This document shows, piece by piece, positions 1 to 64,000 of a DNA stretch of 64,000 nucleotides. This stretch comes from Dehalococcoidales bacterium (GTDB lineage: Bacteria > Chloroflexota > Dehalococcoidia > Dehalococcoidales > RBG-16-60-22). The stretch covers positions 2,117-66,116 of the forward strand of contig JAQTQH010000003.1 of the NCBI GenBank assembly GCA_028712355.1, given 5' to 3'. The translations under genes and the position numbers were made by a program. Position 1 is the stretch's first letter. Each line of letters begins with the position of its first letter. The notes beneath the pieces were generated by a model. It did no database searches. It saw only the letters and a program-made list of their open reading frames with translations, and was not told where the DNA came from.

Positions 1-666
1 CAGGGCAAAGTATTGCGGTGTAATTTCCAGCCACGGGTCAACGGGTTGAACCGCGCCATAAACTCCTGCCTTAGCGCGGCTGGTAATCTCCAGCGTGGCT
101 TCGGCGGTAGCATGAGCGATGACCCGCCGTGAGATGCTGGCGGGCGCAAGGGAAGCACGCGGCACCGTGAAAAAAATATGCAGTGTGATTACCAGCAGAT
201 AACTGGCGAAGATGATGGCGGTCGCCAGCAGGACGCGGACATCCAGAAGGATGGCAATCACAATCGTAACGAGTATCGTGGAAAGCAAAGTGCGGTACAT
301 GGTAGTTACCCTTCGTCCCTTGATCGCGGAGGGAATAGGATGGAGCCGGGTGGCGTACTGCCTGAGGTAATAATCAAGGAGATAAACCACCGGCAGTACG
401 GAAATTGCCGTAGAAAGTTCAATGGCGGTCGCCGGGAGATTGGTGATTTGCCCGATGGGTGTCACCAGCGCGGGCGGCAATAAAAAAATAACACCGATAG
501 CGGCAATGATATTAAAGCGCGGCGGGGCAACCGGGCGCAAGGTCAGGAAAAGCATGCCCACCAGCAGGACGAGGGACAGTATCAGGTAGGGCGGTGCTGA
601 AAGGATAGCCGTAACGAGTAATAGCAAAAAAACGTAAAGTTGACATAACCGTGGAAGCCTGCGCAT
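1..666 (-). CDS. DUF58-like membrane protein (partial; continues beyond window start)
   Basis: Absent from the ORF track because no stop lies in the window. ATG at 666-664, 4 nt after the MoxR stop, opens a frame that stays open to base 1 (MRRLPRLCQLYVFLLLLVTAIL...EITPQYFAL). Two hydrophobic helices. The slot directly after moxR is classically DUF58. Confidence 0.45.
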   Translation of the reverse strand, partial: MRRLPRLCQLYVFLLLLVTAILSAPPYLILSLVLLVGMLFLTLRPVAPPRFNIIAAIGVIFLLPPALVTPIGQITNLPATAIELSTAISVLPVVYLLDYYLRQYATRLHPIPSAIKGRRVTTMYRTLLSTILVTIVIAILLDVRVLLATAIIFASYLLVITLHIFFTVPRASLAPASISRRVIAHATAEATLEITSRAKAGVYGAVQPVDPWLEITPQYFAL

Positions 667-669
667 ATG

Positions 670-1908
670 CTATCTCAAGGAGAGCAGCCCGATGGTAATC
701 ATGATGGTGGCGATGACCAGCGCCAGAATTATCAATATCCAGTCTCGTTCTGTGAGATTACCGGCGGGACCTCTTGATTCAGGGATGGTTTCGCGAGCAG
801 TGGTGGGTATAGTATTCGGCGGGGCGGTGGATGCGGTTGGGGGCGCGGCGGTTTCTGCCTTTTCGCTGGTTGCGGCCGTACTATCCGGCGGGTTGTTTTC
901 CTCAACGGCGTCCGGGTATGGTTCGGGCAATGTGGCGGCGGTTGTTTCAGCCTCAGCCGTGATGCCTTCCTTGGGGACGGCGGTCTCCCGGAGTATTTTC
1001 TTGATGATGGCTTCTATCGTGATGTTGTCCATCTCGGCTTCGCTGCTGAGACGCAGGCGGTGGGCAAGGACGGGTATCGCCAGGGTTTTAATATCATCCG
1101 GGATGACGAAATCTCTGCCGTTGAGGAAAGCCCGAGCGCGGGCGCTCTTGAGCAGGGCGATGCTGGCGCGGGGACCGGGGGCGTGGCTGATATCCGGGTT
1201 GTGCCGGAGCTTATCTATGATATCGAGGATATAGCGGCGCACGTTGTCGGCGGTGTGGACTTTTTTGACTTCCTGCTGGAGCTGGATGATGTCCTCCGGA
1301 GTGGCAACGGCGGATATATGCGAGGTTGAAATGGCGTCGATTTCGCGGAGTATGCAGTCTTCTTCTTCAATGCTGGGCAAAGGGCTCCACACGCGGAACA
1401 TGAAGCGGTCGGCCTGTACATCGCTGAGCGGGGAGGTGCCCACGCCGCCGTAGGGAATCTGGCTGGCAATCAAGATGAAAGGCTGTTCCAGGTGGTGCGT
1501 TTCACGTTCGATGGTGACCTGCTGTTCCTGCATTGCCTCCAGCAGAGCGGACTGGGTGCGGGGAGTGGTGCGGTTAAGCTCGTCGGCGAGCACCACGTTG
1601 GCAAAGATGGGGCCGGGCATGAAGGTGGCGCTGCCATCAGGGCGGTAAAGATAGAAGCCCAGAATATCGGCGGGGAGCATATCCGGAGTGCCCTGTACCC
1701 GCTTGAAGGTGCCGCCGATTGCGTTGGCGAAGGTGCGGGCAACGGTTGTCTTGGCGGTACCGGGCAGACCTTCGATGAGCACATGACCCTGACTCAACAG
1801 CGCGATGAGTAAGATATCTTTGATATCGCTCTTGCCGATAACGACCTTTGATACCTCGGCAATAATGTCGCTGACGAGATGGTGTTGTCTTGTTGAGTCT
1901 GTGGTCAC
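670..1908 (-). CDS. MoxR-family AAA+ ATPase with extra C-terminal low-complexity tail and TM anchor
   Basis: Walker A GLPGTAKT, Walker B VLADELNR, MoxR-like core of ~320 aa. The last ~90 aa are Ala/Thr/Pro/Glu-rich and end in hydrophobic WILIILALVIATIMITIGLL. Confidence 0.9.
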   Translation of the reverse strand: MTTDSTRQHHLVSDIIAEVSKVVIGKSDIKDILLIALLSQGHVLIEGLPGTAKTTVARTFANAIGGTFKRVQGTPDMLPADILGFYLYRPDGSATFMPGPIFANVVLADELNRTTPRTQSALLEAMQEQQVTIERETHHLEQPFILIASQIPYGGVGTSPLSDVQADRFMFRVWSPLPSIEEEDCILREIDAISTSHISAVATPEDIIQLQQEVKKVHTADNVRRYILDIIDKLRHNPDISHAPGPRASIALLKSARARAFLNGRDFVIPDDIKTLAIPVLAHRLRLSSEAEMDNITIEAIIKKILRETAVPKEGITAEAETTAATLPEPYPDAVEENNPPDSTAATSEKAETAAPPTASTAPPNTIPTTARETIPESRGPAGNLTERDWILIILALVIATIMITIGLLSLR

Positions 1909-2810
1909 GATGGGCTCCTTTCCCGGGAAAGCGGCCGGTGGTGCCAGAGCGGGAATAACGTCAGGGCAAACGCCAGCACCATCAATAATAATAGCCCTAA
2001 TGGCTTGGTAAGTAAACTGCGCGTGGCAGCGAGGGTATTTTTCGCCTGGTGCAGGTTGGAGGGCGGCAGGTGCGATTGGTCCAGATATAACCCTGCCGGG
2101 CTGATTCCGGCGAGGTTAGTCAGCAATCGCCGGTTGCCGGGCATCTCAGACATGCTGTTGATGAAAATACTGGCATCGGCAATCAGGATGATTTGCCCCT
2201 TGCCGAGGCTGTGGCGCGAGATTACGGGCATCCGGCCAGTAGCTTCGCCTTCGTCCCAGTTCTGGTTATTGTTGGCATCGAGAAAACTGAACATGGAGGA
2301 TTGCGCGATAATTTCATCGGATGCTATGTCGGCCAGGCTGGTAGCATGATTGAACACCAGTTCTTCTACCTGATGGGTAAGGAAATTATCAGTGAAATGG
2401 ATGATGCGGGGGAACCATTGACTGTTGTAATTTGAAAGCGGGTCGAGCAGCGCCTGCCGGGAGAACCGTGCCTTGAGCCCGAGATATTCCAGCACCCGGT
2501 TTCCGTTGCCGTAATCATCTGCCAGTACCAGAGTGCCGCCGCGCGAAATGAAGCCTTTAACGGATTCCAGTTCTGCGGGCTGGAAATCAGTGTAAGGTAT
2601 CAGAATGATGGTGGCGCCATTCGGGAAGTCGGGTAGCCCGGAAAGGGAGTCCACCGGCTGGATACCGCTTTCCGCGAGCAGGCTGGCGGTGCCGTTCCAG
2701 TAGTCATTTTCGGCGCGGAAGTCTTCGTTTGAGGGGACAAACCAGACCACGACCGCGAGGGTCAGCACCAGAACCAGCGCCAGCAGTAATAAGAACTTAT
2801 GGAGTGCCAT
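1905..2810 (-). CDS. DUF4350-like protein with N-terminal TM/signal
   Basis: ORF 1905..2966 trimmed to the ATG at 2810 (MALHKFLLLLALVLVLTLAVVVW). 4-nt overlap with the moxR start. GGTLVLADDYGNGN segment typical of DUF4350 partners of MoxR/DUF58. Confidence 0.65.
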   Translation of the reverse strand: MALHKFLLLLALVLVLTLAVVVWFVPSNEDFRAENDYWNGTASLLAESGIQPVDSLSGLPDFPNGATIILIPYTDFQPAELESVKGFISRGGTLVLADDYGNGNRVLEYLGLKARFSRQALLDPLSNYNSQWFPRIIHFTDNFLTHQVEELVFNHATSLADIASDEIIAQSSMFSFLDANNNQNWDEGEATGRMPVISRHSLGKGQIILIADASIFINSMSEMPGNRRLLTNLAGISPAGLYLDQSHLPPSNLHQAKNTLAATRSLLTKPLGLLLLMVLAFALTLFPLWHHRPLSRERSPS

Positions 2811-4767
2811 GGTAAAGCTCCTTTTGAACAACGCTGGCGAGCTTCTCCGCACGCACGGCGGCATCTTCATCGAGCTCGCAGGCTGAGTAAAGCGCGGCTT
2901 CGGTAAGGTTGGTAAGCGCGGTAAAAGGCTGGCTGGCTGGCGCGGGTATGGCGGTAGTTGCCCCAAGAAATTCCTGTAAAGTAGTCGGTGGGGACATGAA
3001 GGTGCCCGTACTTGCTTCTATGGCGCGCAGGCTGTTCCGGTAGGCGGCGCATATTCTGCCGGCAAAGCCTGGTTTGACTGCTATTTCCGCAGGGGTAATG
3101 GACAGATGCGCCGGCATGCTTGTCGCGGCGGGGATTATTTGTGGTGCGGATAATCGCCTGGTCCGGCGGGCGCGTAGCAACGGGGCTATAATCAGTACCA
3201 GCAGAAAGAATAGAGTAAGCGGATTAACGGTAAAAACCGGGTGGGTCAGTCTTGTGGAAAGGGGTAAACCACCGGTTGGTTGGACCGTAATTTCAATATC
3301 CTGCCGGTAAAAGATGGAGATCCCGATGCTGGTTGGTAATGAAGCGGTAAAAGTGCCGTCATGGTCGGTGTTGACGATGCTTGCAGAATTCTGCCACTGT
3401 ATCATTACTCCGGCGTCTGGCATTGGCTGGTTTCCATAATAAACTTGACCGCTGATGGATAAAGGCCGGGACAGCACCACCAGAGGAGCTACCTGGATAT
3501 CCACCCGTACCGGCAACTGACGCAGAATTAGTAGTTTCTGCTTAACCGATGTCCCGCCGGAACGGCCGGCGGGCTCGGCGAAGATGGTTAAATAGTGTTC
3601 ATCGGCTGAAATCTGCGGCGGCGTGTTGACCTCGATACTGAAACTTCCGGTGGCGTTCTGGGTAGCGATGGGATATTCATTGTCATCAAGCAGTATTTGA
3701 ATCCCGCGCTCAGAGGTACCGCCGCGCGAGATGATTTGCCCATTGAGGAAAAAGGGAACACCGGGATAGACGTTATCCGGCACAGAAAGGTCAAGACGGG
3801 TGGGATAAAAACTAACGTCGATGGATACCGGAGGGCTTTCGCTCGCGGAAAGGTTGGGATCATTCCCCGGGACAGGCGTAAAATTTGCGCGCAGGACCAG
3901 GGGAGCGGTGAAGTGTTCACGGTCGTTGTAGTACTGGCTCCATTTGCCGGGGATGATGATATCTGTGGTATACGCTCCGTTCGGGTCGGTATCGGCGGTA
4001 GCCAGCGTGATATTATCTGTTATATTATCCGTGATAATGGCTATCCGCCGGTTAGCCAGCGCCCGGCCGTTGCTGCTGAGCAGTCCTGTGACCGTGATAT
4101 TATCGCCGGAAAAGAATGACGCGTCCGGTACCGCCAGAGTAAGCCTGGTAGGAACAAGCTCTGCCTGCTGCTTGAGCTGGCTTTGCAGGAGGGTTTGCTG
4201 CAGAATCCGGAATTCCTCGGTAAGCCTTTTGAGTTGCTGCAGGCTGTTCATCAGGCGGTCATATCGCTCTTTGTATTGGGCGGGGGCGGCATCAGCTGAA
4301 AGTCCGGTCATTCGGGCCATCTGCTGGGTAGCGGCGTCTATTTCCGTGGTCACCATCCCGGCATCCTCCATGAGTACCTCTGCATCAGCCAGCAAGGGTA
4401 TGGCGGCGTCAGAATGTTTCTCCTCAATCAGGCGCGTTGCTTCGGTGAGGGCGGCATCGAGACTGTTGATGACATGGATTAACTGGCGGCATAGTTCGTT
4501 ATACTGGTCGACTAAATAGCGCAAATCGGCAGGAAGCTCCGGTTGTGACATTTCGCCCACCAGGTTACGGGCATTATTATATTCTTTGCGGTTTATGTTG
4601 TAGAAGATATTGCTGTATTGCAGCAGTAGCGCCGCCGTGTCGGTGGTGGCGCTGACGCGAGACGGGTTCTCGTGGGGGACCCGGGACGGTTGCGCCAGAA
4701 CGGGTAGTGTGAGCAAGAGCCCCCCCAGTAACACGGGTATCAGGATGAAAAGAATTACCTTTTTCAT
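2797..4767 (-). CDS. large exported membrane protein with Ig-like/CarboxypepD_reg-like repeats and DUF4129-like C-terminus
   Basis: 656-aa ORF with signal peptide MKKVILFILIPVLLGGLLLTLPVLA and a coiled-coil-like region. Three beta-sandwich-like repeats. A late TM helix (LTLFFLLVLIIAPLL) plus Arg-rich stop-transfer, then a cytoplasmic tail of DUF4129 type. Overlaps the next gene by 14 nt. Confidence 0.6.
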   Translation of the reverse strand: MKKVILFILIPVLLGGLLLTLPVLAQPSRVPHENPSRVSATTDTAALLLQYSNIFYNINRKEYNNARNLVGEMSQPELPADLRYLVDQYNELCRQLIHVINSLDAALTEATRLIEEKHSDAAIPLLADAEVLMEDAGMVTTEIDAATQQMARMTGLSADAAPAQYKERYDRLMNSLQQLKRLTEEFRILQQTLLQSQLKQQAELVPTRLTLAVPDASFFSGDNITVTGLLSSNGRALANRRIAIITDNITDNITLATADTDPNGAYTTDIIIPGKWSQYYNDREHFTAPLVLRANFTPVPGNDPNLSASESPPVSIDVSFYPTRLDLSVPDNVYPGVPFFLNGQIISRGGTSERGIQILLDDNEYPIATQNATGSFSIEVNTPPQISADEHYLTIFAEPAGRSGGTSVKQKLLILRQLPVRVDIQVAPLVVLSRPLSISGQVYYGNQPMPDAGVMIQWQNSASIVNTDHDGTFTASLPTSIGISIFYRQDIEITVQPTGGLPLSTRLTHPVFTVNPLTLFFLLVLIIAPLLRARRTRRLSAPQIIPAATSMPAHLSITPAEIAVKPGFAGRICAAYRNSLRAIEASTGTFMSPPTTLQEFLGATTAIPAPASQPFTALTNLTEAALYSACELDEDAAVRAEKLASVVQKELYHGTP

Positions 4768-4783
4768 GATTGATGAATCGGAG

Positions 4784-5011
4784 TTACGTCAGGATTTTGA
4801 CTATCTGGAGCGATAATGCAACGAGGAAGCCGGCAAAAAGCATGACGCTGATAATGTTAAGGTTGTGCCGGGCTTGGCTGTTAAGGTAGATGAACAACTC
4901 GGTAATGGTCAGGGCGGCGGCAGCATAAACGGTATAGTAAGTCGCCAGCGAGTTTACGTGCATTGCGGTCATGATAACGGTACCGAGCAGCAGCACTGTG
5001 GAAACGGTCAT
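4784..5011 (-). CDS. small two-helix membrane protein (hypothetical)
   Basis: ORF 4784..5173 trimmed to the internal ATG at 5011 so that it no longer overlaps the upstream gene (MTVSTVLLLGTVIMTAM...). Sits 16 nt upstream of the next operon gene. Confidence 0.35.
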   Translation of the reverse strand: MTVSTVLLLGTVIMTAMHVNSLATYYTVYAAAALTITELFIYLNSQARHNLNIISVMLFAGFLVALSLQIVKILT

Positions 5012-5031
5012 TATATAGGTATTGTATATCT

Positions 5032-5775
5032 TCAATCGAGCACCTCGATTATCATGGAGTACTGCTTTTTCCCGAACTCCTCCTGTGTAATGGCAACCGG
5101 CTTGTTCCACGCTTCGGCGGCAAATGAAGCCACTATTGAAGCAAGAGGACAGCCCAGGCAGTGGTGCGACCATGTTGCCCGATTTTCAATACGGGGGTTT
5201 TGGATTGTTACCTCAATGTGGCTATTCTGGCAGATAACACTGGCGCTATCGGCAACTCCGAGCTTGCCTCTGAACAGATTGGTCAGTGACATTTCCAGTT
5301 CGCCGGGAGTCGGTCCGGGCATGGTCTCGACCAGTTCAATCGCATTACTGCCGACGGTCGAAAGGAGCAGGCCGATGTCATCGGGCGCGGTGCCGTAGCG
5401 GGTAATCAATCTCTGCGGGAGGGCTTTAAGGATATTCGGCTTGCCAGGACCGGAGTGCAGAGGGATAAGGGCGCGCGGCTTGGTATCATTTGTCAGTGAA
5501 GAAGGGAGGTAGATGGCCTTGGTTTTGATGCCGAGTTCTTCCACGATAGTGGCGATATTATCAATGCCGGTCTCGAGCAGGAGTTGGCAGACTTCGGGAG
5601 ACAGGCGGGGTACGGTGTTGCCCAGCGCCAGCATGATGAACGCCAGTATCAGCAGGCATACGCTCAGGGCTACCAGCCAGGTCAGGTTCAGGACGAAATA
5701 GGCGGGTATCAGCAGGATAGCTCCGGTAACGAGCAGGCACAATCCGCCCCAAATGTAAGGATTCTTATTATGCAC
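5032..5775 (-). CDS. hypothetical membrane protein (two N-terminal TM helices plus soluble domain)
   Basis: 247-aa ORF, first gene of the same-strand cluster that ends in MoxR/DUF58. No motif I can assign. Confidence 0.55.
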   Translation of the reverse strand: MHNKNPYIWGGLCLLVTGAILLIPAYFVLNLTWLVALSVCLLILAFIMLALGNTVPRLSPEVCQLLLETGIDNIATIVEELGIKTKAIYLPSSLTNDTKPRALIPLHSGPGKPNILKALPQRLITRYGTAPDDIGLLLSTVGSNAIELVETMPGPTPGELEMSLTNLFRGKLGVADSASVICQNSHIEVTIQNPRIENRATWSHHCLGCPLASIVASFAAEAWNKPVAITQEEFGKKQYSMIIEVLD

Positions 5776-5904
5776 TATTCCCTCCGGGCAATTGCCCCCA
5801 AGCGTATAACAGTATATCTCAGGATGTAGGAAAAGTCTATCAGCGGGGCGGGTTTTGCCGGTAGTACTGCTTCCTTAATAGCTGTCTGAGGTTTACTTTA
5901 TTTC

Positions 5905-5957
5905 CCAAAAAGAATTGCTCCAGCCGGAGTAGCGAAGGCGAGTCCGACTGGAGCAAT
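5905..5957 (-). terminator. rho-independent terminator after the HTH-PT gene
   Basis: On the minus strand: ATTGCTCCAG, 24-nt loop, CTGGAGCAAT, then TCTTTTT. Lies 23 nt after the stop at 5980. Confidence 0.5.
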
Positions 5958-5979
5958 ATTCGGTTGTTACTTTAGCCGC

Positions 5980-7713
5980 TTATTCCCGGCGGGCCTTTAC
6001 CTGCCAGATGATGATTCCGATGATGGCGATGCCGCCTACTATTGCCACGACTATCCACCAGTTAAATCCGGTGGGCGCCGGAGTTGGCGTGGGCGCTGGG
6101 GTAGTAGGCGTCGGTGTCGGCGTCGGAGTCGGAGTAGGAGTAGGCGTCGGTGTCGGCGTCGGAGTAGGAGTAGGAGTAGGCGTCGGTGTCGGCGTCGGAG
6201 TAGGAGTAGGCGTCGGCGTCGGTGTCGGCGTAGGCGTAGGAGTAGGAGTAGGCGTCGGTGTCGGCGTCGGAGCAGGCGTCGGTGCCGGAGCGATGACCGT
6301 AAAGGCGGTGAAGTGGCTGGTCTTGCCGCTGATCTTGTGCGTCACCGGATCGACCACGATATCAGACAACTCAACCCATGTCCCGGTGGACGCATCGTAG
6401 TAAGCGATAACCAGGTCTTGCGGGTTAACTCCTGCCGGTATCTGCGCCGGGTCATAAGTCAGGGTTATCGTAATCGGCGGGTCGAAAGTAGCCCCTTCCG
6501 GCCCGAGGTCGTAGGTCAAACCAATGACGTTAGCCTGCGCGGGCGGTGCCGGCGGGGTCGTCATCGGCGTCACGGATATTTGACTCAGCCGGTTTCCTTC
6601 TGCCGTCTTGCCGGTAACACCCTGGTCGATGATAACCTCTACTTTCTCATCTTCCGATGTGGCGGTCACCGTCTCAGTGAAGACGCCGTCGGTGGTGGTT
6701 ATATTGACCACGGTCGTAGTGCCGTCAGTGCCGGTCGGTGCGGGTTCTCCCCCGCCAGCTCCGCCAGCATCGTCGCCGCCCCCCGCGGCACTGAGATTGA
6801 AGGCGGTGCTCAGCTGGGTAAACGTATTCCCATCTACGATAAGGTCAATCTTGAGTTTATACTGCCCGGAAGGCCAGTTGGACGGCGATGTCCAGGTAAT
6901 GGTATAGGTTACCGTCGCCGTGGTGCCATAGCTATAACCCATCATGTAGCCGGAGCTATAGGCGCCGCCCTGCCAGTCCCAGGTACCGGCCGCAGGTCCG
7001 CTGTATACCCAGTCAGCACCCGTGCTGGCAGTTACTGACACAGTACCGCCGCCGGTCTGGACACTTGTATAGGTCTTGGTTTCGTTCGCCAGCGGCAAAT
7101 TGGTGCAGTCTGCCTTGTAAGTTGCGGGGTCGGTGACGCTATAGATTTGCAGGTTAGCCGACTGGAGAGGAACATGTTCCCCCACATTCTGGATGGCTAT
7201 CTTCGCACTGAAAGAATGGGAAGAACCCATGCTCCCGGTAGGAAGAGACGGGAAGGTGACTTCCAGGGCTTTCGTCGGCGAGACATACCACAGCGATACG
7301 GCGATGGCTATCACCAGGAAAATCGGGATAGCCACCCGGCTTAGTCCTCGGAAATTTAGTTGCTTGAGCATGTCAACACTCCTTTTCTGCGGCTCGCTGG
7401 CGGCACGGATTTTCTTCTGGGCACGCCCGGAGCGCAGCATTTTTAAAGCCTCCCGGTTCTTCAGCATCTCGGCGATATCCGAGGGAATCTTACCGGCAAG
7501 CGTCATCAATTCATCTTTATCAACGTTTAAAACCCCGGCGAGGTTAGTAATCACCTTTTCACTGGGCGGCGGCAGGACGCCGTTCTCCAGCTTGCTGAGA
7601 TAGGTAAAGTCAATATCCAGCCTCGAAGCCAGCCCGCGCTGGGTGAGCCCCTGCTTGACTCTCAACTCCCTGAGCCGTTTACCGAATTTACTGGCGTTTT
7701 CCATGTTTTCCAT
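5980..7713 (-). CDS. XRE-family HTH membrane protein with extracellular domains, (Pro-Thr)n stalk and C-terminal TM anchor
   Basis: N-terminal HTH ([36 protein letters not shown]). TM helix [18 protein letters not shown]. Beta-rich domains. About 45 PT dipeptides. Terminal [19 protein letters not shown]. Confidence 0.8.
6078..6290. repeat. imperfect tandem GGCGTCGGTGTCGGAGTAGGA-type coding repeat encoding (Pro-Thr)n
   Basis: Directly visible run of ggcgtcgg/ggagtagg units. The plus-strand ORF 6008..6400 reads (GV)n, which is its reverse-complement shadow. Confidence 0.85.
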
Positions 7714-8123
7714 AATTATACCTTACCTAATGTAAACCAATTGTATGCCATGTTGAGTGAAAAGTCAAGTGCCCTTTTGGCTTTTTCAGGTACTTTTGAC
7801 GAAAAATATTTGATGTTGAGTAAAAGCTCAAAAACAGGCATGAAACATATCTGGGGAAATTGCGCAAAAGGTTCGGTCGGGGGGTTGATTAACCGGCAGT
7901 GCAGTTACTTTCCGGTCACCCCGGAATGGTTAATTAGTACGGGTTTAAAACGTAGATTGGCCGCTTTTCCTTAAGTTATAATTAACTTTCGGAGTAAAAT
8001 CGCATGCGTCCGGGAAGGAGCGCATGTTTTTAAAAAGTATATTCGGGATGGGTTGAAATTTATGCTTTGTTTACCTTCATGGTGTTAATCTGGGCGTGAA
8101 AAGTAGAGCGCAGGAGATATACC

Positions 8124-8738
8124 TTGAGTACTTTAAGTAAAGGACGCTTTGGTGAGGAACTCGCCGGGCCTCTGGCAAATGTTGTCGTGGCGCGCCAGAA
8201 ATCGCCCTCGGAGAGAGGTTTTATTTTTCTGCTGGGGCAGGTCAAGAAGCTTTTCGACCTCGGTGCCGGCGATGATATCTACCAGTTTATCGCTTCGGCA
8301 TTACAGGAATTCCTCAATGCCGGCGTCGTGCTGGCCAATGCCTATAACGAGGTGAAAAACACGCTCGACGTGCGGGGAGTGGCCGGGCTGGGCAGTTACA
8401 CGGAAAAGATTTTGCACATGATAGGCAGCAACCCGGCGGAAATATCGACGTTGGTGAGTGAGGCATGCCGCCAGGGGCTGTCCGCCGGGAGGTTGACCAT
8501 CCTCGCCGACGGTGTTTACGAGCTGGCCAATCACACTATGCCGTTGATAGTGTGCCGGAACCTGGAAGAGCTGCTCGGCATCAGGTTTGTTTATGCGATG
8601 GGCTTGACCTGGCATGAGAAGCTGCTGGGCAGCGTGGCTTTTTTGAACCGGGAGGAAATCCGTGATCCCGCCGTAGTCGAGACTTTTTTGAACTATGCGG
8701 CGCTGGCAATCCGCCAGCGTATGGAAAAAGAAAGCTGA
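8124..8738 (+). CDS. GAF-like domain protein (tentative)
   Basis: 204-aa ORF with a TTG start 7 nt after AGGAG (8112-8116). C-terminal half has GAF-like layout (LLGSVAFLNREEI...ETFLNYAALAIRQR). Followed by a terminator. Confidence 0.4.
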   Translation: MSTLSKGRFGEELAGPLANVVVARQKSPSERGFIFLLGQVKKLFDLGAGDDIYQFIASALQEFLNAGVVLANAYNEVKNTLDVRGVAGLGSYTEKILHMIGSNPAEISTLVSEACRQGLSAGRLTILADGVYELANHTMPLIVCRNLEELLGIRFVYAMGLTWHEKLLGSVAFLNREEIRDPAVVETFLNYAALAIRQRMEKES

Positions 8739-8768
8739 CGGTATAATTTAGATTTTTTACAGGGACGA

Positions 8769-8801
8769 AAAGCCTCCGGAAACGGGGGCTTTAGTTTTTT
8801 T
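8769..8801 (+). terminator. rho-independent terminator
   Basis: AAAGCCTCC-GGAAAC-GGGGGCTTT followed by AGTTTTTTT, 30 nt after the stop at 8738. Confidence 0.55.
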
Positions 8802-8836
8802 GCCGGGATGTGTAGCTTTGTCTTCAATTCGGTCTC

Positions 8837-8856
8837 TGTTGGCAATTTGTTAGCAG
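8837..8856 (+). repeat. left copy of 20-bp direct repeat TGTTGGCAATTTGTTAGCAG
   Basis: Matches 12294..12313 at 19 of 20 positions in the same orientation. Lies at the left edge of the lower-GC segment. Confidence 0.6.
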
Positions 8857-9223
8857 GTGAGTTATCAAGTAGCAGCTTTAGGTATTCATAGAATTAACAT
8901 AAATTGTTTTCTCGTCATTTAATACTTACAAGTATATAAACTTTTCCGTGCCCTATAAAAATGCACTGATATCTTCATAATCAGTAACTGGTAAACATCT
9001 AGTGTCGGCAGTCCAGTGGCAAGAGCGGCAGGAAATAATTCCCTTAGTATTGTAACTGTAGCATAATTATATAGTACTATGACGTTGGTACTATGAATAT
9101 AAGGTTGATGTTGCAATTTGATTTAGGCTAGAATTAAAAACACGTATAAAAAATTTATCATCTCATGATATACCGTTGATTGTTATCCTGTAGCCGTTTG
9201 CGGTGCCGGCAAATCCGTGATAT

Positions 9224-10966
9224 TTGGGGGACGTAGTAATAGGCGCTTATTATTATTTTTACCATTCCGCGATGATAATATCGCTCTTGGTATGCTCGTC
9301 AACAATAGTACTAACGTGGCCGCGCCGTCATGTTCCGGGAGCAGCTGCAATGTTAGCGTTGGCTGCTGCCACGTTCATCTGGACCCTGGGTTTTTATCTT
9401 GAGGCTAATAGCTACACCCTTGAGGGGCAGTTGTTTTTCAACAACATCGGCTACGTTGGGTCTATGAGTGTTTCGGTAGCATGGTTGGTCTTTTCTCTTA
9501 ATTACACAAGTGATTACTCATGGATGACTGGACGTAAATTAATCCTCCTTTGCGTTGTCCCGCTGACATCCTTAATATTGGTCTGGACTAACGAATGGCA
9601 TCATCTCATGTGGTATGATGCGCATCTGGCCACAACCGGATCTTTTACGGTGACAGTAAAGACCTATGGGATATTCTTCTGGATAGCGCTAGCCTATAAT
9701 TACACCCTCATTGTTACCGGGGTTTTCATACTCATACGGAGATTATTTGTCGGAATACCTCTGTATACGAGGCAAGGTATTTCACTGGTAGTAGCCATTA
9801 GTTTGCCACTGATATGGAATATCATATTCGTATTCGACTTGTTGCCCTTGCCGAGAAAAGATTTGACTCCGGTAACGTTTGCGATTTCAGGATTGATAAT
9901 CATTATTGGTGTGATGCGTTTGCAGTTATTCAGGGCGATACCATTTGTCCGGGAATTAATCGTTCAGCAAGTGTCCTCCGGAGTGCTGGCTTTCAACAAT
10001 GATGGCCGTTTGCTGGAAGCAAACCAGGCTGCGTTAAGGATATTTGGAGAAAGCAAGGGCATTATTGGCAAACCGTTAGAACAGCTACTCTCCTTATCCC
10101 CGGTGCTGAAAAATCTGCGCTCAAACGTGGAAGGTGGTACTGTGCAGCTACCGCTGGCGACATCAGGAGAGGAACGTTTATACGAAATGGAGACGACGCC
10201 AATGCGAGATAGGCATGACCGGCAACTGGGATGGCTGGTCATTTTACGGGACATCACCGAAGTGAAAAGAATGCAGGAACAACTCGTAGCTCAAGACCGT
10301 CTGGCTTCTATTGGGGAGTTTACCGCCGGGATCGCCCATGAGCTTAATAACCCTCTCAGCAACATCATCGGCTTCTCAGAACTTCTGCGTAAACGTGAAG
10401 TCTCTTCTGACATTAAGGCTGACCTGGATATCGTTAGTAAAGAGGCAGAGCGGGCAGCCAGGATAGCAGACAACCTCCTTATCTTTTCACGGAACGAACA
10501 GGGCGATAAATTACCCATTGATGTCAACAAAATCCTGCGGAAGACGCTGGAATTGCGCGCCTACGAACAGAAAACAAACAATGTCCAGACAATCTTTCGT
10601 TTATCTAATGACCTGCCTGAAGTAATTGGGGACGCTATCCAGCTACAGCAGGTATTTCTCAATATTATTGTTAATGCCGAATTCTTTATGATTGAGGCGC
10701 ACGGGAAGGGCACGCTAACTATCGTGACTGAGCAAGCGGATGAACATGTCAAGATTATCTTTAAGGACGACGGCCCCGGGATTCCTCAAGAGAACATATC
10801 ACGTCTTTTTAACCCATTTTTCACGACAAAGGAAGTGGGGAAGGGGACGGGGCTCGGCTTAAGCATCTGTTATGGGATAGTAACCGGACATGGCGGTAGA
10901 ATATGGGCTGACAGTAAACCCGGGGAAGGCGCCACTTTTATTGTGGAATTACCCATTAATAAATAA
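9224..10966 (+). CDS. sensor histidine kinase (N-terminal multi-TM sensor, PAS, HisKA, HATPase_c)
   Basis: H-box IAHELNNPLSNIIG, N-box QQVFLNIIVNAEFF, G1 DDGPGI, G2 GKGTGLGLSI. About 7 hydrophobic helices in the first 230 aa. TTG start at 9224; alternative ATG at 9272. Confidence 0.9.
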   Translation: MGDVVIGAYYYFYHSAMIISLLVCSSTIVLTWPRRHVPGAAAMLALAAATFIWTLGFYLEANSYTLEGQLFFNNIGYVGSMSVSVAWLVFSLNYTSDYSWMTGRKLILLCVVPLTSLILVWTNEWHHLMWYDAHLATTGSFTVTVKTYGIFFWIALAYNYTLIVTGVFILIRRLFVGIPLYTRQGISLVVAISLPLIWNIIFVFDLLPLPRKDLTPVTFAISGLIIIIGVMRLQLFRAIPFVRELIVQQVSSGVLAFNNDGRLLEANQAALRIFGESKGIIGKPLEQLLSLSPVLKNLRSNVEGGTVQLPLATSGEERLYEMETTPMRDRHDRQLGWLVILRDITEVKRMQEQLVAQDRLASIGEFTAGIAHELNNPLSNIIGFSELLRKREVSSDIKADLDIVSKEAERAARIADNLLIFSRNEQGDKLPIDVNKILRKTLELRAYEQKTNNVQTIFRLSNDLPEVIGDAIQLQQVFLNIIVNAEFFMIEAHGKGTLTIVTEQADEHVKIIFKDDGPGIPQENISRLFNPFFTTKEVGKGTGLGLSICYGIVTGHGGRIWADSKPGEGATFIVELPINK

Positions 10967-11041
10967 TCATTTGCAGAGAGATTAAAATAGTGACCAAATA
11001 TTATTACACACAAGCCAAAGTGAAGAGCAGGAGGGTGACAA

Positions 11042-11440
11042 GTGGACCTGAATCAAACGATATTGGTTGTTGACGATGAGCAATTCACTTTACAATTACT
11101 TAAAAGGATATTGGAAGGGGATAATTATAAAGTACTAACTGCAACCAGCGGAGACGAAGCGCTCAAGATACTATCCTCCAGTGAGGTACATATGGTTTTG
11201 CTGGATATAAGGATGCCTGGAATGAATGGCTATGAGACTCTTGAGCGTATCCGGGAAAAATGGAACATTCCTGTAATAATGGCTACTGCTGTAGGTGAAG
11301 TATCATCTTCAGTTAAATCTCTTACACTGGGCGCAGATGACTATATTAGAAAACCGTTCAGCCAGCAAATCTTGTTATCTCGTGTGAGAGCGAAGTTACG
11401 CCGGGCTGGCTCTTATAATAATCAAAATGAACTGAATTAG
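11042..11440 (+). CDS. stand-alone response-regulator receiver (CheY-like)
   Basis: LVVDDE, phospho-acceptor context VLLDIRMPGMNG, and KPF near the C-terminus. No output domain. GTG start. Confidence 0.9.
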   Translation: MDLNQTILVVDDEQFTLQLLKRILEGDNYKVLTATSGDEALKILSSSEVHMVLLDIRMPGMNGYETLERIREKWNIPVIMATAVGEVSSSVKSLTLGADDYIRKPFSQQILLSRVRAKLRRAGSYNNQNELN

Positions 11441-11496
11441 TCATTGCTGATATAGAAGGGCTCCGTTATGGAACCTGCTAGCCTTATCTGTATTCC

Positions 11497-11695
11497 ATGC
11501 CTGGTTGGGCGAAATATAAAGCACAAAACAACGTTAAGTCAAAAGCTCATACCCGATGGCTAGGCTCTGCGTTTAAACTTTCTCGATACCTATAGCCACG
11601 TAGCCCCAGGACTTCAAGAAGCTGCTGCTAATCGTTTTGACGATGTTCTTAGCAACAAATCTAAAATGGACAATGCCACAACCATGCATAAGTGA
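11497..11695 (+). pseudogene. 3-prime remnant of a tyrosine recombinase (phage-type integrase) gene
   Basis: Frame 11564..11695 reads ALRLNFLDTYSHVAPGLQEAAANRFDDVLSNKSKMDNATTMHK-stop, the C-terminal catalytic-Tyr box. A shifted frame (11497..11595) reads ...NVKSKAHTRWLGSAFKL, like the preceding LGHS segment. No upstream body of the gene exists. Confidence 0.55.
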
Positions 11696-11751
11696 CACAC
11701 CTGTGCTATAATTGCGAAAAAATAATCTATGGCTAATCAAGGAGGCCAACA

Positions 11752-12282
11752 ATGATTTATTGGGATTCTGGTGATGAGCGTGACTCTAAGCGTTCTCTTG
11801 GAATTAGAGACAAACAAATCCTATATCGTAATGCTAAGGGAAGATGCCAGAATCCTGGCTGCGGTAAGAAGATAGACTTCGATGAGATGGAAATCGGCCA
11901 CAAGACAGCTTGGTCAAGGGGAGGTATCACTACATTCAGAAACAGCGTCTGCCTGTGTCATAGGTGCAACAAGCTCCAAGGAACCGACAGCTGGGCTGTC
12001 TTTATGAAAAAGCAGAATATTAAAGACCCGAAGACCGAGTTAAAGGAGTCTCTGAAAAACCTCACTCTCCAGGAACTCAAGCTCCTTGCTGCAAAGCATA
12101 AAGTCAGAGTTGCGGGATACGTGGAAGAAGACTTGTTCTCCTCTCGAAGAGTAGCCCCGACCAAATCGCAGTATATCACCAAATTATCTAAGGTCGTGAC
12201 TGATTCAGATTTGCGTTCTCGCCCTAAACCACCGCCAAAGCCGAAGAGAAGAGCACGAAGAAAATCAGACAGTTGGTGGTAA
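11752..12282 (+). CDS. HNH endonuclease with SAP/HeH-like segment and basic C-terminal tail
   Basis: CQNPGCGKKIDFDEMEIGHKTAWSRGG...CLCHRCNKLQG. LTLQELKLLAAKHKVRV is SAP-like. Tail is PKPPPKPKRRARRK. AAGGAGG lies 6 nt upstream of the ATG. Confidence 0.85.
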   Translation: MIYWDSGDERDSKRSLGIRDKQILYRNAKGRCQNPGCGKKIDFDEMEIGHKTAWSRGGITTFRNSVCLCHRCNKLQGTDSWAVFMKKQNIKDPKTELKESLKNLTLQELKLLAAKHKVRVAGYVEEDLFSSRRVAPTKSQYITKLSKVVTDSDLRSRPKPPPKPKRRARRKSDSWW

Positions 12283-12293
12283 CCACTATCAGT

Positions 12294-12313
12294 TGTTAGC
12301 AATTTGTTAGCAG
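12294..12313 (+). repeat. right copy of 20-bp direct repeat TGTTAGCAATTTGTTAGCAG
   Basis: 19/20 identical to 8837..8856. Lies 58 nt from the 3-prime end of tRNA-Arg. Internally it is TGTTAGCA-N3-TGTTAGCA. Confidence 0.6.
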
Positions 12314-12318
12314 AATAG

Positions 12319-12358
12319 AAAAAGCCCCTGATTCGGTTATCCTTTTCGGGGGCTTTTT
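12319..12358 (+). terminator. rho-independent terminator after the HNH gene
   Basis: AAAAAGCCCC, 19-nt loop, GGGGCTTTTT. Confidence 0.5.
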
Positions 12359-12370
12359 AGCTTCAAAAAG

Positions 12371-12446
12371 TGGCGCGCCTGGGGGGATTCGAACCCACGA
12401 CCCTCGGTTCCGAAGACCGATGCTCTATCCACTGAGCTACAGGCGC
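12371..12446 (-). tRNA. tRNA-Arg (anticodon UCG)
   Basis: Hand-folded cloverleaf: acceptor GCGCCUG/CAGGCGC, D arm GCUC-AGUGGAUA-GAGC, anticodon arm UCGGU-CUUCGGA-ACCGA, T loop UUCGAAU, encoded CCA. Confidence 0.85.
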
Positions 12447-12534
12447 ACAAGCTCAATTATAGACGATAATACGGAAATTTGCACTGCACTTTTCACCCTC
12501 ATGTGGTATCATGTTTCCCTAAGGAGGTGCGCCC

Positions 12535-12846
12535 ATGTTCAAAGTCGTCTCCATCTGGAACCTGCGCCCCGGCGTGAGCATCGAGGAAGCGGAAAAGCAG
12601 TACTACGAAGAGCATATCCCCCTGGCACAGAAAATCCCCGGCTTGCGCAAATACACCATCGGTAAAGGCAGGGGTAAAGACCGCCCGTACTACCGCATTG
12701 CGGAGCTCTACTTCGCTGATAAGGACGCCATGAACGCCGGCTTCGCTTCTCCGCAAGGCAAGGCGGTCATCGCCGACCACGGCTTCGTCTCGCGCATCGC
12801 GGACAGAATCGTCATGTACTTCGATGAAGAGGAGGTCAAACTATAA
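12535..12846 (+). CDS. EthD-family protein
   Basis: 103 aa. MFKVVSIWNLRPGVSIEEAEKQYYEEHIPLAQKIPGLRKYTIGK... matches the EthD/TIGR02118 pattern. Confidence 0.75.
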   Translation: MFKVVSIWNLRPGVSIEEAEKQYYEEHIPLAQKIPGLRKYTIGKGRGKDRPYYRIAELYFADKDAMNAGFASPQGKAVIADHGFVSRIADRIVMYFDEEEVKL

Positions 12847-13280
12847 TGGCAGAAGATAAGATGGTAAAGGCCTGGCAGAAATTTCAGGACATCACCGGCT
12901 ATACCGATGAAGAGATGGCGATTTTCAAGGCGAATCCCCGTTTCATGAAAATGATGGCGACTCCTGCCTTCCGCACGCATAAAATTATCGTCGATGTGGT
13001 CGAATCGCACGGATGCATCTGTCAGCACAAGGTAGGGCAGCGCATCGTCATCAGCGGCAACGGCGCCCTCGTCAGCGCGGAGTGCCCGCCCATCATGTGC
13101 CTCGGGCTGGTCAACCAGCTCTACCCGGTTGCGGTAGCGGTCTTCGAACGCTTCGCCGCCGACCTTGACCCGAACGGTTTGCTGTTCGATTCTATCGGCT
13201 GCTCGGATGTGGGCGTCAAGTGCGGGGGATGGGGACGCGTGCTCGTGAAAATACACGTCGAGGGACCGGAGAAGAAATAG
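12846..13280 (+). CDS. TIGR04076-like Cys-rich protein
   Basis: ATG overlaps the preceding stop (TAATG). Cys pattern HGCICQHKVGQ...ECPPIMC...IGCSDVGVKCGGWG resembles TIGR04076. Confidence 0.5.
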   Translation: MAEDKMVKAWQKFQDITGYTDEEMAIFKANPRFMKMMATPAFRTHKIIVDVVESHGCICQHKVGQRIVISGNGALVSAECPPIMCLGLVNQLYPVAVAVFERFAADLDPNGLLFDSIGCSDVGVKCGGWGRVLVKIHVEGPEKK

Positions 13281-13283
13281 GGA

Positions 13284-13362
13284 TGGGGTGAGTGGTGGGA
13301 TTTGAACCCACGCTCTCCAGGGCCACAACCTGGCGCCTTAGACCGGCTGGGCTACACTCACC
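13284..13362 (-). tRNA. tRNA-His (anticodon GUG)
   Basis: Hand-folded: encoded G-1, acceptor GUGAGUG/CACUCAC, discriminator C, anticodon arm CCAGG-UUGUGGC-CCUGG, T arm GUGGG-UUCAAAU-CCCAC, CCA. Confidence 0.8.
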
Positions 13363-13456
13363 GCGAACCTAGTCATTATACCTTGAAAAGCGGGCGTGTT
13401 TCAATTGAACTAATGTCAACGCGAGCGTAGCGCGGCAATCTCCTCTAAATTCATTT

Positions 13457-13531
13457 GTCACTCCCGCGCAGGCGGGAATCCAGCAGGGGAAGAGGGACAT
13501 TCTGGATTCTCGGGTCGAGTCTGAGAATGAC
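13457..13531. repeat. palindromic intergenic repeat, type B (GTCAYTCCCGCG.AGGCGGGAATCCAG...CTGGATTCTCGGGTC.AG.C.GAGAATGAC)
   Basis: Near-copy of 46735..46800. Internal hairpins TCCCGC/GCGGGA and GGAATCCAG/CTGGATTC. Termini GTCA..TGAC. Confidence 0.65.
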
Positions 13532-13574
13532 ACTGATTATTTACGATTGTTCTTCGCAATAACAGAGGCAGGTT

Positions 13575-13856
13575 TTACTTCTCGGAAAGTTCGACGATGG
13601 TGACGCCGGCGCTGCCTTCCCCGGGGATGCCCGCGCGGTAAGACTTGACCAGCGGATGTGTCGCGAGATAGCGCCAGACCAGGTTACGGATGGTGCCGGT
13701 GCCCTTGCCGTGGACAACCTTGACCTGGTAAAAGCCCGCCACGAAAGAATCATGCAGGAACCGCTCGAGCAGCGGCAATGCTTCGTCCTGGGTCAGGTGG
13801 CGCAGCCGCAGTTCGTTCGCCGCCGGCGGAGATTCGGATTCGATTTTTTTGACCAT
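13575..13856 (-). CDS. Smr-domain protein
   Basis: LRLRHLTQDEALPLLERFL...VKVVHGKGTGTIRNLVWRYL is the Smr (MutS2 C-terminal type) signature. Confidence 0.8.
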   Translation of the reverse strand: MVKKIESESPPAANELRLRHLTQDEALPLLERFLHDSFVAGFYQVKVVHGKGTGTIRNLVWRYLATHPLVKSYRAGIPGEGSAGVTIVELSEK

Positions 13857-13895
13857 TCATCTTACTATAAGACAAACAGCGGCGACGGTGCAATG

Positions 13896-14891
13896 CTAAG
13901 CTTGGGTGTTGGACCTTCTGTTAATGCCCATCAGGGTATTGACCACCCTCGGGTCGAACTGGGAGCCGGCACAACGTTGCATTTCGGCGCAGGCTTCCGG
14001 CAGGGACATCGCGGTGCGGTATGGGCGGTCGGAAGTCATAGCATTGAAAGCATCCGCGGCAGAGACAATGCGGGCACCAAGCGGGATATCTTCCTTAGCG
14101 ATGAGCTGGTTGAACCCGCCGCCGTCATAATGGTCATGGTGGTGCGAGATGATAGAGACCACGCTATTGTTGACCAGCGGCTGCACCAGGTTGGGCCCGA
14201 CGATGGCGTGGGTCATGATGTGGCGATATTCCTCGGGAGTCAACTCTCCCGGCTTGTTCAGGATACGCGGGTCGATGGCAATCTTGCCGACGTCGTGGAG
14301 CAGGGCGCCCCAGTAGAGGTCTTCGAGTTCTTCCGGAGCTAGGTTCAGCCTCTGCCCGATGGCGAGAGAAAGCTCGGTCACATCCTGCGAATGTCCCGCT
14401 GTGTATTTATCGTTGGCTTCCAGGTTATTGACCAGGGTGCGGATGGTCTCAAGAAAGAAACCTCTCAAACCCGGTCTTTCATTCTTCAAGTACTCGCGTA
14501 TTTGCAGTTCCAGTTGCCGCTTTTCCAGGGCGAGGGTCACACTCAGCAGGACGTCTTCCAAAGTAAACGGTTTGCGGATATAGTCCTGTGCTCCGTCTTT
14601 GATACACTGGGCGATAACGCGGGTATCGGTCACGCCGCTCGCCATGACTACGGAGGTCTCGGGGAAGTGGGACTGAATCTCAGGCAGAAGTTCATTGCCG
14701 TGCTTACCGGGCATCTCGATATCCAGCACGACGAGGTCGGTGGAGCAGGCGGTGAGTTTGCCTACCGCCTGCTCGGCATTTTCCGCCTCATCGCACTGAT
14801 AGCCGACTTTGGACAGCTTGCGGTTGAGCACCCAGCGAATGGTATCTTCGTCATCAACGATCAATATTTTTCCCGGTACAGACATCGGCAT
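13896..14891 (-). CDS. response regulator with HD-GYP-type phosphohydrolase output
   Basis: Receiver (ILIVDDE, VVLDIEMPGKHG, KPF), then HD domain (HSQDV, LLHDVGKIAI, HHHDHYDGGGF). Confidence 0.9.
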   Translation of the reverse strand: MPMSVPGKILIVDDEDTIRWVLNRKLSKVGYQCDEAENAEQAVGKLTACSTDLVVLDIEMPGKHGNELLPEIQSHFPETSVVMASGVTDTRVIAQCIKDGAQDYIRKPFTLEDVLLSVTLALEKRQLELQIREYLKNERPGLRGFFLETIRTLVNNLEANDKYTAGHSQDVTELSLAIGQRLNLAPEELEDLYWGALLHDVGKIAIDPRILNKPGELTPEEYRHIMTHAIVGPNLVQPLVNNSVVSIISHHHDHYDGGGFNQLIAKEDIPLGARIVSAADAFNAMTSDRPYRTAMSLPEACAEMQRCAGSQFDPRVVNTLMGINRRSNTQA

Positions 14892-14910
14892 CCTCCGTGA
14901 TATATTGTTA

Positions 14911-15258
14911 TTAGAATAATACCGTCAATAATTCCTTAATATTCCAGCCTATTACCAGGGAAAGCAGGGCAATGGCGGGTACGAGCAGCTTGCCGGGGAC
15001 CATAAGTGTGATAACCAGCGGGATAACCAGCTTAAAGAGCAAAAGTTCCCGCGGGGTGTTAATCAGGTTCGCTATGACGGGATTCAATTCGCTGAAACCG
15101 GCGGATACCGCCAGCAGGGTCAGGAGCAGGTCAGCCTGCTGCAGAAAGAGATAGCTGACTTTCAACGGTATGTCCTGGGCAGTGTTGTAATGCACCAGCT
15201 TGAGATAATCGATGTTCAACTTGACCCCTTGTCTCTTTATGAATTCTGGACTCAGCAT
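14911..15258 (-). CDS. DUF5658-like small membrane protein
   Basis: 115 aa, 3-4 TM helices, LLTLLAVSAGFSELNPV motif. Confidence 0.55.
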   Translation of the reverse strand: MLSPEFIKRQGVKLNIDYLKLVHYNTAQDIPLKVSYLFLQQADLLLTLLAVSAGFSELNPVIANLINTPRELLLFKLVIPLVITLMVPGKLLVPAIALLSLVIGWNIKELLTVLF

Positions 15259-15499
15259 AAGACGTAGGCGGCAAACGGAACATAAACATAACCTTAATTG
15301 ATGTAAATAAGCGATAAATATTGTTTTGCTCCTGGCGGCGTTCTGTGGAGTGACGGCCTGATTTGTTATCTTTGCTTCTCTTGCATTATAATTGTCTTTG
15401 GTAAAAACTTCATCAATATTTTCAAGCGATTTTTAATTCCACCTTCAACGGCATGCGGGTCGGAAAGCACGTGCCATGTTGAAAAAAGGAGAGTTTGAT

Positions 15500-18211
15500 A
15501 TGCCCACCGAAGTCGAAGCGAAATACCCGTCCCGGTATGAGACCGAAGTGCTGCTGAAGAGCGGCCAGAAAATAATGTTACGGCCTATCCGCCGTGATGA
15601 TACCGGGCGCTGGCTCAGCTTCATTAACCGCCTCAGCGATAACACAAAATACCTCCGTTTCCATTACATTCCCAAGGAATTTACCGAGGAGGACGCTCTC
15701 CGTTACTGCACGGTTGATTACTACAATACATTTGCCTTCGTGGCGGAAATCCGCCAGGGGCAGCGGAATGAAATTATCGCCATCGGCCGGTATTATCGGC
15801 TGCCCACGCAGATTTCGGCGGAAGTATCCTTCGCTATAGAAGACAACTACCAGGACGTGGGCATCGGCACCAAGCTGCTCGAATGGCTGGCGAATGTCGC
15901 CCGCGATAACGGAATCACCAGCTTTGAAGCCGAGGTACTGCCGGGAAACGAGCTGATGCTGATGGTCTTCCGAGATTTTGGTTTTCATGTCACCAGCCAG
16001 CATGCCGGTGACGTCTTACGCTTGACTTTCCCCATCGCCCGGACAAAGCGTGTCGAACAGAAGGAGCAGGAAAGAGAGCGTATCTCCACGGTCAATTCGT
16101 TGAAATACCTTCTTTATCCGCGTTCGGTGGCGGTTATCGGGGCTTCCCGCAAGCCGGGCTCCATCGGTCAATTGCTGATGGAGCAACTTATCCGTAACGA
16201 TTACTGCGGGGTGGTCTATCCCATTAATCCCAATACCGAATCGGTGATGGCGGTCAAGGCCTATCCCTCAATTACAGACGTGCCGGGCACGGTCGATCTT
16301 GCGATTATCGCAGTGCCGGCACCGTTTGTCTCCCGGGTGGCGGACGAATGCGGACAAAAGGGTGTGCGCGCTATTGTGGTCATCTCGGACGGATTTAAAG
16401 AAAGAGGTCCGGAGGGCGCGGCCCGGGAAAACGAATTGAGAGACATCACGCTGGGGCATGGCATGAGGCTGGTGGGACCCAACTGCATGGGTATTATCAA
16501 TACCGATCCTGCGGTTCGTCTTAACGGCACTTTCTCCCGGATTTATCCGCCGCAGGGCAATGTGGCATTCCTCAGCCAGAGCGGCGCGATGGGACTGGTC
16601 ATCCTGGACTATGCCCGCAACGTGAACCTGGGTATTTCCACTTTCATCAGCGTGGGCAACCGCGCCGATATTTCGGCTAATGATCTGCTCCAGTACTGGG
16701 AGCAGGATTCCCAGACCAGGGTTATCCTGCTTTACATGGAATCGTTCGGTAATCCGCGTCACTTCAGCCGTATTGCCCGGCGGGTGTCTACCAAGAAACC
16801 CATCCTTGTGGTGAAGAGCGGCAGCACCGAAGCCGGTTCGCGGGCGGCATCATCGCATACCGGCGCGATGGCGACTCCGGAAATAGTCTCCGATGCATTG
16901 TTCCGTCAGGCGGGTATTACTCGTATCAACTCGGTCGAAGAACTTTTTGATGTCGCTATTTTGCTGGCGAACCAGCCGCTGCCCCGGGGCAGGAAAGTGG
17001 CCATCGTCACCAACGGCGGCGGTCCCGGCATCATGGCGGCGGACGCCTGCACGCGGCAGGGTTTGGCGCTGACGGAATTATCGGAACAGACCAGGAAAGC
17101 TCTCAAGGCTGCCATTAAACGGGATATCAGTATCAATAACCCGATAGATGTGACTGCGGCGGCGTCTCCGGAGGAATTTGAGGCGATTCTTAAGATACTG
17201 GCGGAAGACCCTGAAGTGGATGCCGCGCTCACCATGTTTATCCCGGCGACCGCCATCGGACCCGAAGAGATGCAGGTAGCGGTGAGCCGGGCGGCGCTCG
17301 CTTTCCAGAAGCAGGACAAGCCGCTGCTGGCGTGTTTCATCGGGCAGCGGGGCGTGCAACGCAAGCTGGCATCGGGCAAGCGGTTCGTTCCTTCATATCT
17401 GTTCCCGGAAGATGCCGTCGTGGCACTGGCGAGGGCGGTAGAGCATGGCGAGATGGTGCGTAAACCCCGCGGCGTTGTTCCCCATTTCAAAGGTATCAAA
17501 CGGGAAAGAGCGCAGGAAATCATCCGGGAAGTGATGCAGCGGAGCACACGCCGACCTATCTGGCTTTCCGAGGAAGAAATTGCCGAATTGCTGGCCTGTT
17601 ATGGCATCCGCTTCGTGCCGACGCTTATCGCTCGAACGGCGGACAAAGCTGTCGATATCGCTAAAGAACTGGGCTTTCCGGTGGTCGTCAAGCTCCATTC
17701 TTCTACCATTACTCATAAGACCGATGTCGGCGGCGTGGTGCTGGATGTGAAGAACGAACCGGGTGTCCGCAAGGCATTCGCGGATATCAAGGGTAAACTC
17801 GCCGCTATCGGGAAGGCGGAAGAAATGGAAGGCGTCACGGTACAACGGTACGTTACCGGCGGCGTCGAGGCGATTGTCGGCGTGACGCAGAACCCCACCT
17901 TCGGGCCGCTTATCATGTTCGGTCTGGGCGGCGTTTACGCCGAGCTTTTCAAAGATGTAGCGCTGCGTCTGCATCCGCTCACCGACCTCGATGCCCGCGA
18001 GCAGATAGACTCCATCAAGGCGGTCAAACTTTTTGAGGGCTTCCGCGGCGCTCCTCCCGCCGATAAACCGGCGCTGGAAGAGCTTCTTTTGCGGCTTTCC
18101 GCCATGGTCGAAGACGTCAAGGAAATCGCCGAGCTTGACCTCAATCCGGTCAAGGTAATGCCGCAGGGTGAAGGCTACTGGGTGGTGGATGCCCGCATCT
18201 TGGTTAAATAA
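15500..18211 (+). CDS. GNAT acetyltransferase fused to ADP-forming acyl-CoA synthetase (CoA-binding, ligase and ATP-grasp domains)
   Basis: ORF 15476..18211 trimmed to the ATG at 15500, which is preceded by AGGAG. N-terminal GNAT (QDVGIGTKLLEWL). CoA-binding SVAVIGASRKPGS. Phosphohistidine loop AASSHTGAMA. C-terminal ATP-grasp. Confidence 0.9.
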   Translation: MPTEVEAKYPSRYETEVLLKSGQKIMLRPIRRDDTGRWLSFINRLSDNTKYLRFHYIPKEFTEEDALRYCTVDYYNTFAFVAEIRQGQRNEIIAIGRYYRLPTQISAEVSFAIEDNYQDVGIGTKLLEWLANVARDNGITSFEAEVLPGNELMLMVFRDFGFHVTSQHAGDVLRLTFPIARTKRVEQKEQERERISTVNSLKYLLYPRSVAVIGASRKPGSIGQLLMEQLIRNDYCGVVYPINPNTESVMAVKAYPSITDVPGTVDLAIIAVPAPFVSRVADECGQKGVRAIVVISDGFKERGPEGAARENELRDITLGHGMRLVGPNCMGIINTDPAVRLNGTFSRIYPPQGNVAFLSQSGAMGLVILDYARNVNLGISTFISVGNRADISANDLLQYWEQDSQTRVILLYMESFGNPRHFSRIARRVSTKKPILVVKSGSTEAGSRAASSHTGAMATPEIVSDALFRQAGITRINSVEELFDVAILLANQPLPRGRKVAIVTNGGGPGIMAADACTRQGLALTELSEQTRKALKAAIKRDISINNPIDVTAAASPEEFEAILKILAEDPEVDAALTMFIPATAIGPEEMQVAVSRAALAFQKQDKPLLACFIGQRGVQRKLASGKRFVPSYLFPEDAVVALARAVEHGEMVRKPRGVVPHFKGIKRERAQEIIREVMQRSTRRPIWLSEEEIAELLACYGIRFVPTLIARTADKAVDIAKELGFPVVVKLHSSTITHKTDVGGVVLDVKNEPGVRKAFADIKGKLAAIGKAEEMEGVTVQRYVTGGVEAIVGVTQNPTFGPLIMFGLGGVYAELFKDVALRLHPLTDLDAREQIDSIKAVKLFEGFRGAPPADKPALEELLLRLSAMVEDVKEIAELDLNPVKVMPQGEGYWVVDARILVK

Positions 18212-18237
18212 ACCAGAGGTAATAAGTTATGCCAGAG

Positions 18238-18268
18238 CGGGGGGTTGCAGCGCAACCCCCCGTTTTTT
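18238..18268 (+). terminator. rho-independent terminator
   Basis: CGGGGGGTTGC-AGC-GCAACCCCCCG followed by TTTTTT. Confidence 0.75.
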
Positions 18269-18604
18269 GGTTGGATGGAATAAATCTCAATCGGTGATGG
18301 AAGACGGATCAGCTTTAGACTGCTTTGCTGCGGGGGCCGGCGCGGTCCCGGTTTTCGCAGCAGGTACGGGAAGATTTATGGCGTTTTTGGCCAGCCGCGG
18401 CGATAGCATTGCCCAAAGGCTGGCGGTGTGATAGATGCCCTTACTTCGGGATATTTCAAACAAGTCCATGTTAGCCCTTTTTTTGTTTGCCTCCATTATC
18501 AAAAACGAAAGTTACGGAAATATTACCTGAATATTAAAATTGACACTGAGCCGGTGAAGTGATATTCTTGGGGCGCTTTGTATTAAACGAATCGGGAGGT
18601 ATCA

Positions 18605-20548
18605 ATGAAGCTGTTTGAACCCGGGAAAATCGGGCGGTTGACTCTTAAAAATCGTATCGCTATGGCGCCGATGACCGTCGGCGGCCTGGTCGAGCCGGAT
18701 GGCAGGCTCTCGGAGCGGGCGATAGACTATTTTGTGGCGCGGGCGAAGGGCGGTGCGGGCATGATTATTACCCCTATCTTTCGCGTCACGCGGGAAATCG
18801 AGCAGTTTCCTAATATCCCGTACTCCTACAATCTCATGATTGACAACAATATCTATCTCTCCCGCGTCAGCGAACTGGCGGATGCCGTGCATGATTACGG
18901 GGCGAAGCTCTGTATTCAGCTTACTGCCGGGCTGGGACGGGTCATCGGTGTGGGATATGTCCGCGCCGGGCAGGCAGTTGGTCCCTCGGTTTTACCATGC
19001 TTCTGGGACAAGAATTACCAGACCCGCGAGCTCGCCATCGGTGAAATTGAGCGCCTGATAAAATCCTTCCAATTCGCCGCCGAGCTGCTGGCGGCGGCAG
19101 GCGCGGATGCCATCGAGTTGCACGGTCATGAGGGTTATCTTTTCGATGAGTTTATGACTTCACTATGGAACAAGCGCACGGACAAGTACGGCGGCGATTT
19201 GAATGGCAGGCTGCGTTTTCCAATTGAGGTGATTGAGTCCATCCGTAAGGGCGCGGGACAGAATTTTCCGGTTATCTTCCGCTACGGACTGTCTCATTAT
19301 ATTGAGGGCGGGCGCACGATTGAAGAAGGACTGGAAATCGCGCGGCGGATGGAAAATGCCGGCGCGGACGCCTTCGACATCGATGCCGGCGGCTACGACA
19401 ACTGGTACATCGCCCATCCGCCCACCACCATGCCGCCGGGAAACATGGTACCCCTGGCGGAAATGGTCAAAAAGACGGTGAAAGCACCGGTCATGGCTGT
19501 CGGGAAGCTGGGCTATCCTGACCTGGCGGAGAGCGTTTTGCAGGAAGGCAAAGCCGATTTTATTATCCTGGGGCGGGCACTCATCGCCGACCCTGACTGG
19601 CCCAACAAGGTGAAGCAGGGAAACATAGAAGACATTTGTCCCTGCATCGGCGACCATGAATGCCTGCGCCGGACGGCAATCTACCGCAAGTCCATCGGCT
19701 GTGCGGTCAACGCGGCAGCGGGCAGGGAGCGGGAATTTACCATCACTCCGGCGGAAAAGAAAAAATCAGTACTGGTCATCGGTGGCGGGCCCGCGGGTAT
19801 GGAAGCGGCGAGGGTGGCTGCGCTGCGAGGGCACAGGGTCATGCTCTGGGAAAAAGAGGAAGTGCTGGGCGGGAATCTTATCCCTGCCTCGGTACCCGAT
19901 TTTAAGAAGGACTATCGCAGCCTGATTGAATACTTGAAAACGCAAGTTGCCAAACTCGGTGTTACGGTACAGACCGGCAAGAAAGCCACCGTGACCGCCG
20001 TCAGGCAGGTAAAACCGGACGTCGTGTTTATTGCTACCGGCACAACACCCATCATGCCGCGAATCCCCGGGATAGAGCGTAACAATGTCTGCCATGCCAT
20101 CGATTTGCTTATGGGTAAAAAGAGCGTTGGTCAGAATGTGGCGGTCATCGGGGGGAACATGGTGGGTTGCGAGGCGGCGCTTTACCTGGCGCAGCAGGGC
20201 AAGAAAGTTACCGTAGTCGAGGCGCTGGATAGCATCGCGCGGGACATGGTCATGGCGAACCGTATGCACATCGAAAAACTGTTCTCCGATAATAAAGTTG
20301 ACATAAAGACAAACTCCTGCCTGAATGAAATAACTGCTGATGGCATTGTGATTGCTGATCCGGCAGGCAAGAATCGTAATCTAAAAACAGATTCGGTAGT
20401 TATCGCGGTAGGTCTGCAGTCCTGCGATGAGCTTTCGGCGGCTTTGCAGGACAAAATTCCTGAGGTCTACGCCATCGGCGATTGCGTCCAGCCGCGCAAG
20501 GTGGTGGATGCCATCTGGGAAGGCTTCCGCAAGGCGAGATTGATCTGA
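18605..20548 (+). CDS. OYE-family NADH:flavin oxidoreductase fused to FAD/NAD-binding domain (2,4-dienoyl-CoA reductase-like)
   Basis: N-terminal TIM-barrel OYE motifs (RIAMAPM, ELHGHEGYLFDEF). Cys cluster CPCIGDHEC...C. Rossmann VLVIGGGPAGMEAA and VAVIGGNMVGCEAA. Confidence 0.9.
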   Translation: MKLFEPGKIGRLTLKNRIAMAPMTVGGLVEPDGRLSERAIDYFVARAKGGAGMIITPIFRVTREIEQFPNIPYSYNLMIDNNIYLSRVSELADAVHDYGAKLCIQLTAGLGRVIGVGYVRAGQAVGPSVLPCFWDKNYQTRELAIGEIERLIKSFQFAAELLAAAGADAIELHGHEGYLFDEFMTSLWNKRTDKYGGDLNGRLRFPIEVIESIRKGAGQNFPVIFRYGLSHYIEGGRTIEEGLEIARRMENAGADAFDIDAGGYDNWYIAHPPTTMPPGNMVPLAEMVKKTVKAPVMAVGKLGYPDLAESVLQEGKADFIILGRALIADPDWPNKVKQGNIEDICPCIGDHECLRRTAIYRKSIGCAVNAAAGREREFTITPAEKKKSVLVIGGGPAGMEAARVAALRGHRVMLWEKEEVLGGNLIPASVPDFKKDYRSLIEYLKTQVAKLGVTVQTGKKATVTAVRQVKPDVVFIATGTTPIMPRIPGIERNNVCHAIDLLMGKKSVGQNVAVIGGNMVGCEAALYLAQQGKKVTVVEALDSIARDMVMANRMHIEKLFSDNKVDIKTNSCLNEITADGIVIADPAGKNRNLKTDSVVIAVGLQSCDELSAALQDKIPEVYAIGDCVQPRKVVDAIWEGFRKARLI

Positions 20549-20571
20549 GCTTAATTGGGATGAGCCATGGC

Positions 20572-20627
20572 GACGAAGCAATCTCCGGGGATTGGGGGGA
20601 GATTGCTTCGCTGGCGCCTGCAATGAC
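20572..20627. repeat. palindromic intergenic repeat, type A half-element (GAAGCAATCTCC...GGAGATTGCTTC...GCAATGAC)
   Basis: Hairpin GAAGCAATCTCC/GGAGATTGCTTC plus terminal GCAATGAC. Shares motifs with the outer element at 46680..46845. Fills the gap between convergent genes. Confidence 0.55.
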
Positions 20628-20630
20628 AAT

Positions 20631-21677
20631 TTAAATTCCTAAAATCTTGCGGTTTGTTTCGGCATCCGCTTCAACTTTGATGAACTCGTCCCAGCCGCGC
20701 TGCGGGGTATCGATGAGGCAGGCTTTAATCAGTTCAGCTCCCTCTTTTGCCCCCTGTGCCGCATCCTTGATAGGGCACTCCCATTCCAGCACTGCCCAGG
20801 AGTCGTAGCCGACCTCGGTGAGCTTGCTGAAAATCTGTTTGAAGTCCACCTGCCCGTCTCCGATGCTGCGGAAGCGCCCGGGGCGGTCTTCCCAGTTTAG
20901 GTATCCGCCGTAGACACCGGCTTTCGCCGTGGGCTTATACTCGGCGTCTTTCACATGGAATGCCTTGATGTATTTGCCGTAGCACTCGATAAATCCCACG
21001 TAGTCCATGCATTGCAGGATGAAGTGGGAGGGGTCATAATTGATAGCCACTGCCGGGTGATTGCCCGTCGCCTCCAGAAAGCGTTCAAAGCTGGCGCCGT
21101 CGTGGACATCTTCGCCGGGATGTACTTCGTAAGCGAGGGCGACGCCGCATTCCTGTGCCAGGTCTAGGATGGGCTGCCAGCGTTTCGCCAGCTCCTGGAA
21201 TCCCATGTCGACGAGCCCGGCGGGGCGGCGGGGCCAGGGGTAAACGGTGTGCCAGAGCAAAGTACCGGTGAAAGTAACCGTGGCGCTCAGCCCCAGGTTC
21301 TGCGATGCTTTGATGGCCTTCTTCATTGTATCTACTGCCCATTCGGCACGGGCTTTCGGGTTTTTGCGCAGGAGTGGCGGGACGAAACTGTCCCAGAACA
21401 GGTCATAAGCGGGATTGACGGCGACCAGGTGTCCCGGCACGTGGGTCGCCAGTTCGGTAATCGCCAATCCGCTGCATCTTCCTCTGAATTCATCGCAGTA
21501 GTCCCGGGATTCTGACGCCTTGTCCAGGTCGATGATTTTGCTGTTGTTGGCGGGAATCTGGACGCCGGTATAGCCCAGCGATTTTGCCCAGGCGGTGACA
21601 TGTTCCAGGGTATCAAAAGGTGGTTTATCAGAAAGAAACTGCATGATGAAAAGTCCCGGTCCTTTTATTTGCGGCAT
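20631..21677 (-). CDS. sugar phosphate isomerase/epimerase (xylose-isomerase-like TIM barrel)
   Basis: ORF trimmed to the ATG at 21677, preceded by AGGGGAGG. 348 aa with the typical AP-endonuclease-2/TIM layout. Confidence 0.8.
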   Translation of the reverse strand: MPQIKGPGLFIMQFLSDKPPFDTLEHVTAWAKSLGYTGVQIPANNSKIIDLDKASESRDYCDEFRGRCSGLAITELATHVPGHLVAVNPAYDLFWDSFVPPLLRKNPKARAEWAVDTMKKAIKASQNLGLSATVTFTGTLLWHTVYPWPRRPAGLVDMGFQELAKRWQPILDLAQECGVALAYEVHPGEDVHDGASFERFLEATGNHPAVAINYDPSHFILQCMDYVGFIECYGKYIKAFHVKDAEYKPTAKAGVYGGYLNWEDRPGRFRSIGDGQVDFKQIFSKLTEVGYDSWAVLEWECPIKDAAQGAKEGAELIKACLIDTPQRGWDEFIKVEADAETNRKILGI

Positions 21678-21794
21678 ACTGACCTCCCCTAACTTATTGC
21701 TTAGTATTATAAGCGGCTGAACATTATCCCGCAACTGGTGTAATAAGTGATTATAAGATAAAATGAAGGCTAACATATTAACTCAGGAGGACGT

Positions 21795-22586
21795 ATGGCA
21801 TACGAGGCAATCAAGGTGGAAAAGCGGGGACACATTGCTCTGATAACTCTCAATCGGCCGGATCGGTTGAATGCGGTCAATGAACAGCTGGAGAATGAGC
21901 TTTACCGGGCGCTTTCGGATGCGGAAGCCGATGATGATGTACGCGTCGTCGTACTGACTGGCGCGGGTAAGGCTTTCTGCGCAGGCGTCGATACTTCACG
22001 CTTGCCATCAGATGCTCCGTTAAAAACGCCAGAACAGGAGCGTCGCGGCGTGCGGGGCTTACAGAGAAATGTGCTCAAGCTGCACAAGATGGAAAAGCCG
22101 ACTATCGCGATGGTCAACGGAGCGGCAGTGGGCGGTGGTTTCGATTTAGCTTGCGGGTGCGATTTGCGCACCGGCTCACCGAAGACCCGTTTCATGGTGG
22201 CATTTACGCGGGTGGGGTTGACGCCGGGATGGGGCGGCGCCTGGCTTTTGCCTCGCATCGTAGGCTATTCCAAAGCCGCCGAATTAATTTTTACTGCCGA
22301 TTTCTGCGATGGAGAAGAAGCCTGCCGCGTCGGGCTATTGAACAAACTGTTTTCCTTCGATTCATTGGAAAAGGAAACGCTGGCGCTGGCGGAACGCATC
22401 GCGGACGGGCCGCCGGTAGGCATCCGGCTATCGAAAATCCAGTTACAGAGCGGGCAGAACACCGCTTTCGAGACCGAACTGGAACTTGCCGCCGCTTTGG
22501 AGACCTGCGCCGCGCATACCTTAGATGCCAAAGAAGGGGCAAAGGCTTTCAGCGAGAAGCGCAAGCCGGAATACCGGGGCGTGTGA
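21795..22586 (+). CDS. enoyl-CoA hydratase/isomerase family protein
   Basis: LNRPDRLNA, GAGKAFCAGVD and MVNGAAVGGGFDLA motifs. Confidence 0.9.
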   Translation: MAYEAIKVEKRGHIALITLNRPDRLNAVNEQLENELYRALSDAEADDDVRVVVLTGAGKAFCAGVDTSRLPSDAPLKTPEQERRGVRGLQRNVLKLHKMEKPTIAMVNGAAVGGGFDLACGCDLRTGSPKTRFMVAFTRVGLTPGWGGAWLLPRIVGYSKAAELIFTADFCDGEEACRVGLLNKLFSFDSLEKETLALAERIADGPPVGIRLSKIQLQSGQNTAFETELELAAALETCAAHTLDAKEGAKAFSEKRKPEYRGV

Positions 22587-22591
22587 TTAAC

Positions 22592-22671
22592 GTCATTCTG
22601 AGCGAAGCGAAAAATCCGTACTACCCGGCTAAAAATGGATTCTTCAATCGCTCCCGGTCTTTCAGAATGAC
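22592..22671. repeat. palindromic intergenic repeat, variant C (GTCATTCTGAGCGAAGCGAAAAATCC...GGATTCTTC...TTTCAGAATGAC)
   Basis: Terminal inverted repeat GTCATTCTGA/TCAGAATGAC. Exactly fills the gap between convergent stops at 22586 and 22677. Confidence 0.6.
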
Positions 22672-22676
22672 GGGCT

Positions 22677-23963
22677 TTACTTCTTTTTTGATTTCAAGGA
22701 CCAGGAAAGCACCACGGCAATACCGTAGCAAGCGGCGGCGAACAGTATTGCCGGAATATAGGTATTAGTCTTATCAAAGACTACTCCGCCCAGCCACGGG
22801 ATAGGGGCGCCTGCCAGCGTGGCAATGCCCAGCAGGAAGCCCAGCAATTCGGATAGCGCCATCAGCCCGAATAGATTTGCCGCCATACCGCCCAGCAGCG
22901 ATATTGTGCTTCCCCATGATAGGCCATAAGCTAGGGCAAACAAGTAGAATGTGATGGTGCTATTGATAAAGGCCAGTGACACGACCGCGGCAGTTGCCAC
23001 CGCGTAGCATAGTATCAGGCTTTGCGTCCAGCCTATTTTACCCGCCAGCCAGTTCAGTAGCATCCGTCCTCCTGCACTTACCGCGGCGAGTAATCCCACG
23101 CCCTGTGCCGCAACAGCGGCGCTGATGCCCCGGTCGGTAACATATGGCACAAGGTGCGTGGAAATAAAAAAAGAGGGTATGAAACTGGTAATGTAGAGGG
23201 CGCTCATAATCCAGAAAGCTCTCAGGTGAAAAGCATCGTTCAAAGAAGCAGGTGTGCCTTCGGAGCCTTTTGAGAAAAGGCCGTGGGACAAATCGCGATT
23301 ATAACCGTAGGGAGTGAGGTTCATCTTCCGCGGCTCGGAGACCAGGAGGAACGCTGCCAGGGCAATCGTGGCGCCGAAAAAGATGCCGATAATCAAATAT
23401 GATGTCCGCCAGCCTTCCCGTGCTATCAGCCAATTCGCCAGCGGTGCGAAGACCAGCCCGCCAATACCCATGCCCGCATTTACGGCGCCAAGCATCGTCC
23501 CCCGCAGGTTTATGAACCAGCGCTGGATGGTGGCGGTTGGCAGCGTCAGTGTCGAGCCGAGTCCTGCACCGAGAATAGCATAGCCCAGAACCATCGTAGC
23601 CAGGTTCTGGGCGCGGGCGCAAAACAGATAGCCGATGCCGATTAACAGTGCGGCAATCAGCATGACTTTACGTGGGCTGAATCGGTCCGCCAGCTTGCCG
23701 GCGAAGTAGCTCCCAGGGGCATAAGCCGCCAGCATGATGCCATAGGTGATGGCAAATTCGCTGCGGCTCCACCCGAAATCGAAAGCGACTGGCTTGAAGA
23801 AAATACCGTAGGAAAAGAAAATGCTCCCATTAATGAAGGTAATAAGAATGCAACTAAGGGCGACCCACCAGCCGTAGAAAACCCGGGATGCTCGCGGTTG
23901 CGGTTCGTTTTGTGGGAACATCAGTTTCATCATAACAGAAGCGGGAATGTGAGTAAACAACAT
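22677..23963 (-). CDS. MFS transporter
   Basis: 428 aa, ~12 TM helices. GKLADRFSPRKV loop between TM2 and TM3 is typical of MFS. Confidence 0.85.
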   Translation of the reverse strand: MLFTHIPASVMMKLMFPQNEPQPRASRVFYGWWVALSCILITFINGSIFFSYGIFFKPVAFDFGWSRSEFAITYGIMLAAYAPGSYFAGKLADRFSPRKVMLIAALLIGIGYLFCARAQNLATMVLGYAILGAGLGSTLTLPTATIQRWFINLRGTMLGAVNAGMGIGGLVFAPLANWLIAREGWRTSYLIIGIFFGATIALAAFLLVSEPRKMNLTPYGYNRDLSHGLFSKGSEGTPASLNDAFHLRAFWIMSALYITSFIPSFFISTHLVPYVTDRGISAAVAAQGVGLLAAVSAGGRMLLNWLAGKIGWTQSLILCYAVATAAVVSLAFINSTITFYLFALAYGLSWGSTISLLGGMAANLFGLMALSELLGFLLGIATLAGAPIPWLGGVVFDKTNTYIPAILFAAACYGIAVVLSWSLKSKKK

Positions 23964-24185
23964 TCAGTAATGGGTTCTGTTCAATTATGGTTGTGATATC
24001 GTACCTACCTCACTATGCCCTCTCCCGTAAGAATCAACTATTATGCCGAGATAGATTTAAGCTGGAGAGGGAGTGTACAAAAAGAGAGGGGGGTTAGGCT
24101 GGCACGAGCCACAACTGAGAATGAACAGAACCCGGTAGTGAAAATACCTGGAGTGCGGCGGGGGTGGGTGGGAAGGGGATTCCTT

Positions 24186-25733
24186 CTACCGGATAAGCGG
24201 TGCCACCAAAATATCGGTCGGCGCATGATCGTCGGTCAACAGGATGACATTTCTCTGTGTTAAGTAATAGTCCAGACTTGCTTCATCGTAAACGTGATCG
24301 GAGACGGCATTCCGCCCGTCCCTGGCGATAAAAGTCAGGTAATCATCAAGGTCAACAGGTTGGTCGCTGGCGGCGATGACGTAATTGCTGACCATCCCGT
24401 CATTCCAGCTTTCGGCGCGGCTAAAGATATAGACATGGCGGAAGGCGTGCTTCAGGGTATAAGCAAAAGACGGCAGGTATCTCCCGTCCCGGAAGCTGTC
24501 AATGATGTTGACCAGGTAAACACCGTCCGGACGCAGGTGCTTTTTCACCATCCGGTCAAACTCCACAGTGGTCAGATGATAGGGAGTGGAATAATCGCTG
24601 AAGACATCGCCGATGACGATATCAAATTTATCCTCCGGAGTCCTTTGCGCCAGGAAAAGGCGCGCGTCCTGGTTATGAGTGAGGATATTTGTGTCCCGCG
24701 GCAGCCCCAGTTCCTCGCGGGCGACCCGCGTCACAGCCGGGTCGATTTCCACTACTTCGTTGACGCCCTCAGGGTAGGTGGATTCCAGGTAACGGGGGAG
24801 TGTATAGCCGCCACCGCCCAGGTGAAGCACCCGCGGCGCCGGATTTTCCCGGGCAGTATAACTGATAATCTCGGCAAAGATTTTAATGTAATCGTACTCC
24901 AGGTGGAGCGGGTCATCCGGGACGACGTAGCTGTGGGTGGTACGGTCAAGGTTGAGTATCCGGGCGTTTTTGTTCCAGGGATCCGGAGTAACTTTGATGG
25001 TATAGTAATTGGACTCCATGGTGTAGTTTTCCTGCCACAGCCCGCGGAACTGGAAAGCGAGGAGAAAAGCCAATACTGCCAGCAGCGCGATGAACCAGGT
25101 AGCGATATTGGGGGCGGATATCCGCCATCGTTCGGGAATTCTCCAGGCGAGCAGGGCGGTGAACCCCGTCAGCAACAGGACACCGCCGATGTACCAGATA
25201 ATCGCTCGGGTGCCGAACAGAAGTATCAGGTAGAACCCGGTCAGGAAAGTGCCGAAAATGGACCCGACTGTCGAAACGGCGTAGATGGTGCCCACTATCC
25301 CGCCAGTCCGTCCCAGGTCCGCCAGTGTCAGCTTGATAACCATCGGCGAGACCATGCTGAGGACGATTGACGGGAGGAAAAAGATACAGGCAATCCGCAG
25401 GGTGAAGTTCAGCATCAGGGGCAATCCCCAGAACCAGATGTTGCTCGTTACCTGCCTGGTGAGCAGGGGAATCGCTACGGTCAGCAGGCTGCCGGTGAAA
25501 AATATGACGGCCAGCACCCGCGGCGAAGGGAACCTATCGGCGATTTTACCACCCAGATAATTACCCGATGCGATGCCGGCAAGGATAACTCCGATGATGC
25601 TGGTCCAGGTATAAAGCGAGACTCCGATGTAGGGCGCCATGATTCGCGCCGCCACGAGCTCGATGACCATGACGCAGAAGCTGCTGATGAAAACGATGAC
25701 ATTGGCTTTCCAGAGCAGGGAAACACGCTTCAT
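24186..25733 (-). CDS. membrane-fused spermidine-synthase-like methyltransferase-fold protein
   Basis: N-terminal ~7 TM helices plus C-terminal SpeE-like domain (VLHLGGGGYTLPRYL, DIVIGDVFSD). ORF 24186..25832 trimmed to the ATG at 25733 (tentative). Confidence 0.8.
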   Translation of the reverse strand: MKRVSLLWKANVIVFISSFCVMVIELVAARIMAPYIGVSLYTWTSIIGVILAGIASGNYLGGKIADRFPSPRVLAVIFFTGSLLTVAIPLLTRQVTSNIWFWGLPLMLNFTLRIACIFFLPSIVLSMVSPMVIKLTLADLGRTGGIVGTIYAVSTVGSIFGTFLTGFYLILLFGTRAIIWYIGGVLLLTGFTALLAWRIPERWRISAPNIATWFIALLAVLAFLLAFQFRGLWQENYTMESNYYTIKVTPDPWNKNARILNLDRTTHSYVVPDDPLHLEYDYIKIFAEIISYTARENPAPRVLHLGGGGYTLPRYLESTYPEGVNEVVEIDPAVTRVAREELGLPRDTNILTHNQDARLFLAQRTPEDKFDIVIGDVFSDYSTPYHLTTVEFDRMVKKHLRPDGVYLVNIIDSFRDGRYLPSFAYTLKHAFRHVYIFSRAESWNDGMVSNYVIAASDQPVDLDDYLTFIARDGRNAVSDHVYDEASLDYYLTQRNVILLTDDHAPTDILVAPLIR

Positions 25734-25844
25734 TGTGATGAATGTTAACATGAGGGACACCGATAACGCAACGCGAGTCCGGCAACTATTGACAATTGAC
25801 AAAAAAATAGCTAAAATACGGACAATTAGCATTTGTATATTGAA

Positions 25845-26129
25845 ATGATTATCAAAACGAGAATTTTCGAGCTGTGCGGGCGCCGGTACGCCAACTTATC
25901 CGAGCTTGCCCTGGCGATGGGACTATCGGTCAGCCAGGTCTACCGGGTCCGGGAGGGCAAGCGCAGCATCAACCAGAAGTTCATCATCGGCGCCAAGCGG
26001 GCTTTCCCGGAATGCAGCCTCGATGAGCTGTTCTACTTGGATAATAACGGGGACTGCCCGCCGGAGCGCAAGCCAATTGTCACCAGCCGCTACCTGCATA
26101 TTGTGAGACAGTACAGCAAGGTAGGATAA
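25845..26129 (+). CDS. small XRE-type HTH protein
   Basis: LSELALAMGLSVSQVYRVREGKRSIN helix-turn-helix. ATG at 25845 inside TTG-initiated ORF 25833..26129. Confidence 0.55.
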   Translation: MIIKTRIFELCGRRYANLSELALAMGLSVSQVYRVREGKRSINQKFIIGAKRAFPECSLDELFYLDNNGDCPPERKPIVTSRYLHIVRQYSKVG

Positions 26130-26152
26130 GAAACTTGGTGGTGACCTATCCC

Positions 26153-26683
26153 CTACCGTTCAGGGGGCGGGGTTGAAGCAGTATTATCGCTCGCAGCTTC
26201 AAAGGTGTCTCCGGGAGCGATTCTGGTCAACGTATTGGGGTCTTCGAGCCGGTCGACGTAGAGAATGCCGTTCAGGTGGTCTATCTCGTGTTCCAGCGCC
26301 TGCGCCAGCAGTTCCGTCCCGCGGATGCGGATTTCTTTGCCGCTCTCATCGAGGGCTTTGGCGGTGACCGCCTCGGCGCGCTTCACCTCGCCGAAATAGC
26401 CGGGGATGCTCAGGCAGCCTTCTTCAACCAGCCGCTCGCCGCGCCGCCGGACTATCTCCGGGTTCACCAGGACAATGTCCTCTTCCTCAGGTATGCCGAT
26501 GACCGCCACGCGCAGGGAAACGCCGACCTGCGGCGCCGCCAGCCCGGCACGTCCCGGGACAGCGTGCAAAGTCTCCCGCATATCGGCAATCAGCTGCTTG
26601 ATGGACGGGTCGATTGTCCTGACCCGCTTTGCCTTCTGGCGCAGTACCGGGTCGGGTACGGTGCGTATATCTCTGACGCTCAT
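26153..26683 (-). CDS. def: peptide deformylase
   Basis: GLAAPQVG, EGCLSIPG and HEIDHLNG motifs. Confidence 0.95.
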   Translation of the reverse strand: MSVRDIRTVPDPVLRQKAKRVRTIDPSIKQLIADMRETLHAVPGRAGLAAPQVGVSLRVAVIGIPEEEDIVLVNPEIVRRRGERLVEEGCLSIPGYFGEVKRAEAVTAKALDESGKEIRIRGTELLAQALEHEIDHLNGILYVDRLEDPNTLTRIAPGDTFEAASDNTASTPPPER

Positions 26684-26704
26684 CGTATTCTCACTCTTTA
26701 CAGT

Positions 26705-29140
26705 CTACTGGATAGTGCTGACGGGGTCAATGTCCACCGTCCAGTTCTGCGGTAAATCGACCTTTGCCAAGAATGGAGAGAGCTCGCTGCCGCGCAGGAT
26801 GATTTGCCAGCGGTAGCGCCCGCGCCGGCGTGGGAAGAAGGCGGGTGCGGGACCCAGCAGATTGAGCCCGGCAATGCCGCGGGCGTCCCGTTCGGCAATC
26901 AGATAGTTGAGCATCCGCTCCGCTTCACGCTGGCAGAGGGTATTGTTGGTATGGCTGCAGGTAAGCAGGGCAAGCTGCCGGAAGGGCGGGTCGCTGAGCT
27001 GGCGGCGGTATTCCAGCTCTTTTTCATAAAAGGCGGCGTAATCATGTTTGGCGGCAGCCTGGATTGCGTAATGCTCGGGGAAGAAGGTCTGGATGATGAC
27101 CTTGCCCCCGGCTGGCCCCCGCCCCGCCCGCCCCGCCACCTGGCTGAGGAGCTGGAAAGTGCGCTCCCCGGCGCGGAAATCGGGCAGGTGCAGCGCAGTA
27201 TCGGCGCTCACCACGCCCACCAGCGTTACCGAGGGCAGGTCGAGCCCCTTGGCAATCATCTGCGTGCCGATGAGGATGTCCGCCTCGTGAGCGCGGAACT
27301 TATGCAGAATTTTTTCGTGGGCGTCTTTGCCGGTGGTGACATCGCTGTCCCAGCGCAGGCGTCTGCCCTGCGGGAAAGCCGCGGCGGTCTCCTCCTCCAG
27401 CTTCTGCGTGCCGACGCCCAGGAACTTGAGCCGCCGGCTGAAGCAGCGCGGGCAGCTCTGCGGCACAGGTGTCTGGTAGTTGCACCGGTGGCAGATGAGC
27501 CGGCTTTCGTGGGCATGGTAGGTGAGGGTGGCTTCACAGCGTTTGCAGCGCAGCACGAGACCGCACTTGCCGCAGCGGATGAACGTCGCGGTGCCGCGCC
27601 GGTTGAGAAAGAAGATGACCTGTTCGCCGCCGGCCAGGGCTTTGGCGGCGGCATCGGTGAGGGCGCGGCTGAAGATGCTGCGGTTGCCGGATGTCAGCTC
27701 GGCTTTCATATCGATAATTTCTACTTCGGGTAACGGCGCTGTTCCCCCCCCCACAATCCGTTCCGGCAGCCGGAGCAGGTAATATTCCCCCTGTTGCGCC
27801 CGGTAGTAACTGCCGATATCGGGCGTAGCGCTGCCCAGCACGACGGTGGCGCCGGTGAGTCCGGCAAGTTTCACCGCGGTGTCACGCGCATGATAGCGCG
27901 GCGCCGGCTCGGTCTGCTTGTAGGTCCACTCGTGCTCCTCATCGATGATAATAATTCCGAGGTTGGGCTGTGGTGCGAAAATGGCGCTGCGCGAGCCGAT
28001 AACGACATCGAATTCGCCGTGTTTGATGCGGTACCACTCGTCGAACTGCTCTCCCAGCGAGAGCCTGCTGTGCAGCACGGCGACGCGGTGCGCGAAGCGC
28101 GCCGCAAAGTGCTCGATGGTCTGCGGCGTGAGGGCGATTTCCGGCACCAGCACGATGCCGCGCTTGCCCTGCTTTACTACATCGGCAAGCGCCTGCAAAT
28201 AAATCTCGGTCTTGCCGCTGCCGGTAACCCCGTGCAGTAGAAAGACGGCCGGCTTGCCCTCCCTCAGGCTGGCTTGAATTGGAGCGAGCACATCTTGCTG
28301 GGCAGGGGTGAGGGGGAAGGGAAGGGAAGGCGTAATATTGTCATAGGAGATGGGTTCCCGTTTGACCTCATGCGACTTTATGGCGATGAAACCATTGTCT
28401 TTCAGTGCTCTAAACAGGGCGGGCGTGCCGCCGGCGGCTTGCCGCACCGAAGCGAGAGGTGCCGGTAATGAGAGTTGACATAAAGATTCAAGCAGGACTG
28501 CCTGTTTGGCAGCCGTCTTGTTCTGGCGCAGTGCAGCCGCTTCTTTGAGAGCGTCTTCCTTATTTATTAATAGGCTCAGGAAAGACTCTTGCCGGGCTTT
28601 CACTCTGACCGGTTCCAGCTCGTAGCGGCGGGTGAGCAGTCCCTGCCTGACCAGTGCGATAACCGCCGTTGACGCCTGCTTTTTACCCAGCTTTATTTCC
28701 AGTTTTTTCATCGGGATCCCGGTGTCAGCGAGGACTGATGTTAAAACGGATTGCTCGCTCTCTTTCAGAGTGGCTAAATCATAGCTGCGCGCCCGGGGAG
28801 TTGCCTCGAGGAAGGTAAGAACTTTACGCTCGAAACCCGGCGGCAGCATCAGCGCCACGGCGTCGAAAAGGTCGGCGAGGTAGTACTCGCTGAGCCACCG
28901 TGCCAGGTCAATCTGCTCAGGGGAAAGTACCGGATCGGTTTCGATGATGCCGATGACATCTTTTGTTTCCGGGATAGCAGGGGAGGGGGTCAATTCTATC
29001 ACAATGCCCTGGAGGATTTTCTCTCCGAAGGGCACCCACACCGCCTGACCAGCTTTAACATCAAGTTCAGGCGGGATGGAGTAGCTGAAGGTGCGGTTCC
29101 GGGCGAAGGCAGAGTTGACGCTCACCTCGGCGTATGTCAT
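26705..29140 (-). CDS. priA: primosomal protein N-prime (replication restart helicase)
   Basis: Walker A GVTGSGKTE, DEEHE box. Cys-rich insertion CGKCG...CKRCE...CHRCN...CPRC. Confidence 0.95.
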   Translation of the reverse strand: MTYAEVSVNSAFARNRTFSYSIPPELDVKAGQAVWVPFGEKILQGIVIELTPSPAIPETKDVIGIIETDPVLSPEQIDLARWLSEYYLADLFDAVALMLPPGFERKVLTFLEATPRARSYDLATLKESEQSVLTSVLADTGIPMKKLEIKLGKKQASTAVIALVRQGLLTRRYELEPVRVKARQESFLSLLINKEDALKEAAALRQNKTAAKQAVLLESLCQLSLPAPLASVRQAAGGTPALFRALKDNGFIAIKSHEVKREPISYDNITPSLPFPLTPAQQDVLAPIQASLREGKPAVFLLHGVTGSGKTEIYLQALADVVKQGKRGIVLVPEIALTPQTIEHFAARFAHRVAVLHSRLSLGEQFDEWYRIKHGEFDVVIGSRSAIFAPQPNLGIIIIDEEHEWTYKQTEPAPRYHARDTAVKLAGLTGATVVLGSATPDIGSYYRAQQGEYYLLRLPERIVGGGTAPLPEVEIIDMKAELTSGNRSIFSRALTDAAAKALAGGEQVIFFLNRRGTATFIRCGKCGLVLRCKRCEATLTYHAHESRLICHRCNYQTPVPQSCPRCFSRRLKFLGVGTQKLEEETAAAFPQGRRLRWDSDVTTGKDAHEKILHKFRAHEADILIGTQMIAKGLDLPSVTLVGVVSADTALHLPDFRAGERTFQLLSQVAGRAGRGPAGGKVIIQTFFPEHYAIQAAAKHDYAAFYEKELEYRRQLSDPPFRQLALLTCSHTNNTLCQREAERMLNYLIAERDARGIAGLNLLGPAPAFFPRRRGRYRWQIILRGSELSPFLAKVDLPQNWTVDIDPVSTIQ

Positions 29141-29173
29141 CTGTTTACCCCGGTCAAAAATACCATCTTCTCG

Positions 29174-29238
29174 TTGGGAGAGGGTGAATGTGAAGCGATA
29201 ATACTCCTCACCTTAATCCTCTCCGGACAGGGGAGAAG
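29174..29238. repeat. solo GGGAGAGG/CCTCTCC-type repeat pair (same family as DUF559 flanks)
   Basis: TTGGGAGAGGGTGAATGTGAAG ... CCTCACCTTAATCCTCTCCGGACAGGGGAGAAG. Compare 40418..40454 and 40814..40853. Confidence 0.5.
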
Positions 29239-29264
29239 AAGCCGCGTGTAAATTGCTTTATTTG

Positions 29265-29855
29265 CTACGCCGTCTTTTCCGTGTTTGGTTCCGGAGCGGG
29301 CGCGGCAGCCGGTGGCTCAGCTTTGGCTTCTGCCGGTGGCTCGGCTTTAGCTTCTGCCGGTGCGGCGGGAGATGTGGGTGGTGCCTGCTCGTCCTTAACT
29401 TCGGCAGGATCGGCTGCCGGCGTCGGCATCGCCGCTTCCGCAGCAGCGGCTTCTTTTTCCTGCTGTTCCAGGGCGGCGGCTTCTTCCGGCGTCAGGAGCT
29501 GTTTCTTAATCAGCCCAACACGCTTAATCTTCCTGCGGGCTTCGCGTCCGCTCAGGCTGCGCAGGTAGTAGAGCTTGGCGCGGCGCACTTTGCCGTGGCG
29601 GACCACCTCCACTTTTTCCACGTAGGGTGAAAACATCGGGAAGGTGCGTTCCACGCCGATGCCCTGTGCGACATGCCTTACGGTAAAGCTGGCGCCGTTA
29701 CCGCGTCCCTGCATACTGATGACGACGCCCTGAAAGACCTGGGTACGTTCTTTGTCGCCTTCGACGATTCTGACCCCCACCTTTACCGTGTCGCCGGGGG
29801 CGAACTTCGCGATATTGGGGTTTACTTTAGCGGCAGCCAGTGATGATACTTCCAT
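29265..29855 (-). CDS. rplS: 50S ribosomal protein L19 with ~80-aa Ala/Glu/Pro-rich C-terminal extension
   Basis: [30 protein letters not shown]...RRAKLYYLR core. Start set at the ATG at 29855, preceded by GGGAG. Tail has AEAKAEPP repeats. Confidence 0.9.
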
Positions 29856-29886
29856 TGTCGATTCTCCCATCTGAAATATGTTTTTA

Positions 29887-30633
29887 TTACTTTGCGCCGG
29901 AAGAGGCTAGTTGTGCCAGTATCTTCCTGTCCTCCGGGCTGAGTTTGGCTTTATTAATGAGGTCCGGACGGCGCTCCAGCGTACGGCGGAGGGATTGTTC
30001 CTGCCGCCAGCGGGCGATGCGGGCGTGGTCTCCGGAGAGCAGGATGTCCGGCACCATCCAGCCGCGGAAGTCCGAGGGACGGGTATACTGCGGGTATTCC
30101 AGCAGTCCGTCCATGTGGGACTCGCTCACGGGTGATTCCGATGAGCCGAGTACGCCCGGTACCAGGCGCACCACTGCGTCAATTACGACCATCGCGGGGA
30201 GTTCCCCGCCCGTCAACACATAATCTCCGATGCTGAGGCGGTCAGTCGCCATGTGTTCGGCAACCCGCTCGTCGACGCCTTCGTAGTGACCGCAGATGAT
30301 AATCAGGTGTGGATATTGTGATAGTTCGCCGGCAATCTTCTGGTCAAAGAGACGGCCCTGCGGCGTGAGCAGGATCACCGGCACGTCGCTTGATGCTTCG
30401 CTCTGCGCTTTCACCGCCTCCACCGCTTCGAAAATCGGCTCCGGTTTCATGACCATACCCGGTCCGCCGCCGTAAGGCGTGTCATCAACCGTGTGATGGC
30501 GGTCATGAGTATAATCCCGGATGTTGTGCAGGTTGATTTGCACCAGTCCGTTATCCATGGCTCTCTGGTAAATGCTCACGCCAAACACGGCGCGGAACAT
30601 ATCCGGGAAAAGCGTCAGCACATCAATGCGCAC
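29887..30633 (-). CDS. trmD: tRNA (guanine37-N1)-methyltransferase
   Basis: [14 protein letters not shown]-terminus and [13 protein letters not shown]. Conserved trmD-rplS order. Confidence 0.95.
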
Positions 30634-31135
30634 CTTTTTTACTCCCTGCTGGCTGGTGTTCTGTAATCGTACCCTTGATAGTGTCTATGGCATGCGGGAT
30701 GACCGGCAGGACAACATTGAGACATTCCTGCACACCATTCGGACTGCCGGGCAGGTTGATGATGAGGCATTTGCCCCTCACCCCCGCCATCGCACGGCTC
30801 AGTATTGAGGTGGGAGCGGCGGCGAAGGTCTGCGCCCGCATCGCTTCCGCCAGTCCGGGGACAATCTTCTCGACGACGGACAGGGTGGCTTCCGGAGTAA
30901 CATCGCGCGGGCCCAGTCCTGTACCGCCGGTAGTGATGATTAAGTCAAGGTTGTACTCGTCCGCCCATTCTGTGAGGATATCGTCGATAAGAGGGCGCTC
31001 GTCGGGGACAATCTCATGATGCGCAACATGGCATCCTGCAGCCGTTATCAGTTCCCTGATTAACCTGCCGCTTTCGTCCACGCGCTCCCCGTGGGAGCCT
31101 TTATCGCTTATGGTGAGTACGCCTGCATTATACAT
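30623..31135 (-). CDS. MogA/MoaB-family molybdopterin adenylyltransferase-like protein
   Basis: [19 protein letters not shown] signature. 11-nt overlap with trmD. Confidence 0.85.
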
Positions 31136-31207
31136 AAGACAAAGTACATTTTACCATATTTGAGAGGCTGAACCAAATAGGGCAGGTGTACTTATCGGTA
31201 TTGCAGC

Positions 31208-32530
31208 TTACTTAGCGATGCCGAACATCAGGTTGGGTAGCCAGAGCGCGAGCTGGGGCAATGCCATGACCGTTATCATGCCGAATAACTGAAGTACTAC
31301 GAATGGTAACGCGGCGCGGTATATATCCCCCATGGAAACATCTTTGGGGGCGATTCCCTTCATGTAGAAAAGATCCAATCCAAAAGGTGGAGTCAGGAAA
31401 GCCATTTCCATATTAATCACGAAGATAGTGCCGAACCAGATAGGATCAAAACCCAGAGCGCGGACAATGGGGACAAAAACCGGGACCGTAATCATGGCAA
31501 TACCGGTTGTATCGATAAAACAGCCCATGATAAGGAGAATTATCTGCATGCCGATGATGATGAACCATGGGCTGACCGGCATGGCAGACACCAGCTTGAT
31601 TATCAGTTCTGGCGCACCGATGGCGGTGTATACTGCCACGAAGAAAGTAGCGCCCATAGCAATCCACAGGATAAATCCGCTAACTGAGAATGTGCGGGTG
31701 ACCGCCTCGCGGAAGTCCTTGAAAGACATTTTGCGGTTGATCAGTGCACAGATGAAAGCCCCGAAAGCCCCCACCGCGGCGGCTTCGGTAGGGGTCGCAA
31801 CCCCGAAAAATATGGATCCGAGCACGAGTACGATCAGGGCAAGCGGCAGTGCTACCGATTTCAGAGAAGCGAATCTTTCTTTCCAGGTAGACCGTTCTTC
31901 AGGCGGCTGGGGTGGGCCGAGTTTTGGATTTAAGGCACAGCGTATTAGCACGTAACCGCCGAACAGCGCCGCGCAAAATATACCTGGGAAGACGCCAGCG
32001 GCAAACAGCCGTCCCACTGATTCGTTGCAGAGCCAGGCGTAAATGACCATCATGGTGCTGGGTGGGATGAGGATGCCAAGCGCACCGCCGGCCATAATCG
32101 GACCGATGGCAATAGTCTTGTCATAGCCGCGCTTGAGCATTGCCGGCAGGGCGATAATGCCCATAGTAACCACTGCCGCGCCGCTGACGCCGGTCATTGC
32201 CGCAAAAATTGTGCAGATTGCGACGGTACCCAGCGCCAGCCCTCCGGGTAAAGGCCCTGCCCAACGGTGCATCATCTCGTAGAGACCATCAGCCACTCCA
32301 GAACGCTCTAGAATTAAACCCATGAAAATGAACAGAGGGATGGCGGTGAGCACTATTGATTTGGTCATGGTTATCGTGCTGAGGGGTATGTTATAAAGGG
32401 CACTCGGACCCCACAGGAATATCGTGGAGACAATAGCAACGCCGCTCATGGCAAATGCCAGCGGGACGCCCAGCGCCATAAGGACGATTAAAGAACCGAA
32501 AAGGAGAATGGTGCTTATTTCGATACTCAT
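31208..32530 (-). CDS. TRAP transporter large permease (DctM family)
   Basis: 440 aa, polytopic. Adjacent to DctQ- and DctP-like genes. Confidence 0.9.
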   Translation of the reverse strand: MSIEISTILLFGSLIVLMALGVPLAFAMSGVAIVSTIFLWGPSALYNIPLSTITMTKSIVLTAIPLFIFMGLILERSGVADGLYEMMHRWAGPLPGGLALGTVAICTIFAAMTGVSGAAVVTMGIIALPAMLKRGYDKTIAIGPIMAGGALGILIPPSTMMVIYAWLCNESVGRLFAAGVFPGIFCAALFGGYVLIRCALNPKLGPPQPPEERSTWKERFASLKSVALPLALIVLVLGSIFFGVATPTEAAAVGAFGAFICALINRKMSFKDFREAVTRTFSVSGFILWIAMGATFFVAVYTAIGAPELIIKLVSAMPVSPWFIIIGMQIILLIMGCFIDTTGIAMITVPVFVPIVRALGFDPIWFGTIFVINMEMAFLTPPFGLDLFYMKGIAPKDVSMGDIYRAALPFVVLQLFGMITVMALPQLALWLPNLMFGIAK

Positions 32531-33042
32531 TAATTTAGCTCCTTCCCGCTAACCGCTATACTGAGGTCCCGGATAAACTTGGCAATGGCCTGGAGGGAAA
32601 GTAAGAAACCTTCGATCGGAACGAGCAATTTAATGGGATAGACCGGGGGGTTCCAGATGGAGGGTGATTTTTCCATTCTCATAAATGATTCCCACCCCAT
32701 CTGCCAGCCGATGACTAGCAGGGCGTAGCAAAGGAGAAACAGAAAGACAGAAGTAAAAACATCAGTAAATGCTTTAGCCCGCGGTGAGAATTTATTGTAA
32801 AGAACATCCACATTCACATGAGTGCGGTGCAGGATGCCATAAGCGCCCGCCAGGATAAAGTGCGCTCCGTAGACAAATTGGGTCATTTCATGCGCCCAGA
32901 TCGTTGGCGCGTTGAAGACATAGCGCATCACAACTTCATAGACGAGGAAGAGAGTTGCAGCAATGATGATATAGCTTGCTCCCTGGCCGATGTACTCGTT
33001 GATGCTATCGATAGTGTGTAAAGTCCGTTTCAATACTGACAC
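32530..33042 (-). CDS. TRAP transporter small permease (DctQ family)
   Basis: 4 TM helices. The stop overlaps the dctM start. The GTG at 33042 has AGGAGG 7 nt upstream; the ORF track starts at TTG 33048. Confidence 0.8.
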   Translation of the reverse strand: MSVLKRTLHTIDSINEYIGQGASYIIIAATLFLVYEVVMRYVFNAPTIWAHEMTQFVYGAHFILAGAYGILHRTHVNVDVLYNKFSPRAKAFTDVFTSVFLFLLCYALLVIGWQMGWESFMRMEKSPSIWNPPVYPIKLLVPIEGFLLSLQAIAKFIRDLSIAVSGKELN

Positions 33043-33070
33043 TTTCAAACCTCCTGCGCCGCATCCAGTC

Positions 33071-33112
33071 GGCGGGGCGCGGGCATTTGTATCTTTACGC
33101 CCGCGCCCCGCC
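33071..33112 (-). promoter_or_regulatory. intercistronic 14-bp perfect GC stem-loop between the SBP and permease genes
   Basis: GGCGGGGCGCGGGC (33071-33084), 14-nt loop, GCCCGCGCCCCGCC (33099-33112). No U-tract follows. Confidence 0.6.
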
Positions 33113-33120
33113 GTATCAGA

Positions 33121-34272
33121 CTATAGAAGCCCCTTGGCTTTCATGTAGTCTTTGATGATCTTAACCATCTGTGCCGAACGGGCAGTCTTGGCGGCAGCCT
33201 CGTCGAGCAGAGGGAGCGCGGCAGCCGTCATCGCTGCGATGTCTTCCGGCCCCAAAGAGCAGAACTCGGTACCATATTTTTCCGCCATCTCCTGGAACAT
33301 CTTTTCGTCAGAGTATTTGGCGGTTCGGTTATGCTGGTAGGAGACCCAGCGGGTCAGGACATGCATCAGCGTCTGGAGGTCAGACGGGAGAGAGTTCCAC
33401 TTGCTCAGGTTGACGTAGAAGCCGATGGTGGACGGGAAGATAAGGGAAGGTTCCTTGACGAAGTACTTACAGATTTCATAGTACTTTTGGTCCTTGTAGA
33501 CGAATGCGGAAGTGCCGGAGGCGTCAATGGTGCCGGTCTGGAGCGCAGTGTAAACGTCCTGGTGCGCGATGAAGACAGCAGATGCGCCCATGGCATTCAT
33601 CAGGTCGAGATGGCGCCCGAAGAGCCTGATTTTCAAGCCCTTGAGATCGGCAACGCTATTGATGGGCTTTTTCGACCAGAAGTTGATGGAACCGGTCATA
33701 ATGGTATCAACGAAGTAGTTGCCTTTTTCTTCGACTGCTTCGCGCAGGATATCGAGGAGACCCATGTCATACCACAGCGTGCCGAAATCCTGGATATTCG
33801 TCCAGGCCATGGGGATGCCGCCTTCGATGTCGGTCTCAGGTACGACTCCTGCCCAGTAGGAACCGGAAGCCATACCGCATTCAATAACGTTCTTGCTAAC
33901 GGCATCGGGGATGTCCGTTCCGGAGACAATCTGACCGGAATAGTACGGAGTGAGGAGGATGCGCCCGTTGGAAGCCTGTTCCACAAGCTTGGCGAAATCG
34001 GTTCCGGTGGTGTCATATTCGATTCCGGGGGCGCTCTGATGCTGGAGACGCCACTTAAAGACCTCGGCGGAGGGTACCGGTGCTGGTTTGGTCGTCGGCG
34101 CTGGAGTGGTAGCGACAGGGGTTGTAGCGCCGGGAGTGGTGGGAGCCGGTGTGGTGGGAGCGGAGGTAGTCGGTTGGGTTTCCTTGGCACAGGCGGAGAG
34201 TGCCAGTGAAGAGACAATGGTCAGAATAAGTGAGATACAGACAACCAGTCTAAGAATTTTGTTGTTTTTCAA
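33121..34272 (-). CDS. TRAP transporter substrate-binding lipoprotein (DctP family) with Thr/Pro linker
   Basis: Lipobox LALSAC, then the TQPTTSAPTTPAPTTPGATTPVATTPAPTTKPAP linker, then a DctP-like fold. Confidence 0.85.
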   Translation of the reverse strand: MKNNKILRLVVCISLILTIVSSLALSACAKETQPTTSAPTTPAPTTPGATTPVATTPAPTTKPAPVPSAEVFKWRLQHQSAPGIEYDTTGTDFAKLVEQASNGRILLTPYYSGQIVSGTDIPDAVSKNVIECGMASGSYWAGVVPETDIEGGIPMAWTNIQDFGTLWYDMGLLDILREAVEEKGNYFVDTIMTGSINFWSKKPINSVADLKGLKIRLFGRHLDLMNAMGASAVFIAHQDVYTALQTGTIDASGTSAFVYKDQKYYEICKYFVKEPSLIFPSTIGFYVNLSKWNSLPSDLQTLMHVLTRWVSYQHNRTAKYSDEKMFQEMAEKYGTEFCSLGPEDIAAMTAAALPLLDEAAAKTARSAQMVKIIKDYMKAKGLL

Positions 34273-34488
34273 TTATAACCTCCAAAAAATTTATCCTGCT
34301 GGGAGTAGTAAAACTTATTATTCTCCGCGCATCACCCCCTTTTTTTGCTTATGGAAATCGCCAATGTGGTCAAACCAATATTCATTTTAGAAATAATTCC
34401 TTTAGAAAGTCAATAATCGGGCGTTTCCCCGCCGCGTGGGAAGGAAAGAATAGTACCAAATATTTATGGCAAAATCCGCTCAGGGGTC

Positions 34489-34518
34489 TTGACAAAATGG
34501 GGCTGATGGGCTTAAAAT
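34489..34518 (+). promoter_or_regulatory. sigma70-like promoter of mraZ operon
   Basis: TTGACA (34489-34494), 17-18 nt spacer, TTAAAAT. Confidence 0.5.
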
Positions 34519-34552
34519 GGCGAGAAGTGGTGCATTGTGGGGAAATAGGGGG
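34498..34552 (+). promoter_or_regulatory. phased TGGNN box array (candidate MraZ operator)
   Basis: TGGGG 34498, TGGGC 34507, TGGCG 34518, TGGTG 34528, TGGGG 34538, AGGGG 34547. Spacing is 9-11 bp, running from the -10 element to the RBS. Confidence 0.45.
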
Positions 34553-34567
34553 AAGGAGCATCACAGG

Positions 34568-34993
34568 ATGTTTTTTGGGGAATTTGCCTACAAGATTGAT
34601 GAAAAAGGCAGGATGCCCGTCCCGCCTCGTTTTCGTAATTACTTCAAAGACGGCATTGTTCTAACCCCGGGCCCCGAAAAGTGCATTATCGCCTATACCG
34701 CCGCCGAATGGAAAAAACTGGCGGCAACTCTGACCAGCTCCCCGCTGACCGCCAGCAAAATGCGCAAGTTGAACCGCGCTATTTTTGCCACTGCTTTCAG
34801 CACGGTAATAGATGGGCAGGGGAGAATCGCCCTGCCGCCGCCGCTGCGTGATTCCGCCGAAATCAAAGAAGACGTAGTATTTGCCGGAGCGAACAACTAC
34901 CTGGAAATCTGGGACAAGGACCTCTGGGAAGAAGAGAAAGCCAACAGCCAGGAGCAAGCCTGGCAGATAATTGAGAGCTTGGAGAAGCGCTAA
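34568..34993 (+). CDS. mraZ: transcriptional regulator MraZ
   Basis: [23 protein letters not shown], and a second half-domain with [16 protein letters not shown] at 34568 preceded by GGAAGGAG. Confidence 0.9.
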
Positions 34994-36048
34994 TGGGTGG
35001 AGGCGTACCCGCTTCCAGCCACGTGCCCGTGATGCTGGAAGAAGTGGTTCAGGCGCTGGCGGTGCAACCCGGAGGGCGTTACGTTGACTGTACCCTCGGT
35101 GGAGGCGGACACGCCCGGCAAATTCTGGAACACAGCGACCCGGGTGGACAACTGCTCGGCATTGACGCCGACCCCCGCGCCATTGAAACCACCGGTAATA
35201 TATTACAGGACTATCGCGGGTCAGTACTCCTGGTTAATGATAACTTCGCTAATCTGCAGGCAATCTGTCTGAAGCATGATTTCTTCCCGGTGCACGGTAT
35301 CCTGTTCGATCTGGGCCTGTCATCTCTGCAGCTGGATGCGGATAAGCGCGGCTTCAGCTTTCAATATGACGCCCCACTGGATATGCGCTTCAGCCCGGAG
35401 CAGAAGCTGACCGCCGCCGATATTGTTAATGACTATCCCGAAGCAGAACTTTCCCGCGTTATCCGGAAATACAGCGAGGAAATTCTCTGCCGTCAGATTG
35501 CGCGGCGCATCGTCCAGGAACGCCCCGTCAAGACGACGCTGCAACTGGCAGGCATCATCGAGAAAGCGGTAGGGGGGCGCAAGGCAAAAATCCATCCCGC
35601 TACCCGCACCTTTCAGGCGCTGCGTATTGCCGTGAATCAGGAATTAGACCATCTGGAGTCTGCTTTAAAACAGGCGGTCGGATTGCTTGGCTTTGAAGGC
35701 CGGCTGGTTGTCATCGCCTATCACTCTCTGGAAGACCGCATCGTCAAGCAGTTCCTCCAGCAGGAAGCCCGCGGCTGCATCTGTCCGCCGCACACTCCCG
35801 TCTGTATCTGCGGGCACCAGCCGCGGATGAGAATTATTAATAAGCACGTCATTGTCCCTTCGCCGGATGAGGTGCGGCATAATCCCCGCAGCCGGAGCGC
35901 ACGGTTGAGAGCGGCAGAGAGGATTGCGGTAACAGAAGACTGCCCGGACACTGACGATGAGATTGATTTTTTAGCAGCTATGCGGAATAACGGCTGGCGG
36001 CGCCCGGCTCTGCTCCGCAAAATAAAGGTCGCTTTTGCTACTGCCTAG
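34993..36048 (+). CDS. rsmH: 16S rRNA (cytosine1402-N4)-methyltransferase
   Basis: [21 protein letters not shown] and SLEDR motifs. Start overlaps the mraZ stop. Confidence 0.95.
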
Positions 36049-36142
36049 ATAGAAATAGCTAACCAATTTGAGGAGGTTATCGCAATGTAGTACTTTCCCG
36101 GCGAATTCAAGCTTATAAATAAAGGTGTAGTTAGGAGGGCAA

Positions 36143-37366
36143 ATGAAAAAGCGGAAAATTATTACCGGTATTGATGTTGGCACTACCAAGATTTGCACAA
36201 TTATTGCCGATGCTGACGAAGCGGGCGGCTTGCGCGTGCTGGGTGTAGGCATTAATCCTTCCAAGGGTATGCACAAGGGGCTGGTGGTCAATATTGAAGA
36301 AGCCCGCGAGTCAATCAAGAAATCGATTCGGGAAGCCGAGCAGGCCAGCAATCACAAGATTGATTCGGCTTACATCGGGGTCACCGGCAGGCACGTCACC
36401 TCGATAAACAACCGTGGGGTTGTGGCCATCACCCGCAACGACCGTCTCGTCCGACCGGACGACCTGAAACGGGTCATGGCTTCGGCGCAGAGCATCCAGG
36501 TCCCCGGCGACCGTAAGCTGCTGCACGTTATTCCCCGTACCTATCTGGTGGACGGGCAGCCCGGTGTCAAGAACCCGGTTGGTATGCACGGTTTCCGACT
36601 GGATGTGGAAACCCACGTTATCACCGCCGCCATGGCTTCTCTGCAGAACATGGTCAAGTGCATTCGCTCGGTAGGCATCGATGTGGATGACCTGGTGCTG
36701 GAACCACTGGCGAGCAGCGAAGCCGTGCTGAGCGATGATGAAAAACAGGCGGGCGTAGTCCTGGCAGACATCGGCGGCGGCACCACCGATATCGCCATCT
36801 TCCGCGAGGGCAGCATCTGGCACACCGCGGTATTGCCGGTTGCCGGCTACCAGCTGACCCGGGATATCTCCATCGGTCTGGGCCTGCCATTTGACGTCGC
36901 CGAGGAAATGAAGAAGAAGTACGGCAGTGTCATGCCGGTCTATGAAAGCAAGATGGAGACACCTACCGCAATGTCGCAGGACGGGCACGGCGTTTCTTAT
37001 CAGGACCTGTGCGATATTATCCGCGCCCGTTTTGAGGAAATCATGAAGCTTATCCTGCTGGAGCTGCCCGGCACCGATTATTCTGAAATGGTCCCGGCGG
37101 GACTGGTCCTGACCGGCGGCAGTTCCAACGTCTCCGGTGCTTCGACACTCGGGCATGATGTTCTCAATCTTCCGGTCAGGGTGGGCGCTCCCATCGATAT
37201 GAATGGTATTGCTGAAATGCTGCGCGACCCGGCTTATGCCACCGGCGTCGGCCTCGTGCTCTGGGGCGCTCGGCATGAAGGGAAGCGCGGTGTCTGGCAA
37301 TCACGGTGGGGCTTTGGCTCCGCCTTCCGCGGTTTGGCAACTCAGTTGAAAAAACTGTTCTGGTAA
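36143..37366 (+). CDS. ftsA: cell division protein FtsA
   Basis: Actin-fold motifs GIDVGTTKI and DIGGGTTDIAIF. Confidence 0.95.
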   Translation: MKKRKIITGIDVGTTKICTIIADADEAGGLRVLGVGINPSKGMHKGLVVNIEEARESIKKSIREAEQASNHKIDSAYIGVTGRHVTSINNRGVVAITRNDRLVRPDDLKRVMASAQSIQVPGDRKLLHVIPRTYLVDGQPGVKNPVGMHGFRLDVETHVITAAMASLQNMVKCIRSVGIDVDDLVLEPLASSEAVLSDDEKQAGVVLADIGGGTTDIAIFREGSIWHTAVLPVAGYQLTRDISIGLGLPFDVAEEMKKKYGSVMPVYESKMETPTAMSQDGHGVSYQDLCDIIRARFEEIMKLILLELPGTDYSEMVPAGLVLTGGSSNVSGASTLGHDVLNLPVRVGAPIDMNGIAEMLRDPAYATGVGLVLWGARHEGKRGVWQSRWGFGSAFRGLATQLKKLFW

Positions 37367-37402
37367 AGATTGAAATTATCTGAGATTGAAAAGGAGGAGC
37401 AG

Positions 37403-38557
37403 ATGGCAAAGACAAGTTTCGTAACAAGTGCTGCTAAGATAAAGGTCATCGGCCTGGGCGGTGGCGGCTCAAATGCAATCACACGCATGGTGCGGGAAGA
37501 AATACGCGGTGTCGAGTTCGTCGCTATGAATACGGATGCTCAGGCATTATCCATTTGTGAAGCCCCCATCCGGATCCAGCTAGGCGAGAAACTCACCAAG
37601 GGCCTCGGCGCCGGCGGCGACTACATGGTCGGTCAGAAAGCCGCCGAAGAAAGCCGGGATGATATCCGCGAACTGGTGGCGGGGTCGGACATGGTGTTCA
37701 TCACCGCCGGCATGGGCGGCGGCACCGGAACCGGCTCGGCTCCCGTGGTAGCTGAGGTCGCCAAACAGAGTGGTGCGTTGACTATTGCAATAGTCACCAA
37801 GCCGTTCACCTTTGAGGGTGCCCATCGGCGCCGGACCGCCGAAGAAGCGATTATCCGGCTGCTGCAGAAAGTGGATACCCTGATTATCATCCCCAATGAC
37901 CGCCTGCTGGCGCTCTGTGACCAGAAGACGGGTGTGGACGAAGCCTTCCGGTTTGCCGATGAGGTCCTGCATCATGGCGTGCAGGCGATTTCCGAGGTGA
38001 TTACGATCCCAGGCTTGATTAACCTTGATTTCGCCGATGTCAAGGCAGTGATGAAGGACGCCGGCCCCGCCTGGATGTCCATCGGACGGGGTGCCGGGCC
38101 CAACCGGGCGGTTGACGCCGCCAAGGAAGCGCTCGCCAGCCCGTTGCTGGATGTTGCTATCACCGGTTCCCGGGCGGTGCTCTATAACGTGGTGGGCGGC
38201 GATACCCTCTCCCTTCATGAAGTCAACCAGGCGGCTGAGGTTATCAAACAGGCGGTCGACCCGGAGGCTAACATCATCTTCGGCGTGGCGCATGAATCAA
38301 GTATGGGCAACGAGGTGCGAATTACCTTAATCGCCACCGGCTTTAACGAGCGGTTGTATTCCACCGAGCAATCGGAACGGGATACTGAGATCACCCGTAT
38401 GCTCAAGGGCTTGAAGGGCAGTGAGGAAGAGCTGGATGTACCGTCCTTCCTGCGCCGGCCACTGTTCAGCCAGCGGCGCCAGGTCATTCCATCGACGACC
38501 CAGGTAAATCAACCACAGACACCCAGAATATCACCGCAGGCAATATCGAAACAATAG
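37403..38557 (+). CDS. ftsZ: cell division GTPase FtsZ
   Basis: GLGGGGSNA and the tubulin signature GMGGGTGTGSAP. ATG at 37403 preceded by AAGGAGG. Confidence 0.95.
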   Translation: MAKTSFVTSAAKIKVIGLGGGGSNAITRMVREEIRGVEFVAMNTDAQALSICEAPIRIQLGEKLTKGLGAGGDYMVGQKAAEESRDDIRELVAGSDMVFITAGMGGGTGTGSAPVVAEVAKQSGALTIAIVTKPFTFEGAHRRRTAEEAIIRLLQKVDTLIIIPNDRLLALCDQKTGVDEAFRFADEVLHHGVQAISEVITIPGLINLDFADVKAVMKDAGPAWMSIGRGAGPNRAVDAAKEALASPLLDVAITGSRAVLYNVVGGDTLSLHEVNQAAEVIKQAVDPEANIIFGVAHESSMGNEVRITLIATGFNERLYSTEQSERDTEITRMLKGLKGSEEELDVPSFLRRPLFSQRRQVIPSTTQVNQPQTPRISPQAISKQ

Positions 38558-38748
38558 GCTTACAACGGTAGTCCCGAGAGGGACACCGGTTTGCATTGGT
38601 GCGGCGAAGTAACAGCGGGGCTTGCTGGTAAAACAGCGAATCCGGCGTAATAAGGAGATATTTTTTACTTTAGCTGTCTCGCGTGCCGGGGAGCGGTAGG
38701 TTATGACCTGCTTTTCCGCCTCTACCGCTTTCCTGATGCCCTCCAGGT

Positions 38749-38797
38749 AAGAGGCTGTAGTTACTAGGCGACTACAGCCTCTTGCTTTGTGTTTCTT
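38749..38797 (+). terminator. rho-independent terminator ~190 nt downstream of ftsZ
   Basis: AAGAGGCTGTAG, 11-nt loop, CTACAGCCTCTT, followed by GCTTTGTGTTTCTT. Confidence 0.65.
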
Positions 38798-38824
38798 GAC
38801 TTATCTGCTCTCAGCCGTTATTCT
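38796..38824 (+). promoter_or_regulatory. sigma70-like promoter for rsmD-coaD
   Basis: TTGACT, 17 nt spacer, TATTCT. Confidence 0.4.
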
Positions 38825-38888
38825 TTAAATGTTGCCGCTCTGTGTTATATCTTGCAGAGTGGCTTCAATTGTTTAGGTTCTAAATTTT

Positions 38889-39443
38889 ATGAGAGTTATC
38901 GCCGGCGAAGCCAAAGGTCACCAGCTTAAGTACCCAAAGGGTACTGGAATACGTCCCGCCACGGACCTGGTGCGGGGAGCGGTCTACTCAATTCTTGAGA
39001 ATATGACAGGTGACTGGTCGCTGGTGCTGGACGCCTTTTCGGGCAGCGGGGCGATGGGTATTGAGGCGCTGAGCCGCGGTGCGGGCTGGGTTGATTTCAT
39101 TGAACGTGACCCCAGATGTTGTGCTATAATTAAAGAAAATCTGGCGAAAACGAAGCTGGCGGACCGGGCGCATATCTATTGCACCAGCGTAAGTAAAGCC
39201 ATCGATTTTCTGGGTAAAGAGTATCGCATAATTGTGATGGACCCGCCGTATGCGGATACTACGATTGGCGATGTGGTTATCCAGTTGTCGCATTCGTGTT
39301 TGGTAGGCAAAGAGACGGTGGTCGTGGTGACGCACTCGCCGCATTTGACTCTGGCAGCTGAATACGGCTCCTTGCGGATGGTAAAGGAACACCGTCATGG
39401 TGATAGCTGTATTGCGATTTATAAGAGGGAGGACAGGACTTGA
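38889..39443 (+). CDS. rsmD: 16S rRNA (guanine966-N2)-methyltransferase
   Basis: DAFSGSGAMGIEALSRGA and DPPY motifs. Confidence 0.9.
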   Translation: MRVIAGEAKGHQLKYPKGTGIRPATDLVRGAVYSILENMTGDWSLVLDAFSGSGAMGIEALSRGAGWVDFIERDPRCCAIIKENLAKTKLADRAHIYCTSVSKAIDFLGKEYRIIVMDPPYADTTIGDVVIQLSHSCLVGKETVVVVTHSPHLTLAAEYGSLRMVKEHRHGDSCIAIYKREDRT

Positions 39444-39928
39444 TAACCGCCATCTACCCGGGCAGTTTTGACCCCATCACCAATGGACATATCGATATTG
39501 CGACGCGTGCCGCCAAAATCTTCGGTAAGGTCTACGTGGGTGTTTTCAAGACGCCGGCGAATAAGCGTCTGCTCTTCACAACTGAAGAGAGAATCGAACT
39601 TGCCCGCAAGTCCCTGGCACATTTGCGCAATGTTGAAGTAGTGTCTTTCGTTGGTCTGACCGTACAGTTTGCCCGTGAGGTTAATGCTGATGTCATGGTC
39701 CGCGGTCTACGCATGGGTGCTGACTTTGAGCGGGAATTTGAAATGGCAATGATGAACAAGAAGCTGTTCCCGGACCTGGAAATGGTTTGTTTCATGGCCA
39801 GCCAGGAGTACCAGTTCCTCAGTTCCAGCCTGCTCAAAGAAGTGGCTGCCCTGGAAGGCAATATCAGCTATCTGGTACCGCCTCATGTCGCTGATGCCAT
39901 CCGCCAGAAAACGGGTAAAAAGTGTTAG
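39440..39928 (+). CDS. coaD: phosphopantetheine adenylyltransferase
   Basis: YPGSFDPITNGH. 4-nt overlap with rsmD. Confidence 0.95.
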   Translation: MITAIYPGSFDPITNGHIDIATRAAKIFGKVYVGVFKTPANKRLLFTTEERIELARKSLAHLRNVEVVSFVGLTVQFAREVNADVMVRGLRMGADFEREFEMAMMNKKLFPDLEMVCFMASQEYQFLSSSLLKEVAALEGNISYLVPPHVADAIRQKTGKKC

Positions 39929-39992
39929 ACGGGTGGTTTGTATCTGTGATAACCGCAGAAAATTCAAAAAATAGCAGGAGGTAAGTTTTTAC

Positions 39993-40259
39993 ATGGCGTA
40001 CAAGATTACGGATGAGTGCATTAGCTGTGGTGCCTGTGAGCCGGAGTGTCCCAACGCCGCCATCAAAGAGGGCGAGACGACTTACGTTATTGACCCGGAC
40101 AAATGCACGGAATGCATCGGCGCATTTGAATCATCGCAGTGTGCCGAAGTCTGCCCGGTAAGCGCCCCCCAGCCCGACCCAGACCGGAAAGAGAGCCGGG
40201 AAGTCCTTCTGGGGAAGTGGAAGAAGCTCCATCCGGGCGAGACCCCCAAAACAACGTAA
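39993..40259 (+). CDS. 2x[4Fe-4S] ferredoxin with C-terminal extension
   Basis: [12 protein letters not shown] and [18 protein letters not shown] cluster motifs. Confidence 0.9.
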
Positions 40260-40295
40260 AAGCAACAAAACACTTTTACAATCATAACAAAATAT

Positions 40296-40352
40296 ATCAG
40301 AGACTTAGCGCCTATTCTTAAATTGGGTAGAAGGTTAGGTCTCTGATTTTTT
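40296..40352 (+). terminator. possible terminator (long-loop hairpin plus T-tract)
   Basis: ATCAGAGAC, 34-nt loop, GTCTCTGAT, followed by TTTTT. Confidence 0.35.
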
Positions 40353-40417
40353 AAACATTGTCAAAAATACCTCCGATTTATAGATTAGCGAGACATTCAG
40401 TAAAATACTTACAATAT

Positions 40418-40454
40418 CTCCTCTCCCCTTGTGGGAGAGGACTAAGGTGAGGGG
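40418..40454. repeat. left flank repeat of DUF559 cassette
   Basis: CCTCTCCC-CTTGT-GGGAGAGG hairpin followed by ACTAAGGTGAGGGG. Confidence 0.6.
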
Positions 40455-40466
40455 TATCAAGGCAAA

Positions 40467-40811
40467 ATGGCGAAACCCCCAGAGGTTGAATTAGCAAAGG
40501 GACTCCGTCATAGGCAAACTGAGGCCGAGAAAAAGCTCTGGTCTAGATTACGGAATAAGCAGCTATGTGGAGTAAAATTCCGCAGGCAACAGCCTGTTGG
40601 GAACTATATTGTTGATTTTGTGAGCTTTGATAAAAAGCTGATTGTTGAAGTTGATGGTGGTCAGCATAATGAATCAAAGAAAAGAGAAAATGACGAGCAG
40701 AGAACCCGATGGCTGGAGAGTAATGGTTTTCGTATTCTGAGATTCTGGAACAACGAAGTGTTACTGAATATGACTGGTGTACTGGAACAGATAGAGCAAG
40801 CTCTTCGGTGA
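40467..40811 (+). CDS. DUF559 (Vsr-like endonuclease fold) protein
   Basis: LRHRQTEAEKKLWSRLRNKQLCGVKFRRQQPVGNYIVDFV...IVEVDGGQH...GFRILRFWNNEV is the DUF559 pattern. Confidence 0.85.
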   Translation: MAKPPEVELAKGLRHRQTEAEKKLWSRLRNKQLCGVKFRRQQPVGNYIVDFVSFDKKLIVEVDGGQHNESKKRENDEQRTRWLESNGFRILRFWNNEVLLNMTGVLEQIEQALR

Positions 40812-40813
40812 TG

Positions 40814-40853
40814 TCTCACCCTCACCCTGCCCTCTCCCATCGAGGGAGAGGGT
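40814..40853. repeat. right flank repeat of DUF559 cassette (inverted relative to the left flank)
   Basis: CTCACCCTCACCCTG followed by the CCCTCTCCC-ATCGA-GGGAGAGGG hairpin. Confidence 0.6.
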
Positions 40854-41210
40854 AACAAACGAGCCCTTTGACTTAAAGCTCAAGACTGACAATTTGCAGG
40901 TAAGTTCTAATAATAACTGGGGTAGTCCTTACTTTCATTTTAAATACTCACCAAATATTGAATAAACTTAAACCTATTGAGGCGAGTATAAAGTAGCCGA
41001 CAACTGCGAATGCTTGAATAATTAAACCAACAATAAATAGCTGCCATGCGAAAGCATTATATTTTACACTAGAAATGACGGCGGCGATGATGCCGCCCAG
41101 AAGACCAAAGAATATCGGTAAAAGCCAGAGCGCCCCCAGGTGATATTCGTTTCTCTTCGTTAAATATATCGCTCAATGTTTCTTTCGACTCCTTCGATCA
41201 TCTCCAATTT

Positions 41211-41705
41211 TTATCTAAAAAATCCCCTCACCTCGCTGAACTCGGCGGGAAGCAGCGCCAGTACCATCGGGAAAATGTCCAGCATGAACTTCGCCAGCAG
41301 GGATTGGCCGATGGGGTCGGACATGCCGAAAAACTGGACCCAGATAGCCAGCCCCGCCCCGCAGAAGACTGCTCCCAGCACGAGGCCAAAAACCGCGCCT
41401 CCCAGCCGGTTGAGCCAGCCCAGCATTATGGCGCTCGCTATTCCTTTCAGCACCGCCGCGATGATGGAGGCGATGAGCATCACGCCGATGGCGATGATAG
41501 CGAAAGCGACGATATTTGCGATGGCTGGTGACGAGATGAAGGTCAGTTGCCCGGCGAGAGCGCCGTGGAAACGCCCCGCCAGCAGCACGCCCACCACTAG
41601 ACCGGCGAGAGATAGTACCGCCTTGATGAGTCCCTGGGTGAAGCCTGTAAATACGGGGATAATCAAGGCTACCAAAAGGGCAATATCCAGCCAGCTCATA
41701 CGCAC
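41211..41705 (-). CDS. CvpA-family membrane protein
   Basis: MSWLDIALLVALIIPVFTGFTQGLIKAVLSL N-terminus; 4 TM helices. Confidence 0.8.
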   Translation of the reverse strand: MRMSWLDIALLVALIIPVFTGFTQGLIKAVLSLAGLVVGVLLAGRFHGALAGQLTFISSPAIANIVAFAIIAIGVMLIASIIAAVLKGIASAIMLGWLNRLGGAVFGLVLGAVFCGAGLAIWVQFFGMSDPIGQSLLAKFMLDIFPMVLALLPAEFSEVRGFFR

Positions 41706-41775
41706 CTCCGTTTATTAGCTGTCAGCGTGGGGATGGTCTGTTAGCTGAAAGCTGTCCGCTGATAGTCTAATTGTA

Positions 41776-43023
41776 TTACCCGTAATGGAGGGCGTCAATA
41801 GGGTTAAGCCGCGCCGCGCGCATCGCGGGGTACAGTCCGGAAGCGATGCCGATGAAAATAGAAACCGAGACCGCCAGGATAACGATATCCGGTGATACTA
41901 CCGCCCGCAGTGTCAAACCGCTGGTCTGAATCTGGGAAATGCCCAGCGAGAGCAGCCACCCTCCAATGATGCCGATGCCGCCGCCGGTTAAACTCATCAT
42001 GGCGGCTTCGATGAGGAACTGGAGGAGAATATCGCGCCGCTTGGCGCCGACCGCTTTCCGTAGCCCGATTTCCCGTGTGCGCTCGGTCACGGAAACCAGC
42101 ATGATATTCATGATGCCGATACTGCCCACCAGTAGTGAAATGCCGGCAACCAGCCCCAGGAAGATGGTGAGCGCGCCGGTAATTTGTTGGAACAGGCTGA
42201 GGATTTGCTCGTTGCTGATGATGGCGAAATCATCTTTGTCCCCGGCTTTGATGCGGTGCTGCCTTCGCAGCAAGTTTTCAATTTCGGTGGTGATGTAATC
42301 GGCGTAGTCGCTGCTGGTTATCTGCACGGCGATGGACTGCACGGCGTCTTCGCCCCGGGAAGTCTTGCGGGGGAACATCTTGCTCTGGTAGGTCGTGATG
42401 GGTACTACGATGATGGAGTCCATGCTGACGCCCATCATCTGCCCGCCTTTAGGTTCCAGTACGCCGACCACGGTAAAAGAGCGCCCGCTGAGCTTGATTT
42501 TTTGTCCTATCGGGTCTTTTGTGCCGAGAATATCTTCAACTACTTTTTGACCGAGCACGACGACAGTATCTTTGAGACCGATGTCTCGTTCGTTAATGAA
42601 ACGCCCGTATGCCGTATGGTAGTTGTATATCTCCTCGAACTCCGGAGTGGTTGCTTCGATGACACCCATGGCGCTTTCGTTGCCAAAGGTGACTTCGACG
42701 AAGTTCTCTGATACCGGTGCGACGCCGGTAACGTAAGGCACTCGTTCGGCAATCGCCCGGGCGTCCTCGATGGTCAAACTGGGCGTTGCCGACTGCATTG
42801 ACGCCAGCCCCTTTACGCCGGGGGTCTGCGAGATAACGTTGAGCGTGTTCGAGCCGTAGTCCTCAATCATATCGGTAATCTGCGCCTCGACGCCTCTGCC
42901 GACGGACATCAAGGTAATGACGGCGCCCACGCCGATGATAATCCCCAGCATCGTCAGCGAGGAGCGCAGCTTGTTGACGGTAAGCGACCGCAGTGCCAAC
43001 TTCAGCGAATCGACGAATTTCAT
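41776..43023 (-). CDS. ABC transporter permease (MacB/FtsX family)
   Basis: MacB-type periplasmic domain between TM1 and TM2. C-terminal FtsX 3-helix bundle with the TREIGLRKAVGA motif. Confidence 0.9.
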   Translation of the reverse strand: MKFVDSLKLALRSLTVNKLRSSLTMLGIIIGVGAVITLMSVGRGVEAQITDMIEDYGSNTLNVISQTPGVKGLASMQSATPSLTIEDARAIAERVPYVTGVAPVSENFVEVTFGNESAMGVIEATTPEFEEIYNYHTAYGRFINERDIGLKDTVVVLGQKVVEDILGTKDPIGQKIKLSGRSFTVVGVLEPKGGQMMGVSMDSIIVVPITTYQSKMFPRKTSRGEDAVQSIAVQITSSDYADYITTEIENLLRRQHRIKAGDKDDFAIISNEQILSLFQQITGALTIFLGLVAGISLLVGSIGIMNIMLVSVTERTREIGLRKAVGAKRRDILLQFLIEAAMMSLTGGGIGIIGGWLLSLGISQIQTSGLTLRAVVSPDIVILAVSVSIFIGIASGLYPAMRAARLNPIDALHYG

Positions 43024-43736
43024 TTCTTCTCACCATCCGGGTGTTCGTGCTTGACCGGTTCATCGGTAACAATTTTGCCATCCATCAGGCGGATGATGCG
43101 CTTTGCCTGCTGGGCGATGTCCATCTCGTGGGTAACCATTATGATAGTGATGCCCTCATCATTTAGCTTGCGGAAGAAATCGATGATATCATAGGAGGTC
43201 TTGCTGTCCAGGTTGCCGGTCGGCTCATCTGCCAGGATTAATGATGGGTTGTTGATGAGCGCCCGGGCAATCGCCACCCGCTGCTGTTCTCCGCCGGACA
43301 TCTCGGTGGGCTTGTGGTGGGCTCGTTTTGCCAGCCCCACCCTTTCCAGCGCCTCGAGCGCCCGCTTGTGGCGGTGTCTCGTACCACTGTAAATCAGGGG
43401 AAGCTCGACATTAGCCAGCGCACTCGACCGGCGCAGCAGGTTGAAATCCTGGAAAACAAAGCCTAAGCTCTTGCCGCGCATCTCGGCGAGCTTATTGTCG
43501 TTAAACTGGCTCACGTCCTGCCCTTTAAAGATATACTTGCCCGTGGTCGGCTTGTCCAGGCAGCCCATGATGTTCATCAGGGTAGATTTGCCCGAGCCGG
43601 AAGCCCCGATGATGGCAATGAACTCCCCGGGGGCGACACAGAGGTCTATTCCTCTCAGGGCATTGACCTCAACCTTGCCCATCTGGTAGGTCTTGGTCAG
43701 CTTATCAATACTGATGAGGCAGTTATCCGTTGTCAT
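43020..43736 (-). CDS. ABC transporter ATP-binding protein (MacB/LolD-like)
   Basis: [24 protein letters not shown] and LILADEPTG motifs. Confidence 0.95.
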
Positions 43737-43737
43737 G

Positions 43738-45192
43738 CTATTGTCCGAACATAAAGCTCTGGCTGGAACTGGAACGGCTGCGGGTGATGATGGCGACGCT
43801 CTCGCCCTCGCTGAGCCCGCTGGTAATCTCGGTCTGCAGCCCGTCGCTGATGCCGGTGACCACGAGGTGATTTTGGACCTGACCGTTGGCTATCAAGTTG
43901 ACCACCTGGTTGCCCTGGTCATCCTTTTCGATAGCTCGGCTGGGCACCAGCAGTACGTTGCTGCGCTGATTGGTGATGATATCCGCCTGGGCGCTCATGC
44001 CAATCCTTACCGCCGGGTTATCCTTGAAAGAGAAAGCAATTTTGACCTCGTATTGCACCACGCCGCCCACGTTCTTGGGCATGGGATAGATGTCGGCTAC
44101 GGTGCCTTTAATTGTCGTATCGGGCAGGGCGTCCACGCTGATGATAGCCTCCTGGTCCAGCTTCACGCCCGGAATATCGATTTCATCGATGTCCACCATC
44201 AAGGCGACGGCGGAGGTATCGAGTAAAGTGGCGATGACGTTGAGCGAGGATACGACTTCCTGTTCTTCTGCGCCGGTGCTGATGACAATGCCATCAAACG
44301 GTGCGGTGAGGGTAGCTTCATTAAGCTGTTTTTGCGCCTGCACCAGTGACTTTTGCGCCAGTTCGACGGCGTTCTCCGCCTGCTTTACCGCATCTTTAGC
44401 GGCTTCTACCTGGGCTTCCTGGAGGATGATATCCCGTGCCAGGTCATCAAGGTTTTTCCGGGCTTGCGCCAGGGTATTATCCGCGGACTGGAGCTGCATT
44501 TTCTTGATGGCGACATCATCCTCATCGACGCCGGTGGTAATCCGGTCCAGGGCAGCTTCCGCGGATTCAAGGTCTGCCTGTGCCCGTGCGATGACCAGGT
44601 CCCATGTGGTGGGGTCGGTAGCGGTGGACTGGCTGTCTAGCGCATATTGTAGATAGATTTTCTTCCGATTGACCTCATCAATCGCGGCCTGTAAATCGGG
44701 CGCCGGGGCGGTCTCTTCGGCGTTTTCCAGCGCCACTTCGGCAATTTTGCGGTTCAGCTGCGCGGTGTAGACCGCCGCTTCCAGTGTCGTGCGGGAATCC
44801 TTCGTCCTGGTCAGGGTATACTCTGCCGTCTGCTGCGCCAGTTTCGCCTGGGTGACGGCGTATTGCGCCTGGGTCACGGCAGTCTGCGCCTGAGACTTTG
44901 CCAGTTCCAGAGCAGCCGTATCGAGCCGCGCGATGACGTCCCCCTTTTTTACCGGGTCGCCTTTCTTGACGCGAAGCTCAGTCATCCTGCCGGCGCCGGT
45001 GAAAGTCAGCTTGATGGTGCGGGAAGCTTCGATGGTGCCGTCCCCGCTGACGCTGATGGTGAGATTCCCCCGTGTGACCTCGGCAGTCTGCTGCTGTGCC
45101 GCCGGAGTGCCCCCAAAGGGATTGCAGGCAACTGCTCCCGCCAGTAGCGCACCGATTATGACCAAGACGCCAATCGTCTTCCAGATTTTCAT
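43738..45192 (-). CDS. HlyD/periplasmic adaptor (membrane fusion) protein
   Basis: N-terminal anchor, lipoyl-like GDPVKKGDVIARLD, long coiled-coil, beta-barrel C-terminus. Confidence 0.85.
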   Translation of the reverse strand: MKIWKTIGVLVIIGALLAGAVACNPFGGTPAAQQQTAEVTRGNLTISVSGDGTIEASRTIKLTFTGAGRMTELRVKKGDPVKKGDVIARLDTAALELAKSQAQTAVTQAQYAVTQAKLAQQTAEYTLTRTKDSRTTLEAAVYTAQLNRKIAEVALENAEETAPAPDLQAAIDEVNRKKIYLQYALDSQSTATDPTTWDLVIARAQADLESAEAALDRITTGVDEDDVAIKKMQLQSADNTLAQARKNLDDLARDIILQEAQVEAAKDAVKQAENAVELAQKSLVQAQKQLNEATLTAPFDGIVISTGAEEQEVVSSLNVIATLLDTSAVALMVDIDEIDIPGVKLDQEAIISVDALPDTTIKGTVADIYPMPKNVGGVVQYEVKIAFSFKDNPAVRIGMSAQADIITNQRSNVLLVPSRAIEKDDQGNQVVNLIANGQVQNHLVVTGISDGLQTEITSGLSEGESVAIITRSRSSSSQSFMFGQ

Positions 45193-45701
45193 TTTATCGC
45201 CTCCACTGAAGGATTGACCTTATTATCATTTTTCATATAGTGTTCTTGTTCCCACCGCAGCACCATGGCAGGCAATTCCTTCTCAAGAAAGGAATAGATT
45301 TCATGCATGTCTTCCAGCCACTGCCGGGCATGCGGCTTCCGGTCGGTAACCAGCTTCAAGCTGCGTTCCGCGAGGCGGTGGAAGATAGTGAACTCTTTTA
45401 CCGAGTGAGTGGCGATGTTCTGCCAGAAATCCGCATCGAGGCGGAAGTAGCGCTGCCTCATACCGGGCTGGCTGAACTGCTCCACCAGTCCGACCTGGAT
45501 GAGCAGGCGGGTGCTGGTGCTGATGGAACCACGGCTGGCTTGCAGGACATTAGCAAGCTGCTCCGCTGATTGATAGGGCGGTTCGGCAAGTAGCAGCCAG
45601 CCGATAATGCGGCCCGCCATGCGGGATAGTCCGCTATGTTCAAATGCTATTCCAAAATCCCCGATGAGCTGATTTTCCTCCGGGGTCAGTAAATTATCCA
45701 C
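45189..45701 (-). CDS. GbsR/MarR-family transcriptional regulator
   Basis: RMAGRIIGWLLLAEPPYQSAEQLANVLQASRGSISTSTRLLIQVGLV winged-helix pattern. First gene of the efflux operon. Confidence 0.7.
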   Translation of the reverse strand: MDNLLTPEENQLIGDFGIAFEHSGLSRMAGRIIGWLLLAEPPYQSAEQLANVLQASRGSISTSTRLLIQVGLVEQFSQPGMRQRYFRLDADFWQNIATHSVKEFTIFHRLAERSLKLVTDRKPHARQWLEDMHEIYSFLEKELPAMVLRWEQEHYMKNDNKVNPSVEAIK

Positions 45702-45867
45702 TCCGCTTCCTCTAATTAAATATCATAATATCCCGGGATAAATATTGTCAATACTGAAGATATAATAATTTCAGTAATGATTAAAAAATGAGCCCGGGCG
45801 AAATGAAAATTAGATTGAAAGGAGATAGCGTTGTATGGCGGGGTCAAGTCCGGTCACGGCGGGAGAT

Positions 45868-46668
45868 TTACTTGCCCAGTTCTCGGGCGCGATTATAAGC
45901 CGCTTTAACGGCTTTGTTGACCAGTTCCGCGAGCTTGCCTTCCTCCAATCTCTGGATGGCGGCGGCGGTGGTGCCTCCGGGCGAAGTGACCATGCGGCGC
46001 AGTTCAGCGGGGGTCTTTTCCGATTGCTGCAGCAGCCTGGTGGCGCCGGACATCGTCTGCAGGACGAGATGCTGCGATACCTCCGGTGTGAAACCGAGCT
46101 TAGTGGCAGCCGCGGAGAGCGCTTCCACGAAATAGAAGAAGTAGGCAGGGCCGCTGCCGCTGACCGCCGTAGCCATGTCCAGATGCGTCTCATCGCAGGT
46201 GTAGATTTCATGTCCCATCGCGGCAAGGATGCTCTGTGCCTGCTTTTTATGGCGCTCCATAACCTGCGGGGTCGCCGTCCAGACAGTGATACCTTCGCCA
46301 ATCCGGGCGGGGGTGTTGGGCATGGCGCGGATGATGCGCCGGTGCCGTAGCCCGCTGCGCAGGGTCTTGATTTTGGCGCCGGCGATAATGGAGAGCAGGA
46401 GCTGCTTTGGTTTGAGCGTGCTTTTTAATTCCGCCATCGCATCTGCCAGCGTCTGCGGTTTGACGGCAAGGATAATAATATCGGCTCCGGAAGCGGCAGT
46501 ACGATTCTCTCCGGTGACCGATACGCCGTATTTTTGCGCCAGATACTGGCGGCGGGCATCGCTGATATCGCTAACAATTATACCCTGCGGGGTACTCAGC
46601 CTTTTCCTGAGGACGGCGGCGAGCATCGCCTCCCCCATATTCCCCCCACCGATTAATGTAATTTTCAT
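45868..46668 (-). CDS. proC: pyrroline-5-carboxylate reductase
   Basis: ITLIGGGNMGEAM Rossmann motif. C-terminal PGGTTAAAI motif. Confidence 0.95.
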   Translation of the reverse strand: MKITLIGGGNMGEAMLAAVLRKRLSTPQGIIVSDISDARRQYLAQKYGVSVTGENRTAASGADIIILAVKPQTLADAMAELKSTLKPKQLLLSIIAGAKIKTLRSGLRHRRIIRAMPNTPARIGEGITVWTATPQVMERHKKQAQSILAAMGHEIYTCDETHLDMATAVSGSGPAYFFYFVEALSAAATKLGFTPEVSQHLVLQTMSGATRLLQQSEKTPAELRRMVTSPGGTTAAAIQRLEEGKLAELVNKAVKAAYNRARELGK

Positions 46669-46679
46669 AGTGTTTTTGT

Positions 46680-46845
46680 GTCATTGCGAGACCATCCCGA
46701 CCAAAGTCGAGAAGCGAAGCAATCTTTTTCGCTTGTCATTCCCGCGTAGGCGGGAATCCAGCGTGATACTCTGGATTCTCGGGTCAAGCCCGAGAATGAC
46801 ACAAGCATAAGAGATTGCTTCGTCGCTAATGCTCCTCGCAATGAT
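46680..46845. repeat. nested palindromic repeats: type B element (46735..46800) inside a type A element
   Basis: Outer: GTCATTGCGAG...GAAGCGAAGCAATCT // AGATTGCTTCGTCGC...CTCGCAATGAT. Inner: GTCATTCCCGCGTAGGCGGGAATCCAG...CTGGATTCTCGGGTCAAGCCCGAGAATGAC. Confidence 0.7.
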
Positions 46846-46850
46846 GTAAC

Positions 46851-49304
46851 CTACTTCACCACGTAGTTCAGCAGCTTTCCCGGTACGTAAATTACCTTGA
46901 TGGTCTGCTTGCCTTCCAGATGGGTTTTGACCCGCTCGCTGCTCTCGGCAGCCTGGTGTGCCTCAGCCTCGGTAATCGCGGGGGATACTTCGATGCGGTC
47001 GCGTACCTTGCCGTTGACCTGTACCACGAGCGTAACTTTTTCATCTTTGACCAGCGCCTTGTCCCATGCGGGCCAGCGCTGGTTGTGGATGCTGTAAGCG
47101 TTCCCGGTACGCTGCCATAGCTCCTCGGTCAAATGCGGTGCGGAGGGTGCCAGCAGCAGCAGGATAGTTCGTACTGACTCCTGCCATTGTTCAGGATTGA
47201 CCGCACCGGTTTCCTTTACTTTGGTCAGATAATTGGAATATTCCATCAACGCCGCCAGCATGGTGTTGAAGCGCAGGTGCTCCATGTCCTCGGAGACCTT
47301 CTTGATGGTCTGGTGGGTGATGCGGGCGAGCTCGCGTCCGCCGTTCGCGGCGTCGGCGTCTCCAGCTTTGCTTTGATACTCCTCCAGCGCCAGGTTCCAG
47401 ATACGGTTAAGCCAGCGGCTCATACCGCTGATACCGCTGTCGTTCCACTCGCCGCCCTGTTCCCAGGGGCCGACGAACATCAGGTAGGCGCGCACGGTAT
47501 CTGCGCCCAGCTCGGAGACGTATTTATCCGGCGTGACGACGTTGCCGCGGGACTTGCTCATCTTCTGCTTGTTGGCGATGATGGTGCCCTGGTTAAACAG
47601 CTCGGTAAACGGCTCGTCGAAGTCCAGCATCCCCAAATCACGCAGCACTTTAGTGAAGAAACGGGCGTAGAACAGGTGCATCACGGCATGTTCCGCGCCG
47701 CCGGTGTAGATATCGACGGGCATCCAGTATTTCATCTTCGCCGGGTCGAAAGGCCCCGGTTTATAGCCGGGGCTGGTATAGCGGTAGTAGTACCACGAGG
47801 AGCACATGAAAGTATCCAGCGTATCGGTCTCGCGTTTGGCGGGTCCGCCGCACTTCGGGCATTTCGTGTTGACGAATTTTTCGTTATATTTCAGCGGCGA
47901 TTCGCCGGTGGGCTTGAATTCGGCGTCTTCCGGCAGCAGCAACGGCAGGTCTTTTTCCGGCACCGGCACGATGCCGCACTTATCGCAGTAGATGACTGGA
48001 ATCGGCGCCCCCCAGTAGCGCTGGCGGGAGATGAGCCAGTCGCGCAGCTTGTAGCTGGTGGTGCGCTTGCCCCACCCCTGCTTTTCCAGGTACTCGGAGA
48101 CCGCGGTAATTCCCGGCTCACTGGGCAGGCCGTTGAACTGCCCGGAATTGACCATCTTACCCGGCTCGATGTAAGCCTGCTCCAGTTCGCCGCCGTTCCA
48201 ATCGGGCGGGGCGATGACGACCCGGATGGGTATGTTATATTTTTTGGCGAAGGCGAAGTCGCGCTCGTCATGGGCGGGCACTGCCATTACCGCGCCGGTG
48301 CCGTAGCTGAGCAGCACGTAATCGCCAATCCAGATAGGCACCTTTTCCCCGTTGACGCGGTTGATGCAGTACGCCCCGATGAAGACGCCGTCCTTTTCCC
48401 TTTCCGTGGAAAGGCGCTCGATTTCCGTCTGGCGGCGTGACTTGGCGATATAGGCTTCCACCTCGGCTTTTTTGTCGGGAGTGGTCAGCTTCGCCACCAG
48501 CGGGTGCTCCGGCGCCAGCGCCATGAAGGTTACGCCGTAGACGGTATCGGGCCGGGTGGTGAAGATGCGGATTTCTTTTTCCGGCACGCCGGGGTAGTCC
48601 AGCTCGAAGGCAATCTCGGTGCCCTGGCTCTTGCCTACCCAGTTGTGCTGCATGATTTTAATTTTTTCGGGCCAGTCGATGCCGAGGTGGTCTTTCAGTT
48701 CGTCGGCATATTTAGTAATTCGGAAGAACCACTGCTCGAGGTCGCGCCGGGTAACCGGCGTGCTGCAGCGCTCGCAGACGCCCTCATCGACGACCTGCTC
48801 GTTCGCCAGCACGGTCTGGCACTGGGGACACCAGTTGACCGGCGCCTTGCGGCGGTAAGCCAGCCCCGCCTCGTGCAGCTTGAGGAAGAACCACTGCGTC
48901 CATTTGTAATATTCCGGCAGACAGGTGATGACCTCGCGGCTCCAATCATAAATCGCGCCGATGCTCTTGAGTTGCTTGCGCATGTTCTCGATGTTGCGCA
49001 TCGTCCAGGTGTAGGGGTGGATGCCGCGCTTGATGGCGGCGTTTTCCGCGGGAAGCCCGAAGGAATCAAACCCCTGCGGGTGCAGCACGTTATAGCCCTG
49101 CAGCCGCTTAAAGCGGGCATAGACATCGGCGGGCGCCATGGCATACCAGTGCCCGATGTGCAAATCACCGGAGGTGTAGGGGAACATGGTGAGGGCATAC
49201 CACTTGGGTTTCGCGGGGTCTTCGGTCACTTCGTAAAGTTTATCGGCTTCCCATTTCTGCTGCCATTTCGGCTCGATTTCCTGCGGGTTGTATTTGTCCA
49301 TCAT
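46851..49304 (-). CDS. leuS: leucine--tRNA ligase
   Basis: HIGH-type LHIGHWY and KMSKS motifs. Start set at the ATG at 49304, 8 nt after AGGAG; the ORF track starts at GTG 49313. Confidence 0.97.
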   Translation of the reverse strand: MMDKYNPQEIEPKWQQKWEADKLYEVTEDPAKPKWYALTMFPYTSGDLHIGHWYAMAPADVYARFKRLQGYNVLHPQGFDSFGLPAENAAIKRGIHPYTWTMRNIENMRKQLKSIGAIYDWSREVITCLPEYYKWTQWFFLKLHEAGLAYRRKAPVNWCPQCQTVLANEQVVDEGVCERCSTPVTRRDLEQWFFRITKYADELKDHLGIDWPEKIKIMQHNWVGKSQGTEIAFELDYPGVPEKEIRIFTTRPDTVYGVTFMALAPEHPLVAKLTTPDKKAEVEAYIAKSRRQTEIERLSTEREKDGVFIGAYCINRVNGEKVPIWIGDYVLLSYGTGAVMAVPAHDERDFAFAKKYNIPIRVVIAPPDWNGGELEQAYIEPGKMVNSGQFNGLPSEPGITAVSEYLEKQGWGKRTTSYKLRDWLISRQRYWGAPIPVIYCDKCGIVPVPEKDLPLLLPEDAEFKPTGESPLKYNEKFVNTKCPKCGGPAKRETDTLDTFMCSSWYYYRYTSPGYKPGPFDPAKMKYWMPVDIYTGGAEHAVMHLFYARFFTKVLRDLGMLDFDEPFTELFNQGTIIANKQKMSKSRGNVVTPDKYVSELGADTVRAYLMFVGPWEQGGEWNDSGISGMSRWLNRIWNLALEEYQSKAGDADAANGGRELARITHQTIKKVSEDMEHLRFNTMLAALMEYSNYLTKVKETGAVNPEQWQESVRTILLLLAPSAPHLTEELWQRTGNAYSIHNQRWPAWDKALVKDEKVTLVVQVNGKVRDRIEVSPAITEAEAHQAAESSERVKTHLEGKQTIKVIYVPGKLLNYVVK

Positions 49305-49387
49305 GCCGGTCACTCCTGAAAAAAGCCCTGTAGCGATGGGGGCTTGTACGATACACAGCTAATTGTTACGTAGTTCTTACGTGCACC

Positions 49388-49416
49388 ATTGTAGCAACTA
49401 AATACAGGGCGTGCAA
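49388..49416 (-). promoter_or_regulatory. sigma70-like promoter for leuS
   Basis: Minus strand: TTGCAC, 17 nt spacer, TACAAT. Confidence 0.45.
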
Positions 49417-49430
49417 CTGGCGTGACGATG

Positions 49431-49460
49431 TTAAAAAAGGAAAAGGGAGCTTGCGCTCCC
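49431..49460 (-). terminator. rho-independent terminator after dhaL
   Basis: Minus strand: GGGAGC-GCAA-GCTCCC followed by TTTTCCTTTTTT. Confidence 0.7.
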
Positions 49461-49487
49461 TCCTGGTTTGTGGCAACAAATCTCAGA

Positions 49488-50144
49488 CTAAGCCGGTGGA
49501 TTAAGATGGCGGACGAAGGACTCAATCAGGTAGTACATGGCAGTCGCTCCGCCGTCCTGCACGCCGATGCTCTTGTCCTGGAACCACTTTGCCCGGCCGA
49601 ACTTGGCTTTCATGTCAGCGGTAGCTTTCATGCCCGCCTCGGCGGCTTTGACGGTAGCGCTCAGCGCGGCTTTCGCATCGCCTGACGCGCTCTCCTTCTT
49701 GAAAGCTTCGACGGCAGGAACGAGGGTATCAACCACGGTCTTGTCGCCTACTTCCGCCTTGCCGCGCTTCTTGATGCTTTCGATAGCGCCGTCGCCGAGT
49801 GCCGCCAGGTCTATGATTTCGATCTGCTTTTTACCGAAGGCGGCTTTGCCGGCGCCCATAAAGGCATTGGCGAGGACGGTGCCGAATGTGGACGGGCTGA
49901 TCTTGTTGATGTTCAAGCCGCAGTTCATCAGCAACTTGCCGATATCGTCTTCCTGCTGGGTCGTCAGGTATTCCAGCATCGCTTTGCTGGTAAGCTCGAT
50001 GGTGACGCCCAAATCGCCGTCGCCGAGGATGGAATCGAGCTGGCGCAGCTCTTCGGCACGCCCTTTGAAATCAGTTGCGGCTTGTTTGAGAATAGCAGCA
50101 AACCGGGCAACATCGAGGGTGTCTGCGCTCATGCTTTCCTCCAC
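49488..50144 (-). CDS. dhaL: dihydroxyacetone kinase, ADP-binding subunit
   Basis: LDSILGDGDLGVT motif; all-helical Dak2 domain. Confidence 0.9.
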   Translation of the reverse strand: MEESMSADTLDVARFAAILKQAATDFKGRAEELRQLDSILGDGDLGVTIELTSKAMLEYLTTQQEDDIGKLLMNCGLNINKISPSTFGTVLANAFMGAGKAAFGKKQIEIIDLAALGDGAIESIKKRGKAEVGDKTVVDTLVPAVEAFKKESASGDAKAALSATVKAAEAGMKATADMKAKFGRAKWFQDKSIGVQDGGATAMYYLIESFVRHLNPPA

Positions 50145-51139
50145 TGGAGCAGGAAGGGGGAGAAGGCAGGGGCATCAAGCAGCTTCTTGAACTCGTCGTT
50201 GAGGCGCAGCAAAGTAATAGAAGCGCCCGCCATTTCCATGGAAGTGGCGTATTCACCGATGAAGGCGCGGTAGACCTTGATGCGGTAGCCTTTAAGAATG
50301 TCATAGGCTTTGTTATAGAGGATGTACAACTCTTCAGGGGGGGTCGCGCCCAGCCCGTTGACCAGCACAGCAACTTCATCATTGGCTTTAAATGGCAGGT
50401 CTTTGACAATTTTTTCGGTCATAATGGTTGCCACTTCATCTGCGGTCTTCAGCTTGGTGCGCTCGATACCCGGCTCGCCGTGGATGCCCATGCCGATTTC
50501 CATTTCATCTTCGGCGATGGTGAAGGTGGGCTTCCCCGCCGCGGGGATGGTGCAGGGGGTGAGCGCCACGCCCAGGGTGCAGGTGTTATCAATAACGGCA
50601 TCGGTGGTCTTTTTGACCTCTTCCAGGCTGGCGCCGGTATCGGCTTTGGCGCCGGCGATTTTATAGGCGAAGAAGATACCAGCCACGCCGCGCCGCTTGT
50701 CTTTTTCAGAGCGGGGCGCGGAAGCGACGTCGTCTTTGGCGATGCACATCTGGACGGGGATTTTCTCCATTTCCGCCATTTCCGCCGCCATTTCAAAGTT
50801 CATAGTATCACCTTGGTAGTTGCCGAAGAGGTAGAGCACGCCTTTGCCGCCATTGACTTCCTTGGTCGCGGCGAGCATGTCCGCGGCACCCGGCGAGGAG
50901 AAAACGTTGCCCACCGAAACACCGTCCAGTAAACCGGGACCGACATAGCCCAGGAAAACCGGGATGTGTCCGGAGCCGCCGCCGGTGCAGATAGCCACTT
51001 TCCCTTTAATAGGAGCATCCGCCCGGACCAGGGCGCGCGGGCTTTCCTTACTGGCGCGTAGGTGGTTGGGATAAGCTTTGAGGATACCGGACAGGGTCTC
51101 ATCGACAACTTGGAACGGGTCATTAATCAATTTTTTCAT
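50129..51139 (-). CDS. dhaK: dihydroxyacetone kinase, DHA-binding subunit
   Basis: Dak1 motifs: KKLINDP, GGGSGHIP, GIHGEPG. Confidence 0.9.
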   Translation of the reverse strand: MKKLINDPFQVVDETLSGILKAYPNHLRASKESPRALVRADAPIKGKVAICTGGGSGHIPVFLGYVGPGLLDGVSVGNVFSSPGAADMLAATKEVNGGKGVLYLFGNYQGDTMNFEMAAEMAEMEKIPVQMCIAKDDVASAPRSEKDKRRGVAGIFFAYKIAGAKADTGASLEEVKKTTDAVIDNTCTLGVALTPCTIPAAGKPTFTIAEDEMEIGMGIHGEPGIERTKLKTADEVATIMTEKIVKDLPFKANDEVAVLVNGLGATPPEELYILYNKAYDILKGYRIKVYRAFIGEYATSMEMAGASITLLRLNDEFKKLLDAPAFSPFLLQWRKA

Positions 51140-51290
51140 GCTGCTGGTTCCTCCCGATTAGCTATTCATCTTTTGACTTGTAGAAATGCCTGCGGTGGCT
51201 TTTCCAGAAACCCATTCTAGCAGGGTGGTGAGAAGTAAGTCAATGTTGGGGCACTGTCCTATCGACTTATTCTTTAAGGAGTAATATAAA

Positions 51291-51506
51291 ATGTCAGGGC
51301 AATCAATGCGAATAAGCGGACTCTTTCCGCCGGTTTTGGGGGCGCTGCGCGAGCGCAGCAGCTATCGTGATAACTGTGCCGTCTGCTATTACTGGTCGGT
51401 CTGTCGCGGCTGCCGGGCAATTGCCCTGGCATATGCGCGGGGCAACGGTAAAGAGAACTATCTCGGTGCCGACCCGCAATGCCCGTATTTCAGAGAAGCT
51501 ATTTGA
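51291..51506 (+). CDS. 71-aa stand-alone SPASM-like Cys-rich peptide (possible gene remnant)
   Basis: CAVCYYWSVCRGC...DPQCPYF equals the C-terminal half of a SPASM/twitch domain. AAGGAG lies 9 nt upstream. No radical-SAM core upstream. Confidence 0.35.
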   Translation: MSGQSMRISGLFPPVLGALRERSSYRDNCAVCYYWSVCRGCRAIALAYARGNGKENYLGADPQCPYFREAI

Positions 51507-52569
51507 GCGGTATTCCTGATTCTATCTTGCCGTCAGGCCAGGCGCGGGAACCCGGCGGCAGGTCTTTCCTGATGGTGATGTTATCGCCGACCACGCAGCC
51601 TTGCAGCCGGCTTCCTGCAATCCTGCTGCCTGCGCCGATAATGCTCCGGCGAATGAACGACTTGTCGTCGATGGTCACGCTGTCCCACAGCACCGAGCCT
51701 TCGATAACGGTATCCTTACTCACTTTACACCCGGCGCCCAGCACCGCTGGCCCGGTGATGCGCGCCCCGGGGGCGATTTGACAACCTGCACCGATGAGGA
51801 CTGTGCCGGTCAGCCGTGCCGCCGGATGGATTTCCGTCTTTCCTTCGGTAATAATAGCCGTACCCCGCTCGCGGAGTAAATCGTCATGCGCCTGCAAATA
51901 CTTTTGCGGCGTGCCGATGTCAATCCAGTAAGCCTGTGAAGGATAAGCCAGCACCGGCGCGCCATTTGCGAGGAGCGGCGGGAAGACATCACGCTCGAAC
52001 ATGAAGCGGGTCGCCGTCGGTATCATTTCCAGTACGTCCGGCTCCATGATATAGATGCCGGCGTTTATCATGTTGGTCGTCACCTTTTCCGGCGGCGGCT
52101 TTTCCACGAAACGCTGCACCATGCCGCTGTCATCGGTTTCCACCACTCCGAATGCGGTGGGATTATCGACCGGCGTGAGGGCGATGCTTAATTTGGGCTT
52201 GGCCTCGCGGTGCCGCTTTATCATGGCGGTCAGGTCGATTTGGGTCAGCACGTCGCCGTTCAGGACGAGGAAAGTATCGTCGAGGCGGGCAGCGGCGAGT
52301 TTGACCGCGCCTGCGGTGCCCAGCGGCGAATCCTCCACCGAGTAGGTGAGACGGACGCCCAATCGTGCACCGTCCCCCATGCATCGCTGAATCGCCGCCG
52401 GCTGGTAGCCCATCGCCAGGACGACGTCCGTGATGCCGTGCTGTTGCAGGTAGCGCAGCAGGTGCTCCAGAAAGGGACGGTTCAGCACCGGGACGATTGC
52501 CTTGGGGAGGTTGCAGGTAAGCGGTCTGAGCCGTGTGCCTTCCCCGCCAACCAGAATGACTGCTTTCAT
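51499..52569 (-). CDS. NDP-sugar pyrophosphorylase (nucleotidyltransferase plus left-handed beta-helix)
   Basis: ORF trimmed to the ATG at 52569 (MKAVILVGGEGTRLRPLT). C-terminal hexapeptide repeats. Confidence 0.9.
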   Translation of the reverse strand: MKAVILVGGEGTRLRPLTCNLPKAIVPVLNRPFLEHLLRYLQQHGITDVVLAMGYQPAAIQRCMGDGARLGVRLTYSVEDSPLGTAGAVKLAAARLDDTFLVLNGDVLTQIDLTAMIKRHREAKPKLSIALTPVDNPTAFGVVETDDSGMVQRFVEKPPPEKVTTNMINAGIYIMEPDVLEMIPTATRFMFERDVFPPLLANGAPVLAYPSQAYWIDIGTPQKYLQAHDDLLRERGTAIITEGKTEIHPAARLTGTVLIGAGCQIAPGARITGPAVLGAGCKVSKDTVIEGSVLWDSVTIDDKSFIRRSIIGAGSRIAGSRLQGCVVGDNITIRKDLPPGSRAWPDGKIESGIPLK

Positions 52570-52635
52570 AGCTGTCTCTTTTGTCCATAGTGTAGCATTA
52601 TGATATGTTAATTCCAAATATTCATTAAGATAGCT

Positions 52636-52703
52636 GTCATTCCCATTAAGGCGAAAATTCACAGGTAAGAATACTGGATTCTCAGGTAAATCCTGAGAAT
52701 GAG
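52636..52703. repeat. degenerate type B palindromic repeat
   Basis: GTCATTCCCATTAAGGCGAAAATTCACAG...CTGGATTCTCAGGTAAATCCTGAGAATGAG. Confidence 0.45.
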
Positions 52704-52718
52704 ATATGATAGCATAAA

Positions 52719-52738
52719 CTTGATAAATAATTATTAAG
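52719..52738. promoter_or_regulatory. imperfect inverted repeat CTTGATA-N6-TATTAAG upstream of dnaJ (HAIR-like?)
   Basis: One mismatch in a 7-bp inverted repeat, lying just upstream of the -35 element. Confidence 0.3.
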
Positions 52739-52753
52739 TTATTTGATAGGGTA

Positions 52754-52783
52754 TTGACAAATTATTTGAAAGCGTTTTAGAAT
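52754..52783 (+). promoter_or_regulatory. sigma70-like promoter of dnaJ-hspR-clpB
   Basis: TTGACA, 18 nt spacer, TAGAAT, lying 27 nt before the ATG. Confidence 0.5.
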
Positions 52784-52809
52784 TAAAATGGAATTGTGGA
52801 GATACAGCT

Positions 52810-53799
52810 ATGTCTAAAGACTATTACAATACCCTCGGTGTCAAACGGGATGCCAGCGCGGCGGAGATTAAGCAGGCATACCGCCGGCTGGCGCGCAAGT
52901 ATCACCCGGACGTTAATCCTAATGATAAATCGGCGGAAGCAAGGTTCAAGGAGATTAACGAAGCCTACGAAGTGCTTTCCGACGCCGGGAAGCGTAAGAA
53001 ATATGACCAGTTCGGCGACAAGTGGCAGTACGCCGACCAGTTCGCACAGGCGGGACAATCGGGCAGGCAATGGGACTTTGCCGATTTCAGCGATGGCGGC
53101 GGTGCCAGTTTCCAGTCCGGTGATATGGGCAGCCTCTTTGAGGAATTGCTGCGCGGCACGGGAGCCGGTGGTTTTGGAAGGCGTACCCGCACCGCGCCGC
53201 AGCGCGGACAGGATATTGAATCGCCGGTTGAGGTGACGCTGGAGGAGGCTTTTACCGGTACCCGGCGGATGATGAGCCTGCAATCCCAGGAACCGTGCGC
53301 CACCTGCGGCGGCACCGGGCGTATTCAGAATGTAGCCTGCTCGGTGTGCCGGGGCGCGGGGGCGGCAGCATCTCTGAAGCGGCTGGAAGTGACCATTCCT
53401 GCCGGCGTGGATAACGGCTCCCGGGTGCGTATCGCCGGGAAGGGGCAACCCGGTTACCGCAGCGGTCCCGCCGGTGACCTCTACCTGGTTATCTCCGTCC
53501 TGCCGCACGCGCAGTTTGAACGCAAGGGTGATGAGCTGCATGTAGAGGTGCCGGTCCCGTTGACGTTAGCAGTACTGGGCGGCGAAGTCCAGGTGCCCAC
53601 GCCCAGGGGCAAACTATCACTTAAAATCCCGCCGGAGACCCAGAACGGACGGGTCTTCCGTCTTTCGGGACAGGGCATGCCCCATTTAAGTGATTCCGCC
53701 CGCGGCGATATGTTCGCCACGGTGAATGTAGTATTACCCACCAGACTATCTGATGAAGAAAAGGAGATTTTCCGCAGGCTTAAAGAGCTACGCCATTAG
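52810..53799 (+). CDS. dnaJ: DnaJ-class co-chaperone with reduced zinc-finger region
   Basis: J-domain DYYNTLGV...KYHPDVNP. Gly/Phe-rich region. Only two CxxCxGxG motifs ([16 protein letters not shown]). C-terminal substrate-binding domains. Confidence 0.9.
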
Positions 53800-53814
53800 C
53801 AGAGAGGTGATGGC

Positions 53815-54138
53815 ATGGAGAGAAACAGGAGAGAGACTGAGCCGTGTTACGTTATCAGCGTCGCGGCACGGATGCTCAATATGCAGACGCATACGTTGCG
53901 CTACTATGAGAAGATTGGCATAATAGAGCCGCACCGCTCGCGGGGCAATATCCGCCTGTATTCCGAAAGAGACATCGCCATGGTGCGCCGGGTGAAATCA
54001 TTTACCGAAGACATGGGGGTGAACCTGGCGGGTGTGGAGGTTATCCTGCGGATGCTCGGGAATATCAGCCAGCTTCAGGGAGAGCTGGAGCAGATGCGGG
54101 AAGAGTTGAAGAAACTAAAAGAGGAGACCGGTCAATGA
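53815..54138 (+). CDS. hspR: MerR-family heat-shock regulator (HspR-like)
   Basis: YVISVAARMLNMQTHTLRYYEKIGII HTH. C-terminal coiled coil. Position between dnaJ and clpB. Confidence 0.8.
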   Translation: MERNRRETEPCYVISVAARMLNMQTHTLRYYEKIGIIEPHRSRGNIRLYSERDIAMVRRVKSFTEDMGVNLAGVEVILRMLGNISQLQGELEQMREELKKLKEETGQ

Positions 54139-56606
54139 AACAGGAAAAATTCACCGAACAGGCGCAGCAGGCAATGGCGGCGTCTCAGGAATTGGTACAG
54201 CAGTATCATCACAACCAGTGGGATGTGGAGCATATCCTGATGGCGCTGGTGATGCAGCAGCAGGGGTTGGTCGGCGATATTCTCAAAGAGCTCAAGGTCA
54301 ATCCTGAATCTATCCGCAATCAGGTCGAGGCGGTTCTCGACCGGATACCGAAGGTGGCGTACGAAGCCGGGCAGATTTATGCCACGCCGCGCGTCGCCCA
54401 GCTGCTCAAGAGGGCGGAGGAGGAAGCCGCCCGGCTTAAGGACGAGTTCATCAGTACCGAGCATATCCTGATTGCTGTTGTCGGCGAGGAAAAGGGCGAA
54501 GCCGCCCGTATCCTGCGCAGCGTCGGTATCGACCAGGAGAAAGTGTACCGGGCGTTACAAAAACTGCGCGGCGGGCACCGGGTGACCGACAGCCGCGCCG
54601 AAAGTAAGTACCGCTCGCTGGAAAAATACGGGCGTGATCTTACCGAACTGGCACGGCAGAGTAAACTGGACCCGGTCATCGGGCGGGAGGAAGAAATAAA
54701 ACGGGTCATGCAAATCCTCACCCGGCGCACCAAGAACAACCCGGTGGTCGTTGGGGAAGCCGGCGTGGGCAAGACTGCCGTCGCCGAAGGACTCGCCCAG
54801 AAAATCGCCGCCGATGATGTGCCGGATTCGCTTAAGGGGCGGCGGGTCGTTGCGCTGGATATGGGCGCGCTGGTGGCGGGCAGCAAGTTCCGCGGCGAGT
54901 TCGAAGAGCGTCTCAAAGCCGTGATGGACGAGGTGCGCCAATCGCAGGGCGAAGTCATCCTGTTCATTGATGAAATCCATACCGTCGTCGGGGCGGGCGC
55001 TGCCGAAGGCGCCATCGATGCCAGCAACATGCTCAAACCGGCGCTGGCGCACGGAGAGTTACAGTGCGTGGGCGCGACTACGCTTGATGAATACCGCAAG
55101 TTCATCGAGAAGGACAAGGCGCTGGAGCGCCGCTTTCAGCCGGTCTTCCTCAATGAACCGACCGTCGAACAAACAATCCAGATACTGCGCGGGCTGCGTC
55201 CCCGTTATGAATCGCACCACAAGATTAAAATCAGTGACGAAGCTTTGGAATCGGCGGCTAAGCTCAGCCAGCGCTATATCACTGACCGGCACCTGCCGGA
55301 CAAGGCAATCGACCTGATTGATGAGGCGGCTTCCAAGCTGCGCATCGATTCCGAGAGCGCCCCGCCCGAGGTCAAGGAGCTGGAACAGAAACTCAAGCAG
55401 ATGGCCAATGAGGAAGATGCCGCTTCCCAGCGCGGGGAATATGAGCAGGCAGCCAAGTTGAAATCGGAAAGACTGAAGACAGAAGAAAAATATAATGGGG
55501 CGAAGAGCGAGTGGCTGAAGAAGGAGAAGCTCGCCGAGGAAGTGGGCGCGGAGCATATTGCCAAGCTTATCTCCAACTGGACGGGTATCCCGGTCTCTCA
55601 GATGCTGGAAGGCGAAGCGCAGAAATTGGTCCACATGGAAGACCGCCTCCATGATAGGCTGGTCAACCAGGAAGAAGCCGTTAAAGCCGTCTCTGAAGCC
55701 ATCCGCCGCAGCCGCGCCGGGCTGAAAGACCCGCGCCGTCCCATCGGAAGTTTTCTTTTCCTGGGTCCGACGGGCGTGGGCAAGACGGAGCTGGCGCGCA
55801 CGCTGGCGTGGTTCCTTTTTGATGATGAGAACGCCATGGTCCGGCTGGACATGTCCGAATACCAGGAGAAGCACACCGTATCGCGGCTCATCGGCGCGCC
55901 GCCCGGCTATGTCGGTTTCGAGGAAGGCGGGCAGCTTACCGAGGCAGTGCGGCGGCGCCCTTACCGCGTCATCCTTCTGGATGAAATTGAAAAGGCGCAC
56001 CCGGATGTCTTCAATTCGCTGCTCCAGGTCCTGGATGACGGACGCCTCACCGATGGACAGGGTCACACTGTCGATTTCAAGAACACGGTGGTCATCATGA
56101 CCAGCAACGCCGGCGTCGAGCTTATCCGGCGCGAAGCAGCGCTCGGTTTCACGACGCCGAAAGAAGGCGCCAGAGCGAAAAAACAGAGTTACGAAGACAT
56201 GAAAGACAAGGTGATGGCTGAGGTCCGCAAGCTCTTCCGCCCGGAATTCCTTAACCGGCTCGATGATACCATCGTCTTCCACGAGCTGAGCGAGGAACAG
56301 CTACGTAAGATTGTCGACTTGATGGTGACAGATTTGCAAAAACGGCTCGGTGAGCGTAAAGTAGGTCTGGAACTGACCGGTGATGCCAAGTCCTGGCTGG
56401 CGAAAGAAGGTTACGACCCGGTCTACGGCGCGCGTCCTTTGCGCCGGGTCATCGAGCGGTATGTGGAAAACCCGCTGTCCAGCCAGATACTGAGCGGTGA
56501 ACTCAAGGATGGTGATACCGTTAGGGTCGGAATCAGCAACGGTAAACTGACCTTTAATAAAGAACCGGTGAATAAAGCCGGCTCCCGGCGGCGCAGCCCG
56601 GCTTAA
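54135..56606 (+). CDS. clpB: ATP-dependent chaperone ClpB
   Basis: Clp_N repeats. NBD1 GEAGVGKT. Middle coiled-coil domain. NBD2 [13 protein letters not shown] overlap with hspR. Confidence 0.95.
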
Positions 56607-56664
56607 GCGAGGAAAAGTGAATTTGTCTTGATGCCCGGGCACGGCAAAAAGCAGATTCCCCAAG

Positions 56665-57264
56665 ATGGAACAGGACAGGAAGACAAAGAGTACTTCACGC
56701 ACGGCGTACGTCATCGGCATTGGCGGCGCCGTGCTTACTATTGTAATGGCTTTTGCCGTGGTCTATTACGGCGAATTGCTACGTGAGCTGAGCGCATACG
56801 GCTATACCGGGGCATTCTTAATCAGCATCCTGGGGGGCGCGACCATTATCGTGCCGGTGCCCATGCTGGCGGTGGTCTTCGCCCTCGGCGGCGTCATGCC
56901 GTATCCCTGGCTGGTGGGGCTGGCCGCCGGGCTCGGCGAAACAATCGGCGCCGTTATCATTTATTTAACCGGATACGGTGGTTTCCGCGCCGTTCGCCAT
57001 AGCGGCAAAGACTTTATCCAGCGGTCTTACGATAAGCTCCTTTTGCTTATGGAGAAAAGAGGCTCGCTGACGCTGTTTGTACTCGCCGCGGTTATCAACC
57101 CGTTCTTTTATCCGGCGGCGCTGGCGGCAGGCGCGCTCCGCTTCGGCATCAAGAGATACTTCATCATTTGCTTTATCGGCAAGACCATCAAGGGAATGTC
57201 GGTGGTCTATTTCGGCTACTGGGGTATCCGTGAACTTCTCCAGTGGCTCGGTATCGCCTGGTAA
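56665..57264 (+). CDS. DedA/VTT-domain membrane protein
   Basis: YGYTGAFLISILGGATIIVPVP...GLGETIGAVIIYLTGYGG pattern. Confidence 0.65.
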   Translation: MEQDRKTKSTSRTAYVIGIGGAVLTIVMAFAVVYYGELLRELSAYGYTGAFLISILGGATIIVPVPMLAVVFALGGVMPYPWLVGLAAGLGETIGAVIIYLTGYGGFRAVRHSGKDFIQRSYDKLLLLMEKRGSLTLFVLAAVINPFFYPAALAAGALRFGIKRYFIICFIGKTIKGMSVVYFGYWGIRELLQWLGIAW

Positions 57265-57270
57265 AGCGGA

Positions 57271-57912
57271 CTACTTCTCTTCAATGGTTATCCGGATGAT
57301 GCGGTCGCCCATGAATCCGGATTGTCCCAACTCGCCGGGGGTCAGCTTTTCCAGGACGTCCATTCCTTCAACAAGTTGTCCGAATACAGAATGTTTGCCG
57401 TCCAGGTGCGGCTGCGGAGCGTAAGTGATGAAGAACTGGCTGCGGTTGGTATTGGGCCCGGCATTAGCCATAGAGAGTGCTCCGGTACCGTGCTTGCGCT
57501 GGGAGAATTCATCGGCGAAAGCATAGGTGAGCTCGGTAAATCCCGTGCCGGGAACAGCGCCCGCCTGCGCCATGAAGTCGGGGATGACGCGGTGGAAGGT
57601 AGAGCCGTTATAGTAACCATCGCGGGAAAGGAATACGAAGTTGTTCACCGTCTGCGGCGCGTCCTTGGCAAAGAGCTCCAGCACCAGATTGCCTTTCACA
57701 GTTTCAATCGTGGCGGTGTATTGTTTGTTGGTATCAATGGCCATTGCGGGCGCCTTGGAATAGGTCTTCGGCTGCGAAGTGGCGGTGGGCGTATAGGTAT
57801 AAGTAGTGGTCTGCGAGGCCGGTTTCCCGCTGCAGGACGACGAGAAAAACAAACTCATAATTAGAATTCCTCCCAGTAGAATGAAGATAAATCTATTGTG
57901 CATAAATATCAC
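57271..57912 (-). CDS. cyclophilin-type peptidyl-prolyl isomerase lipoprotein
   Basis: Lipobox FFSSSC. FHRVIPDFMAQAG and SMANAGPNTNRSQFFI motifs. Confidence 0.9.
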   Translation of the reverse strand: MIFMHNRFIFILLGGILIMSLFFSSSCSGKPASQTTTYTYTPTATSQPKTYSKAPAMAIDTNKQYTATIETVKGNLVLELFAKDAPQTVNNFVFLSRDGYYNGSTFHRVIPDFMAQAGAVPGTGFTELTYAFADEFSQRKHGTGALSMANAGPNTNRSQFFITYAPQPHLDGKHSVFGQLVEGMDVLEKLTPGELGQSGFMGDRIIRITIEEK

Positions 57913-58049
57913 CCTTTCCGTTTACAGGATTTTAGTCAAATTGTAGCCTATTCTCGCCGCGGAAGCAATCAGCAGCGAACCGGGTGATTTAACCTGTGAG
58001 ATTATGTTGCGGACTGCTCATGCTTTGTGTTAAATTAGATGTGCGACAT

Positions 58050-58125
58050 GGGGCTGTAGCTCAGTTGGGAGAGCGTCTGACTGGCAGTCAGAAGGTAAGG
58101 GGTTCGAACCCCCTCAGCTCCACCA
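58050..58125 (+). tRNA. tRNA-Ala (anticodon GGC)
   Basis: Acceptor GGGGCUG/CAGCUCC with G3:U70. D arm GCUC-AGUUGGGA-GAGC. Anticodon loop CUGGCAG. T arm AGGGG-UUCGAAC-CCCCU. Discriminator A, then CCA. Confidence 0.9.
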
Positions 58126-58412
58126 AAGGGGACGATACCTAGAACTACCCGAAATTCCAAAGATTGGCCGGGTAAAGTCTTTTCAATAACCTTCCCATGG
58201 TCTGTTACGAAATAAACCTCTCAACAGAGCTAATGCCCGTCTCTTTCGAGTCCTCCATGTTCCGCCGATGCGATCTCATCATGCGAAGTCGGACAGGGGC
58301 TCAATCGAAACGACACGCTCGATTTAAATCCATTGACCCTGAGTATTTTATCAATTAAGAGAATTTTCAGGTACAAAGGGCTAGCCGTGTCCAGTCCCAT
58401 TCGTGTTCCGTT

Positions 58413-60146
58413 TCACTTGCGGCTCTGTCGTCTCATGTGTTCCACGGCTTTGGCAAAATCAGGCTTCTCGGCTGCTTTTCTCCATTCATCCCAGAAGGCA
58501 ATAGTTGAACTAATCGGTTTCTCCTTTGGGGGATTCACCCTGATACGGCTCGGAAGTAGGACACAGTCTCCAACAACGAGTACTTCCCCCGTGTCAAGGA
58601 TTGGCAGCGCATCCATTAACCCTGCCAAACTTTCGGGCATCAGCCTTTTAACCGTGCCTTGGTCATCGCCATTTGTCAGCCGAAGAGCGAGAAGGTTGTT
58701 ACACTGACTCAGTATTGTAGTACTCACATCGGAAGGTCGCTGGCTGACGACTACCATTGCCACGCCGTATTTTCGTCCTTCTTTTGCGATCTTCTCGAAG
58801 TTCTCGATTGCCCTTTGCTCTACAGGATTCTGACCTTCTTTATTAGGCAAGTAGACATGGGCTTCGTCACAAACAAGAGCCAGCGGCTTACGTACATTTA
58901 CTTCAGTCCAGAATTGAACCTGATAGACGACTCGTGCCACAAGTCCGACCATAACTGGCAGTATATCTGCTGGCACTTCGGAGAAATCTATGACTCTGAT
59001 TCGGGATTCGGAAAAGTCCATCAGCCGGCATATCATTTTCGCCATAGCATCGTATGTCTGCTCCGTTGTGGGGATCTGAAAGAGAAAACCGTAACGCTTG
59101 TCATCCCGTTTGCTTTGTAGACGGATGAGCAAGCGGCTGAACTGTCCGTAAAATACTCCTTGCTTCTCTCCGCCTCTTGCACCAGGAACCATCTCATCAT
59201 TAAGACGTCTCAATTCGGAGATGACATTTTCAAACGGAAATGGAATCGGGCTATCAAGAGTGAGAGCACTCAACATCTCGGTCTTTCCTTCAGCCTCAAG
59301 GAACGCCTTCTTTTGAGACAACACTGCATCTTGGAAAGCCATGACCTGATTGTGAGCAGTAAATTCACTTCGGTCAATGAACATGGATTGTGACTCTTCA
59401 GCATTTAGCAGCCAGTATGGTAAATAGAGTAACTCATTGGCTGCCGTTCCGAGTTCCTCCGGACCAGGAACCCGAAGATGACTCGCATATGTGAGCCTAC
59501 TGTACTCACCATGCAGATCAAAGACGATCAGATTTGAGGAAGGCAGCTTAGCGGCTTGCTCCAAAATTGCTGCCACCAACCAAGATTTGCCAGAACCTGT
59601 GCTGCCGAGCAACGAAGCGTGGCGTTGAAAGAGCCTATTGCCATCTAGGTATGCTACAGCTTTCTCATCCATTGTGTAATGTCCCATCTCTAAAGAATGC
59701 TCGGTCTTGCTTTCGACTGATAGTAAATTCATGAATGCCTGCAATTGAGCGTCCCTTAAGACGTTGCACCCACAGTCTATCTCAGGTACTTGGAAAATGG
59801 ATCGGCTAAAGCACGGTTTCTGTCCTGCATCAAGCGCCACCCTCCCAACCAGGGTGACTCTGACGGTGTTGAGCACACTTTCGCGCGGCATTGCCAATTC
59901 CGCACCTTCGGCCTCCATAGGTACAGCCTGCTCGATTGTTTCCTCCATCACAGGCGACTTCATAACGCTGTCAATCATTCCAATGAGCCATTCCTCGATG
60001 GCACCCGGAAGGCGAAGCGCTACAAGTTGACCTACCCGGGCTCTTCGCAGTTCTTCATCCTTATCAACTTGAATACTGACTCTTCTCGTGTCTACCGCAC
60101 GAACTCGTCCAAGGGCATATGACTGGTCGAAGGTAAAAATCGCCAT
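58413..60146 (-). CDS. herA: HerA-family (FtsK/HerA) ATPase, partner of SIR2
   Basis: N-terminal barrel-like segment (GRVRAVDTRRVSIQVD...VGQLVALRL). Walker A LLGSTGSGKSW, Walker B LALVCDEAH, VVSQRPSDV. Starts 3 nt after the SIR2 stop. Confidence 0.85.
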   Translation of the reverse strand: MAIFTFDQSYALGRVRAVDTRRVSIQVDKDEELRRARVGQLVALRLPGAIEEWLIGMIDSVMKSPVMEETIEQAVPMEAEGAELAMPRESVLNTVRVTLVGRVALDAGQKPCFSRSIFQVPEIDCGCNVLRDAQLQAFMNLLSVESKTEHSLEMGHYTMDEKAVAYLDGNRLFQRHASLLGSTGSGKSWLVAAILEQAAKLPSSNLIVFDLHGEYSRLTYASHLRVPGPEELGTAANELLYLPYWLLNAEESQSMFIDRSEFTAHNQVMAFQDAVLSQKKAFLEAEGKTEMLSALTLDSPIPFPFENVISELRRLNDEMVPGARGGEKQGVFYGQFSRLLIRLQSKRDDKRYGFLFQIPTTEQTYDAMAKMICRLMDFSESRIRVIDFSEVPADILPVMVGLVARVVYQVQFWTEVNVRKPLALVCDEAHVYLPNKEGQNPVEQRAIENFEKIAKEGRKYGVAMVVVSQRPSDVSTTILSQCNNLLALRLTNGDDQGTVKRLMPESLAGLMDALPILDTGEVLVVGDCVLLPSRIRVNPPKEKPISSTIAFWDEWRKAAEKPDFAKAVEHMRRQSRK

Positions 60147-60149
60147 AAT

Positions 60150-61295
60150 CTAGCCTCCTATGATCACCTTCTTGAATTCGGCCACGTCCCATAGCGCGGA
60201 ATTCTCTATGTAGAGGGTCCCCGCGTACCGAGAGTTGGATATCGATGTCTGTTCGGGCGCTCCAGTGCCTTTGCAGACTAGCCAAAGGTTGGGTGCCGCA
60301 TCTAATATAGTCTTAATACGTTGGTTGGAATCTTTGGTGATAATCAAACCATGGCTCGATTGTTCGATTAGCTTACGCCTGATGTACCGCTCGAGGTGAA
60401 CGTCATTAAATCCATATCCTAAGAAGAGAAACCGGCTTTCTTTTTCGATCGCATCATCTGCTCGCTGAAGAAGTTCCTGCCTGTACAACTGTAGCTTCTC
60501 GTGCTTGGAGACGCCAGGTGTTATCATGACCCTCTGGAGAAAGCTTGGCGGATTGAGCGCCCATTCGTTGTTCTCGACGACCTTCGTCCCAAAGGTAAAG
60601 TAATTTAGCGAACCATGGACCTTGTAAAGCCTGATGTGTTTCCGGACGGCATACAAGTGTCTTACTCGATTCGACACCACACTTCGAGTACTCACCCACA
60701 TGGATTGCTCTGCTGCATGCCAATCGACTGTGCGCATGACACCACCTGAGAACCCGTTTGTGTATGGTATGCCTATGTGTTCACAGGCGTGTTCCATTAC
60801 AAGGTCGTAATTAGGAGTGATTACGTTGAGGACAGGATCAGCCTCGGGTAGCGTATCCACCAAGACTTTCAATAGTGTACCGGCTGGCCACTCATTCTGG
60901 CCATCGACTACTTTGAGGCAACAATCATAACTTACTGCAGATATGAACCTACCAGTTGCTTCTGTAATCTTCTCCACTAGGCTTTGGTCAAGGACTCCAT
61001 TCATGGCGGACTCAAGGTCTTGACCTTTGTACAGTGCATCTGCGACTGCCTCCCATTCCCGTTTCTCTGGGGCGCTTACGAGTAAAGGGGGGACTCTGTC
61101 AACCAGTACCTTGGCCAATTCGTGCATACTAAAGCGGTCATCGAGTGCACAGGACATCCCGCTTCCGAAGAGCACTACAGGCTTCTCCCGAAAGAAGTTC
61201 TTTAATGCCTCGAAGGCTATTTCTTTTGTCAAAGCCTCGCGAGCATAAACCACTATCAGCCTCCGAGAGCCTTTGCCAATGATGCTTCGGCTCAT
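60150..61295 (-). CDS. SIR2-like (SIR2_2 family) NADase-type defence protein
   Basis: VVLFGSGMSCA, ITPNYDLVMEH, KVHGSLNY and FLFLGYGFNDVHL motifs. ATG at 61295 preferred over GTG at 61367, which would leave only 26 bp to the divergent gene. Confidence 0.8.
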   Translation of the reverse strand: MSRSIIGKGSRRLIVVYAREALTKEIAFEALKNFFREKPVVLFGSGMSCALDDRFSMHELAKVLVDRVPPLLVSAPEKREWEAVADALYKGQDLESAMNGVLDQSLVEKITEATGRFISAVSYDCCLKVVDGQNEWPAGTLLKVLVDTLPEADPVLNVITPNYDLVMEHACEHIGIPYTNGFSGGVMRTVDWHAAEQSMWVSTRSVVSNRVRHLYAVRKHIRLYKVHGSLNYFTFGTKVVENNEWALNPPSFLQRVMITPGVSKHEKLQLYRQELLQRADDAIEKESRFLFLGYGFNDVHLERYIRRKLIEQSSHGLIITKDSNQRIKTILDAAPNLWLVCKGTGAPEQTSISNSRYAGTLYIENSALWDVAEFKKVIIGG

Positions 61296-61305
61296 TTTAA
61301 TGGTT

Positions 61306-61329
61306 GACCGTCCTTGAGACAAGACGGTC
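61306..61329. promoter_or_regulatory. inverted repeat GACCGTC-N10-GACGGTC in the divergent control region
   Basis: Perfect 7-bp arms. Lies between the SIR2 start (61295) and a TATAAT box (61354-61359) that precedes the wHTH gene. Confidence 0.4.
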
Positions 61330-61393
61330 TTTATTTTCCGTTCTGCCAAGTAGTATAATGCAATCACTAACGTTAATACAAGGATATTAGTTA

Positions 61394-61615
61394 ATGATTA
61401 CAAACGGGACTGATAAGACCGCCTTTACGCACAAAGTTAAAAAAATACTGACTAAAGAACCAGGGTTAAGCGTAAAGGAATTATCGGATAGATTGAGTAC
61501 CAACCGCCAGTTTATGGCCGGCATGCTGAAGGCTCTTGAGGAGCGCGGAGAGGTTACTTATCGTCAGGTGGGGCCGGCACGTATTTATTACGCCACTAAT
61601 TCTCCTAAGGAATAA
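61394..61615 (+). CDS. small winged-helix DNA-binding protein (candidate controller/regulator)
   Basis: 73 aa. LSVKELSDRLSTNRQFMAGMLKALEERGEVTYRQVGPARIYY has helix-turn-helix plus beta-wing layout. AAGGA lies 8 nt upstream. Confidence 0.6.
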   Translation: MITNGTDKTAFTHKVKKILTKEPGLSVKELSDRLSTNRQFMAGMLKALEERGEVTYRQVGPARIYYATNSPKE

Positions 61616-61651
61616 CAACCTAGTATCTTCGAGGTCTAACTGAGAGAATAG

Positions 61652-62506
61652 ATGTTAATTGTATTATCACAGCGAATTGATATTAAGTCTGATTACGATG
61701 ATGTCCCGTTTTCGTCATATCACTTCCCGAAACAGTACCGAAATCTTATTCATTCAGGGGATCGATTTATCTATTACCAAGGCGACCGTTGGAAGAAAGA
61801 GCATCGCTACTATTTCGGCTGCGGAGTAATAGGTAAGGTGTATTCTGCTGCCAACAACACGTTTTACGCAGACATCGTCGATGGCGAGACTTTCGCTCAA
61901 AAGGTTCCAATTTATCATCCAGAAGGTGATTTCTACGAATCACTCGATTACAGCAGCGTGCGAAAAAAGCCGAATCCACCTTGGCAAAGTTCTATAAGAC
62001 CATTGTCTGAAACAGCTTTCTCCACAATTCTAGCAGCCGCTAAAGTTGGTACATCTTCATTGCAGGTTATCAGTCAAATTGAAACTTCTTCGAATGCGAT
62101 TGATACGTTAAGGACTCTGAATATTTTATATGCCGGATTGAAGCCGGAAGTTCGGGCAAAGAGGCTGGCCAGCCACCTGGACCGTGGTGATTCGGTTACA
62201 CGAGCTCTAAAGCAACTTCTTGGTAGCAAATGTCAAATATGTGGTTGGAACGGTTTCAGAAAACGAGATGACACGGAATTCATCGAGGCTCACCATCTGG
62301 TTCAGATATCCGAGCGTCATGTAGATTCACTTTGCACAGAGAATATCATACTCGTGTGTCCTAACTGTCATCGTGAAATTCACTATGGAGAAGATATAGA
62401 GATTAGAGACGATGGCAATTTGAATTTTGTGCGTCTTTCAAACAAGATTGTACGTATACCGAAAAACACAATTCAATTATTAGAGAGTAAGGTCATTTTA
62501 CATTGA
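61652..62506 (+). CDS. HNH nuclease with unassigned ~135-aa N-terminal domain
   Basis: C-terminal CQICGWNG...FIEAHHLVQIS...NIILVCPNCHREIHYG (McrA-type HNH). N-terminus YHFPKQYRNLIHSGDRFIYYQGDR...YYFGCGVIGKV matches no motif I recognise. Confidence 0.8.
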   Translation: MLIVLSQRIDIKSDYDDVPFSSYHFPKQYRNLIHSGDRFIYYQGDRWKKEHRYYFGCGVIGKVYSAANNTFYADIVDGETFAQKVPIYHPEGDFYESLDYSSVRKKPNPPWQSSIRPLSETAFSTILAAAKVGTSSLQVISQIETSSNAIDTLRTLNILYAGLKPEVRAKRLASHLDRGDSVTRALKQLLGSKCQICGWNGFRKRDDTEFIEAHHLVQISERHVDSLCTENIILVCPNCHREIHYGEDIEIRDDGNLNFVRLSNKIVRIPKNTIQLLESKVILH

Positions 62507-63321
62507 GTCGTATAACGAGCCTAAATGGTAACTTAAACGGTAAGTTGATGAAAGAAGCAGTCAATATTAATCAGCTATTAGATGGTTTCCAGTTGGAGAT
62601 AATCAGCCAGACTATTTTGGAATGGTGGAACTCCTCGGGCAGACGGAATTTCCCTTGGAGAGAGACTCATGACCCCTTTAAAGTCATGATTGCAGAAATA
62701 TTACTCCACCGAACAAGAGCTGAACAGGTTGTTCCACTGTACCAAGTTTTTATAAAGAAATATTCTGATGTTCATGCAATCGCGCGAAGCTCGCCAGATG
62801 AGCTCGAAGAATCGTTTCGTTCTGCTGGACTTCATTGGAGATGGAAACTACTCCACGCTATGTCTATTGATATTGAAACGAGATTTAATGGACAGATACC
62901 TCATGATTTTGAAGATCTGACATCACTACTAGGTGTGAGTCATTATATCGCCTCTGCCGTGAGATGTTTTGCCTTTGGTTATCCTGATGTTTTACTCGAT
63001 ACTAATACCGTCAGAGTGTCGGGACGTATCTTTGGATTACCTATTACGGACTCATCCAGACGAAGTATTTTATTCAGGAAGGTCATTCAAAGGCTTATGG
63101 ATGCTGAACAGTGCAGCGACTTCAATTTTGCACTGATTGATTTTGCAGCGAAGGTGTGTCGACTAAAGAAACCTCACCATGACGAGTGCCCCATTTGCGA
63201 ATCCTGCGTCTTTTACCAGAAAATAGCCGGTGTAAATAAGAATACTAAAATTAATACAACACCACTAAAAGAGATAAGACGCTCGCACCAGCAACAATTG
63301 AGCCATATGGAGGCTCTGTAG
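62503..63321 (+). CDS. HhH-GPD DNA glycosylase (EndoIII/MutY/Mig family) with Fe-S Cys cluster
   Basis: FPWRETHDPFKVMIAEILLHRTRAEQV. HhH LLGVSHYIASAVRCFAFG. Catalytic-Asp context LLDTNTVRV. CRLKKPHHDECPICESC. TTG start overlaps the HNH stop (TTGA); alternative ATG at 62548. Confidence 0.85.
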   Translation: MSRITSLNGNLNGKLMKEAVNINQLLDGFQLEIISQTILEWWNSSGRRNFPWRETHDPFKVMIAEILLHRTRAEQVVPLYQVFIKKYSDVHAIARSSPDELEESFRSAGLHWRWKLLHAMSIDIETRFNGQIPHDFEDLTSLLGVSHYIASAVRCFAFGYPDVLLDTNTVRVSGRIFGLPITDSSRRSILFRKVIQRLMDAEQCSDFNFALIDFAAKVCRLKKPHHDECPICESCVFYQKIAGVNKNTKINTTPLKEIRRSHQQQLSHMEAL

Positions 63322-63322
63322 T

Positions 63323-64000
63323 ATGAAGCACACAATTCCGGTCATTGACCTATTTGCCGGGCCAGGGGGTCTAAGCGAAGGATTTAGCTGCTTTCGAGAT
63401 GATTCAGGAAAGAATCCCTTCAACGTTGTCCTATCTATAGAAAAGGACCCTATTGCTCATCAAACGCTAGAGTTGAGGAGTTTCTTCCGATTTCTTGACC
63501 GAGAGTCGGATGCATATGATTATTTCAGGTATCTACGCAGGGAAATTACTAAAGAGGAACTCTTTAAGAAGCACCAAGAACAGGCTATCAAGGCAAAAGC
63601 TGCTTGTTGGATGGCAGAGCTAGGTAGCCCAGACCTTGCATATTCGACGGTGAAGAGCCGCATAAACTCAGCGATTGGCAAGAGTGCGTTGTGGCTCCTT
63701 ATTGGAGGGCCTCCTTGCCAGGCATATTCAGTAATTGGCCGTGCCCGTGTAAGAAGTGTTGAACCTAAACAATATGAGAACGATAATCGTCATTTCCTAT
63801 ACAAAGAATACCTTAAAATAGTAGCAGACTATTCCCCTCCCATGTTTCTTATGGAAAACGTCAAAGGGTTGCTTTCCACCCAAGTAAACGGTCTCAATAT
63901 GTTTGCAAAAATCGTGAAAGACCTCGAGGCCCCCGGCGTGGCAATCGCTGGAAGGAAGTCGAATGATCCTACTGTGAAATATGAAATATTCTCATTATCA
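63323..64000 (+). CDS. DNA (cytosine-5)-methyltransferase (partial; runs off window end)
   Basis: Not in the ORF track because it is open-ended. My translation: MKHTIPVIDLFAGPGGLSEGF (motif I), LLIGGPPCQAYS (motif IV), FLMENVKGLLS (motif VI). The ATG lies 1 nt after the glycosylase stop. Confidence 0.9.
   Translation, partial: MKHTIPVIDLFAGPGGLSEGFSCFRDDSGKNPFNVVLSIEKDPIAHQTLELRSFFRFLDRESDAYDYFRYLRREITKEELFKKHQEQAIKAKAACWMAELGSPDLAYSTVKSRINSAIGKSALWLLIGGPPCQAYSVIGRARVRSVEPKQYENDNRHFLYKEYLKIVADYSPPMFLMENVKGLLSTQVNGLNMFAKIVKDLEAPGVAIAGRKSNDPTVKYEIFSLS

Follow-up and report, generated by a model that had tools for sequence, protein, structure and literature searches.

The window analysed here, a 64,000-nt stretch of a metagenome-assembled genome (MAG) of a Dehalococcoidales bacterium, carries towards its right end an intact tRNA-Ala(GGC) gene, followed up to the window edge by a low-G+C cluster of defence and DNA-modification genes. 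A further contig (L001), which overlaps positions 62362-64000 with zero mismatches, carries the sequence on to position 72973. The following features make up the locus.

58050..58125, plus strand: tRNA-Ala(GGC), intact, with CCA end (ARAGORN; Rfam tRNA, 67.7 bits)
58126..58412: non-coding spacer of 287 nt, from the tRNA to the HerA stop codon
58413..60146, minus strand: HerA ATPase, 577 aa (Pfam DUF87, 6e-26; PADLOC HerA PDLC04105, 7e-219, full length)
60150..61253, minus strand: SIR2-family predicted NADase (Pfam SIR2_2, 4e-12; PADLOC SIR2 PDLC04086, 7e-131)
61254..61393: shared divergent control region
61394..61615, plus strand: winged-helix (wHTH, MarR/ArsR-like) protein, 73 aa, putative regulator (Pfam MarR_2, 3e-5, and MarR, 8e-5, both weak and under Pfam's curated cut-offs)
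61652..62506, plus strand: EVE-like-HNH nuclease, 284 aa (Pfam HNH, PF01844, 2e-7)
62503..63321, plus strand: MutY/Mig-type HhH-GPD glycosylase (Pfam HhH-GPD, PF00730, 8e-8; PADLOC PDLC03398, 1e-36)
63323..64000, plus strand: C5 cytosine DNA methyltransferase, truncated at the end of the window (Pfam DNA_methylase, PF00145, 9e-21 partial, 6e-47 when complete)
64933-72286, plus strand, outside the window: MzaB, MzaC, MzaD and MzaE (PADLOC, 2e-87, 2e-178, 8e-22 and 1e-81, respectively)

The gene assignments of an earlier note on this DNA (HerA, SIR2, wHTH, HNH, HhH-GPD and C5-MTase) are borne out by sequence matches in Pfam, PADLOC or the PDB, and all genes of the region have a defence or DNA-modification function, as it had stated. 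Its listing of the HNH nuclease, glycosylase and methyltransferase as separate items needs revision: they belong to the front of one eight-gene Mza-type operon, of which the first four genes had been noted.

The tRNA-Ala gene is the left border of the island. Directly after it, G+C content, GC3 and tetranucleotide usage all shift, a change already read from three hand counts that proved exact (20/60 at 61651-61710, 29/60 at 59101-59160 and 36/60 at 47401-47460). Computed over 58126-64000, G+C is 0.460 against 0.547 over 1-58049 (z = -3.3), below every equal-length window upstream, and in tetranucleotide usage the island lies 0.36-0.42 from the upstream sequence, where the baseline is 0.10-0.15. 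GC3 lies at 0.38-0.55 in the island genes, compared with 0.67-0.71 in ClpB, DedA and PPIase. The island is indeed cut by the window edge: along the L001 extension, G+C remains at 0.43-0.47 up to 72973, making the island length a lower bound, with the right border beyond the sequence available. Elsewhere in the window, a second deviant patch, at about 7001-12875, departs from its surroundings by less than the island does.

Ten Dehalococcoidales relatives share the left flank, ClpB-DedA-PPIase-tRNA-Ala(GGC), in synteny, but on the right side of the tRNA no island gene occurs in any of them (0/10). In the closest relative (L002, ClpB 92.7% identical), the alignment loses homology about 4 nt past the CCA end. 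The same spot is occupied by a large serine recombinase gene in three relatives (L012, L013 and L006) and by a tyrosine integrase gene in a fourth (L007), starting 47-67 nt after the tRNA across the four loci, and this position is therefore an insertion hot spot in the lineage. In these recombinase-carrying relatives, the recombinase sits at the tRNA-proximal end, opposite to the layout predicted for the present island. Here, the spacer at 58126..58412 showed no integrase remnant, repeat or RNA family match, and within 14.8 kb of the tRNA there was neither an integrase gene nor a repeat of the tRNA 3' end of at least 11 nt. The genomic-island interpretation of the earlier note is nevertheless supported, by the shift in composition, the synteny break, the recombinase genes at the same site in relatives and the defence or DNA-modification functions of the genes. 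Just past the operon, at 72408-72704, lies a Dehalococcoidia-specific backbone gene of 98 aa, which adjoins Mza genes here, DISARM in L105 and a DndH-like system in D. mccartyi.

On the minus strand, the SIR2 gene ends 3 nt ahead of the HerA start. HerA has the Walker A motif GSTGSGKS and the Walker B motif LVCDEAH, and matches PDB HerA chains down to 5e-72, including SIR2-HerA complex entries (8j4u). The SIR2 protein aligns its TPNYD and HGS motifs with PDB SIR2 chains 8yhx and 8j4u, and its PADLOC profile match is full-length, as is that of HerA. Translation of SIR2 likely begins at the GTG at 61253, preceded by GGAGG with a 6-nt spacer, a choice based on the nucleotide sequence and on a 364-aa homologue in L018; the reading frame stays open to 61367. 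Studied SIR2-HerA homologues act by abortive infection, a HerA-SIR2 complex destroying NAD+ upon a phage trigger (PMC11514289, PMC11472057, PMC13434337).

As had been recognized, two divergent operons share a control region, whose non-coding part measures 98-140 nt depending on the SIR2 start codon chosen. Within it, 61345-61393 (TATAAT, then GCAATCACTAACGTTAATACAAGGATA with the palindrome TAACGTTA) is invariant across three aligned loci (the window, L018 and L024). We treat its promoter and operator roles as putative, since a promoter scan gave no enrichment over shuffled sequence. The adjoining wHTH gene is the first of the long operon; its product also matches PHROG transcription-regulator families, has homologues of 78-79% identity in the equivalent position in L018 and L024, and gave no MzaA match in PADLOC.

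Running on the plus strand from 61394 to about 72290, the genes for wHTH, EVE-like-HNH, Mig-type glycosylase, C5-MTase, MzaB, MzaC, MzaD and MzaE are separated or overlap by at most 36 nt, and a hairpin terminator follows MzaE; judged by this layout, the eight genes are a single operon. No MzaA match was found in it. When completed from L001, the methyltransferase is 536 aa long, ends at 64933 and contains FAGPGG, GGPPCQ and ENV motifs, with DrmMII as its best PADLOC model (8e-94) and an NCBIfam dcm match (5e-41). MzaB-E belong to the Pfam families HATPase_c_3, Z1, DUF4420 and AIPR, respectively.

The EVE-like-HNH protein begins with a PUA-superfamily (EVE-like) domain some 135 aa long, which a helical linker joins to a McrA-type HNH domain; the zinc cysteines and catalytic histidines of the latter are intact, and EcoKMcrA (6ghc) matches at residues 162-249 (4e-10). 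Its AlphaFold2 model (pLDDT 92.8) finds VcaM4I, ScoMcrA, MJECL36, DrmA, the McrB N-domain and TagI as best Foldseek matches, and the N-domain is predicted from these folds to be base-reading. The N-domain recurs in a DISARM variant, directly ahead of Vsr. Among full-length metagenome loci, the HNH gene stands next to a C5-MTase and/or Mza genes in 13/23, or 13/16 with informative flanks, and also does so in L018 and L023, while a 2019 survey found PUA-nucleases near methyltransferases in <6% of cases (PMC6765204). Adjacency to C5 methyltransferases is thus far commoner in this family than is usual for PUA-nucleases.

The glycosylase, whose start is likely the ATG at 62548, lacks the MutY C-terminal domain and matches Mig.MthI (PDB 1kea) over its full length (2.6e-36) and MutY catalytic domains at 3e-37. 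With residues mapped according to PMC2714593, its pocket is Mig-type: Ala at the EcMutY V45 position, Phe at Q182, and Phe and Arg at L22 and Q25, with a further Arg at Q42 and Tyr at S120. It is predicted to be a T:G (U:G) mismatch glycosylase. Vsr (Pfam, 1e-28 to 1e-31) replaces it in L026, L033, L041 and L043, and the two are mutually exclusive across loci.

We consider, at a probability of roughly 0.78, that the sequence from 58126 onward was acquired horizontally and is the end nearest the tRNA of a defence island of at least 14.8 kb, in which two anti-phage systems of known kinds are combined, SIR2-HerA and an Mza-type system based on methylation, with the division of labour, activities, regulation and integration proposed here included in that figure. 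The data show gene identities, composition, the synteny break and gene-neighbourhood statistics; what the proteins do biochemically, how they share the work, how the genes are regulated and that a recombinase acted at the tRNA are inferred. A recombinase encoded beyond the available sequence would have integrated the island at the tRNA. The C5 methyltransferase would mark host DNA with 5-methylcytosine, and MzaB (GHKL/MutL-like ATPase), MzaC (Z1 helicase), MzaD (PD-(D/E)XK nuclease) and MzaE (AIPR) would attack unmarked incoming DNA. The Mig-type glycosylase would excise T from T:G mismatches arising by deamination of 5-methylcytosine, a task that would be Vsr's in sister cassettes. The EVE-like-HNH protein would read a flipped, modified cytosine and then cut, either covering phages with hypermodified cytosines or sensing methylation state for the system, and the small wHTH protein may autoregulate the operon via the invariant leader and the TAACGTTA palindrome. 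This explanation carries a potential internal conflict: the operon that encodes a C5-MTase would also encode a nuclease reading 5-methylcytosine.

Several alternatives bear on this reading. Rather than a single tRNA-targeted insertion, the region may long have been a variable hot spot where recombination exchanges the cargo, or the genes nearest the tRNA may be no more than the cargo-bearing end of a larger element, mobilized by a serine recombinase, with its attachment site elsewhere; we regard this as a tentative possibility, well short of even odds. Consistent with it are the lack of an integrase or att repeat within 14.8 kb and the patchwork seen in L018, where nucleotide identity is 86.6% over 58383-63161, homology begins only at 58383 and the HerA protein is 98% identical, while MzaB-E are just 31-41% identical, the MTase lies at the opposite end of the operon and no tRNA occurs in the 2.9 kb available beyond HerA. 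L024 has the wHTH operon without SIR2-HerA, and the 98-aa gene flanks three different systems. The break in synteny, however, falls exactly at the tRNA 3' end, and recombinase genes abut the same tRNA in four relatives; moreover, site-specific integration and cargo swapping are mutually compatible. A metagenome mis-join at the conserved tRNA-Ala, attaching a low-GC block from a different, though related, organism, appears very improbable. The source is a MAG, the composition shifts precisely at a 76-nt conserved gene, a single MAG assembly supports the tRNA/island junction, and the exact ClpB, DedA and PPIase proteins were not found in the Logan collection, where the island proteins are on record. 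A mis-join retains its small probability because the independent Logan assembly (run SRR22315508) breaks at 58171 (the end of contig L104), 46 nt from the tRNA; it also breaks at 61372 and 62362. Strain heterogeneity at a variable hot spot, however, would give the same assembly-graph breaks. Compared with this tRNA, that of the closest relative already has 2 nt changed, and those of the other relatives have many more, so a mis-join would need a near-identical genome in which this block likewise follows tRNA-Ala; even then it would remain a tRNA-adjacent island. Unrelated cargo, and recombinases, at the same site in relatives and the Dehalococcoidia-specific 98-aa gene likewise argue against it.

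Two further readings concern the HNH-glycosylase-MTase trio. It could be a classical Type II R-M unit (R, V and M) merely beside MzaB-E, the HNH enzyme cutting unmethylated sites with its N-domain as recognition domain and not as a modified-base reader, a reading that we judge unlikely. C5-MTase, Vsr and REase together are a common R-M layout, and MTase-Vsr-HNH trios are adjacent in L026, L029, L031, L041 and L042. Constant MTase linkage is also what a modification-blocked enzyme predicts and is atypical of modification-dependent PUA-nucleases (PMC6765204). Yet Mza genes are present wherever flanks suffice (L025, L026, L032-34, L041, L043, L018 and L023), the HNH gene lies at either cassette end, at distances from the MTase that reach 8 kb (L033, L018), all fold matches of its product are modification-dependent enzymes or modified-base readers, and DISARM operons contain this N-domain with no HNH attached. 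Somewhat less doubtful, though still improbable, is that the EVE-like-HNH protein works independently, as a modification-dependent restriction enzyme of Type IV, co-located by defence-gene clustering alone and giving complementary cover against phages with modified cytosines. VcaM4I shares its architecture, its HNH domain resembles that of EcoKMcrA, and homologues stand alone in L019/L027 and L030 or beside a TIR gene in L021. Mere clustering is hard to square with adjacency to C5-MTase, Vsr, Mig or Mza in 13/16 informative full-length metagenome loci, L018, L023 and the window, far over <6%, or with an HNH gene whose translation is coupled, or almost coupled, to that of the glycosylase in an operon downstream of a shared regulator.

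The island as we read it, two coupled defence systems at a tRNA, has counterparts among known elements. Dehalococcoides carries serine-recombinase genomic islands, for example ssrA-targeted ones; the present island differs in that no recombinase has yet been seen in this genome and in its predicted orientation to the tRNA, reversed relative to L012. An element of D. mccartyi has the 98-aa gene and a 161-aa backbone gene in common with the region beyond the operon, and its terminal gene encodes a large serine recombinase that shares 60% identity with the recombinase found next to tRNA-Ala in L012 and L013. SIR2-HerA systems of Paenibacillus, Staphylococcus and E. coli (types I-III) have the same two-gene order, SIR2_2 then HerA (DUF87). 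The present SIR2 is remote from the solved examples (1e-12 only, under the NCBIfam cut-off), and this pair differs from known ones in its Dehalococcoidales host and its divergent coupling to a second system via 98-140 nt.

The order MzaB (GHKL), MzaC (Z1), MzaD (DUF4420), MzaE (AIPR) is identical to that of mzaABCDE (Gao 2020, as cited in PMC9523054), which has no methyltransferase, whereas the present operon does; nuclease activity has been reported for MzaD (bioRxiv 10.1101/2022.06.16.496414). PMC9523054 also describes a variant with Z1, DUF4420, C5-MTase, AIPR, MORC and a regulator, a 'type II' system whose C5-MTase and small regulator recur here. The EVE-like-HNH and Mig-type glycosylase genes are extra; no mention of them was found in either description. 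MORC/paraMORC R-M operons (Iyer, Abhiman and Aravind 2008, PMC2292703), described as combining MORC, Z1-helicase, DCM, Vsr and AIPR, include, as here, a GHKL ATPase, Z1-type SFII helicase, novel RE-fold nuclease, DCM and AIPR, often with Vsr; HNH partners are mentioned there, whereas an EVE-like reader on the HNH is a feature of the present operon. Among EVE-HNH modification-dependent endonucleases of the VcaM4I/TspA15I group, VcaM4I is the top Foldseek match (6yex, 1.5e-6), at 14% sequence identity and a whole-chain TM-score of 0.34, low because the domain arrangement differs; the present family is usually beside a C5-MTase, PUA-nucleases seldom (PMC6765204). The Vsr slot of the MORC/paraMORC operons is held here by the HhH-GPD glycosylase, which shares with Mig.MthI a MutY-like catalytic domain without C-terminal domain and the Mig-type pocket residues. 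Mig.MthI is linked to M.MthTI on plasmid pFV1, likewise beside a C5-MTase. Its host is a thermophilic archaeon, against a bacterium here; one Fe-S ligand is His in the present protein (C-X6-H-X2-C-X5-C) and Cys in Mig.MthI; and where Mig.MthI belongs to a simple R-M pair, the present glycosylase is part of a multi-gene Mza-type operon.

The tRNA-Ala(GGC) gene is intact at 58050-58125 (ARAGORN and Rfam), and directly behind it the DNA changes in composition. G+C is 0.460 in 58126-64000 versus 0.547 in 1-58049 (z = -3.3, below every upstream window of the same length), the strand-symmetric tetranucleotide distance to the upstream sequence is 0.36-0.42 in the island versus a baseline of 0.10-0.15 (about three times), and GC3 in the island genes is 0.38-0.55 versus 0.67-0.71 in ClpB, DedA and PPIase. 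An earlier note, made by reading the sequence, had placed a composition change here from three hand counts of G+C, all exact on recount (20/60, 29/60 and 36/60), and had recognized that the window edge cuts the island. The Logan contig L001 (10.6 kb, run SRR22315508), retrieved by an exact glycosylase-protein look-up, overlaps the window at 62362-64000 with zero mismatches and adds new sequence to 72973, with G+C remaining low (0.43-0.47) all along the extension. A second deviant patch, weaker than the island, occupies 7001-12875 (G+C 0.469, tetranucleotide distance 0.27) and adjoins tRNA-Arg (12371-12446) and tRNA-His (13284-13361). Its genes code for a 7TM-PAS histidine kinase, a response regulator and, at 11752-12282, a 176-aa HNH protein, besides two ORFs without family match; L018, a locus sharing window genes, has a homologue of this HNH gene near HerA, at 74.6% nucleotide identity.

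Genes of the island (window positions, continued past 64000 on L001)
58413-60146, minus strand: HerA (Pfam DUF87; PADLOC 7e-219, residues 1-576 of 577)
60150-61253, minus strand: SIR2 (SIR2_2; PADLOC 7e-131)
61394 to about 72290, plus strand: tightly packed Mza-type operon, comprising the next eight genes
operon gene 1, plus strand: 73-aa winged-helix (wHTH) protein
operon gene 2, plus strand: 284-aa HNH protein
operon gene 3, plus strand: HhH-GPD glycosylase
operon gene 4, plus strand: C5 methyltransferase (C5-MTase), 536 aa (best PADLOC model DrmMII, 8e-94)
following, plus strand: MzaB (PADLOC 2e-87; HATPase_c_3)
following, plus strand: MzaC (PADLOC 2e-178; Z1)
following, plus strand: MzaD (PADLOC 8e-22; DUF4420)
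following, plus strand: MzaE (PADLOC 1e-81; AIPR), with a hairpin terminator 3' of the gene
72408-72704, minus strand, after the terminator: 98-aa gene (PF27050, phrog_1273)
beyond the 98-aa gene, by 72973: start of a 161-aa gene, paired with the 98-aa gene

The two minus-strand genes, co-oriented and 3 nt apart, carry the expected Pfam domains and conserved motifs: Walker A (GSTGSGKS) and Walker B (VCDEAH) in HerA, and TPNYD and HGS, aligned to 8yhx, in SIR2. Both proteins match chains of solved SIR2-HerA complexes and fall below the NCBIfam equivalog cut-offs. Pfam, PADLOC (a check that the earlier note had suggested) and the solved-complex chains agree with that note's HerA and SIR2 calls, and the pair is a SIR2-HerA defence system, predicted to deplete NAD+ upon a phage trigger.

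The plus-strand operon begins with the wHTH, HNH, HhH-GPD and C5-MTase genes that the earlier note had named. These calls hold, but its ‘DNA-modification’ genes are only the front of a longer operon, in which homologues of MzaB, MzaC, MzaD and MzaE are present together and in order. The HNH, glycosylase and MTase genes thus belong to the leading part of a Mza-type system linked to methylation. PMC9523054, which credits Gao et al. 2020 with finding and validating mzaABCDE, notes that only few of the related systems have mzaA and describes a variant that combines Z1, DUF4420, C5-MTase, AIPR, a MORC ATPase and a regulator. Nuclease activity of MzaD is reported in a preprint (bioRxiv 10.1101/2022.06.16.496414), and an operon of this type, with DCM, Vsr and AIPR, is described in Iyer et al. 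2008 (PMC2292703). MzaA itself is a small sigma-factor-like protein; the 73-aa wHTH protein gives no PADLOC match to it, and its assignment as MzaA is rejected on this ground. We infer all activities in the island.

Comparison with related loci points to a modular build. L018 is 86.6% identical to the window in nucleotides over 58383-63161, from HerA through the glycosylase (HerA protein 98%), whereas its MzaB-E are 31-41% identical to the window's and its MTase stands at the operon end. Another locus, L024, carries the wHTH-HNH-glycosylase-MTase genes and the operon without SIR2-HerA, ruling out an obligate linkage between the two systems. A 49-nt leader (61345-61393) is identical in the window, L018 (about 5890-5935) and L024 (about 6020-6065), with flanking DNA and proteins 20-25% diverged; it includes TATAAT and a perfect palindrome, TAACGTTA. 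The palindrome is a candidate operator for the wHTH protein; a promoter and terminator scan found no enrichment over shuffled sequence.

The tRNA-Ala site was compared among relatives through a reference-genome scan with the DedA-like protein, which returned 16 Dehalococcoidales or Chloroflexota loci, 11 of them with tRNA-Ala(GGC) downstream; ten were analysed. These share the left flank (ClpB up to 92.7% identical, DedA in 10/10, PPIase in 7/10), and none of the ten, in a comparison anchored on the left flank only, has homologues of the island proteins to the right of tRNA-Ala. Such a comparison of the genes after the tRNA had been proposed in the earlier note. In the closest relative, L002, an enoyl-CoA hydratase and a two-component pair occupy this position, and similarity to the window ends 4 nt past the CCA end of tRNA-Ala. 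Moreover, a large serine recombinase gene begins 47 nt after tRNA-Ala in three relatives (L012, L013 and L006) and a tyrosine integrase gene 67 nt after it in a fourth (L007), marking the site as a recurrent insertion point in this lineage. Both the synteny break at the tRNA and these recombinases favor the earlier note's view of the tRNA 3' end as an integration site, but the window and its extension offer neither of the expected accompaniments: no integrase or recombinase gene lies between 58126 and 72973, and a k-mer search (11-14 nt) of both strands shows no repeat of tRNA-Ala and its 3' flank as far as 72973, a point short of the far border. The tRNA-HerA spacer and the control region hold no repeats or RNA families apart from the tRNA, and by blastn 58126-64000 resembles plasmids and phages only in short HerA/ATPase stretches, at 65-77% identity. 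The interpretation of a horizontal island at tRNA-Ala is supported; the integration event itself and the far border we infer.

In two of these relatives, L012 (3988-4078) and L013 (1326-1416), the 14 nt that end tRNA-Ala (CCCCAGCTCCACCA) occur a second time 77 nt downstream, where the second copy falls within the serine recombinase gene, at its 3' end. This repeat may be a trace of an attachment site.

The junction could also be artificial, the island having been mis-joined to tRNA-Ala during assembly of the metagenome-assembled genome (MAG). Such an error would fit the behavior of the contig collection that yielded L001: L104, an independent 3.2-kb contig found by HerA look-up, matches 58171-61372 at 100% and ends 46 nt from the tRNA, and the core proteins ClpB, DedA and PPIase (two start codons) have no exact match there. 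The HNH protein has no exact match in this collection either, and a homologue search with the 98-aa gene found no longer contig of this strain. However, the tRNA-Ala sequence differs even from that of the closest relative, and a mis-join would therefore need a near-identical genome carrying the block at its own tRNA-Ala, which makes this explanation unlikely. Contigs of SRR22315508 end at 58171, at 61372 in the divergent control region and at 62362 inside the HNH gene, and these breaks suggest strain variants of a mosaic locus within the sample.

On the right-hand side, the 98-aa and 161-aa genes are both conserved in Dehalococcoidia, and the pair, at L001 10047-10612 (= 72408-72973), recurs at L105 9735-10296, L106 9057-10279 and L108 9421-10294. 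In L105, a Chloroflexota MAG, it shows 83% nucleotide identity and stands beside a DISARM-like operon; in L106 and L107, both Dehalococcoides mccartyi, the operon that it flanks combines a C5-MTase with a DndH-like protein and an HhH-GPD glycosylase, and a large serine recombinase is encoded about 4 kb off, sharing 60% identity with the recombinase next to tRNA-Ala in L012. L108, an IMG/VR provirus call, has the same backbone plus a sliding-clamp gene and an anti-restriction gene. The cargo beside the pair thus varies by genome (Mza, DISARM, DndH-like, or unidentified genes including a phage-family endonuclease), and the slot resembles a hot spot at which one Dehalococcoidia mobile-element family takes up cargo. 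Because the backbone pair is shared with the elements of L105-L108, the island, by analogy, probably forms the cargo end of an element that has a serine recombinase and an exchangeable set of defence genes, and L106 would predict a recombinase beyond 72973. Relative to the tRNA, the recombinase of L012 is reversed in orientation compared with this predicted element, a point against this reading.

The glycosylase (257-272 aa) matches both MutY catalytic domains (3e-37) and the full 221-aa Mig.MthI, a T:G mismatch glycosylase (1kea, 2.6e-36). Its catalytic Glu (AEILL) and Asp (LLDTN), both invariant in the family, align to BstMutY E43 and D144. MutY is matched over the catalytic domain alone, leaving no C-terminal (8-oxoG-recognition) domain. 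Specificity residues, assigned by the EcMutY mapping of PMC2714593, are Phe and Arg at L22 and Q25, Arg at Q42, Ala (in TRA) at V45, Tyr at S120 and Phe (in FNFA) at Q182, and the Mig-type thymine-pocket residues are kept in close homologues. On the missing C-terminal domain and the Mig-type pocket, the identification as MutY is rejected. The [4Fe-4S] loop (63150-63200) reads C-X6-H-X2-C-X5-C, keeping the canonical C-X6-C-X2-C-X5-C spacing with His as the second ligand; this His also occurs in its three nearest homologues, the L018, L024 and L025 glycosylases, and the more distant L035 has the canonical Cys. The enzyme is of the Mig type, with predicted T:G and U:G activity. In related cassettes the slot beside the MTase or HNH gene is filled by Vsr (Pfam 1e-28 to 1e-31), and Vsr and Mig never occur together among the loci examined. 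This exchange supports a predicted role in correcting the T:G mismatches left when 5-methylcytosine deaminates, and it argues for repair rather than for an HhH-GPD restriction glycosylase.

The neighboring HNH protein joins a C-terminal part matching the EcoKMcrA HNH domain to an N-terminal domain that is conserved even more strongly (55-sequence alignment). Its AlphaFold2 model (pLDDT 92.8) finds its best Foldseek matches in VcaM4I (EVE-HNH), ScoMcrA, MJECL36, DrmA, the McrB N-domain and TagI, all of them PUA-superfamily modified-base readers or enzymes containing one. The HNH active site is intact, and H214, H215, N231, H240, H244 and four Cys are invariant or nearly so. C5-MTase and/or Mza genes adjoin in 13 of 23 full-length metagenome homologue loci, or 13 of the 16 with informative flanks; three of these 16 show no such linkage, and the remaining loci are too short to judge. 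The same linkage is seen in the window, L018 and L023, another homologue locus. In the 2019 survey of PUA-nucleases (PMC6765204), methyltransferases lay near <6% of the genes; unlike those nucleases, which seldom have a methyltransferase nearby, this EVE-like-HNH family is MTase-linked. The protein may act, judging from its domains and neighbors, as an integral methylation-state sensor, as a complementary Type IV enzyme or as the R subunit of an R-M-V trio.

Beyond this family, the N-domain alone recurs at about 50% identity in ~50 loci as part of a 339-aa protein, in a DISARM variant ordered DrmB-339 aa-Vsr. These loci (L049-L103, for example L093 353-11479), several from human gut, also carry DrmE, a NERD-type helicase and DrmA. 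The similarity extends over residues 1-136 of the 339-aa protein; neither Pfam nor PADLOC has a family matching the 200 residues at its C-terminus. Separately, L035 (2-10858) and L106 (10332-20279) share a C5-MTase-linked cassette, occurring in Dehalococcoides mccartyi, whose products include proteins of 677, 520 and 1849 aa, a HerA/DndH-like P-loop being present in the largest. Its last gene codes for a Mig-like HhH-GPD glycosylase, and in L035 the cassette is followed by the EVE-like-HNH gene.

A bolder and rather doubtful reading makes the nuclease the third member of a portable module, in which a DrmMII-type C5-MTase, either Vsr or Mig for T:G repair, and an EVE-like reader-nuclease would plug into different ATPase/helicase engines, the reader sensing the methylation state that its partner MTase imposes and so telling self from non-self. 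The engines may be Mza in the window, DISARM in the gut metagenome loci and the DndH-like system in L035. If true, a methylation-sensing nuclease module would be the opposite of the usual view of PUA-nucleases.

The locus documents an island combining SIR2-HerA with a methylation-linked Mza-type system in Dehalococcoidales, an uncultured, slow-growing group in which phage defence is little studied, and it establishes tRNA-Ala(GGC) as a variable insertion site in this lineage. Two leads emerge: the use, in some bacterial defence operons, of a Mig-type glycosylase in Vsr's place to guard against deamination of 5-methylcytosine, and an EVE-like nuclease family steadily linked to C5-MTases, against the general PUA-nuclease rule, which bears on self/non-self discrimination in methylation-based systems such as Mza and DISARM. 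Both are worth pursuing and neither is surprising in principle; the island assembles defence systems already known, at a type of site already known, and the current understanding of such systems stands.

Follow-up and report, generated by a model that had tools for sequence, protein, structure and literature searches.

A putative EVE-like reader domain joined to an McrA-type HNH nuclease in a C5-methyltransferase operon of a Dehalococcoidales bacterium

Described relatives of the locus

VcaM4I and TspA15I (PDB 6yex; PMC7897488, PMC6765204) are single-chain, NTP-independent nucleases of approximately 280 to 300 amino acids, in which an EVE barrel at the N-terminus is connected through a helical linker to an HNH domain at the C-terminus. 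The flipped modified base sits in a hydrophobic pocket of VcaM4I formed by P24, W82, and Y130, and the HNH domain is auto-inhibited by a linker helix (PMC7897488). PUA-HNH enzymes of this kind are rarely found near methyltransferases, with fewer than 6% having one within 3 kb (PMC6765204). The MspJI family joins an SRA-like reader to an Mrr-type PD-(D/E)XK nuclease that depends on 5mC or 5hmC; about half of the family adjoins a 5mC methyltransferase and vsr, and MspJI itself also has a helicase gene as a neighbour (PMC2938202). LpnPI is present alongside an active methyltransferase, the sites of which it would spare, as the authors of that work infer (PMC2938202). EcoKMcrA (PDB 6ghc) is a two-domain, 5mC-directed HNH enzyme with a reader of a different fold. 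Among multi-gene defence systems, PMC9523054 describes Z1/DUF4420/C5-methyltransferase systems and cites mzaABCDE (Gao et al. 2020); these have the same MzaB, MzaC, MzaD, and AIPR set as the relatives of the operon analysed here. Unlike the family analysed here, neither has an HNH or EVE-like component in the description given by PMC9523054. In class 1 DISARM, an EVE-like domain is fused to DrmA as its N-terminus, and the methyltransferase is an N6-adenine enzyme (PDB 7s9v and 7s9w; PMC12458937).

The DNA analysed here (the window) is a stretch of 64,000 nucleotides from a Dehalococcoidales bacterium. Its ORF listing contains a 284-aa ORF with an ATG start at 61652-62506 on the forward strand. 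A deposited 'HNH endonuclease' from a Dehalococcoidales MAG matches the encoded protein at 100% identity, and full-length homologues number more than 100 (45-83% identity); this ORF is therefore a real gene. The protein's domain order and length are those of VcaM4I and TspA15I, with the same NTP-independent, single-chain type of architecture, and its N-terminal domain matches VcaM4I in Foldseek with probability 1.0 and TMq 0.58. However, the reader has no detectable sequence similarity to that of VcaM4I and no Pfam EVE match, the HNH domain is nearer to EcoKMcrA, and a conserved tail is added at the C-terminus in the window family. In genomic context, too, the family is the opposite of the PUA-HNH enzymes: among distinct loci encoding an HNH form, 16 of 21 lie beside C5-methyltransferase, Vsr/Mig, Mza, or DISARM genes.

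In this respect the family resembles MspJI, with a PUA-superfamily reader fused to a nuclease beside a methyltransferase and vsr, an association that is partly dispensable in both. The reader and nuclease differ (EVE-like and HNH here, SRA-like and PD-(D/E)XK in MspJI) and no homology between the two was detected. Unlike in MspJI, the partners can be identified as Mza-type or DISARM-type, and nuclease-less, AIPR-fused, and GHKL-fused forms occur. The first-pass annotation had considered a modification-dependent nuclease unusual beside a methyltransferase; this is so for the PUA-HNH enzymes, but the MspJI family provides a precedent. For the HNH domain and the helices preceding it, the nearest sequence relative of solved structure is EcoKMcrA, which is of similar length; its reader matches the window N-domain neither by sequence nor by Foldseek. 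The DrmA N-terminus matches the N-domain with Foldseek probability 1.0 and TMq 0.59-0.61 at a sequence identity of about 10%. Both domains are EVE-like and attached to a DISARM machine; in contrast to class 1, the reader family forms either a separate gene after DrmB together with a C5-methyltransferase or an HNH fusion in Mza-type operons.

Domain architecture of the HNH protein

Residues 1-135 were described in the first-pass annotation as beta-rich and free of recognised motifs, and our searches agree. Neither the single sequence nor profiles matched Pfam, NCBIfam, PADLOC, or PDB outside the HNH region, and the structural model is beta-rich. AF2 gave a pLDDT of 89 for residues 1-140 and 92.5 for the full-length protein. 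The N-domain alone was matched by Foldseek to EVE and ASCH domains, the McrB N-terminal domain, and DrmA (probability approximately 1.0, TM 0.5-0.6). The EVE structures matched include THYN1 (3eop), PH1033, Rpa0253, and VcaM4I (6yex), and the PDB entries with probability 1.0 and TM 0.5-0.6 include 3eop, 2p5d, 2gbs, 1wmm, and 6yex. The modelled domain is a PUA-like pseudo-barrel resembling solved EVE domains. As modelled, it falls within the PUA superfamily, where EVE/ASCH domains are nearest, among them that of the EVE-HNH type IV enzyme VcaM4I, and is an EVE/PUA reader relative that had no earlier annotation. Of the folds with which the first-pass annotation suggested comparing it (PUA/EVE/ASCH, SRA, SBD, and B3-like), the PUA/EVE/ASCH side is thus supported, as is the proposed architecture of a PUA/EVE-type reader joined to HNH. 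The type IV enzymes ScoMcrA and TagI are among the matches of the full-length model. An SRA fold was rejected for the N-domain, since the SRA-HNH enzymes TagI and ScoMcrA match the full-length model only and the N-domain-only Foldseek search returned no SRA structure; a B3/EcoRII-type fold was rejected because that search returned no such structure either.

At the sequence level, the Pfam EVE profile (PF01878) does not match the window protein. Sub-threshold matches to it are present in three of 60 distant members (best E 1.4e-4; P0239 scores 21.2 bits against a cut-off of 23), so that the sole sequence link to EVE is transitive. A profile search with the N-domain recovered 724 clusters, and homologue alignments contain about 20 invariant residues in this domain. 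Two of them, P26 and F81, are at sequence positions similar to those of the VcaM4I pocket residues, and may be taken as a lead only.

The region between reader and nuclease is helical in the model (helices at 135-145, 149-160, 165-178, and 181-190), and the auto-inhibitory linker helix of VcaM4I is an analogy only for this segment. Pfam HNH (PF01844) matches residues 194-244 with E 2e-7 (31.2 bits, cut-off 21.4). Among PDB sequences, the EcoKMcrA HNH domain (6ghc) matches best, with E 4e-10 over residues 162-249. PADLOC assigns the HNH region to mREase_IV (E 6e-10), and none of its models matches the protein beyond the HNH core. In an alignment of 48 homologues, no variation is seen at C194, C197, E212, H214, H215, C236, H240, or H244, while N231 and C239 are retained in at least 90%. 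The window protein therefore combines the profile match with a catalytic His, a structural Asn, a metal-binding His, and two CxxC pairs. The McrA-type HNH domain had been recognised in the first-pass annotation, but it does not occupy the last 70 residues as stated there, because a beta/alpha tail of 36 residues (249-284), conserved among homologues, comes after it.

Table 1 Features in and around the HNH gene of the window
Feature	Coordinates	Strand	Basis or remark
tRNA-Ala (GGC)	58050..58125	+	ARAGORN
HerA-type ATPase of SIR2-HerA defence pair	58413..60146	-	PADLOC HerA E 7e-219, Pfam DUF87 E 6e-26
SIR2-like protein, HerA partner	60150..61367	-	PADLOC SIR2 E 9e-131, Pfam SIR2_2; maximal ORF
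Small winged-helix (wHTH) protein, 73 aa, putative operon regulator	61394..61615	+	Weak Pfam matches
EVE-like (PUA superfamily) reader domain, as modelled	61652..62056	+	Residues 1-135; AF2 and Foldseek
Helical linker	62057..62221	+	Residues 136-190; model helices, conserved LDRG and ALK motifs
McrA-type HNH (beta-beta-alpha-Me), two CxxC zinc pairs	62222..62395	+	Residues 191-248; Pfam, 6ghc, PADLOC
Conserved C-terminal tail, three short strands and a helix, KNT motif, stop codon	62396..62506	+	Model, alignment
Mig.MthI/MutY-catalytic-domain-like HhH-GPD glycosylase	62503..63321	+	Without MutY C-terminal domain
C5-cytosine DNA methyltransferase, DrmMII-like family, 5' 226 codons	63323..64000	+	Cut by window end

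The operon and its genomic island

The HNH gene begins 36 nt after a small wHTH gene, as the first-pass annotation had noted. The product of the latter has weak matches to MarR_2, MarR, FeoC, and TrmB (E 3e-5 to 1e-2, all under the Pfam cut-offs) and no match to PADLOC MzaA. A homologous gene (78% identity) is located directly 5' of the HNH gene in the related loci L044 and L046 as well. The suggestion that it encodes a C-protein-like controller was not supported, as these winged-helix matches are not to XRE-type HTH proteins. Downstream, the overlap of the HNH stop codon with the start of the glycosylase ORF (TTGA) had been read as translational coupling. The genes are co-directional and form an operon, but coupling requires the earliest possible start, a TTG codon at 62503. 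The starts of the three nearest glycosylase homologues all fall where ATG 62548 (residue 16) stands; this is likely the true start and would leave a gap of 41 nt. This makes coupling doubtful, and the overlap is probably an artefact of longest-ORF calling. Scans for promoter and terminator consensus sequences gave no operon-defining signal above background.

The glycosylase matches Mig.MthI (PDB 1kea), which is encoded beside M.MthTI, over its full length (E 3e-36) and the MutY catalytic domain with E 3e-37, and it exceeds the Pfam HhH-GPD cut-off (33 versus 26.2 bits). The NCBIfam mutY model remains under its cut-off (155 versus 286 bits). At 257-272 aa, depending on the start, the protein has the HhH-GPD fold and motif, the catalytic Asp, and an iron-sulfur loop, and lacks the MutY C-terminal domain. 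It differs from Mig.MthI in this loop (C-x6-H-x2-C-x5-C), where a conserved His replaces the second Cys. Like Mig.MthI and the Vsr of dcm-vsr pairs, it adjoins a C5-methyltransferase, and Vsr fills its slot in sister loci. The enzyme is predicted to be a T:G (U:G) mismatch glycosylase with a Vsr role for the C5-methyltransferase. A glycosylase in this position was part of what the first-pass annotation had called not a textbook arrangement, but it is already known from Mig.MthI and from the PADLOC/REBASE 'V'-type model PDLC03398 ('Type II nicking endonuclease'), which matches the window glycosylase with E 1e-36.

The methyltransferase part within the window matches Pfam DNA_methylase (E 9e-21) and PADLOC DrmMII (PDLC02649, E 3e-42), and motifs I, IV, and VI are intact in its 226 codons. 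It is 76% identical to the full-length enzyme of L045, a locus in which MzaB and MzaC homologues come next. In the close relatives L044, L045, and L046 the block runs on into homologues of MzaB, MzaC, and MzaD, and L001, L006, and L053 have the full MzaB-E set. The homologues in the relatives' operons are of MzaB (GHKL), MzaC (Z1), MzaD (DUF4420), and AIPR, with E values down to 2e-263. Since the window ends inside the methyltransferase gene, Mza genes are attributed to its operon from L045 and L046. The four genes for wHTH, HNH, glycosylase, and methyltransferase, which had been put forward as a system of their own, appear from these comparisons to be part of a larger unit.

A genomic island that carries all downstream genes probably inserted at the tRNA-Ala gene upstream, which would form its left boundary. 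The GC content is approximately 0.56-0.57 upstream of the tRNA gene, as in the core genome (0.56), then 0.49 in the SIR2/HerA genes, and 0.41-0.45 in the HNH, glycosylase, and methyltransferase genes, whose common composition suggests that they were acquired together. The SIR2-HerA pair is a neighbouring system separate from the HNH block, and its HerA gene differs in GC (0.49). The true start of the SIR2 gene is probably about 40 codons inside the maximal ORF, given the length of the L044 homologue (364 aa) and a PADLOC alignment that begins at residue 46. No close homologue of the HNH protein was found among plasmids and phages by tblastn, and members of the wider family were present there at 24-26% identity only. 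A Vibrio plasmid match had been considered as a sequence bridge to VcaM4I, which tblastn did not bear out.

Contexts and possible roles of the reader family

Members of the family carry the N-domain with several partners, including HNH, a variant HNH, and a NOV_C/DUF3883 PD-(D/E)XK domain; among 60 distant members, NOV_C is present in 36 and HNH in 11. The domain is also fused to AIPR in P0226 and to a GHKL ATPase in P0310, and one fusion to a C5-methyltransferase occurs. A C-domain of about 140 aa in Clostridial forms of 339-342 aa ('MKMSYSYKPVLILALL') has no Pfam or PDB relative, and a resemblance to the ScoMcrA sulfur-binding domain was not supported. In class-2-like DISARM operons, nuclease-less forms invariably have DrmB on one side and Vsr, or a NudG-like NUDIX protein, on the other. 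More than 20 DISARM-like operons have either such forms, of 147-190 aa, or forms with a non-nuclease C-domain directly after DrmB. Vsr is encoded about 30-650 bp from the reader in 17 of 24 non-HNH loci and also in several HNH loci. It is replaced by Mig in the window clade and the P0011 contig, and by a NudG/MutT-like NUDIX protein in L059-61. In the DISARM operons the reader still adjoins Vsr where the methyltransferase is about 10 kb away. Gene order varies across loci while the association persists. Solitary copies amid housekeeping or metabolic genes include P0013 in two contexts, L005 beside pheST, and a copy on a Vibrio plasmid; the solitary loci recorded are L047-49, L005, and that on the Vibrio plasmid. 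Homologues scattered without methyltransferase or glycosylase neighbours, which would have spoken against a conserved grouping, are thus not the general pattern, although Vsr is a commoner partner than the glycosylase. The association of the reader with C5-methyltransferases and T:G repair in larger Mza-type and DISARM-type operons is real. The terms 'very short patch', 'glycosylase', and 'MORC' are absent from the text of the EVE census paper (PMC7641849).

We give about an even chance to the window protein being a modification-sensing, single-chain HNH nuclease that accompanies C5-methylation-based defence, by analogy with the MspJI family. What the analysis shows is the fold, a complete set of catalytic residues, and the modularity of the architecture. 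Beyond this, we infer that the EVE-like beta-barrel would flip a base from the DNA and hold it in a pocket of conserved aromatic and polar residues, and that the McrA-type HNH domain, joined to it by the helical linker, would cut nearby DNA in a single chain and independently of NTP. The target would most likely be DNA with C5-modified cytosine not made by the host, candidate ligands being 5hmC or its derivatives, or 5mC outside the contexts written by the neighbouring methyltransferase. The HNH gene would be the first of an island-borne operon, followed by the Mig-type glycosylase, the DrmMII-family methyltransferase, and, by analogy, MzaB/MzaC/MzaD-type genes. The nuclease may thereby cover phages that escape methylation-based restriction through cytosine hypermodification, while the glycosylase would mend deamination damage caused by the methyltransferase, and regulation of the operon probably falls to the small wHTH gene.

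The solitary copies speak against cutting of unmodified DNA, as such copies would otherwise not be tolerated. In L044, where the operon has no methyltransferase, the nuclease is 80% identical and has the same flanks, and the reader does not co-vary with the target recognition domains (TRDs) of the methyltransferases: HNH proteins are 50-60% identical where the adjacent methyltransferases are only 25-37% identical and have differing TRDs. Both observations point to independence from the methyltransferase. Swapping of the reader among HNH, variant HNH, and NOV_C domains is a modularity typical of type IV readers. Against this interpretation, generic 5mC recognition would be toxic beside an apparently intact methyltransferase, and the association in 16 of 21 loci is far tighter than that of characterised PUA-HNH enzymes (PMC6765204). 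Further, the nuclease-less DISARM forms and the AIPR and GHKL fusions suggest an integrated sensor subunit and not an independent type IV enzyme. The missing Pfam EVE match of the window protein, linked to EVE in sequence through sub-threshold matches of distant members only, also counts against it.

Accordingly, the EVE-like domain could instead be an integrated methylation-state sensor, the self/non-self module of Mza-type and class-2 DISARM-type machines, a possibility that we regard as rather unlikely for now. Such a sensor would read either the mark that the C5-methyltransferase of the same operon writes or the lack of it; in the window, binding to host 5mC would either keep the HNH domain off or recruit and license the Mza proteins. 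The forms placed directly after DrmB are consistent with this role, as are the AIPR, GHKL, and methyltransferase fusions, the persistence of the association despite variable gene order, and the Foldseek match to the EVE-like N-terminal domain of class 1 DrmA (PMC12458937). However, solitary nuclease-fused copies without methyltransferase or partners need an autonomous function, and L044 keeps the nuclease without a methyltransferase. Because the methyltransferase TRDs differ, a sequence-specific self mark cannot be what the reader reads, whereas a context-independent 5mC mark could be. It also counts against the sensor that no mechanism is known for turning off an HNH domain through 5mC binding. 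Extended to the whole EVE-like family (about 700 clusters at 50% identity), a tentative and, for now, rather unlikely view is that the domain is a shared cytosine-modification sensor of C5-methyltransferase-dependent defence machines, which in the window would couple the HNH nuclease directly to the methylation state of DNA. These machines may be class-2-type DISARM and Mza/MORC-Z1-AIPR systems, with the reader free or fused to HNH, PD-(D/E)XK, AIPR, or GHKL. The reader may then always stand beside a 5mC damage-control gene (Vsr, Mig, or NudG-like), and the window protein would not be an independent type IV enzyme.

The constancy of the repair gene raises a further alternative, which we consider improbable: that the reader is a damage-control accessory that recognises 5mC, hemi-deaminated sites, or T:G mismatches and, together with Vsr, Mig, or NudG-like enzymes, limits the mutagenic side effects of C5 methylation. 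MBD4, part methyl reader and part T:G glycosylase, is a parallel. A T:G repair gene, and not the methyltransferase, is the most constant neighbour (the 17 of 24 non-HNH loci with Vsr), Mig or a NudG/MutT-like NUDIX protein stands in for Vsr in some loci, and the reader stays beside Vsr in DISARM operons with a distant methyltransferase. However, this role leaves unexplained the fusions to HNH, PD-(D/E)XK, and AIPR effectors and the solitary copies without Vsr or methyltransferase. To our knowledge neither Vsr nor Mig needs a reader partner, and the adjacency may reflect the gathering of accessory genes at operon ends.

Least probable is the classical type II restriction system of the first-pass annotation, in which the N-domain would recognise a specific unmethylated sequence, the HNH domain would cut, the downstream methyltransferase would protect the host, and the wHTH protein would be a C-protein-like controller: the tight, co-directional spacing with a C5-methyltransferase and a small HTH gene, a weak PADLOC REase_II match to the HNH region only (E 3e-3), and the single methyltransferase family, TRD included, of the window, L045, L046, L053, and L006 are outweighed by the modelled modified-base reader fold of a mobile N-domain that is 50-60% identical beside methyltransferases with unrelated TRDs, by its nuclease-less and solitary forms, by L044, and by the MarR-like nature of the wHTH protein, which is not an XRE-type C-protein.

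If the enzymes of this family prove specific for one cytosine modification, they would be additions to the toolbox of modification-dependent nucleases for epigenome mapping. The puzzle posed by MspJI, in which modification-dependent nucleases are found beside a 5mC methyltransferase and vsr, extends to a second, unrelated reader-nuclease lineage, and this makes chance less plausible as the cause. Discrimination between host and foreign DNA by DISARM and Mza-type systems is still poorly understood, and a dedicated, conserved reader accompanying the versions with a C5-methyltransferase offers a concrete candidate for this step.

Fold and conservation of the HNH protein

The HNH gene of the window is a real ORF of 284 amino acids at the coordinates first annotated, and an identical protein is deposited from a Dehalococcoidales MAG. 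More than 100 full-length homologues (45% to 83% identity) are present in Chloroflexota, Bacillota, Pseudomonadota, Planctomycetota, Omnitrophota, and one archaeal MAG. Residues 194-244 match the Pfam HNH profile (31 bits against a cut-off of 21.4), and the top sequence relative of solved structure is the HNH domain of EcoKMcrA (6ghc; E 4e-10, residues 162-249). This agrees with the McrA-type HNH proposed in the first-pass annotation, except that the core does not form the extreme C-terminus; a conserved 36-residue tail follows it. Across 48 aligned homologues, the residues of the HNH and zinc sites show little or no variation, and the same holds for about 20 residues of the N-domain (L5, Q7, Y15, D17, Y23, H24, P26, Y29, G36, F39, Y41, Q43, G44, R52, Y54, G56, G58, A73, E96, P109, W111, and R116).

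The N-domain (residues 1-135, the putative reader) had been left unassigned, and searches of Pfam, NCBIfam, PADLOC, and PDB sequences were likewise empty for it. AlphaFold2 models built with the family alignment (pLDDT 92.5 for the full length, 89 for residues 1-140) were compared with the PDB using Foldseek. The full model matched ScoMcrA, MJECL36, TagI, DrmA, the N-domains of Lon/cereblon, and an archaeal McrB N-terminal domain. The N-domain alone matched the EVE proteins THYN1 (3eop), Rpa0253, and PH1033, again MJECL36 and DrmA, and also the EVE-HNH enzyme VcaM4I (6yex), ASCH domains, and McrB N-terminal domains, all with a probability of about 1.0, TM of 0.5 to 0.6, and 7% to 14% identity. 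A profile search of 1.84 billion proteins recovered 724 N-domain clusters (50% identity representatives), 42 of them below 1e-30. Among 60 distant members, 36 contain a NOV_C/DUF3883 PD-(D/E)XK nuclease, 11 an HNH, and one a C5-methyltransferase domain, and sub-threshold Pfam EVE matches are present in three (best E 1.4e-4). Based on the Foldseek matches, the profile family, and these sub-threshold links, the modeled N-domain is best placed in the PUA superfamily, as a divergent EVE-like branch that had no annotation. Reader plus nuclease, its commonest architecture, is also how modification-dependent restriction enzymes of the NTP-independent kind are built (PMC6765204, PMC7897488).

The operon and its island

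The 73-amino-acid ORF ends 36 nt upstream of the HNH gene, as reported, and its winged-helix matches are weak (MarR_2, E 3e-5). The "TTGA" stop/start overlap with the glycosylase gene is present if the first possible TTG is used; however, the three closest glycosylase homologues begin at ATG 62548, which gives a 41-nt gap. Along its full length the glycosylase resembles Mig.MthI (1kea; E 3e-36); it also matches the MutY catalytic domain and PDLC03398, a PADLOC model named "Type II nicking endonuclease" (E 1e-36), and has no MutY C-terminal domain. The Mig.MthI match, together with the presence of Vsr, a T:G mismatch repair enzyme, in the same slot of sister loci, suggests a predicted T:G glycosylase filling the part of Vsr. 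Its iron-sulfur loop is C-x6-H-x2-C-x5-C in the window and C-x5-H-x2-C-x5-C in the related contigs L044, L045, and L046; the conserved His replaces the second Cys ligand of MutY/EndoIII. The 5' 226 codons of the methyltransferase gene lie in the window, with motifs I, IV, and VI intact and DrmMII as the best PADLOC match (E 3e-42).

The downstream operon was read from the contigs of these close relatives. In L045 and L046 (HNH proteins 70% and 74% identical to that of the window), the HNH, glycosylase, and C5-methyltransferase genes are followed by genes for HATPase_c and Z1 proteins. L044 (80% identical) shares the SIR2/HerA and wHTH flanks of the window and has the order HNH, glycosylase, HATPase_c, Z1, DUF4420; a C5-methyltransferase gene is absent from its operon, MzaB immediately follows the glycosylase, and the T:G glycosylase is thus without an adjacent methyltransferase. 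PADLOC calls the downstream genes of the three contigs MzaB, MzaC, and MzaD (E down to 2e-263). Since the relatives run on into these genes, the four genes, initially put forward as a system of their own, would rather be the 5' end of a larger operon. As cited in PMC9523054, mzaABCDE is a validated defense system (Gao et al. 2020); related clusters that combine Z1, DUF4420, C5-methyltransferase, AIPR, and MORC genes with repair endonucleases are known from computational work (PMC9523054).

The SIR2-HerA pair lies directly upstream of, and divergent from, the wHTH/HNH operon, and is 90% to 97% identical in the L044 contig. The island is composed of two compositional layers: GC content is 0.56 in the core genome, 0.49 in SIR2/HerA, and 0.41 to 0.45 in the wHTH, HNH, glycosylase, and methyltransferase genes. 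The last three genes appear to have been gained together, and the GC steps suggest two successive acquisitions at one tRNA site. Among the unannotated ORFs of at least 120 amino acids in 50000-58200, none was recognized as an integrase gene.

Features of the window and of homologous loci (Mig, Mig.MthI-like glycosylase; HNH, reader-HNH gene)
Feature or locus	Coordinates	Strand	Match or gene order
tRNA-Ala(GGC)	58050-58125		Whole block downstream; start of low-GC island (GC steps in region 57500-64000)
SIR2-HerA anti-phage pair, complete	58413-61367	-	PADLOC SIR2 E 9e-131, HerA E 7e-219
wHTH ORF	61394-61615		
HNH gene	61652-62506	+	
Glycosylase gene	62503-63321		
Glycosylase iron-sulfur loop	63090-63200		Residues ~197-215
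Window, L045, L046			HNH, Mig, methyltransferase; then MzaB, MzaC in L045/L046; window stops inside methyltransferase
L044	6001-12849		HNH, Mig, MzaB, MzaC, MzaD
P0011 contig			Mig, methyltransferase, HNH; convergent with Z1 and DUF4420 genes
L053, L006			Mza genes, methyltransferase, Vsr, HNH; L006 adds AIPR between MzaD and methyltransferase
L001			Methyltransferase, MzaB, MzaC, MzaD, AIPR, HNH
L055			HNH, HTH, Vsr, methyltransferase
L011	8001-8827		Methyltransferase, Vsr, HNH (frameshifted)
L036			Methyltransferase, Vsr; HNH ~2 kb downstream
L051			ScoMcrA-like SBD-HNH, HNH, methyltransferase, DndH-like gene
L003			HNH convergent with DrmA, DrmB, Vsr
L008, L010			Neighbors DrmA- or DrmB-like
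L002			GmrSD neighbor; methyltransferase ~1.8 kb downstream
P0013, L004, L005, L007 (truncated), L009			Without such context (5/21)
L012-L025, L057	10001-11029		Reader plus ~140-aa C-domain
L016	678-6186		DrmMII methyltransferase, AIPR (MzaE-like), 153-aa DrmE-fragment ORF, short DrmB-like remnant, reader plus C-domain, Vsr
L059-L061 NUDIX gene	10568-10966		132 aa, after reader

Genomic contexts of the reader

A one-genome-per-species scan yielded 43 loci, supplemented with contigs of metagenomic homologues; the census loci were searched by tblastn with each neighboring gene and annotated in part. At 16 of 21 distinct loci, the HNH form is accompanied by a C5-methyltransferase, a T:G repair gene, or Mza or DISARM genes; the association in the window recurs. 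P0013, an HNH protein of 284 amino acids (L047-L049), is found without sequence change in two unrelated neighborhoods, a P450/TetR/glycosyltransferase region and beside a TIR-domain gene, which indicates recent spread as a single gene. In Propionispora sp. 2/2-37 (L011), frameshifts break the reader-HNH gene into 168- and 85-amino-acid ORFs, and it is probably a pseudogene; the methyltransferase-Vsr pair next to it is intact.

Some proteins carry the N-domain but no nuclease; they are 133 to 192 amino acids long (mostly 147 or about 188) or have a C-domain of about 140 amino acids joined to it. This C-domain ("MKMSYSYKPVLILALL...", residues ~200-340 of 339 to 342 amino acid reader proteins in Clostridial DISARM operons) has no sequence relative in Pfam, PADLOC, NCBIfam, or PDB. 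In more than 20 Clostridia-type loci, a nuclease-lacking reader gene of either form directly follows DrmA and DrmB (PADLOC E 3e-216 and 5e-69), and the next gene is a bona fide Vsr (TIGR00632, 140 to 144 bits against a cut-off of 98). The full DISARM operon comprises C5-methyltransferase, (AIPR), DrmE, SF1 helicase, DrmA, DrmB, reader, and Vsr or NUDIX. In L059-L061 the Vsr is replaced by a NUDIX hydrolase that most resembles the pyrimidine dNTP diphosphatase NudG (E 1e-29, under the cut-off) and MutT, and that may be a 5-methyl-dCTP sanitizer; in the assembly collection, 56 blocks contain the 183-amino-acid reader of these contigs. L016 appears to derive by deletion from a DISARM operon, in which the reader-Vsr pair outlasted the loss of DrmE, helicase, DrmA, and DrmB. 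Among fused forms, P0226 (940 aa) joins the reader to AIPR, P0310 (1137 aa) joins it to GHKL HATPase_c_3, HEF_HK, and a second HATPase_c, and P0246 (439 aa) has an extra N-terminal region of about 170 amino acids ahead of the reader-HNH unit.

Predicted function and novelty

For the architecture, the modeled N-domain fold favors an EVE-like reader with HNH, the modification-dependent alternative of the first-pass annotation. We give about an even chance to the HNH protein being a type IV-like, modification-dependent nuclease, and the simplest model that fits every nuclease-fused member is a VcaM4I-like enzyme. The EVE domain of VcaM4I flips 5mC/5hmC into a pocket of P24, W82, and Y130, and a linker helix restrains the HNH (PMC7897488); judged from sequence, the invariant P26 and F81 of the reader family would occupy positions similar to those of the pocket residues. 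Co-residence with an apparently intact C5-methyltransferase would require the HNH protein to spare the host's own methylated sites or to prefer 5hmC-type bases. The MspJI family, about half of which adjoin 5mC methyltransferases and vsr genes, is a direct precedent for such a neighborhood (PMC2938202). M.MspJI had no methyltransferase activity when tested, LpnPI coexists with an active GGNCC methyltransferase, with the authors inferring that modified sites are left uncut, and the association was considered non-incidental but unexplained (PMC2938202).

Several features are not explained by a type IV-like nuclease and favor a second, more tentative possibility, in which C5-methyltransferase-based systems would use the reader as an integrated sensor of methylation state. 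The context bias far exceeds that of characterized PUA-HNH enzymes, under 6% of which lie within 3 kb of a methyltransferase (PMC6765204); forms without a nuclease occur solely in DISARM operons; class 1 DrmA has a fused EVE-like domain (PMC12458937) structurally matching the N-domain; and the reader is fused to AIPR and GHKL. That the constant neighbor is a Vsr, Mig, or NudG-like gene, not the methyltransferase itself, would also fit an accessory role in 5mC damage control, which we regard as unlikely. A type II restriction enzyme with a cognate methyltransferase, the other initial proposal, is very improbable given the modified-base reader fold, the shuffling of the reader among different effector domains, readers 50% to 60% identical beside methyltransferases only 25% to 37% identical with different TRDs, the solitary copies, and the nuclease retained in L044, whose operon is without a methyltransferase.

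Both the architecture of an EVE-like reader plus HNH and the placement of a modification-dependent nuclease next to methyltransferase and vsr genes are of kinds already known. In a partial coverage of the literature, the reader family and its contexts were not found in an EVE census (PMC7641849), a modification-dependent nuclease screen (PMC6765204), or a YprA/DISARM survey (PMC12458937). What appears to be new is the reader family itself (about 700 clusters, for which Pfam, NCBIfam, and PADLOC lack a model), the systematic way in which it is built into Mza-type and class-2-like DISARM operons, its placement beside a T:G repair or NudG-like gene, and its free-standing, AIPR-fused, and GHKL-fused forms.
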